From Candidatus Dadabacteria bacterium (lineage in GTDB: Bacteria; Desulfobacterota_D; UBA1144; Nemesobacterales; CSP1-2): 19,316 nt of DNA. The notes beneath the pieces are model-generated. The model was not told the DNA's origin. It saw nothing but the letters and a program-made list of their open reading frames with translations, and did not search any database. Numbering within the stretch: position 1 is the stretch's first letter; the number at the start of each line of letters is the position of its first letter. Positions 1 to 19,316 of the stretch are shown here, in pieces. The DNA lies in assembly GCA_040289575.1 (NCBI GenBank), contig PSLL01000006.1:94438-113753 (forward strand), given 5' to 3'. Both the position numbers and the translations under genes were made by a program.

Positions 1-536
1 ACGTAATACGGCACGATATTCAGACGACTAAGCAGACGAAAAGGCAGGACACTACGTAATGCGATAATCGGATTTGACAAATTATCAAGCGTGAGGAGCA
101 ATTGCCCGCCGACACGGAGCACCCGATAGAGCTCCTTGAGACTCGCAACGACTTCATCCGATAATTCGAAATGGTCTAACGTCGAATTGGAGATGATAAC
201 GTCAAATATTCCGTCGGCAAAGGGAAGACAACGCGCATCCGCTCCTGTTACCTGAAGGCCTCTGTGACGTGATTTTGCAGCCTGAATAGTCAATACAGAT
301 ATATCAATGCCAAAGACGTTTTTCGCCCGCATCACCATCAAAGGATACAGCCCATCCCCTAATGACTCATCGAATAAATCGGTTTTGAGAAGATTCTCTA
401 CCCTATCGGGCGGCAGCCAGCTTGCAAATACGGTAGTGTTAACCGCATCGTTATAGGCACGCCAGAGAGTTTGTGGACCCGTTTCCTGCCAGGTCTTGGC
501 AACTCTGTCCCAGTAGGAGGGCTTTTCTTGAAGCAA
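1..536 (-). CDS. Class I SAM-dependent methyltransferase (Methyltransf_11-like), 3' end beyond the window edge
   Basis: Not in the ORF track; translated by hand from TTG at 536 (GGGGAA 8 nt upstream): MLQEKPSYWDRVAKTWQETGPQTLWRAYNDAVN...LLKTDLFDESLGDG...VFGIDIS...GADARCLPFADGIFDVIISNSTLDHF...LKELYRVLRVGGQLLLTLDN. Frame is open to the edge. The GID, D..LPF.D..FD and E..RVL..GG motifs are typical of the family. Confidence 0.88.
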   Translation of the reverse strand, partial: MLQEKPSYWDRVAKTWQETGPQTLWRAYNDAVNTTVFASWLPPDRVENLLKTDLFDESLGDGLYPLMVMRAKNVFGIDISVLTIQAAKSRHRGLQVTGADARCLPFADGIFDVIISNSTLDHFELSDEVVASLKELYRVLRVGGQLLLTLDNLSNPIIALRSVLPFRLLSRLNIVPYY

Positions 537-580
537 AGGTTCTGTTCCCCAAATCTTTTTAAAAGAGCAAAAATCTAGCC

Positions 581-2179
581 TTAATCCTGTCGCGCAAATA
601 ATCCCAGTGCCTTAATCACTTTTGTCTCAATCGGAAAGCGCATATCCATATATTTGATGCGGTAGCGCGCTACCGGGTGATACAATCTTCCTAAGGCGAC
701 CACGAGTGGGTTTGTCTTTTTATACGGAACTACGAAATGCCCCTTTCCCAAGAACATTAGGGGAAAATCCAATCCCTCTACGAGCCTCTTTGTCTCCGGA
801 GGGATCCATGGGGCTTCATCGGCGACACGCCGAAAGTTAAAACGCGCCCATTCCTCCAACCTTTGAGGTTCCTTAAGTCCGTGCTGGAGTGCAATGTGAT
901 ACAATTCGGTCCCGGGATAAGGAGTGTAGATATTGAAACTCTTGACCGCCCTTGGATTCTCATCAACTAGCCTTTCAGCCAAACGGACGCTCTGAATAAG
1001 CTCATCGGGGGTCTCAGTGGGCAGTCCCATCATGAACAGATAAACCGGAACAATGGGATGGGGAATTAGCTTTCGGCTTGCCTCGATAACCTCTTCGAGA
1101 TTTATATCCTTCTTTATTAAGTCCAGAATACGCTGAGAACCAGACTCTACCCCGATTGTAAGCCGTTTGACGCCGGCTCTGACCATGAGTTTAAGGAAAT
1201 CTTCATCCATCCTGCATATGGTGTCTGCACGAATTTGAAGTTTTCCAATGGTGATGTTGAGACCAGCGCGAACGATTTCCTCCAGGATGCCGTATGCACG
1301 CTTCATATCAATAAAGAAATGATCGTCTGTGAAGTTGAAACCCCTTATGCCGTAATCCCGGACTATCCGCTTTAAATGGTCTACCACAGTCTTTGGCTTC
1401 ATAGCCCTCCATTTTCTCTTATGGAGCACAGGGTCCCAACAAAAACTGCAACGAAACGTACAACCACGGCTGGAGTTGAAGCTGAAGACATCCGATTCGA
1501 AAAGATTCCGCCGATAATGGCTCATGTTAACCATATGATAGGAGAGCAGCGGCTGCTCATCCAGGTTAACAAAAGGACGTTCACCGGTCCAACGGATCTT
1601 ATAACCGCCATTAGAACTCACTGTGACCGGCTCGTTTTTCTCATGGGTTCCAAGAACAAGCAGACCCAAGGCGCTGTTGAGCTTGAACGCCTGGGCTGTA
1701 TCTGATTTACCATTGTTGTCGTTGATACGTTCTTTGTAGCATATGCCTTTTACCCGACTAAGAGGAGCACCAGACTCCAGGGCTTTAACCAGCTCCTCAA
1801 AGGTCTCCTCGCCCTCTCCTACAACTACTATATCCACATAGGGATTTACCAGTGTCTGCTCGGGCAGCAGGCTTGCGTGAATACCGCCCCATACAATAGG
1901 AACATCGGGATGACATTCTCTAAAAACCTTGCAGGCTTCCAGCGCACGAAGAATCTGAGGACCTGTCATACACGTCACCCCGAAGCAGATCGGCTTTTGT
2001 TTAATCGCCTCCATAAACTCCTTCTTCCAATCGGGATTTGCGAACTGATCAATGATTTTGATCTTATATCCCTGACGGTCTAGGGGAGTAGCAGGACAGA
2101 GAAGACTCAATGGAACCTCGACACGCCTTTGCGCCTGCCATCCGCTCCGAGGTGCGGGGTTAAATAATAGAACATCCAT
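581..2179 (-). CDS. Cobalamin (B12)-binding domain radical SAM protein (class B methyltransferase-like)
   Basis: N-terminal B12-binding domain (VPIVWGGIHAS...VDIVVVGEGEETF), SRGCTFRCSFC CxxxCxxC motif, FTDDHF, IGVESGSQRIL, GLPTET, TPYPGTELY. AAGGAG RBS 9 nt upstream of the ATG. Confidence 0.93.
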   Translation of the reverse strand: MDVLLFNPAPRSGWQAQRRVEVPLSLLCPATPLDRQGYKIKIIDQFANPDWKKEFMEAIKQKPICFGVTCMTGPQILRALEACKVFRECHPDVPIVWGGIHASLLPEQTLVNPYVDIVVVGEGEETFEELVKALESGAPLSRVKGICYKERINDNNGKSDTAQAFKLNSALGLLVLGTHEKNEPVTVSSNGGYKIRWTGERPFVNLDEQPLLSYHMVNMSHYRRNLFESDVFSFNSSRGCTFRCSFCWDPVLHKRKWRAMKPKTVVDHLKRIVRDYGIRGFNFTDDHFFIDMKRAYGILEEIVRAGLNITIGKLQIRADTICRMDEDFLKLMVRAGVKRLTIGVESGSQRILDLIKKDINLEEVIEASRKLIPHPIVPVYLFMMGLPTETPDELIQSVRLAERLVDENPRAVKSFNIYTPYPGTELYHIALQHGLKEPQRLEEWARFNFRRVADEAPWIPPETKRLVEGLDFPLMFLGKGHFVVPYKKTNPLVVALGRLYHPVARYRIKYMDMRFPIETKVIKALGLFARQD

Positions 2180-2202
2180 CCCAGTGTTCTCCTTTCTTTT
2201 AC

Positions 2203-2221
2203 ATTATACTTGTCGGACAAG
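2203..2221 (-). promoter_or_regulatory. Putative -10 box (TATAAT, 2208-2203) abutting a perfect palindrome CTTGTC-n-GACAAG (2209-2221), upstream of the radical SAM gene
   Basis: Both elements are read directly from the sequence, just upstream of the RBS at 2189-2194. There is no good -35 at 17 bp spacing. Confidence 0.4.
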
Positions 2222-2281
2222 AGAAAACCTATATAAAAAAACCGAATACGGGTATACATATAGTTCCACAAATATCCTGTC

Positions 2282-3235
2282 TCACAATTCGCTTAATTCT
2301 CTGTATGAATCAACGATCTTAGGATCAAAGGCTTCAAACAACTCTGGGTTTTCTAGATGACTGGGTGACTTATGAGAAAAGATATACTCTCCGACAACGG
2401 GAGCAAGTTTATATACCTCAACCCCACTCTCTTTTTCTACACCTTTGGACAATCGCCTCAATTCTTCTAATATTACCCCCGTATCAAATCCCTTTAGATG
2501 CAAAACTAAAACAACCTGCTCCAAAGAAGCATTGCCTGCTCTATCCCCAATTCCATTAATAGTTACATCAAGACCGTTGGCTCCAGAGTAAACGGCAGCC
2601 AGGGAATTTGCGGTTGCAAGCCCCAGGTCGTTATGTGCATGAAAAAATAGAACAACGTCTAAATATTCTTTTAACCGTTTAACTAAATCATAAACTGAAA
2701 ATGGATCCGAACCACCATTTGTATCGTAAATCGTCACCCTTTTGGCTCCACTCTTAACGGCTTCTTTACATATTTCTAATAAAAATTCAACTTCCGTTTG
2801 TGTAGAATGGGGGAAACCCACACCGACATCTGATCCGTATTGTAAGGAATAGGCAAGCATATCTAAAATAAGACCTATTTTAGCGTCCCTATCATAGGGT
2901 TTTCTTTTAGTGGAGACAGGCATCAAAAGATCAAACCTGTTTAAGTATTTACCTGACTCCTCTATTTCCTGCTGGCAATGAGGACTGTAAGAATATATCA
3001 GACCAGAAGTTTTTAATCTTAGTCCTTCTTCCTTCAGTCTTTTAACAAATTCTAAATCCTTAAGAACCCTACTTGGGGCTACAACTTCGATTTCTTGCAC
3101 ATTAGCCTTATCAAGCAACCTTGCTATATTTAATCTCTGCTCAGGCAAAAAACTCACATTTGGGACATCCAATCCCTCTCTTAGAGTGGAGTCTTTGATT
3201 ATTATCTTTCTAGAAGAAGTCTCCATAATAATCAC
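2282..3235 (-). CDS. DRE-TIM metallolyase, homocitrate/isopropylmalate-synthase-like, short and atypical
   Basis: IKDSTLREG, EIEV, IYDTNG, FHAHNDLGLATANSLAAV..GA, DVTINGIGDRAGNASLEQ, PVVGEYIFSH motifs. GTGA overlap with the stop of the upstream gene; the start could alternatively be the ATG three codons in. No C-terminal regulatory domain. Confidence 0.88.
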   Translation of the reverse strand: MIIMETSSRKIIIKDSTLREGLDVPNVSFLPEQRLNIARLLDKANVQEIEVVAPSRVLKDLEFVKRLKEEGLRLKTSGLIYSYSPHCQQEIEESGKYLNRFDLLMPVSTKRKPYDRDAKIGLILDMLAYSLQYGSDVGVGFPHSTQTEVEFLLEICKEAVKSGAKRVTIYDTNGGSDPFSVYDLVKRLKEYLDVVLFFHAHNDLGLATANSLAAVYSGANGLDVTINGIGDRAGNASLEQVVLVLHLKGFDTGVILEELRRLSKGVEKESGVEVYKLAPVVGEYIFSHKSPSHLENPELFEAFDPKIVDSYRELSEL

Positions 3236-4425
3236 CTATCAAAAACCATTTTACTGTAATTCTTTATCATGGTATCCAAACTGGGAATTCTATAGTCGGG
3301 TTTTGCTTTGCCATCTGCCTCACTCATCCCACTGGTTAAGCAGCAAAGCACCCTATTTCCCTTAGTTATTAGCCCGTTATCTATTTCTTTCAATGTTCCT
3401 GCCAGTGCAATCAAGCCGGTTTTTTCCTCTACTTCTCCATCAATTGATGTAATTTCAACCTCATTATACCGAAGTAAATCTAATATACCTCTTCCATCAA
3501 AGTCCCACTCCAAAAAGTCTCCAAACTCAGAGTGGTTTACTGTAGTTAGGTCTCCATTAGTACCTATAAGAACATCTGTCAGGTCCTTATAAGTCCCATA
3601 GGTATGGGGTTTAACATCATACATAACCTTTGTCAGCAACTGCTCGGTAGAATTTATTTCAGCTGGTTCTATTACTGTCTTCTTTGATTTCCAGGCCTTA
3701 TACATCGGACAGTTAGCCTCCTGCTGAATGCCCAAGAACCTAGGAATACGCCCTATTTCTTTGGTAAAATTCATTAAAACCCAATAAATCCCGATTGGAC
3801 CAAAGGCAGCGCTAATTGCTTGAGTCAACCAATCAAACTTTTTGCTTTCTTCTAACATATATTCCAAGATAAAAAAACCTCTAAATTTGGAAGCCTCATA
3901 ACGCCAGCCAGTTTGAGGAATATGTTTAAGCCCATTTGATCTTTCAAATAAATAGGCGGCCCTTTTAACCAGTTCGGGTTCTTCAACAGAGATTAAATGC
4001 GCTTTATAGGGTTCAAATACCCTGCTATTTAGCAATGGAATATTTTCCTCAGGAAGAAATAAAAATGTCTCTAATCCCACCCTCTGACCGTATTCTGTTA
4101 AAGCCGTGCCGGTATTTCCGCCGGATTCAAAAACGACCCTTTCATAACCTTTTAGTTTACATTTTGCTATGGTTATGCATCCATCAATTGATTTTAATGT
4201 CTTTGTATGCATCAGCGACGTTTCATCCAATATGTAAATCTTCACCCCTTTATATGTCAGTAATGGGAATATTCTCGCTCCTTCTCTAATGCTGGTTTTT
4301 TGCAACCACTCTTTATATCTTGAATCTTCTTCATCCGTCATTTCAAATTTGAATGCGTTCCTGTATCTAAGCACTATGCTCGTTTGAGGATCGTATTTCG
4401 TATCAATGCACTTATCAAGACTCAT
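3232..4425 (-). CDS. PLP-dependent fold-type II enzyme (threonine-synthase / cysteate-synthase-like)
   Basis: Schiff-base Lys motif HTKTLKSIDG, ESGGNTGTAL, QAISAAFGPIG, PRFLGIQQEANCPMYKAWK, TGLIALAG...VLCCLTSG. Start taken as the ATG at 4425, 1 nt after the nitroreductase TAA; the ORF-track start is 4440. Confidence 0.82.
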   Translation of the reverse strand: MSLDKCIDTKYDPQTSIVLRYRNAFKFEMTDEEDSRYKEWLQKTSIREGARIFPLLTYKGVKIYILDETSLMHTKTLKSIDGCITIAKCKLKGYERVVFESGGNTGTALTEYGQRVGLETFLFLPEENIPLLNSRVFEPYKAHLISVEEPELVKRAAYLFERSNGLKHIPQTGWRYEASKFRGFFILEYMLEESKKFDWLTQAISAAFGPIGIYWVLMNFTKEIGRIPRFLGIQQEANCPMYKAWKSKKTVIEPAEINSTEQLLTKVMYDVKPHTYGTYKDLTDVLIGTNGDLTTVNHSEFGDFLEWDFDGRGILDLLRYNEVEITSIDGEVEEKTGLIALAGTLKEIDNGLITKGNRVLCCLTSGMSEADGKAKPDYRIPSLDTMIKNYSKMVFDR

Positions 4426-4426
4426 C

Positions 4427-4969
4427 TTAGAATCTTTCATAATGGATCATTTCCTCTATAATTCTCAATTTCTTAGGTTCAAGGATTTCATCCGGATAGC
4501 CTAATGGAATTATTGTAATCGGGTCAACGTTTTCAGGAATACCCAAGATCTGCCTGATCTCCTCTGAAATCCTCGGTTCATCGGTTCTGTACGCAGATAG
4601 ATATACGCTCCCTAAACCCCTGCTGTATGCCCCCAAGATTATATTGACTGTAGCTAAGACCCCGTTTTCAATCTCTCGACCGTAGGATTTTTGTTTATCA
4701 ACGCAAACAACGATAATAACCGGAGCACATTTCATGAAATCGGCTTTGTAGCTCTGTTTCTCCGGCGGACAATACTTATTCTTGATTTCTATTATTCGTT
4801 TCTTTGTCTTATCCCCTCTAACAACAATAAAATGCCACGGCTGACCGTTCATCGATGAGGGTGCGTATCTAGCTAAATCAAGTAACTCTTCAATAACCGA
4901 GTCCGGTATATCAATTTGCTTGTATTTTCTAATAGCCCTTCTTCCTTTGATAGCTTCGTCTATTTCCAT
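4427..4969 (-). CDS. Nitroreductase family flavoprotein
   Basis: AIKGRRAIRKY, ARYAPSSMNGQPWHFIVV, APVIIVV, GLGSVYL, IIPLGYP. Start set at MEIDEAIK (4969) because the ORF-track extension to 5047 overlaps the remnant C-terminus of the upstream methyltransferase. Confidence 0.92.
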   Translation of the reverse strand: MEIDEAIKGRRAIRKYKQIDIPDSVIEELLDLARYAPSSMNGQPWHFIVVRGDKTKKRIIEIKNKYCPPEKQSYKADFMKCAPVIIVVCVDKQKSYGREIENGVLATVNIILGAYSRGLGSVYLSAYRTDEPRISEEIRQILGIPENVDPITIIPLGYPDEILEPKKLRIIEEMIHYERF

Positions 4970-4985
4970 TTTGTCTTTACCTGTC

Positions 4986-5801
4986 TTAGACATCATAGCC
5001 GTAGCCAGATTCCGGTTTTTGAGCCAATACAATAATTGTATGACCAAATTATGACGTTATGGAAGACCTAGAAAGGAACCAAGCCTCACCTTTCATCAAC
5101 CAGTATAGCAGGGTATTTAGCCATTGCAGATGCATCTAGGGTCTTCTGTTGGGCAAACCTTGCCTATGATACACCTGATTTTTCCTATGTTTCAAGTATC
5201 GCCTGATAGTGGGAATAACAGACATCAATGCGTTGGCACAGGTTAATTTGAGGGTATGAAAGCCCGCCTCCAGAACCTTATCCCTCACCTCATCAGGACT
5301 GTACATTCTGTATTTCTCATCCACCGATTTTGCCCCTTTTCCTATTCCCTGGCTCGAATTCGTCAATAGTAAAAGGCAGCCGCCCGGCTTTAACACCCCA
5401 TAAAATTCCCTTAAAGCCGTTTTGTCGGATCCTTTCCTCGGCAGGTGTTGAATAACAGCCTTGCAGACGACCAGATCAAACAGACCGTTTTTAAATGACA
5501 GTTCCATTACGGAGGCCTGGGAAAGAAGGCGTTGTTCTCGCCTTCGACAAAATTGAAAGGCATGCCATGAAAGGTCTATTCCCACTGCTTGTTTGGGCAG
5601 GGTATATCGTTCCAGCCATGTGAGGGTGAACCCAGTGCCGCATCTCGCATCAAGGATGCTCAGATTCTTCATTCCACGGTAGTGGGAATTTAAGATTCTG
5701 GCGGCAACTTCATGTATGCCTATATACCACCAGTGTTTTTCCTCAACTTCATAAAGCCGTTCATAATACTCATAAGACCCTATCCGTGGATTCTTATGCA
5801 T
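4986..5801 (-). pseudogene. Class I SAM-dependent methyltransferase pseudogene (two in-frame stops)
   Basis: ORF 5801-5136 has EEKHWWY, ILDARCGTG (G>R in motif I), VGIDLS, FDLVVC, VLKPGG. The same frame continues past TAG (5136-5138) as MHLQWLNTLLYWLMKGEAWFLSRSSITS, then TAA (5049-5051), then FGHTIIVLAQKPESGYGYDV to TAA at 4986. This matches the usual WLN..L...EA...LPFG.S....A.K tail of such glycan-locus methyltransferases. Confidence 0.8.
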
Positions 5802-5848
5802 AACTGTGACTAAGATTGCTAATTAAAAATCTTGATCAATGAAACTCT

Positions 5849-6184
5849 TCATTTCCTGAGATCAACGACCTTATTATAAATCCATCCAATCAGCGCTCCG
5901 CCAAAAGTGCCCACAGCAAAACCATAGAGAAATCCAATAACGCTTCCAAAAAACGTGACCCTGTATCCTATGAAGAACTGACTTAAGAGCCGTAAATGCG
6001 GTCCTACTACATAATCGCCACTTGGGGTTACATAACCGCCCTTGATTACAAGCCAGTTAGTTGCAATGAATATAGCCAGACCAAAAAGGATACCAAGAAT
6101 TAACCCCAGTACCTTGGCATTTAACCGCACTACAGCACTTAAAAGCTTCTGTTCCTCCTCTGGCCAATCCGTACCTCCCCCCAC
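5849..6184 (-). CDS. Small integral membrane protein, paralogous to the C-terminal domain of the upstream oxidoreductase
   Basis: Two long hydrophobic Gly-rich segments flank VGPHLRLLSQFFIGYRVT. GTG at 6184 has GGAGGT 6 nt upstream; the ORF-track TTG start is 6199. Confidence 0.8.
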   Translation of the reverse strand: MGGGTDWPEEEQKLLSAVVRLNAKVLGLILGILFGLAIFIATNWLVIKGGYVTPSGDYVVGPHLRLLSQFFIGYRVTFFGSVIGFLYGFAVGTFGGALIGWIYNKVVDLRK

Positions 6185-6212
6185 TTTATTACCTCCCAAG
6201 TACTAAGACATA

Positions 6213-8093
6213 TTAGATATAATCTAAAAAGTCCCTAAGGGATAGAGATTCTGCTTTCTTTCTAGCCCTGTATATGAATATGCCAACAGAGAGATTTCTA
6301 AGATACGCAAACAGCCACCCCCAAATAAATCCCCAAAGAAAACTATAACCCACTCCGATAAAGGCCCCCTTCACAGTTACCGTATATCCTATAAAATATT
6401 GCCCCAAAAGTTGCAGATTCGGACCCAATACCTCACTGTTTCTTATAATCAACCAGAGTGTTGATATAAAAATGGCTAAGCCACAAACCGATCCGACGGC
6501 AATAGCAAAGGCCAATTTGTCCATCCTGGCAAAAGCCTGTATAATGGCTTCATCGGGATCACACCGTCGAGATTTCACCAGACTTCGCTCAGGAACACGT
6601 GGCTGTATAGAGACAAGAGAATCAAATTCATTGCGTCTTGTTCTCTTATCCTCCCTTATCTCTTCATGATATTCCTGATCGGCATTTACCTGCCAGAGAT
6701 CATAATTCGCGCCCAAAATGTTTTTAACTGCCAACATCGCCGTCAGCATTGAGTGATCCTGATTGTTGTACTTATGCATACCATTTCGGCCCACAAGCTG
6801 AAGGTTATATATAGGGCTAATAAACTCGCTTATAACCTTGAGTGAATCACGATATGTAGAATCATAGACGGGATAAGCCTTTGGCATTCTTACAACAGTT
6901 CCATCCTCAACATCGGAGGCATGAGCCAATCCTAATATCTCCAATTCCCTTTTTCCAAGCTCAATTAGCTCCCTGTCCGACATCGTCCACAGTCCATCCC
7001 CTTCAAAGCAGAAATACTCAAGCCCTAAGCATGTCTTGTTTTGGTCTGGAACCATATATGGACTCCAGTTCTTGAAATTCTGAATCCTGCCCACCTTCAC
7101 GTCTGGGTCGTGTATATAAATCCAGTTATCAGGAAACACCCCCGTATTGTTAACAACGAGGACCACTGTAAGAAAATCCCTGTAATTAAGGTTCATCGCC
7201 GCCCGGAACACCTCCTCCGGTACAGGAGGGTCGAATTTTTGGATTAACTCCCTGATTGGCATAGTACTGATAAAATGGGTTCCTTTAACTAGTTCTCTTC
7301 CTCCATTGGTTTTTATCTCCACCGCATCTACCTTTCGGTCTTTACAGATAATTCTTTCGACCTCGGCTCCTATGCGGATTTCACCGTTACTGCCTTTTAT
7401 TATATTAGCCACCCTCTCCCACATCATTCCCGGCCCCAACTTAGGGTAGTAAAAGGAATCAATAAGGGTTTTGATAACACCACCTTTATCACGAGAATTT
7501 TGTCCCTTCAATAGGGCATTTCTAATAGCGGTTAAAAGGGAAAGTCCTTTAATTCTCTGCGCCGCCCATTCAGCCATGATTTCACTACACTTTATTCCCC
7601 AAACCTTTTCCGTATAAGTCTTAAAGAAGATCTTGTAAAGGTGTTCTCCGAAACGATTTGAGACCCACTCTTCAAATGTTTCTTCCGGCCTTTTTGGAAA
7701 AAGTTGGGCATTAATGTAGCTAAAGAGGATAATAAGGCTATTCCAAATCCCTAAACCGAGTATGGCATTGGAGACGCGGAGCGGATAATAAAAGAATCTC
7801 TTGTTATAGTATATTCGCGACAGGCGATCGCGCTTGATAAAATCATCACCCAGTACCTCGTGCCACATATCCTCCACAGCCTTAACCTTTGTAAAAAAGC
7901 GGTGTCCGCCTATATCAAAATAGTAGTCCTTATAATTAACCGTCCTTGCAAGTCCACCGACAATATTATCCTTCTCGATGACAACAGACTTGACCCCCGC
8001 CTTGCACAATTCATAGGCGGCTGTAAGACCGGCGGGACCCGCACCTATTATTACTACTCTCTTGCTATCAGGTGTTTCAATAAACTCTTGCAT
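6213..8093 (-). CDS. NAD(P)/FAD-dependent oxidoreductase (PRK07208 / COG1232 protoporphyrinogen-oxidase- and UDP-galactopyranose-mutase-like fold) fused to a C-terminal membrane domain
   Basis: VVIIGAGPAGLTAAYEL Rossmann motif, VGGLART, FDIGGHRFF, FFKTYTEKVWG, WAAQRIKGLSL, FPDNWIY, GRNGMHKYNNQDHSMLTAM. The last ~115 aa are hydrophobic. Confidence 0.9.
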   Translation of the reverse strand: MQEFIETPDSKRVVIIGAGPAGLTAAYELCKAGVKSVVIEKDNIVGGLARTVNYKDYYFDIGGHRFFTKVKAVEDMWHEVLGDDFIKRDRLSRIYYNKRFFYYPLRVSNAILGLGIWNSLIILFSYINAQLFPKRPEETFEEWVSNRFGEHLYKIFFKTYTEKVWGIKCSEIMAEWAAQRIKGLSLLTAIRNALLKGQNSRDKGGVIKTLIDSFYYPKLGPGMMWERVANIIKGSNGEIRIGAEVERIICKDRKVDAVEIKTNGGRELVKGTHFISTMPIRELIQKFDPPVPEEVFRAAMNLNYRDFLTVVLVVNNTGVFPDNWIYIHDPDVKVGRIQNFKNWSPYMVPDQNKTCLGLEYFCFEGDGLWTMSDRELIELGKRELEILGLAHASDVEDGTVVRMPKAYPVYDSTYRDSLKVISEFISPIYNLQLVGRNGMHKYNNQDHSMLTAMLAVKNILGANYDLWQVNADQEYHEEIREDKRTRRNEFDSLVSIQPRVPERSLVKSRRCDPDEAIIQAFARMDKLAFAIAVGSVCGLAIFISTLWLIIRNSEVLGPNLQLLGQYFIGYTVTVKGAFIGVGYSFLWGFIWGWLFAYLRNLSVGIFIYRARKKAESLSLRDFLDYI

Positions 8094-8248
8094 TATTGAG
8101 GTGACATAGCCCTATAACGCTCAGAGGGTTTTTAAGGAGCATTACACTTGTATGATAAAGGTGAGTTTAGTTTTACAAGAATCGGTAGATGTTATAGATT
8201 GCCAATTAGGGATGTCTGTATATAGTTTCCACATCTCACTTACAGATA

Positions 8249-8277
8249 ATTAGAAAACATTAATTCCCAAAAGTCAA
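8249..8277 (-). promoter_or_regulatory. Possible sigma70-type promoter for the left cluster: TTGACT-17 nt-TCTAAT
   Basis: -35 at 8277-8272 and -10 at 8254-8249 in the AT-rich 290 bp intergenic region. The -10 has a mismatch at the important second position. Confidence 0.3.
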
Positions 8278-8383
8278 CCCGACTTATGTCATATTTTCAA
8301 GATGAAAAAAGTATTAATCGAGAATATATGTAGGACTTTGGGATTAATACCTTGCCAAACCTCTCCCTAATCCAAATTATAGA

Positions 8384-10477
8384 CTATCTGACCTCAAACT
8401 TTACAGAGTCAACAATACAGTTTTTCTTATCTACAAGCGATAGTATATATTTGCCTTTTCTCGGTTGCCATGGGATTCTCGCAGAAGTGCCTACCGTTTG
8501 ATTGTTTAAAACCCATCTGAAATCAATATCAGAATTCTGGGCCTCAGCCTCAAAAAAGAGCATCTGCCGATCTTCGGGGATGTCCGGGTCCAGAGCAACT
8601 ATAGTCCCGGTCGGCGGGTATGTAATATGGATATTTCTGTGATCCGTATTTAGCTCTATTGAACCCGGCTCTGTGCCCTGTATAAACCACTCGATTCTTC
8701 CAGGCTCTATATGATGCTCAAATTCAATCCTCTTTGACATCACCCCTTTGGGTGGTTGTGGGGGAATACTGGTGCTGTTACGATGGAGATAGTTCATTAT
8801 ATCAAGCCATAGAGGGGCGGCTCCTGTTATGCCGGTGACATTCCACATCGGCTCGCCAGTGAAATTCCCAACCCAAACACCTACAGTATAACTCTGTGAA
8901 TACCCAATGCACCAGTTATCTCTCATGTCCTTGCTCGTTCCGGTTTTAGCTGCGGTCCAGGATCGCGTGGATATTGGATTTTCAAATCCGAATGTAATGC
9001 TCCTTGCCCCCCTGTCCGAAAGGATATTTGAAATTATGAATGCGGCTTCGGCTTTCATAACCCGTTCTGGCACATTCCTCTTATTAAAAGTCAATCTCGG
9101 CTCGCTACACACCCCGCCATTGGCCAGTGTTCTGTATGCGTTTACAAGCTCATAGAGGCTTATATCGGCAGAGCCGAGTGCAAGCGAGAAACCATAGTAG
9201 TCCCCAGATTCATCAACGTTTTCAAATCCCAGTTCTCTTAGTCTCGTAACAAAAGGCTCCTCCCCAACCAGCATCAGAGTTCTTACGGCGGGAACATTGA
9301 GAGATGATGAAAGGGCAGTTCTGACACTCACAAGGCCCCTGAATTCATTATCATAGTCCCGCGGTATATAAAGCCCGGCGGGAGTCGGTATGTCTAGCGG
9401 GGAATCGTCTATTACGGATGCCGCTGTAATCAGGCGCCTTTCAATCGCAAGTTCATATAAAAAAGGCTTGAGTGTCGAGCCTGCCTGCCTTCTCGCTCTA
9501 ATTCCATCTACATATCTCACACTAGAAGACGCCCCGCTATTTGCAACGTAGGCGAGTATGTCCCCGGTTTTATTGTCCATAACGAGGATTGCCCCATCGT
9601 GGACGTTTTGATTTTTCAGGAGGCTGAGTTGGTATTTCAAGGCCTCGGTTGCAAACCTCTGGAGCTTTCCATCAATGGTTGAAACGACCTTTTCACCCTC
9701 CCTTTTCAATAACTCTCGTGCAACGTGAGGCGCAAGTGCAATGTGGGGCTTTATGTAATAGGGGCCTGAGAGTTTTTGAGCAATGCTCTTTATGTCTTCA
9801 CACCGGGTTTGTGATTTAAGGGAGTCTCCAAGGGTGCATGCCCTCCTTATTACATCGCCAACTTGAGCATTTGGCGAGCGAATTAAGGAGGCAAGTACAA
9901 GAGATTCCGACTCATCGAGTCCGCTTGGCTCTTTATCAAAAATCCCTCTCGAGACAGACGATATGCCTTGAAGCTCTCCTCTAAATGTCGTCAGATTGAG
10001 ATACGCCTCAATTATCTCATCCTTAGACCAAATTTTTTCAATCTCCCATGCGGCTTTTATCTGCCCCCATTTTTGGCTAAGAGTTCTTTTTGCATCCCTT
10101 GGCTTTAACCCCTTATCGAGAATTGACACAAGCTGCATTGTTATTGTGCTCGCACCCCTATCGCCCTTCGATAGGAGTCTATCAAAGACGGCGGCTATTA
10201 CTGCCCTCCAGTCAACGCCGTGGTGCTCATAAAATCTCCTATCCTCCGAATGAATAACGGCCCTGATTAAAGACGGAGATATATCTTTGAGACTTACCCA
10301 ATCGAGCCTTCTCCCCTTTTCATCAACCCTGAGTTCGTGTATAACCTCTCCATGACGATCCAGAAGAACCGCGTCGGATTTCTTATAAGAGTTTTTAACC
10401 TCATCAAACGTGGGCAGGGCATGGGCGTGGGTTGTGAAGAGAAAGGAGGTTATTAGGATGAATAATAAAAACTTCAT
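8384..10477 (-). CDS. pbpC: Penicillin-binding protein 1C
   Basis: N-terminal hydrophobic segment; transglycosylase motifs EDRRFYEHHGVD and GASTITMQL; transpeptidase motifs GSTLKPF (SxxK), SLNVPA (SxN), AAKTGTS; PBP1C-type C-terminal domain (ITYPPTG...WVLN...WQPRKG...VKFEVR). Linked to an alpha-2-macroglobulin gene. Confidence 0.95.
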   Translation of the reverse strand: MKFLLFILITSFLFTTHAHALPTFDEVKNSYKKSDAVLLDRHGEVIHELRVDEKGRRLDWVSLKDISPSLIRAVIHSEDRRFYEHHGVDWRAVIAAVFDRLLSKGDRGASTITMQLVSILDKGLKPRDAKRTLSQKWGQIKAAWEIEKIWSKDEIIEAYLNLTTFRGELQGISSVSRGIFDKEPSGLDESESLVLASLIRSPNAQVGDVIRRACTLGDSLKSQTRCEDIKSIAQKLSGPYYIKPHIALAPHVARELLKREGEKVVSTIDGKLQRFATEALKYQLSLLKNQNVHDGAILVMDNKTGDILAYVANSGASSSVRYVDGIRARRQAGSTLKPFLYELAIERRLITAASVIDDSPLDIPTPAGLYIPRDYDNEFRGLVSVRTALSSSLNVPAVRTLMLVGEEPFVTRLRELGFENVDESGDYYGFSLALGSADISLYELVNAYRTLANGGVCSEPRLTFNKRNVPERVMKAEAAFIISNILSDRGARSITFGFENPISTRSWTAAKTGTSKDMRDNWCIGYSQSYTVGVWVGNFTGEPMWNVTGITGAAPLWLDIMNYLHRNSTSIPPQPPKGVMSKRIEFEHHIEPGRIEWFIQGTEPGSIELNTDHRNIHITYPPTGTIVALDPDIPEDRQMLFFEAEAQNSDIDFRWVLNNQTVGTSARIPWQPRKGKYILSLVDKKNCIVDSVKFEVR

Positions 10478-10508
10478 GAGATAAATCTGACCACCTTTTT
10501 ATAACTTT

Positions 10509-11298
10509 TTATAAAATGACTGTTTTCTTACATGTGTTACCCATGTTCGGTAGTTTTATAGAAAAGGGGTGTCTGTCTTTAACCTTTTGGATAGCTTCAA
10601 ATAAACTGGGAAGACTGCAAATTACCTGCCGTGCTGCCGGATAGGGAGTTGTTAACACTAGCCGCTCTTCTGACTCGAAAATTTCTATTGCCTTTAATTT
10701 CCCACCGGGGAATGAATGTATGGATGGGCTGTTTAGTCCTAAACGATAGGTTACCCACCATGCCGGATCAGATCCCTGAGTAATTATTAGGTTGGGTTCT
10801 AGGCATCTGATTTCTTCGAGAAGATGGTTAGAACAATTACTTCGCATTTGGGGTGTGGATGAGCTCCACATATGGCCACATTTTACACTGTTTGTTAAGG
10901 CAAACTGATTAGCAAATTTAGAAGGGTCTTTTGTATCTTCCCTAACTAATTCCTTCATAATGAGATGAGCCCCACACATGTGAGGGTTTGAGGGGTTTAT
11001 AACATTTTCGCGCCAAACTCTTTGGTAATCTTCAAAACGTTGCTCCTCTGAATATTCTTCTCCTTCTCCCCTGTCCATAGCAACAAACATTATTTTTATC
11101 TTTTTGCCTGATATGCAAGCCTCACCATAGTCCACTCCAATATATGGCCAATCACCTGTGCGGTCTGGAACAGCTCTTCTGTTCACAGCTATAATAGTTA
11201 CATTTAAACTCCCTTTTGAATGTTGGAGTTATTCCCAGAGCGTTATATAAATTTATTATGGATTTTCTGTAATTTGTCATTTGCAAATCAATATCCAT
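10509..11298 (-). pseudogene. Uracil-DNA glycosylase superfamily protein, probably split by a +1 frameshift near the 5' end
   Basis: ORF 11186-10509 has WPYIGVDY, IMFVAMD, FALTNSVKC, NCSNHLLEEIRCLEPNLIITQG, TPYPAAR (UDG-fold motifs). A 48-codon ORF 11298-11152 (MDIDLQMTNYRKSIINLYNALGITPTFKREFKCNYYSCEQKSCSRPHR) follows a GGGAGGAG RBS and overlaps it in another frame. Confidence 0.62.
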
Positions 11299-11359
11299 AG
11301 TTAATTTGGTTTCTCCTCCCTGCTCCCATTATCTAACAAAGATGAAACTTTTTGCAATA

Positions 11360-11421
11360 GTGTGTGATTTATTGAATCAATATTTAGTTCAAATGAGCAA
11401 TTGATGTTTGCAATCACACAC
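11360..11421. repeat. Inverted repeat / imperfect hairpin between the PIN toxin and the UDG-like gene
   Basis: GTGTGTGATT (11360-11369) pairs with AATCACACAC (11412-11421); inner ATCAAT (11376-11381) pairs with ATTGAT (11400-11405). Confidence 0.55.
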
Positions 11422-11467
11422 GACCTTGTTACCTAAACAATCACTATAACTCTCATTTTTACTACAT

Positions 11468-11881
11468 TTAACCCTCGGTGTTTATAACCTTCAGAAAATC
11501 GGCAACACTTAGGATGGCTATTCCCTGATACTCTCGTAGAGCCAAAAGGTCAAAGTCACCCGTCACGATGTACTTTGCATTACCATCTAGTGCGCACTCG
11601 ATCACCCGGTTATCATCCTCGTCCCGACAAACACTGACTTTGCTTATTGGTAAGATGACGTCTGAAATAACACGAACGGATGAGACTATGCGGTCCGCTT
11701 CCGATGCTGTCAAATGAAATGGCTTATCCTCCCCAGTAAGTATATCTTTCAACTCACTCAAAAGAACCTCAGAGGTGACTGAAGTTATTTCCCCGCGGCG
11801 TGCTTTATTGAGAAGAATCTTAGGCTTACCAGACCAGAAGATTCCTGAGATTAAAGCGTTGGTGTCAATCACTACCCTCAT
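11468..11881 (-). CDS. PIN-domain (PIN_3, VapC-like) toxin of a type II toxin-antitoxin system
   Basis: MRVVIDTNALISG, LLSELKDIL, CRDEDDNRVIECAL, IVTGDFDLL acidic PIN motifs. ATGA overlap with the upstream small gene. Confidence 0.92.
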   Translation of the reverse strand: MRVVIDTNALISGIFWSGKPKILLNKARRGEITSVTSEVLLSELKDILTGEDKPFHLTASEADRIVSSVRVISDVILPISKVSVCRDEDDNRVIECALDGNAKYIVTGDFDLLALREYQGIAILSVADFLKVINTEG

Positions 11882-12117
11882 CTACTGGCGCTCCTATGCG
11901 CCTTCACAATCTGTGCCACATCCTCCTCAGTCAGGTGGTTAAAGCCCCTTTTTTTTGCCAGGTTAACAGCCCATTCATCAAACTCAATCCATTTTATTAC
12001 CGAGTCCTTAGATTCAACAAACTCGATAAAGTCAACCACTTCTTGCTTTTTCTCAGGTGATAGCCTTCGAAAAATATTGAGAATCTTGTTCTCTAAGCTC
12101 TTTTCTGCCTTCCCCAT
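11878..12117 (-). CDS. Putative antitoxin (DUF2281-like)
   Basis: LSPEKKQEVVDFIEFVESK (DUF2281-like) and AKKRG..LTEEDVAQIV tail. Sits directly upstream of and overlaps the PIN gene. ATG at 12117 follows AGGAGG; the ORF-track TTG start is 12147. Confidence 0.75.
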   Translation of the reverse strand: MGKAEKSLENKILNIFRRLSPEKKQEVVDFIEFVESKDSVIKWIEFDEWAVNLAKKRGFNHLTEEDVAQIVKAHRSASR

Positions 12118-12201
12118 GTGCTTAAATTGCCTCCTATTGCTACTCAAAGCTTATCCGATTTGCCAAGGATTTCAAAGGCTTCTTATCCACCCGAATAATA
12201 C

Positions 12202-15200
12202 CTAAGGCTCAACGGTTATCTTATCATTCGGCCTCTCTCCCAACATCTCAGGGGAATAGAGAGCCTCGACCCTTGTTGGAGGCATATTAAACACCCCCTC
12301 GTTATTGAGCCTGATAGTGTATTCAACAGTCCATTTTCCTTTCGGCACATATTCATAATATGACCTGAATGCCTCAAATGTGCGCTCCTCAAATGCAGGC
12401 CATACCCACCCTTTCCTCTTTTCGCCGCTTGTTAAAAGCTCCGAGTCTCTTCCAAGCCCGGTCCCTAGAATAGTTGACCCCGCGGGTATTGGATCGTTTA
12501 CAACAACCCATGTCATATCGGATCGCGACTCAATTTCAAGCTGAATCCTGACCACATCTCCCCTGCTCCATTTTCCCCGTAATTTTTGTTCTATAGATAT
12601 TAGAGTTTTTTTAATCGTATATCCGCTTGAGAAGGGTTCTTTAAGCGGAATTGAGGCAAGGCTCTGCACGGTAGCCCAGGGTTTCCCCTTGCCATTATGT
12701 GTGATGGTCAATTTCTCTTTTGCCTCCGGCCAATTAAACATAAAGCCTTCTCCATCGGGGGATTTAGTCCAATCAACAGTCTCTACCCTTTTGCCCAATT
12801 CGGAAATCGTAGAGCCTGTCATGGGAACGGATTCAAATTTTTGTGAGAATCTCTCCATTGCGATCATCCCCCATGCGTTTGCAACCGTCGTATCCCAATG
12901 CCCCTGATTTAGCCTTCCTATCACGCCCCTTGCCATTCTAGGAATGTCCTCTTTCCAGCTCTCAAATGAAATCAGAGTTAATAGACCCTTTACAGCATTC
13001 TCATCGTCTGAGACCATAAGCCACCAGAAGTAATCCGTCCTCTCGGTTGAAAAACCAATTACAGTCCCCTGAAGATTGAGCCGCGACCTTATTATCTGCT
13101 CCGCCTCTTTGAGTTTTCTATCGCGATTCGGAATGCCTTTAATCCTCAAAAGCACATTTATCCAATCTATCACGGCTGATGTGGGCCATACATTAGGCTC
13201 TACAGAGATGGAACTCAATAGGTTCATATTGCCCCTTCCATTGCGTAAAAGCGCATCCAGCGCAGCCATCTTCCTTATTGAAAGGTCGGCGGTAGGCAAA
13301 GACGAATATCTGATGACTCTTCCTTCAATGAATCCCATCAGCCCGTCCATCATCCGGTTTTTTATATCGAATGGAATCTCATATTTAGACTCATTGGAGA
13401 TTGAGAGAATATAAGAGGTTAGTACATCGCTCCCTGAGTCCATTTTTGGAAAGTATTTTACAAGCCCGTCCGAATCAAGATATGAGGGCATCTCAGACAT
13501 AATCTTTTTCCACAACGCTTCATCCCTTAGCGCAATAGCCTTTGAAACCTTCTGCTCCATACATATATACGGATAACGCTCCATATACCACCTAACCCCG
13601 CCCAATCCGTTTGAGAGTTTAGGTCTGATTGAGATATTAATCCTGCCTTTACCTGAAATCGAATCCTCGGGTTTTTTAATGTCAACACTGAAGCTCTTGT
13701 CAATTTGCGTGAGGGTGGACTGAAAAACCCTTATAGGAATTGATTCAATCAGCTTCTCCGTAACCCTGATATTATCCTCCGCCCCGCCGTCTTTATCCCT
13801 CGCCATGACCTCGTATATCATTTTATCGGCGCCATACGGGGCTGTAATCTCCCATCCGATCTCCTTTGCTTCACCCGGCTGCAGAGGCTCATTAATTGCC
13901 GGAAGCCCTTTAATACCCATAATGTTTCCCCTGACCTCTACATCCATCTTGCGGTCCGATGCATTTCTAACCGTAAATCCGGCTTTAAACCTGTCCCCCT
14001 CTCTCACAATCGGCGGAATCCCCGAGAGAACCATCAAGTCCTGTGTTGTCCTTACACTCGTCTCCCCTGTGCCGAATAGTCCTAGGCTTCCGTTTGTAAT
14101 CGCCACAATTCTAAACCCCGTCAGTGAATCATTAAGAGGAATCTCCACATAGGCCTCGCCTTTTTCATTTAATGGCACGCGCGCCCTCCAGAATAGGAGC
14201 GTGTCAAACAACTCACGTGTTATATGCCTTCCACCACCTCCTCCCTGAGGCAATGCCTTCAGTCCATAATGTCTCTTTCCCACCACCTGCATCTGGGCGG
14301 TGGATGTTCTAATCTCATATCCCCTCCTTCCCATCATCGCGTCAAGGAGTTTCCAGCTATCGTTGGGCGAGAGTTCAAGAAGCCCCTCATCAACCGCTGC
14401 AACTGCCACCTCACTCCCCTTTGGCAGAATCCCTCCAAAGGCTGTTTTTACCTCTATCTTAACTTTTATCTTCTCCCTTATTTTATAGACGCTTTTATCC
14501 GTAGAGACCTTTACCTTTAACTCATGTGCCCTCCATCCAATGTTGATCTCCGCGATTCCAAGCTTGTAAGCGGGCTTTCCAAGATCAACCAATGCCGTAG
14601 GCTGAATGCCTCCGACTCTGCCCCGCACAACAAGGACCGAAACAAAAACATTTGGCGCATAATTTTCCTTGACCGGAATCTCTATTACAGGCTCTTTTCC
14701 TGAGAGCTTCTTAATTGATGCCTCTATTATGCCCTCGCGCTCAATGGTTATAAGCGCATTAGCCTCCCTAAACGGCATCCTCACCTGAAACTTCGCCGTC
14801 TCTCCTGGCTCATATCTCCTTTTCTCAGGCAGAATGTCAATCCTATCGTTGTCAGAGGCATTGAACCACCACTCACCCTCCCCTGAAATCCAAACATCTC
14901 TGTTAGCAAAAGAAATGTTTCCTGCATCGTCTACAGCTCTGGCTTGAAGAATAACATTTCCTGAAACGGGCGATTTTGATGCACAGATTAAAAGACCCTT
15001 CCCATCCGTCTTTCCTTCACATATAGAGCCAAGCCGTTTTATCTCTATTACATTTTCATAGGAATAGAACCCTCCCACGAGCCTTTTTCTATGTGAGTAG
15101 TACTTTCTCTCAAGAATGTCTACACCTACAGACCTGTTCGGAACGGGCTTGCCCTGCATATCAAGAACGACTACCTGGAATCTAAATGAATCCCTCGACG

Positions 15201-17901
15201 CAGCCCATGAATCGGGCTTTATTCCAACGAGCAATCTTGAGGGCCAGATGGGCATTCTCGTTGAGACGGTCTGCACCTCGCCGTTCGGATCTTTAAACTC
15301 AAGCTCCGCTAGTATGTCCTGAGGCGTCGAAGCCTTCGGAATATCCGTTATCTTTGCCCTCAGGGCGCCCGATTTATCAAGCACCAGATCAAGGCTCTGA
15401 ATCCTCGGTTTCTGCTGGGTTCCTTGATCGGTTTCTTCTTCATAAGAACTCCTGGAGATTCCCTCTTTAACCTCGCCGTTTGCGAATGTAAAATCCTCAT
15501 AATCCGCAAAGCCTACATACCGGGGTTGTATCTGAGTTCTTAATTTTACAGGAGCGTTCCCCGCACCTCCCCCTGAGAGGTATTTAACCAGGAGGTCAAC
15601 ATCTATAGAAGATACGTTGATAAAGGGCTCCTTGGGGGGCTGAATAATCCCCTTCATCAGCGGCACCCTAAACTCCTCTACCCTGAACGATCCCGAAGTC
15701 CAGCCATCGGGATTGTAATATCCCTCGTCTCCTTCTTCATACCCGCCGACGTCAGTTCGAGATCCAGTTTTGCTCGTCTCTTTTTTCAGGAGAACCACAT
15801 CGTATGTTCCGAGTTTTGCATCTGGCGGTACTCTCCACTCCGTCTCTGCAATGCCGTTTTCGTCGAATTTTATGGGGAATTCGTATCTCTGATTGCTCCC
15901 CTGATGCCGAATCAATATAGCCTTTGGCATTTCAGGTACCATTGAAAATCCCGACATTGTGTGATTCCTTATAATGTGCTTCATATGAACCGTCTCGCCC
16001 GCTCTCAGGAGGCTTCTATCAAATATGGTGTGGGCAATGGTCGCCCCCTGATATGATTCACTCGGAAGGTTGAATCTCCACGGCTCAATGCCGCTCTCCC
16101 AGCTTGAATGCACAAACGTCATATCGTTTGATGTCCTCGCAAATACAAATAACCCATCGCCTATACCCTCAAGCGTAGGAGACACCTCAGCGTAGTTGAC
16201 ATCCAATTTACAATGTGGGAGATTCCGCTGGGAAGGCAGCTCAGAATTTATCCTGGCAACTCCATTCTTATCGGTTCTCCCTTCCCATATCAACCCTCCA
16301 TTACAGTCCCTTATTGAAACAGAGGCGTCTTTCACAGGCTCTGCCTTATCGAGTGTTGTAACCCATACGATTGAAGATTCCCTTCCCCACTTAAAATGGG
16401 CAGAAAGATTTGTGACAAGAGCAGTTGTTGGAACGTACATAGGCTCCCTTTTCGCGAGCAAGGACGCACCTAGAATATCGCTTTCAATTTCAACAACATA
16501 AAATCCGGGGTTTTTTAATGGAATCCCGATCACCTCAAACGCCTTTTGACCGCCCGGCTTAGGGATTGAAAGCTCTTTTATCCCCTTTTCATCCTTTAAA
16601 ATAGAATCTTCACGCTTTGCCTGAGATACCTTTTTCAGCCATTCTATAATCTCTTCATCGCCGCCTGTCGAAATCTTGTGAACTCTCCCATTTAAATTCT
16701 GAGATTCGCCTTCACTTGCCTTTTCATCTTTTTTCTCTCCAATCTCGGCCATCCTCGTTTTAACCTGAGGCTCGATGTTTCTGATCGTCACGGGGAGCAC
16801 TGCATCTTCAACCTCTATAATCCCGAATCGCGCCGAAAACTTTGCAAGAGGCGGATATTCATCGGTCTTCACGACAAGGGGGAATTTATCCGAATTTGCT
16901 AAATCCCTCCCCGAATCGTCTTTTATATCCTCCGGGATTTCTATAGTGAATGACGTATTTTCAGGAAATGGACCTTTAAACGATAGCGAATCCACAAATT
17001 CGGTATTCTCCTCAACCTTAGACAGCGTGTAAACTTTGTTTTTTCCCCTTAGTATAATTTTGCTTGCATATTCCCATGGAACGGACGATGAGAAATTAAG
17101 CGTCATTGGCAATATTGGAATGCAGTTTGACCTTGGATTCTCCCTTTCGCAGTTAAACGTGGCTATAAAAGGGCCGCGAGTTTTAAAAGCGAGCACCTGA
17201 TCCCTGGTTGTTTTCACGCCGCTAAGAGACATGACGCCCTTTCCCCAGATTAAGCGAACTACTGAATTGTTCGGAAAGCTCTGTCTGGATTGAATGACAA
17301 CCTTGGGAATATCCTTGCCCCTGTTTCTCCCGCTTACCTTGAGTATCCTTTCCCTTTCCTCGCCTTTAAGAATCCTCACACCAACGCGCTCATTTATCCC
17401 TTCCACGGAGAAATAGACATTGGAGACAACCGATTCATTTTTTGGCTCGACATCGAGCATGAGAATGAATATCTGATTCTCATCAATATATTCAGAACCA
17501 TCATAGGGGTAAGACTCTTTTATTGCAGGCCCTCCTGTGGAGAATGAGAATCCCCTTTGTCCCTTTATACTCTTTCCCGAAAGGGTCTTTAGATCTGGCT
17601 TTAGGGTGAATTCACAAACCACCCCTGCCGGAATGTCTCTGCTAAAATCATAAGACCAGTTCTTCCCATCAATCCATCTCGAGTGTCCCTTTTCGGGGCA
17701 ATTAATATCAAACGGCTCCTCAAGGCGCGGCTCGCCAAAAGACACCATCTGATCCGAGAACGTGACCTTAACCTGTCTTACCTCTTTGACCGTACCACGA
17801 GGCGAAAACATCTCCACACGTGCCTCCTCTTCGGCATGTATAATGCACAAACTAGAAAACAGAGAAAAAATTAGGAACAGAAATAGAACTTTATGTCTCA
17901 A
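12202..17901 (-). CDS. Bacterial alpha-2-macroglobulin family protein (thioester type, YfhM-like)
   Basis: 1899 aa with signal peptide; FDRSLLRAGETV and FRVEEFRVP (MG2), YEPGETA, AVDEGLL, PPIVREGDRF, thioester motif YPYICMEQ, DPIPAG, PPTRVEALYSPE. TTG start after AGGAGAAGG. Linked to pbpC. Confidence 0.95.
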   Translation of the reverse strand: MRHKVLFLFLIFSLFSSLCIIHAEEEARVEMFSPRGTVKEVRQVKVTFSDQMVSFGEPRLEEPFDINCPEKGHSRWIDGKNWSYDFSRDIPAGVVCEFTLKPDLKTLSGKSIKGQRGFSFSTGGPAIKESYPYDGSEYIDENQIFILMLDVEPKNESVVSNVYFSVEGINERVGVRILKGEERERILKVSGRNRGKDIPKVVIQSRQSFPNNSVVRLIWGKGVMSLSGVKTTRDQVLAFKTRGPFIATFNCERENPRSNCIPILPMTLNFSSSVPWEYASKIILRGKNKVYTLSKVEENTEFVDSLSFKGPFPENTSFTIEIPEDIKDDSGRDLANSDKFPLVVKTDEYPPLAKFSARFGIIEVEDAVLPVTIRNIEPQVKTRMAEIGEKKDEKASEGESQNLNGRVHKISTGGDEEIIEWLKKVSQAKREDSILKDEKGIKELSIPKPGGQKAFEVIGIPLKNPGFYVVEIESDILGASLLAKREPMYVPTTALVTNLSAHFKWGRESSIVWVTTLDKAEPVKDASVSIRDCNGGLIWEGRTDKNGVARINSELPSQRNLPHCKLDVNYAEVSPTLEGIGDGLFVFARTSNDMTFVHSSWESGIEPWRFNLPSESYQGATIAHTIFDRSLLRAGETVHMKHIIRNHTMSGFSMVPEMPKAILIRHQGSNQRYEFPIKFDENGIAETEWRVPPDAKLGTYDVVLLKKETSKTGSRTDVGGYEEGDEGYYNPDGWTSGSFRVEEFRVPLMKGIIQPPKEPFINVSSIDVDLLVKYLSGGGAGNAPVKLRTQIQPRYVGFADYEDFTFANGEVKEGISRSSYEEETDQGTQQKPRIQSLDLVLDKSGALRAKITDIPKASTPQDILAELEFKDPNGEVQTVSTRMPIWPSRLLVGIKPDSWAASRDSFRFQVVVLDMQGKPVPNRSVGVDILERKYYSHRKRLVGGFYSYENVIEIKRLGSICEGKTDGKGLLICASKSPVSGNVILQARAVDDAGNISFANRDVWISGEGEWWFNASDNDRIDILPEKRRYEPGETAKFQVRMPFREANALITIEREGIIEASIKKLSGKEPVIEIPVKENYAPNVFVSVLVVRGRVGGIQPTALVDLGKPAYKLGIAEINIGWRAHELKVKVSTDKSVYKIREKIKVKIEVKTAFGGILPKGSEVAVAAVDEGLLELSPNDSWKLLDAMMGRRGYEIRTSTAQMQVVGKRHYGLKALPQGGGGGRHITRELFDTLLFWRARVPLNEKGEAYVEIPLNDSLTGFRIVAITNGSLGLFGTGETSVRTTQDLMVLSGIPPIVREGDRFKAGFTVRNASDRKMDVEVRGNIMGIKGLPAINEPLQPGEAKEIGWEITAPYGADKMIYEVMARDKDGGAEDNIRVTEKLIESIPIRVFQSTLTQIDKSFSVDIKKPEDSISGKGRINISIRPKLSNGLGGVRWYMERYPYICMEQKVSKAIALRDEALWKKIMSEMPSYLDSDGLVKYFPKMDSGSDVLTSYILSISNESKYEIPFDIKNRMMDGLMGFIEGRVIRYSSLPTADLSIRKMAALDALLRNGRGNMNLLSSISVEPNVWPTSAVIDWINVLLRIKGIPNRDRKLKEAEQIIRSRLNLQGTVIGFSTERTDYFWWLMVSDDENAVKGLLTLISFESWKEDIPRMARGVIGRLNQGHWDTTVANAWGMIAMERFSQKFESVPMTGSTISELGKRVETVDWTKSPDGEGFMFNWPEAKEKLTITHNGKGKPWATVQSLASIPLKEPFSSGYTIKKTLISIEQKLRGKWSRGDVVRIQLEIESRSDMTWVVVNDPIPAGSTILGTGLGRDSELLTSGEKRKGWVWPAFEERTFEAFRSYYEYVPKGKWTVEYTIRLNNEGVFNMPPTRVEALYSPEMLGERPNDKITVEP

Positions 17902-18163
17902 TTTCCTTCTCCTTAGGTTTATTTATTTTGAGGATTCAATGTATGAATTCTAATGCTTTCTAGTTGTTGAATCTAGTAGAGGCGAATCTTGCGGGTCACC
18001 CTAGTCTCATTAAGGGAGAGACTATATCCTCCCAGCGTTCTTGCTCTTAATTTGTATGAGGAGTAAGTTTTTCTAGCCTTGCCAAGTACCTTGAAAGAAC
18101 ACTTGAGCGAAGGCAGTAAGTAGCAAAGTTTGTGATAGACGAACCCTCAAATCTTGATTTTAG

Positions 18164-18767
18164 TCACCTTGGATAGATTTCCACTATCACTTCGAAGACA
18201 TGGTTTACTTTTGTTCGAGTACCACTCAAACCCCTAACAATTGAGGTTATATCTGGAAACCGTGACTTGAGAATACAATGCAAAATATCTTGGACATCAT
18301 ATTCATCTTCAATTGAGATTGTTTGCTTGCCCTTCCGTCTGCTAGCGAGAATTTTAGCAGACGTATCAAACATACGGATTGCCTGTTGAACCCGCGCCAG
18401 GGCCGTCTCAATACCAGGTTCCCCACGGCAGTTGGAAATTGATCTGGATAGGCTTTGTAATACTCAAGCCGTCCAATAAGACGGTTTAAAACTTAATATC
18501 GCTATTTAGACTGAAAAAACTACCTTCTTTTACAGTCCACTCAGCAGGATTATCATATTTCACTATGTGTCCGTGCCATTCTTTTCCACATGGTTCATAC
18601 ATTCCAACTGCATCAACGTACAGACGTACAAGACGTTCATAATCTATTCCTAGTTTAGTTATTTCATCTGGAGGCACATTTTCCCCTTCTCTGCTAGCAT
18701 CACAAATAGATACCATTTGACCTCGGTATGTAGTGACATCGTTAATTGCCACATCATAATCTATCAA
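18164..18767 (-). pseudogene. Decayed PD-(D/E)XK nuclease gene (REase_DpnII-MboI-like C-terminal domain)
   Basis: ORFs 18767-18486 and 18373-18164 can be joined by two single-base frameshifts (~18493 and the G-run at 18421-18424) via VLNRLIGRLEYYKAYPDQFPTAVG/EPGIETALARVQQAIR. RRKGKQTISIEDEYDVQDILHCILKSRFPDI is the family signature, but the catalytic core that should follow is absent. GGAGGA RBS precedes the TTG at 18767. Confidence 0.68.
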
Positions 18768-18787
18768 GACACTGTCCTCCTCTCTCT

Positions 18788-18820
18788 ATTATATCTCAAA
18801 AAACAATAAGTTCTCGTCAA
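18788..18820 (-). promoter_or_regulatory. Possible promoter of the nuclease gene: TTGACG ... TATAAT (21 nt spacer)
   Basis: Perfect TATAAT at 18793-18788 just upstream of the RBS. TTGACG at 18820-18815 lies inside a TTCTC-n5-GAGAA inverted repeat. The spacer is too long for a standard sigma70 promoter. Confidence 0.3.
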
Positions 18821-18871
18821 GAGAAAACTTTCTTTTTAATTGTTCACTTTTCACAAATATTGATTTCAGAT

Positions 18872-19316
18872 TTACGAAGTAAAATCACTTCCGTAAAGTT
18901 TCCTAATTCTTTCTATATCATCAGGACTAAGCTCAGCTTCCGCCGCACTTATGTTTTCCTCTACCTGTTTCACTGTTTTTGCTCCTGGAATAACAACGGA
19001 TACGGCTTTGTGGGAAAGAGAGAACCTTAAAGCTGCTTGAACAAAAGTTTGACCCCCTTTTTCTAGAAATTTTAATTTACCGACCTTTCGCGCCCCATCC
19101 TCTAAGAATTTCTTACTCCATCCGTGTCTGTGGTCGGTTTTTGGGAATTTTGAATTCTCATTGTATTTTCCCGTAAGGAGTCCGCTAGCAAGAGGCTCAC
19201 GTGCAATAATTCCTATATCGTTTTCCAATGCAATGGGAAATAGCCTCTCTTCCGCCTCCTGATCCAGAATATTGTATATAACCTGAATTGTGTCCAGCTT
19301 TCCCGTCTTTATCGCC
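18872..19316 (-). CDS. Aldo/keto reductase, 5' end beyond the window edge
   Basis: Frame is open to the right edge: ...LDTIQVIYNILDQEAEERLFPIALENDIGIIAREPLASGLLTGKY...QAALRFSLSHKAVSVVIPGAKTVKQVEENISA. These are the typical AKR NADPH-binding motifs. Confidence 0.93.
   Translation of the reverse strand, partial: AIKTGKLDTIQVIYNILDQEAEERLFPIALENDIGIIAREPLASGLLTGKYNENSKFPKTDHRHGWSKKFLEDGARKVGKLKFLEKGGQTFVQAALRFSLSHKAVSVVIPGAKTVKQVEENISAAEAELSPDDIERIRKLYGSDFTS

Follow-up and report, generated by a model that had tools for sequence, protein, structure and literature searches.

Three closely spaced genes on the reverse strand encode a nitroreductase-family flavoenzyme, a PLP enzyme and a DRE-TIM enzyme (the trio, or cassette) within the window, by which is meant the whole analyzed stretch of 19,316 nt. 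The features of this part of the window are listed below, and type-A partners are defined in the text that follows.

1..536, reverse strand: class I SAM methyltransferase (MTa), assigned by Pfam; type-A partner; cut by the window end
581..2179, reverse strand: B12-binding radical SAM enzyme of 532 aa matching PF02310 and PF04055; type-A partner directly after the trio
2282..3235, reverse strand: short DRE-TIM (HMGL-like) enzyme of 317 aa, homocitrate/isopropylmalate-synthase-like, without the regulatory domain
3232..4440, reverse strand: ThrC/cysteate-synthase-like PLP enzyme of 402 aa, member of a distinct uncharacterized family
4427..4969, reverse strand: nitroreductase-family FMN enzyme of 180 aa from the conserved ATG (PF00881)
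5136..5801, reverse strand: upstream methyltransferase (MTb), probably degenerate
5166..5195, reverse strand: promoter-like site preceding the trio, within the 3' end of MTb; TTGAAA-18-TATCAT, 10/12, a consensus match only
5849..8093, reverse strand: FAD oxidoreductase of the PRK07208 type that carries a membrane tail, and a small membrane protein akin to this tail; context genes

An earlier sequence-only reading of this DNA had described both junctions of the trio correctly. The nitroreductase/PLP junction, given as TAA-G-ATG, is the reverse complement of 4423-4429 (TAAGATG), and the GTGA of the PLP/DRE-TIM junction is that of 3232-3235. The PLP frame holds a further ATG at 4440, which gives an overlap of 14 nt with the nitroreductase stop. 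Because this is the commonest arrangement among related loci and fits the conserved N-terminus in an alignment of 16 PLP sequences (A1; mean column identity 73%), 4440 is more likely than 4425 to be the true start of the PLP gene. The two genes are coupled with either start. The nitroreductase start chosen earlier, ATG 4969, is the conserved start of the homologues and corresponds to M27 of a long ORF that extends up to TTG 5047. The gene after the trio had been credited with its own -10 box; TATAAT is indeed present at 2208-2203, but a consensus scan found no matching -35 there. No Rfam match was obtained anywhere in the window at E <= 0.1.

The AT-richness that had been read from six hand-counted 60-nt lines (14, 19, 17, 28, 28, and 28 G+C, all exact) extends to the trio as a whole, with 38.9% GC against 44.2% for the genome, at the 3.3rd percentile of 2.7-kb genome windows. 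GC3 is 0.32–0.43 in the trio and 0.50–0.51 in the radical SAM and methyltransferase genes that flank it. The resulting gap between trio and partners (-0.137) is the largest among 39 loci with partner genes (mean -0.026). The trio is therefore a compositional outlier in this genome. The trio, radical SAM and dehydrogenase genes are intact here, and the setting is a surface-glycan locus. MTa is frameshifted just past the window end, where homologues match frame -1 over residues ~1–195 and frame -2 over ~190–277. MTb, which the sequence-only reading had called a dead methyltransferase, has the SAM-binding loop ILDARCGTG against ILDAGCGTG in its only homologue (G003), a Gly-to-Arg change, and is 44 aa shorter than that homologue; both features are consistent with decay but do not prove it. 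With signs of damage in the methyltransferases on both sides, the pathway may be in decay here.

The trio is a co-conserved unit. The order nitroreductase, PLP enzyme, DRE-TIM enzyme was found in 45 of 48 assessable loci, and the genes overlap or are separated by at most 10 nt at 38 of 39 nitroreductase-PLP junctions and at 38 of 40 PLP-DRE-TIM junctions. The cassette loci, every one of them from a MAG, span no fewer than 10 phylum-level groups. Among 40 relatives an intact form was found in two, with one pseudogene and one borderline match (E 9.7e-4) in addition. A genome-wide ThrC search gave two genes over the cut-off elsewhere in the source genome (277 and 216 bits) and did not list the PLP gene of the trio, and a LeuA-like gene of 515 aa also lies elsewhere. 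As the trio is co-conserved, coupled and distinct from housekeeping ThrC and LeuA/NifV, the outcome that was to overturn the sequence-only reading, namely ordinary ThrC and LeuA/NifV proteins that are not conserved as a unit, was not the one obtained. Literature searches returned no published description of the cassette.

The ThrC/cysteate-synthase-like character of the PLP enzyme has been borne out by HMM searches, by fold and by language-model neighbors. The enzyme belongs to PF00291 (PALP; 46.1 bits, gathering cut-off 35) and falls outside both the cysteate synthase family TIGR03844 (48.3 bits against a cut-off of 324.9), which is still its best NCBIfam match, and the ThrC family TIGR00260 (20.6 bits against 167.1). 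Its sequence matches in the PDB are ThrC (E about 1e-6 to 1e-7) plus one borderline aspartate racemase. An AF2 model from a deeper alignment (pLDDT 94.6), which replaced one from a shallow alignment (pLDDT 63), best matched the cysteate synthase CapA2 (9k3c; Z 33.9, rmsd 2.9, 359 of 402 aa aligned). ThrC structures follow within about 1 Z (Z about 32–33, 314 aa aligned), and the N-terminal segment specific to the PLP-enzyme family is better covered by CapA2 than by ThrC. Residue K83 does not vary within A1 and falls on the PLP lysine when aligned to ThrC, whose STGNTS and YRIEG motifs align with SGGNTG and WRY of the enzyme. The CapA2 match and K83 together give the enzyme a ThrC-derived PLP fold with a Schiff-base lysine. 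Cysteate synthases (archaeal TIGR03844; bacterial CapA, 9k3c) share this fold-type II architecture and the PLP lysine but are only about 18% identical to it. Among ESM Atlas feature neighbors the third-ranked cluster is named 'cysteate synthase' (score 0.91). Bacterial CapA functions in sulfonolipid/capnine synthesis. The PLP enzyme always comes with a nitroreductase and a DRE-TIM enzyme as its partners, which is not known of the cysteate synthases in the coenzyme M and capnine pathways. With 288 representatives at E <= 0.001 among 1.84 billion, the PLP family is a small one with sharp limits; its tree is a quick, unrooted version. A search for longer, fused forms of the enzyme found none, and no homologue was found in a plasmid collection.

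The DRE-TIM enzyme has the homocitrate/isopropylmalate-synthase-type core that had been attributed to it. It belongs to PF00682 (HMGL-like; 174.7 bits, gathering cut-off 29) and scores under the cut-offs of NifV TIGR02660 (214.6 bits against 462.9) and 2-isopropylmalate synthase (LeuA) NF002085 (219.7 bits against 517). The LeuA-type C-terminal regulatory domain is absent, the 317 aa corresponding to positions 10–322 of a 504-position model. The R-E, HxH, and HxSxxH motifs of homocitrate synthase 6ktq are kept and are conserved in 44 family members, and REGLD and GVGFPH are specific to the family. Because GEQ and xEDxxR of homocitrate synthase are replaced by GLD and GFPHxTQ, the enzyme may use different substrates or may act as a lyase or aldolase. 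It has in common with NifV, LeuA, and CimA, and with FrbC and PmmS, the DRE-TIM barrel and the first post-barrel subdomain; unlike NifV, LeuA, and CimA, it lies below the cut-off of every model. A survey of neighbors found no chain-elongation isomerase or dehydrogenase conserved near the trio. The nitroreductase-family flavoenzyme belongs to PF00881 (92.6 bits, cut-off 23.5) and falls short of BluB TIGR02476 (65.7 bits, cut-off 150); its RRxxR and PSSxNGQPW motifs are kept in 35 homologues.

The genes after the trio form two mutually exclusive partner sets, type A in 24 sources and type B in 18, with none having both. Type A comprises a B12 radical SAM enzyme together with a methyltransferase and an amino-acid dehydrogenase and, like the present copy, often lies in a glycan locus; type B is an NRPS-like A-T(-TE) enzyme. 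Radical SAM homologues stand directly after the DRE-TIM gene in 18 of 55 sources, and the enzyme encoded here is below the cut-off in all named NCBIfam families. A GDH-like (Glu/Leu-type) dehydrogenase is present in 17 sources, this genome included. In NRPS A domains for amino acids, the F-D (A4) motif holds the Asp that binds the alpha-amino group. This motif is absent from all 18 cassette-linked A domains, which have T/V-[AG]-Q or Y-[LM]-H instead, and is kept in 4 of 22 aligned A domains, these being extender or separate modules. Judging from these residues, the cassette-linked A domain does not appear to be built for alpha-amino acids. It resembles in this the NRPS-like A-T-TE enzymes for non-amino acids, whose A domain also does without F-D; unlike them, the type-B partner is fixed beside the trio, and in two loci (L013 and L050) it feeds a C-A-T-TE protein encoded after the A-T protein, followed in L013 by an ABC exporter.

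Other neighbors are less regular. A Nitrospirales chromosome has a second SerC gene between the PLP and DRE-TIM genes, 45% identical to the other copy of that genome; this insertion, seen in 1 of 52 loci, could serve substrate supply or transamination. SsuA/TauBC-like ABC transporter genes, under family cut-offs, occur in 5 of 52 loci. The cassette is adjoined by sulfotransferase genes in three loci (L040, L055, and L058) and by an APS-kinase fusion in a fourth (L037), and a sulfotransferase gene is present within the glycan locus adjoining the trio in this genome. An ICL/PrpB-like lyase gene follows the DRE-TIM gene in L051. An aconitase gene beside L048 was rejected as a partner, being AcnA-like and probably housekeeping. 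A homoserine kinase gene near L050 was likewise set aside as a clue; it is the only thrB of that genome, so its placement is probably chance.

We consider, at about even odds (a probability of roughly 0.5), that the trio is one conserved, co-translated module for the synthesis of an unusual carboxylic acid, used as a building block, by a three-step route with two product fates. The PLP enzyme would swap the phosphate of a phosphorylated amino acid, O-phosphoserine being favored, for a nucleophile to give a non-protein alpha-amino acid. This would be converted to a 2-oxoacid by the nitroreductase-fold flavoenzyme, the Glu/Leu-type dehydrogenase or a transaminase. The DRE-TIM enzyme would then condense acetyl-CoA onto the 2-oxoacid and yield a 2-substituted malate-type acid without an alpha-amino group. 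FrbC and PmmS provide a parallel in that they use acetyl-CoA and an unusual 2-oxoacid, as is proposed here. With type-A partners, as in this genome, the product would be tailored by the B12 radical SAM methylase, the methyltransferase and the amino-acid dehydrogenase in a surface-glycan locus, and with type-B partners it would be adenylated and loaded by the dedicated NRPS-like A-T(-TE) enzyme. The product is probably destined for surface sugars or small peptides. Which substrates are used, how the steps are ordered and what the flavoenzyme does are inferences. The logic of beta-replacement, oxoacid formation and C-C condensation had been put forward in the sequence-only reading and gains support from the dehydrogenase of 17 sources, the SerC gene inside one cassette and the A domain, but this support does not extend to the step order or to the role of the flavoenzyme.

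What the building block might be can be framed in several ways. In a sulfonate version of the scheme, O-phosphoserine and sulfite would give cysteate and then 3-sulfopyruvate, and addition of acetyl-CoA would give 2-(sulfomethyl)malate, the carbon-sulfur counterpart of the FrbC/PmmS phosphonate step. This version is a possibility at odds well under even, and so is the claim that the cassette makes a new class of sulfonated (or otherwise anion-substituted) alkylmalate via flavin-dependent or dehydrogenase conversion to sulfopyruvate. If true, many uncultured phyla would decorate surface glycans with a sulfonated alkylmalate after B12-dependent C-methylation, or would cap small non-ribosomal products with it. 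Cysteate synthase is the best NCBIfam match of the PLP enzyme, the top structural match and the name of the third-ranked ESM Atlas cluster, and its link to O-phosphoserine is echoed by the SerC paralogue inside one cassette; the transporters, sulfotransferases and APS-kinase fusion are hints at sulfonate or sulfite chemistry. However, the cysteate-synthase score is 48 bits where 325 are called for, no more than about 1 Z separates CapA2 from ThrC, the transporter is confined to 5 of 52 loci, and sulfotransferases, which are common in glycan loci, use PAPS to form sulfate esters rather than sulfonates. The version also leaves the flavoenzyme with no role. The PLP enzyme could instead take the ThrC substrate O-phosphohomoserine and by gamma- or beta-replacement or elimination form an amino or oxo acid of four carbons, such as a derivative of 2-oxobutyrate or an analogue of glutamate, for the DRE-TIM enzyme to extend. 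ThrC structures match as well as CapA2, the PDB sequence matches are all ThrC apart from the borderline racemase, and the best matches of the DRE-TIM enzyme and the dehydrogenase are homocitrate synthases and glutamate dehydrogenases, which would suit a 2-oxoglutarate-like intermediate. This is nevertheless rather unlikely, for the one dedicated supply-type gene found is SerC and not ThrB, the lone thrB near L050 probably lying there by chance, and in the 6ktq alignment the DRE-TIM enzyme has Gly at the Arg of the homocitrate synthase V-R-F strand, the Arg that binds the distal carboxylate.

The remaining readings change the chemistry or deny the module. Instead of a Claisen synthase, the DRE-TIM enzyme could be an aldolase or lyase that, like DmpG or HMG-CoA lyase, joins pyruvate to an aldehyde or a ketone; the dehydrogenase would then aminate the resulting 4-hydroxy-2-oxoacid, and the hydroxylated amino acid so formed would later be C-methylated for use in the glycan. 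REGLD has Leu after Gly, as does the RDGLQ motif of HMG-CoA lyase, where synthases have Glu or Asn; the canonical xEDxxR strand is lost, 4-hydroxy-2-oxovalerate aldolase models match at 1e-25 to 1e-30, and a GDH-like dehydrogenase and a B12 methylase fit amino-acid tailoring. We still judge it unlikely, as the matches to synthase models are much stronger (1e-63 to 1e-65) and extend through the post-barrel subdomain with its HxSxxH, and the type-B A domain is not of the amino-acid type. A phosphonate or phosphinate pathway of the FrbC/PmmS and PhpK style is very improbable. There is an analogy of enzyme types, and the radical SAM enzyme weakly matches P-methyltransferase families, but its 83 bits are far under the PhpK (TIGR04479) cut-off of 600; the best genome match to PEP mutase reaches 121.7 bits against a cut-off of 319.55 and none passes, no PEP mutase is among the conserved neighbors, and the single ICL-family neighbor (L051) is PrpB-like with 67.9 bits on the PEP mutase model. 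The phosphonate parallel drawn earlier is an analogy only. Least credible, and already contradicted, is that housekeeping ThrC and LeuA/NifV paralogues stand by chance beside a generic nitroreductase. Automatic annotation does label many PLP-family members 'threonine synthase', yet the scores lie far under the family cut-offs, true ThrC and LeuA-like genes are present elsewhere in the genome, an intact form was found in only 2 of 40 relatives, and the three-gene order is fixed across phyla.

The trio is spread over ten or more phylum-level groups, all its known carriers are uncultured bacteria and it has no characterized member, which points to a widespread metabolite so far unseen. Once its function is solved, three enzyme families would gain names together, and a new acidic cell-surface decoration in soil and sediment bacteria could come to light. 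Its product would have two uses, tailoring in glycan loci and NRPS-like loading, and the module is small enough for direct expression and assay.

The flavoenzyme-first order of the genes does not match the proposed order of steps, which is a point against the three-step scheme. In what look like real fusions (P0216, P0219, P0221, and P0228), distant PLP relatives are joined to an acyl-CoA-dehydrogenase domain, a hint of flavin-PLP chemistry that this scheme leaves unexplained. A metagenome scan with the fusion alignment yielded plain acyl-CoA dehydrogenases lacking a PLP part, at 80 loci, a plasmid search with the fusions matched the dehydrogenase half only, and a cluster look-up returned no names for them. 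Apparent nitroreductase-PLP fusions (P0155 and P0201) were not counted, their long Arg/Ala-rich stretches resembling frame errors in high-GC DNA. Upstream of the cassette, the FAD oxidoreductase matches NF005548 with 712 bits, and weak holin_4 matches fall on both its tail and the small membrane protein; the oxidoreductase has been found in this position in 7 sources and the small protein in 6.

The nitroreductase, PLP and DRE-TIM genes lie as follows on the minus strand, which carries all genes of the window's first 18 kb.

4427..4969, minus strand: nitroreductase-family FMN protein (conserved start ATG 4969)
3232..4440, minus strand: PLP enzyme of fold type II
2282..3235, minus strand: HMGL-like DRE-TIM protein of 317 aa

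These genes form a conserved cassette. A genome scan found 52 cassette loci, every one from metagenome-assembled genomes, labelled as Thermodesulfobacteriota, 'delta proteobacterium', Myxococcota, Acidobacteriota, Nitrospirota, Latescibacteria, Rhodothermales, Krumholzibacteriia, Gemmatimonadales, Binatia, Planctomycetota and Dadabacteria. The trio had been proposed from the sequence alone as a translationally coupled unit, and the order nitroreductase, PLP enzyme, DRE-TIM enzyme on one strand was found in 45 of 48 loci whose flanking DNA was long enough to judge; the other three hold truncated or degenerate copies. The junctions TAA-G-ATG (4429-4423) and GTGA (3235-3232) are present as described. 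The PLP frame opens at ATG 4440 too, with a 14 nt overlap with the nitroreductase stop, and the DRE-TIM gene may start at GTG 3235 or ATG 3226. Going by heuristic start estimates, the nitroreductase and PLP genes overlap in 38 of 39 loci (most commonly by 14 nt), and the PLP and DRE-TIM genes overlap or are no more than 10 nt apart in 38 of 40. In the 90% clusters the PLP protein has 626 matches, many at 63-83% identity, and automatic pipelines label many of them 'threonine synthase'. Only 288 representatives were found at E <= 0.001 (1.84 billion searched), and the PLP family is therefore small and well separated. Among 40 relatives, the PLP gene is intact in two, a pseudogene in a third and a borderline match (E 9.7e-4) in a fourth. 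The PLP pseudogene of a same-family relative (L004/L006, G009:C6:285209-286349) contains six stops, five TGA and one TAG. Full-text literature searches turned up no description of this enzyme combination or of DUF6002.

All three proteins match Pfam families and fall under the NCBIfam cut-offs given below. The nitroreductase matches PF00881 with 92.6 bits (Pfam) and the BluB model with 65.7 bits, under the cut-off of 150 (NCBIfam). The PLP enzyme matches PF00291 with 46.1 bits (Pfam); its best named match is cysteate synthase (48.3 bits vs a cut-off of 324.9), and threonine synthase models give 20-43 bits against cut-offs of 167-303 (NCBIfam). The DRE-TIM protein matches PF00682 with 174.7 bits (Pfam) and, best among NCBIfam models, isopropylmalate and homocitrate synthases with about 215-220 bits vs cut-offs of 463-517, over only the barrel and first subdomain. 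A housekeeping ThrC/LeuA identity for the trio is excluded by these scores and because two ThrC genes above cut-off and one 515-aa LeuA-like gene are present elsewhere in the genome. No PEP mutase above cut-off was found in this genome.

Two partner sets accompany the cassette, and ORF clustering of 55 sources showed no co-occurrence between them. In type A (24 sources), which includes this genome, a B12 radical SAM gene lies directly 3' of the DRE-TIM gene in 18 sources; a class I methyltransferase is present in 22, a Glu/Leu/Phe/Val-type dehydrogenase, closest in look to glutamate dehydrogenase, in 17, and a SPASM radical SAM gene in 8. Frequent surroundings are GT2/GT4 glycosyltransferases, Wzx-type flippases, PRK07208-type FAD oxidoreductases, and PaaK/CapK-like and MurF-like ligases. 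In type B (18 sources), an NRPS-like A-T-TE or A-T protein is encoded 3' of the DRE-TIM gene; in two loci, L013 and L050, this is followed by a C-A-T-TE module, and in L013 then by an ABC exporter. The Asp of the A-domain F-D motif contacts the alpha-amino group of the substrate. At this position, each of the 18 cassette-linked A domains has either T/V-[AG]-Q or Y-[LM]-H, and F-D is kept in the aligned gramicidin synthetase and four extender or separate modules. With this Asp absent, the type-B substrate is probably not an alpha-amino acid.

The cassette most likely makes a substituted malate-type acid by replacement, formation of a 2-oxoacid and condensation with acetyl-CoA. The unit, its partner genes and the family assignments rest on observation; the substrates, the step order and the role of the flavoenzyme are inferred. 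The PLP enzyme would catalyze a replacement on a phospho-amino acid to give a non-protein amino acid, which would be converted to its 2-oxoacid; condensation of the latter with acetyl-CoA would yield the malate-type acid, to be tailored for a surface glycan or loaded by the NRPS-like enzyme. The predicted fold of the PLP enzyme is confident (pLDDT 94.6, 71-sequence alignment), and its best structural match is CapA2 of Alistipes (Z 33.9, 359 residues), reported as a cysteate synthase in sulfonolipid synthesis. Threonine synthases gave Z 31-33 over about 314 residues, and TrpB and threonine deaminases rank under both. K83, the PLP lysine, and the SGGNTG and WRY motifs all line up with the corresponding ThrC motifs, which suggests a phosphorylated amino acid as substrate. 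In a complete Nitrospirales chromosome (L018:11124-12305), a phosphoserine transaminase gene (461 bits vs a cut-off of 253) lies between the PLP and DRE-TIM genes, the only such insertion among 52 loci. The other serC of this chromosome's genome shares only 45% identity with the inserted copy. The extra SerC could supply O-phosphoserine or transaminate a phosphoserine-like product. R-E, HxH and HxSxxH are conserved in the DRE-TIM family, which has GLD and GFPHxTQ in place of the GEQ and xEDxxR of homocitrate synthase; the Claisen machinery looks retained, but the substrate pocket is different. In L051 an ICL/PrpB-like gene lies 3' of the DRE-TIM gene. Acyl-CoA-dehydrogenase domains are fused to distant PLP-domain relatives (27-31% identity) in rare proteins, about 750 aa long, from metagenomes (P0216, P0219, P0221, P0228), so that a flavoenzyme partner seems to be a deeper trait of the PLP clade.

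The sulfonate product proposed in the sequence-only reading is the most specific version of this pathway that the data allow, and we consider it unlikely. Sulfotransferase neighbours (L040, L055, L058), an APS-kinase fusion (L037) and SsuA/TauBC-like ABC transporters near the type-A cassette in five loci are compatible with such a product.

The trio is AT-rich, as had been claimed from six hand-counted lines, all of them exact. Its GC content is 38.9% vs 44.2% for the genome (3.06 Mb), at the 3.3rd percentile of 2.7-kb genome windows. GC3 is 0.32-0.43 in the trio vs 0.50-0.51 in the adjoining radical SAM and methyltransferase genes, the largest trio-vs-partner gap among 39 loci. This gap is consistent with a mosaic or locally more recent origin of the trio. 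Across loci, cassette GC3 tracks the host, from 0.33 to 0.88. A quick, unrooted PLP tree clusters by partner set (type B, 6 changes; none of 500 shuffles that low) and intermixes phyla, e.g., Binatus with Terriglobales, which suggests that whole cassettes have been transferred between lineages. The cassette of a Dadabacteria MAG (L054) is rearranged: a degenerate 317-aa PLP gene (41% identity) and an inverted pair of DRE-TIM and radical SAM genes (70% and 81% identical to those of the window) lie about 9 kb apart.

In this genome the trio is intact, and so are the radical SAM and dehydrogenase genes. Nearby features include the following.

1-536 and beyond (L060:12177-12974), minus strand: downstream methyltransferase, frameshifted, with homologues in one frame at residues about 1-195 and in another at about 190-277
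5849-8093, minus strand: PRK07208-type FAD oxidoreductase and small membrane protein

The frameshift means either that the downstream methyltransferase is a pseudogene or that the assembly contains an error. The upstream methyltransferase (5136..5801) had been called dead; the first Gly of its SAM-binding loop is Arg and it is about 44 C-terminal residues short of its homologue in a relative (G003), in line with that view, although decay is not proven. Genes 3' of the downstream methyltransferase encode, in order, the dehydrogenase, GT2, GT2, GT4, a Stealth fragment, GT10, GT4, a sulfotransferase and Wzm. The terminal membrane segment of the FAD oxidoreductase resembles the small membrane protein encoded alongside, both with weak holin_4 matches, and the pair recurs 5' of the cassette in several loci. 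Further upstream (8384-17901), the normally paired genes for alpha-2-macroglobulin (1899 aa) and PBP1C are interrupted by a PIN toxin gene that has a small partner gene upstream (11468-12147) and by a UDG-like gene (10509-11186).
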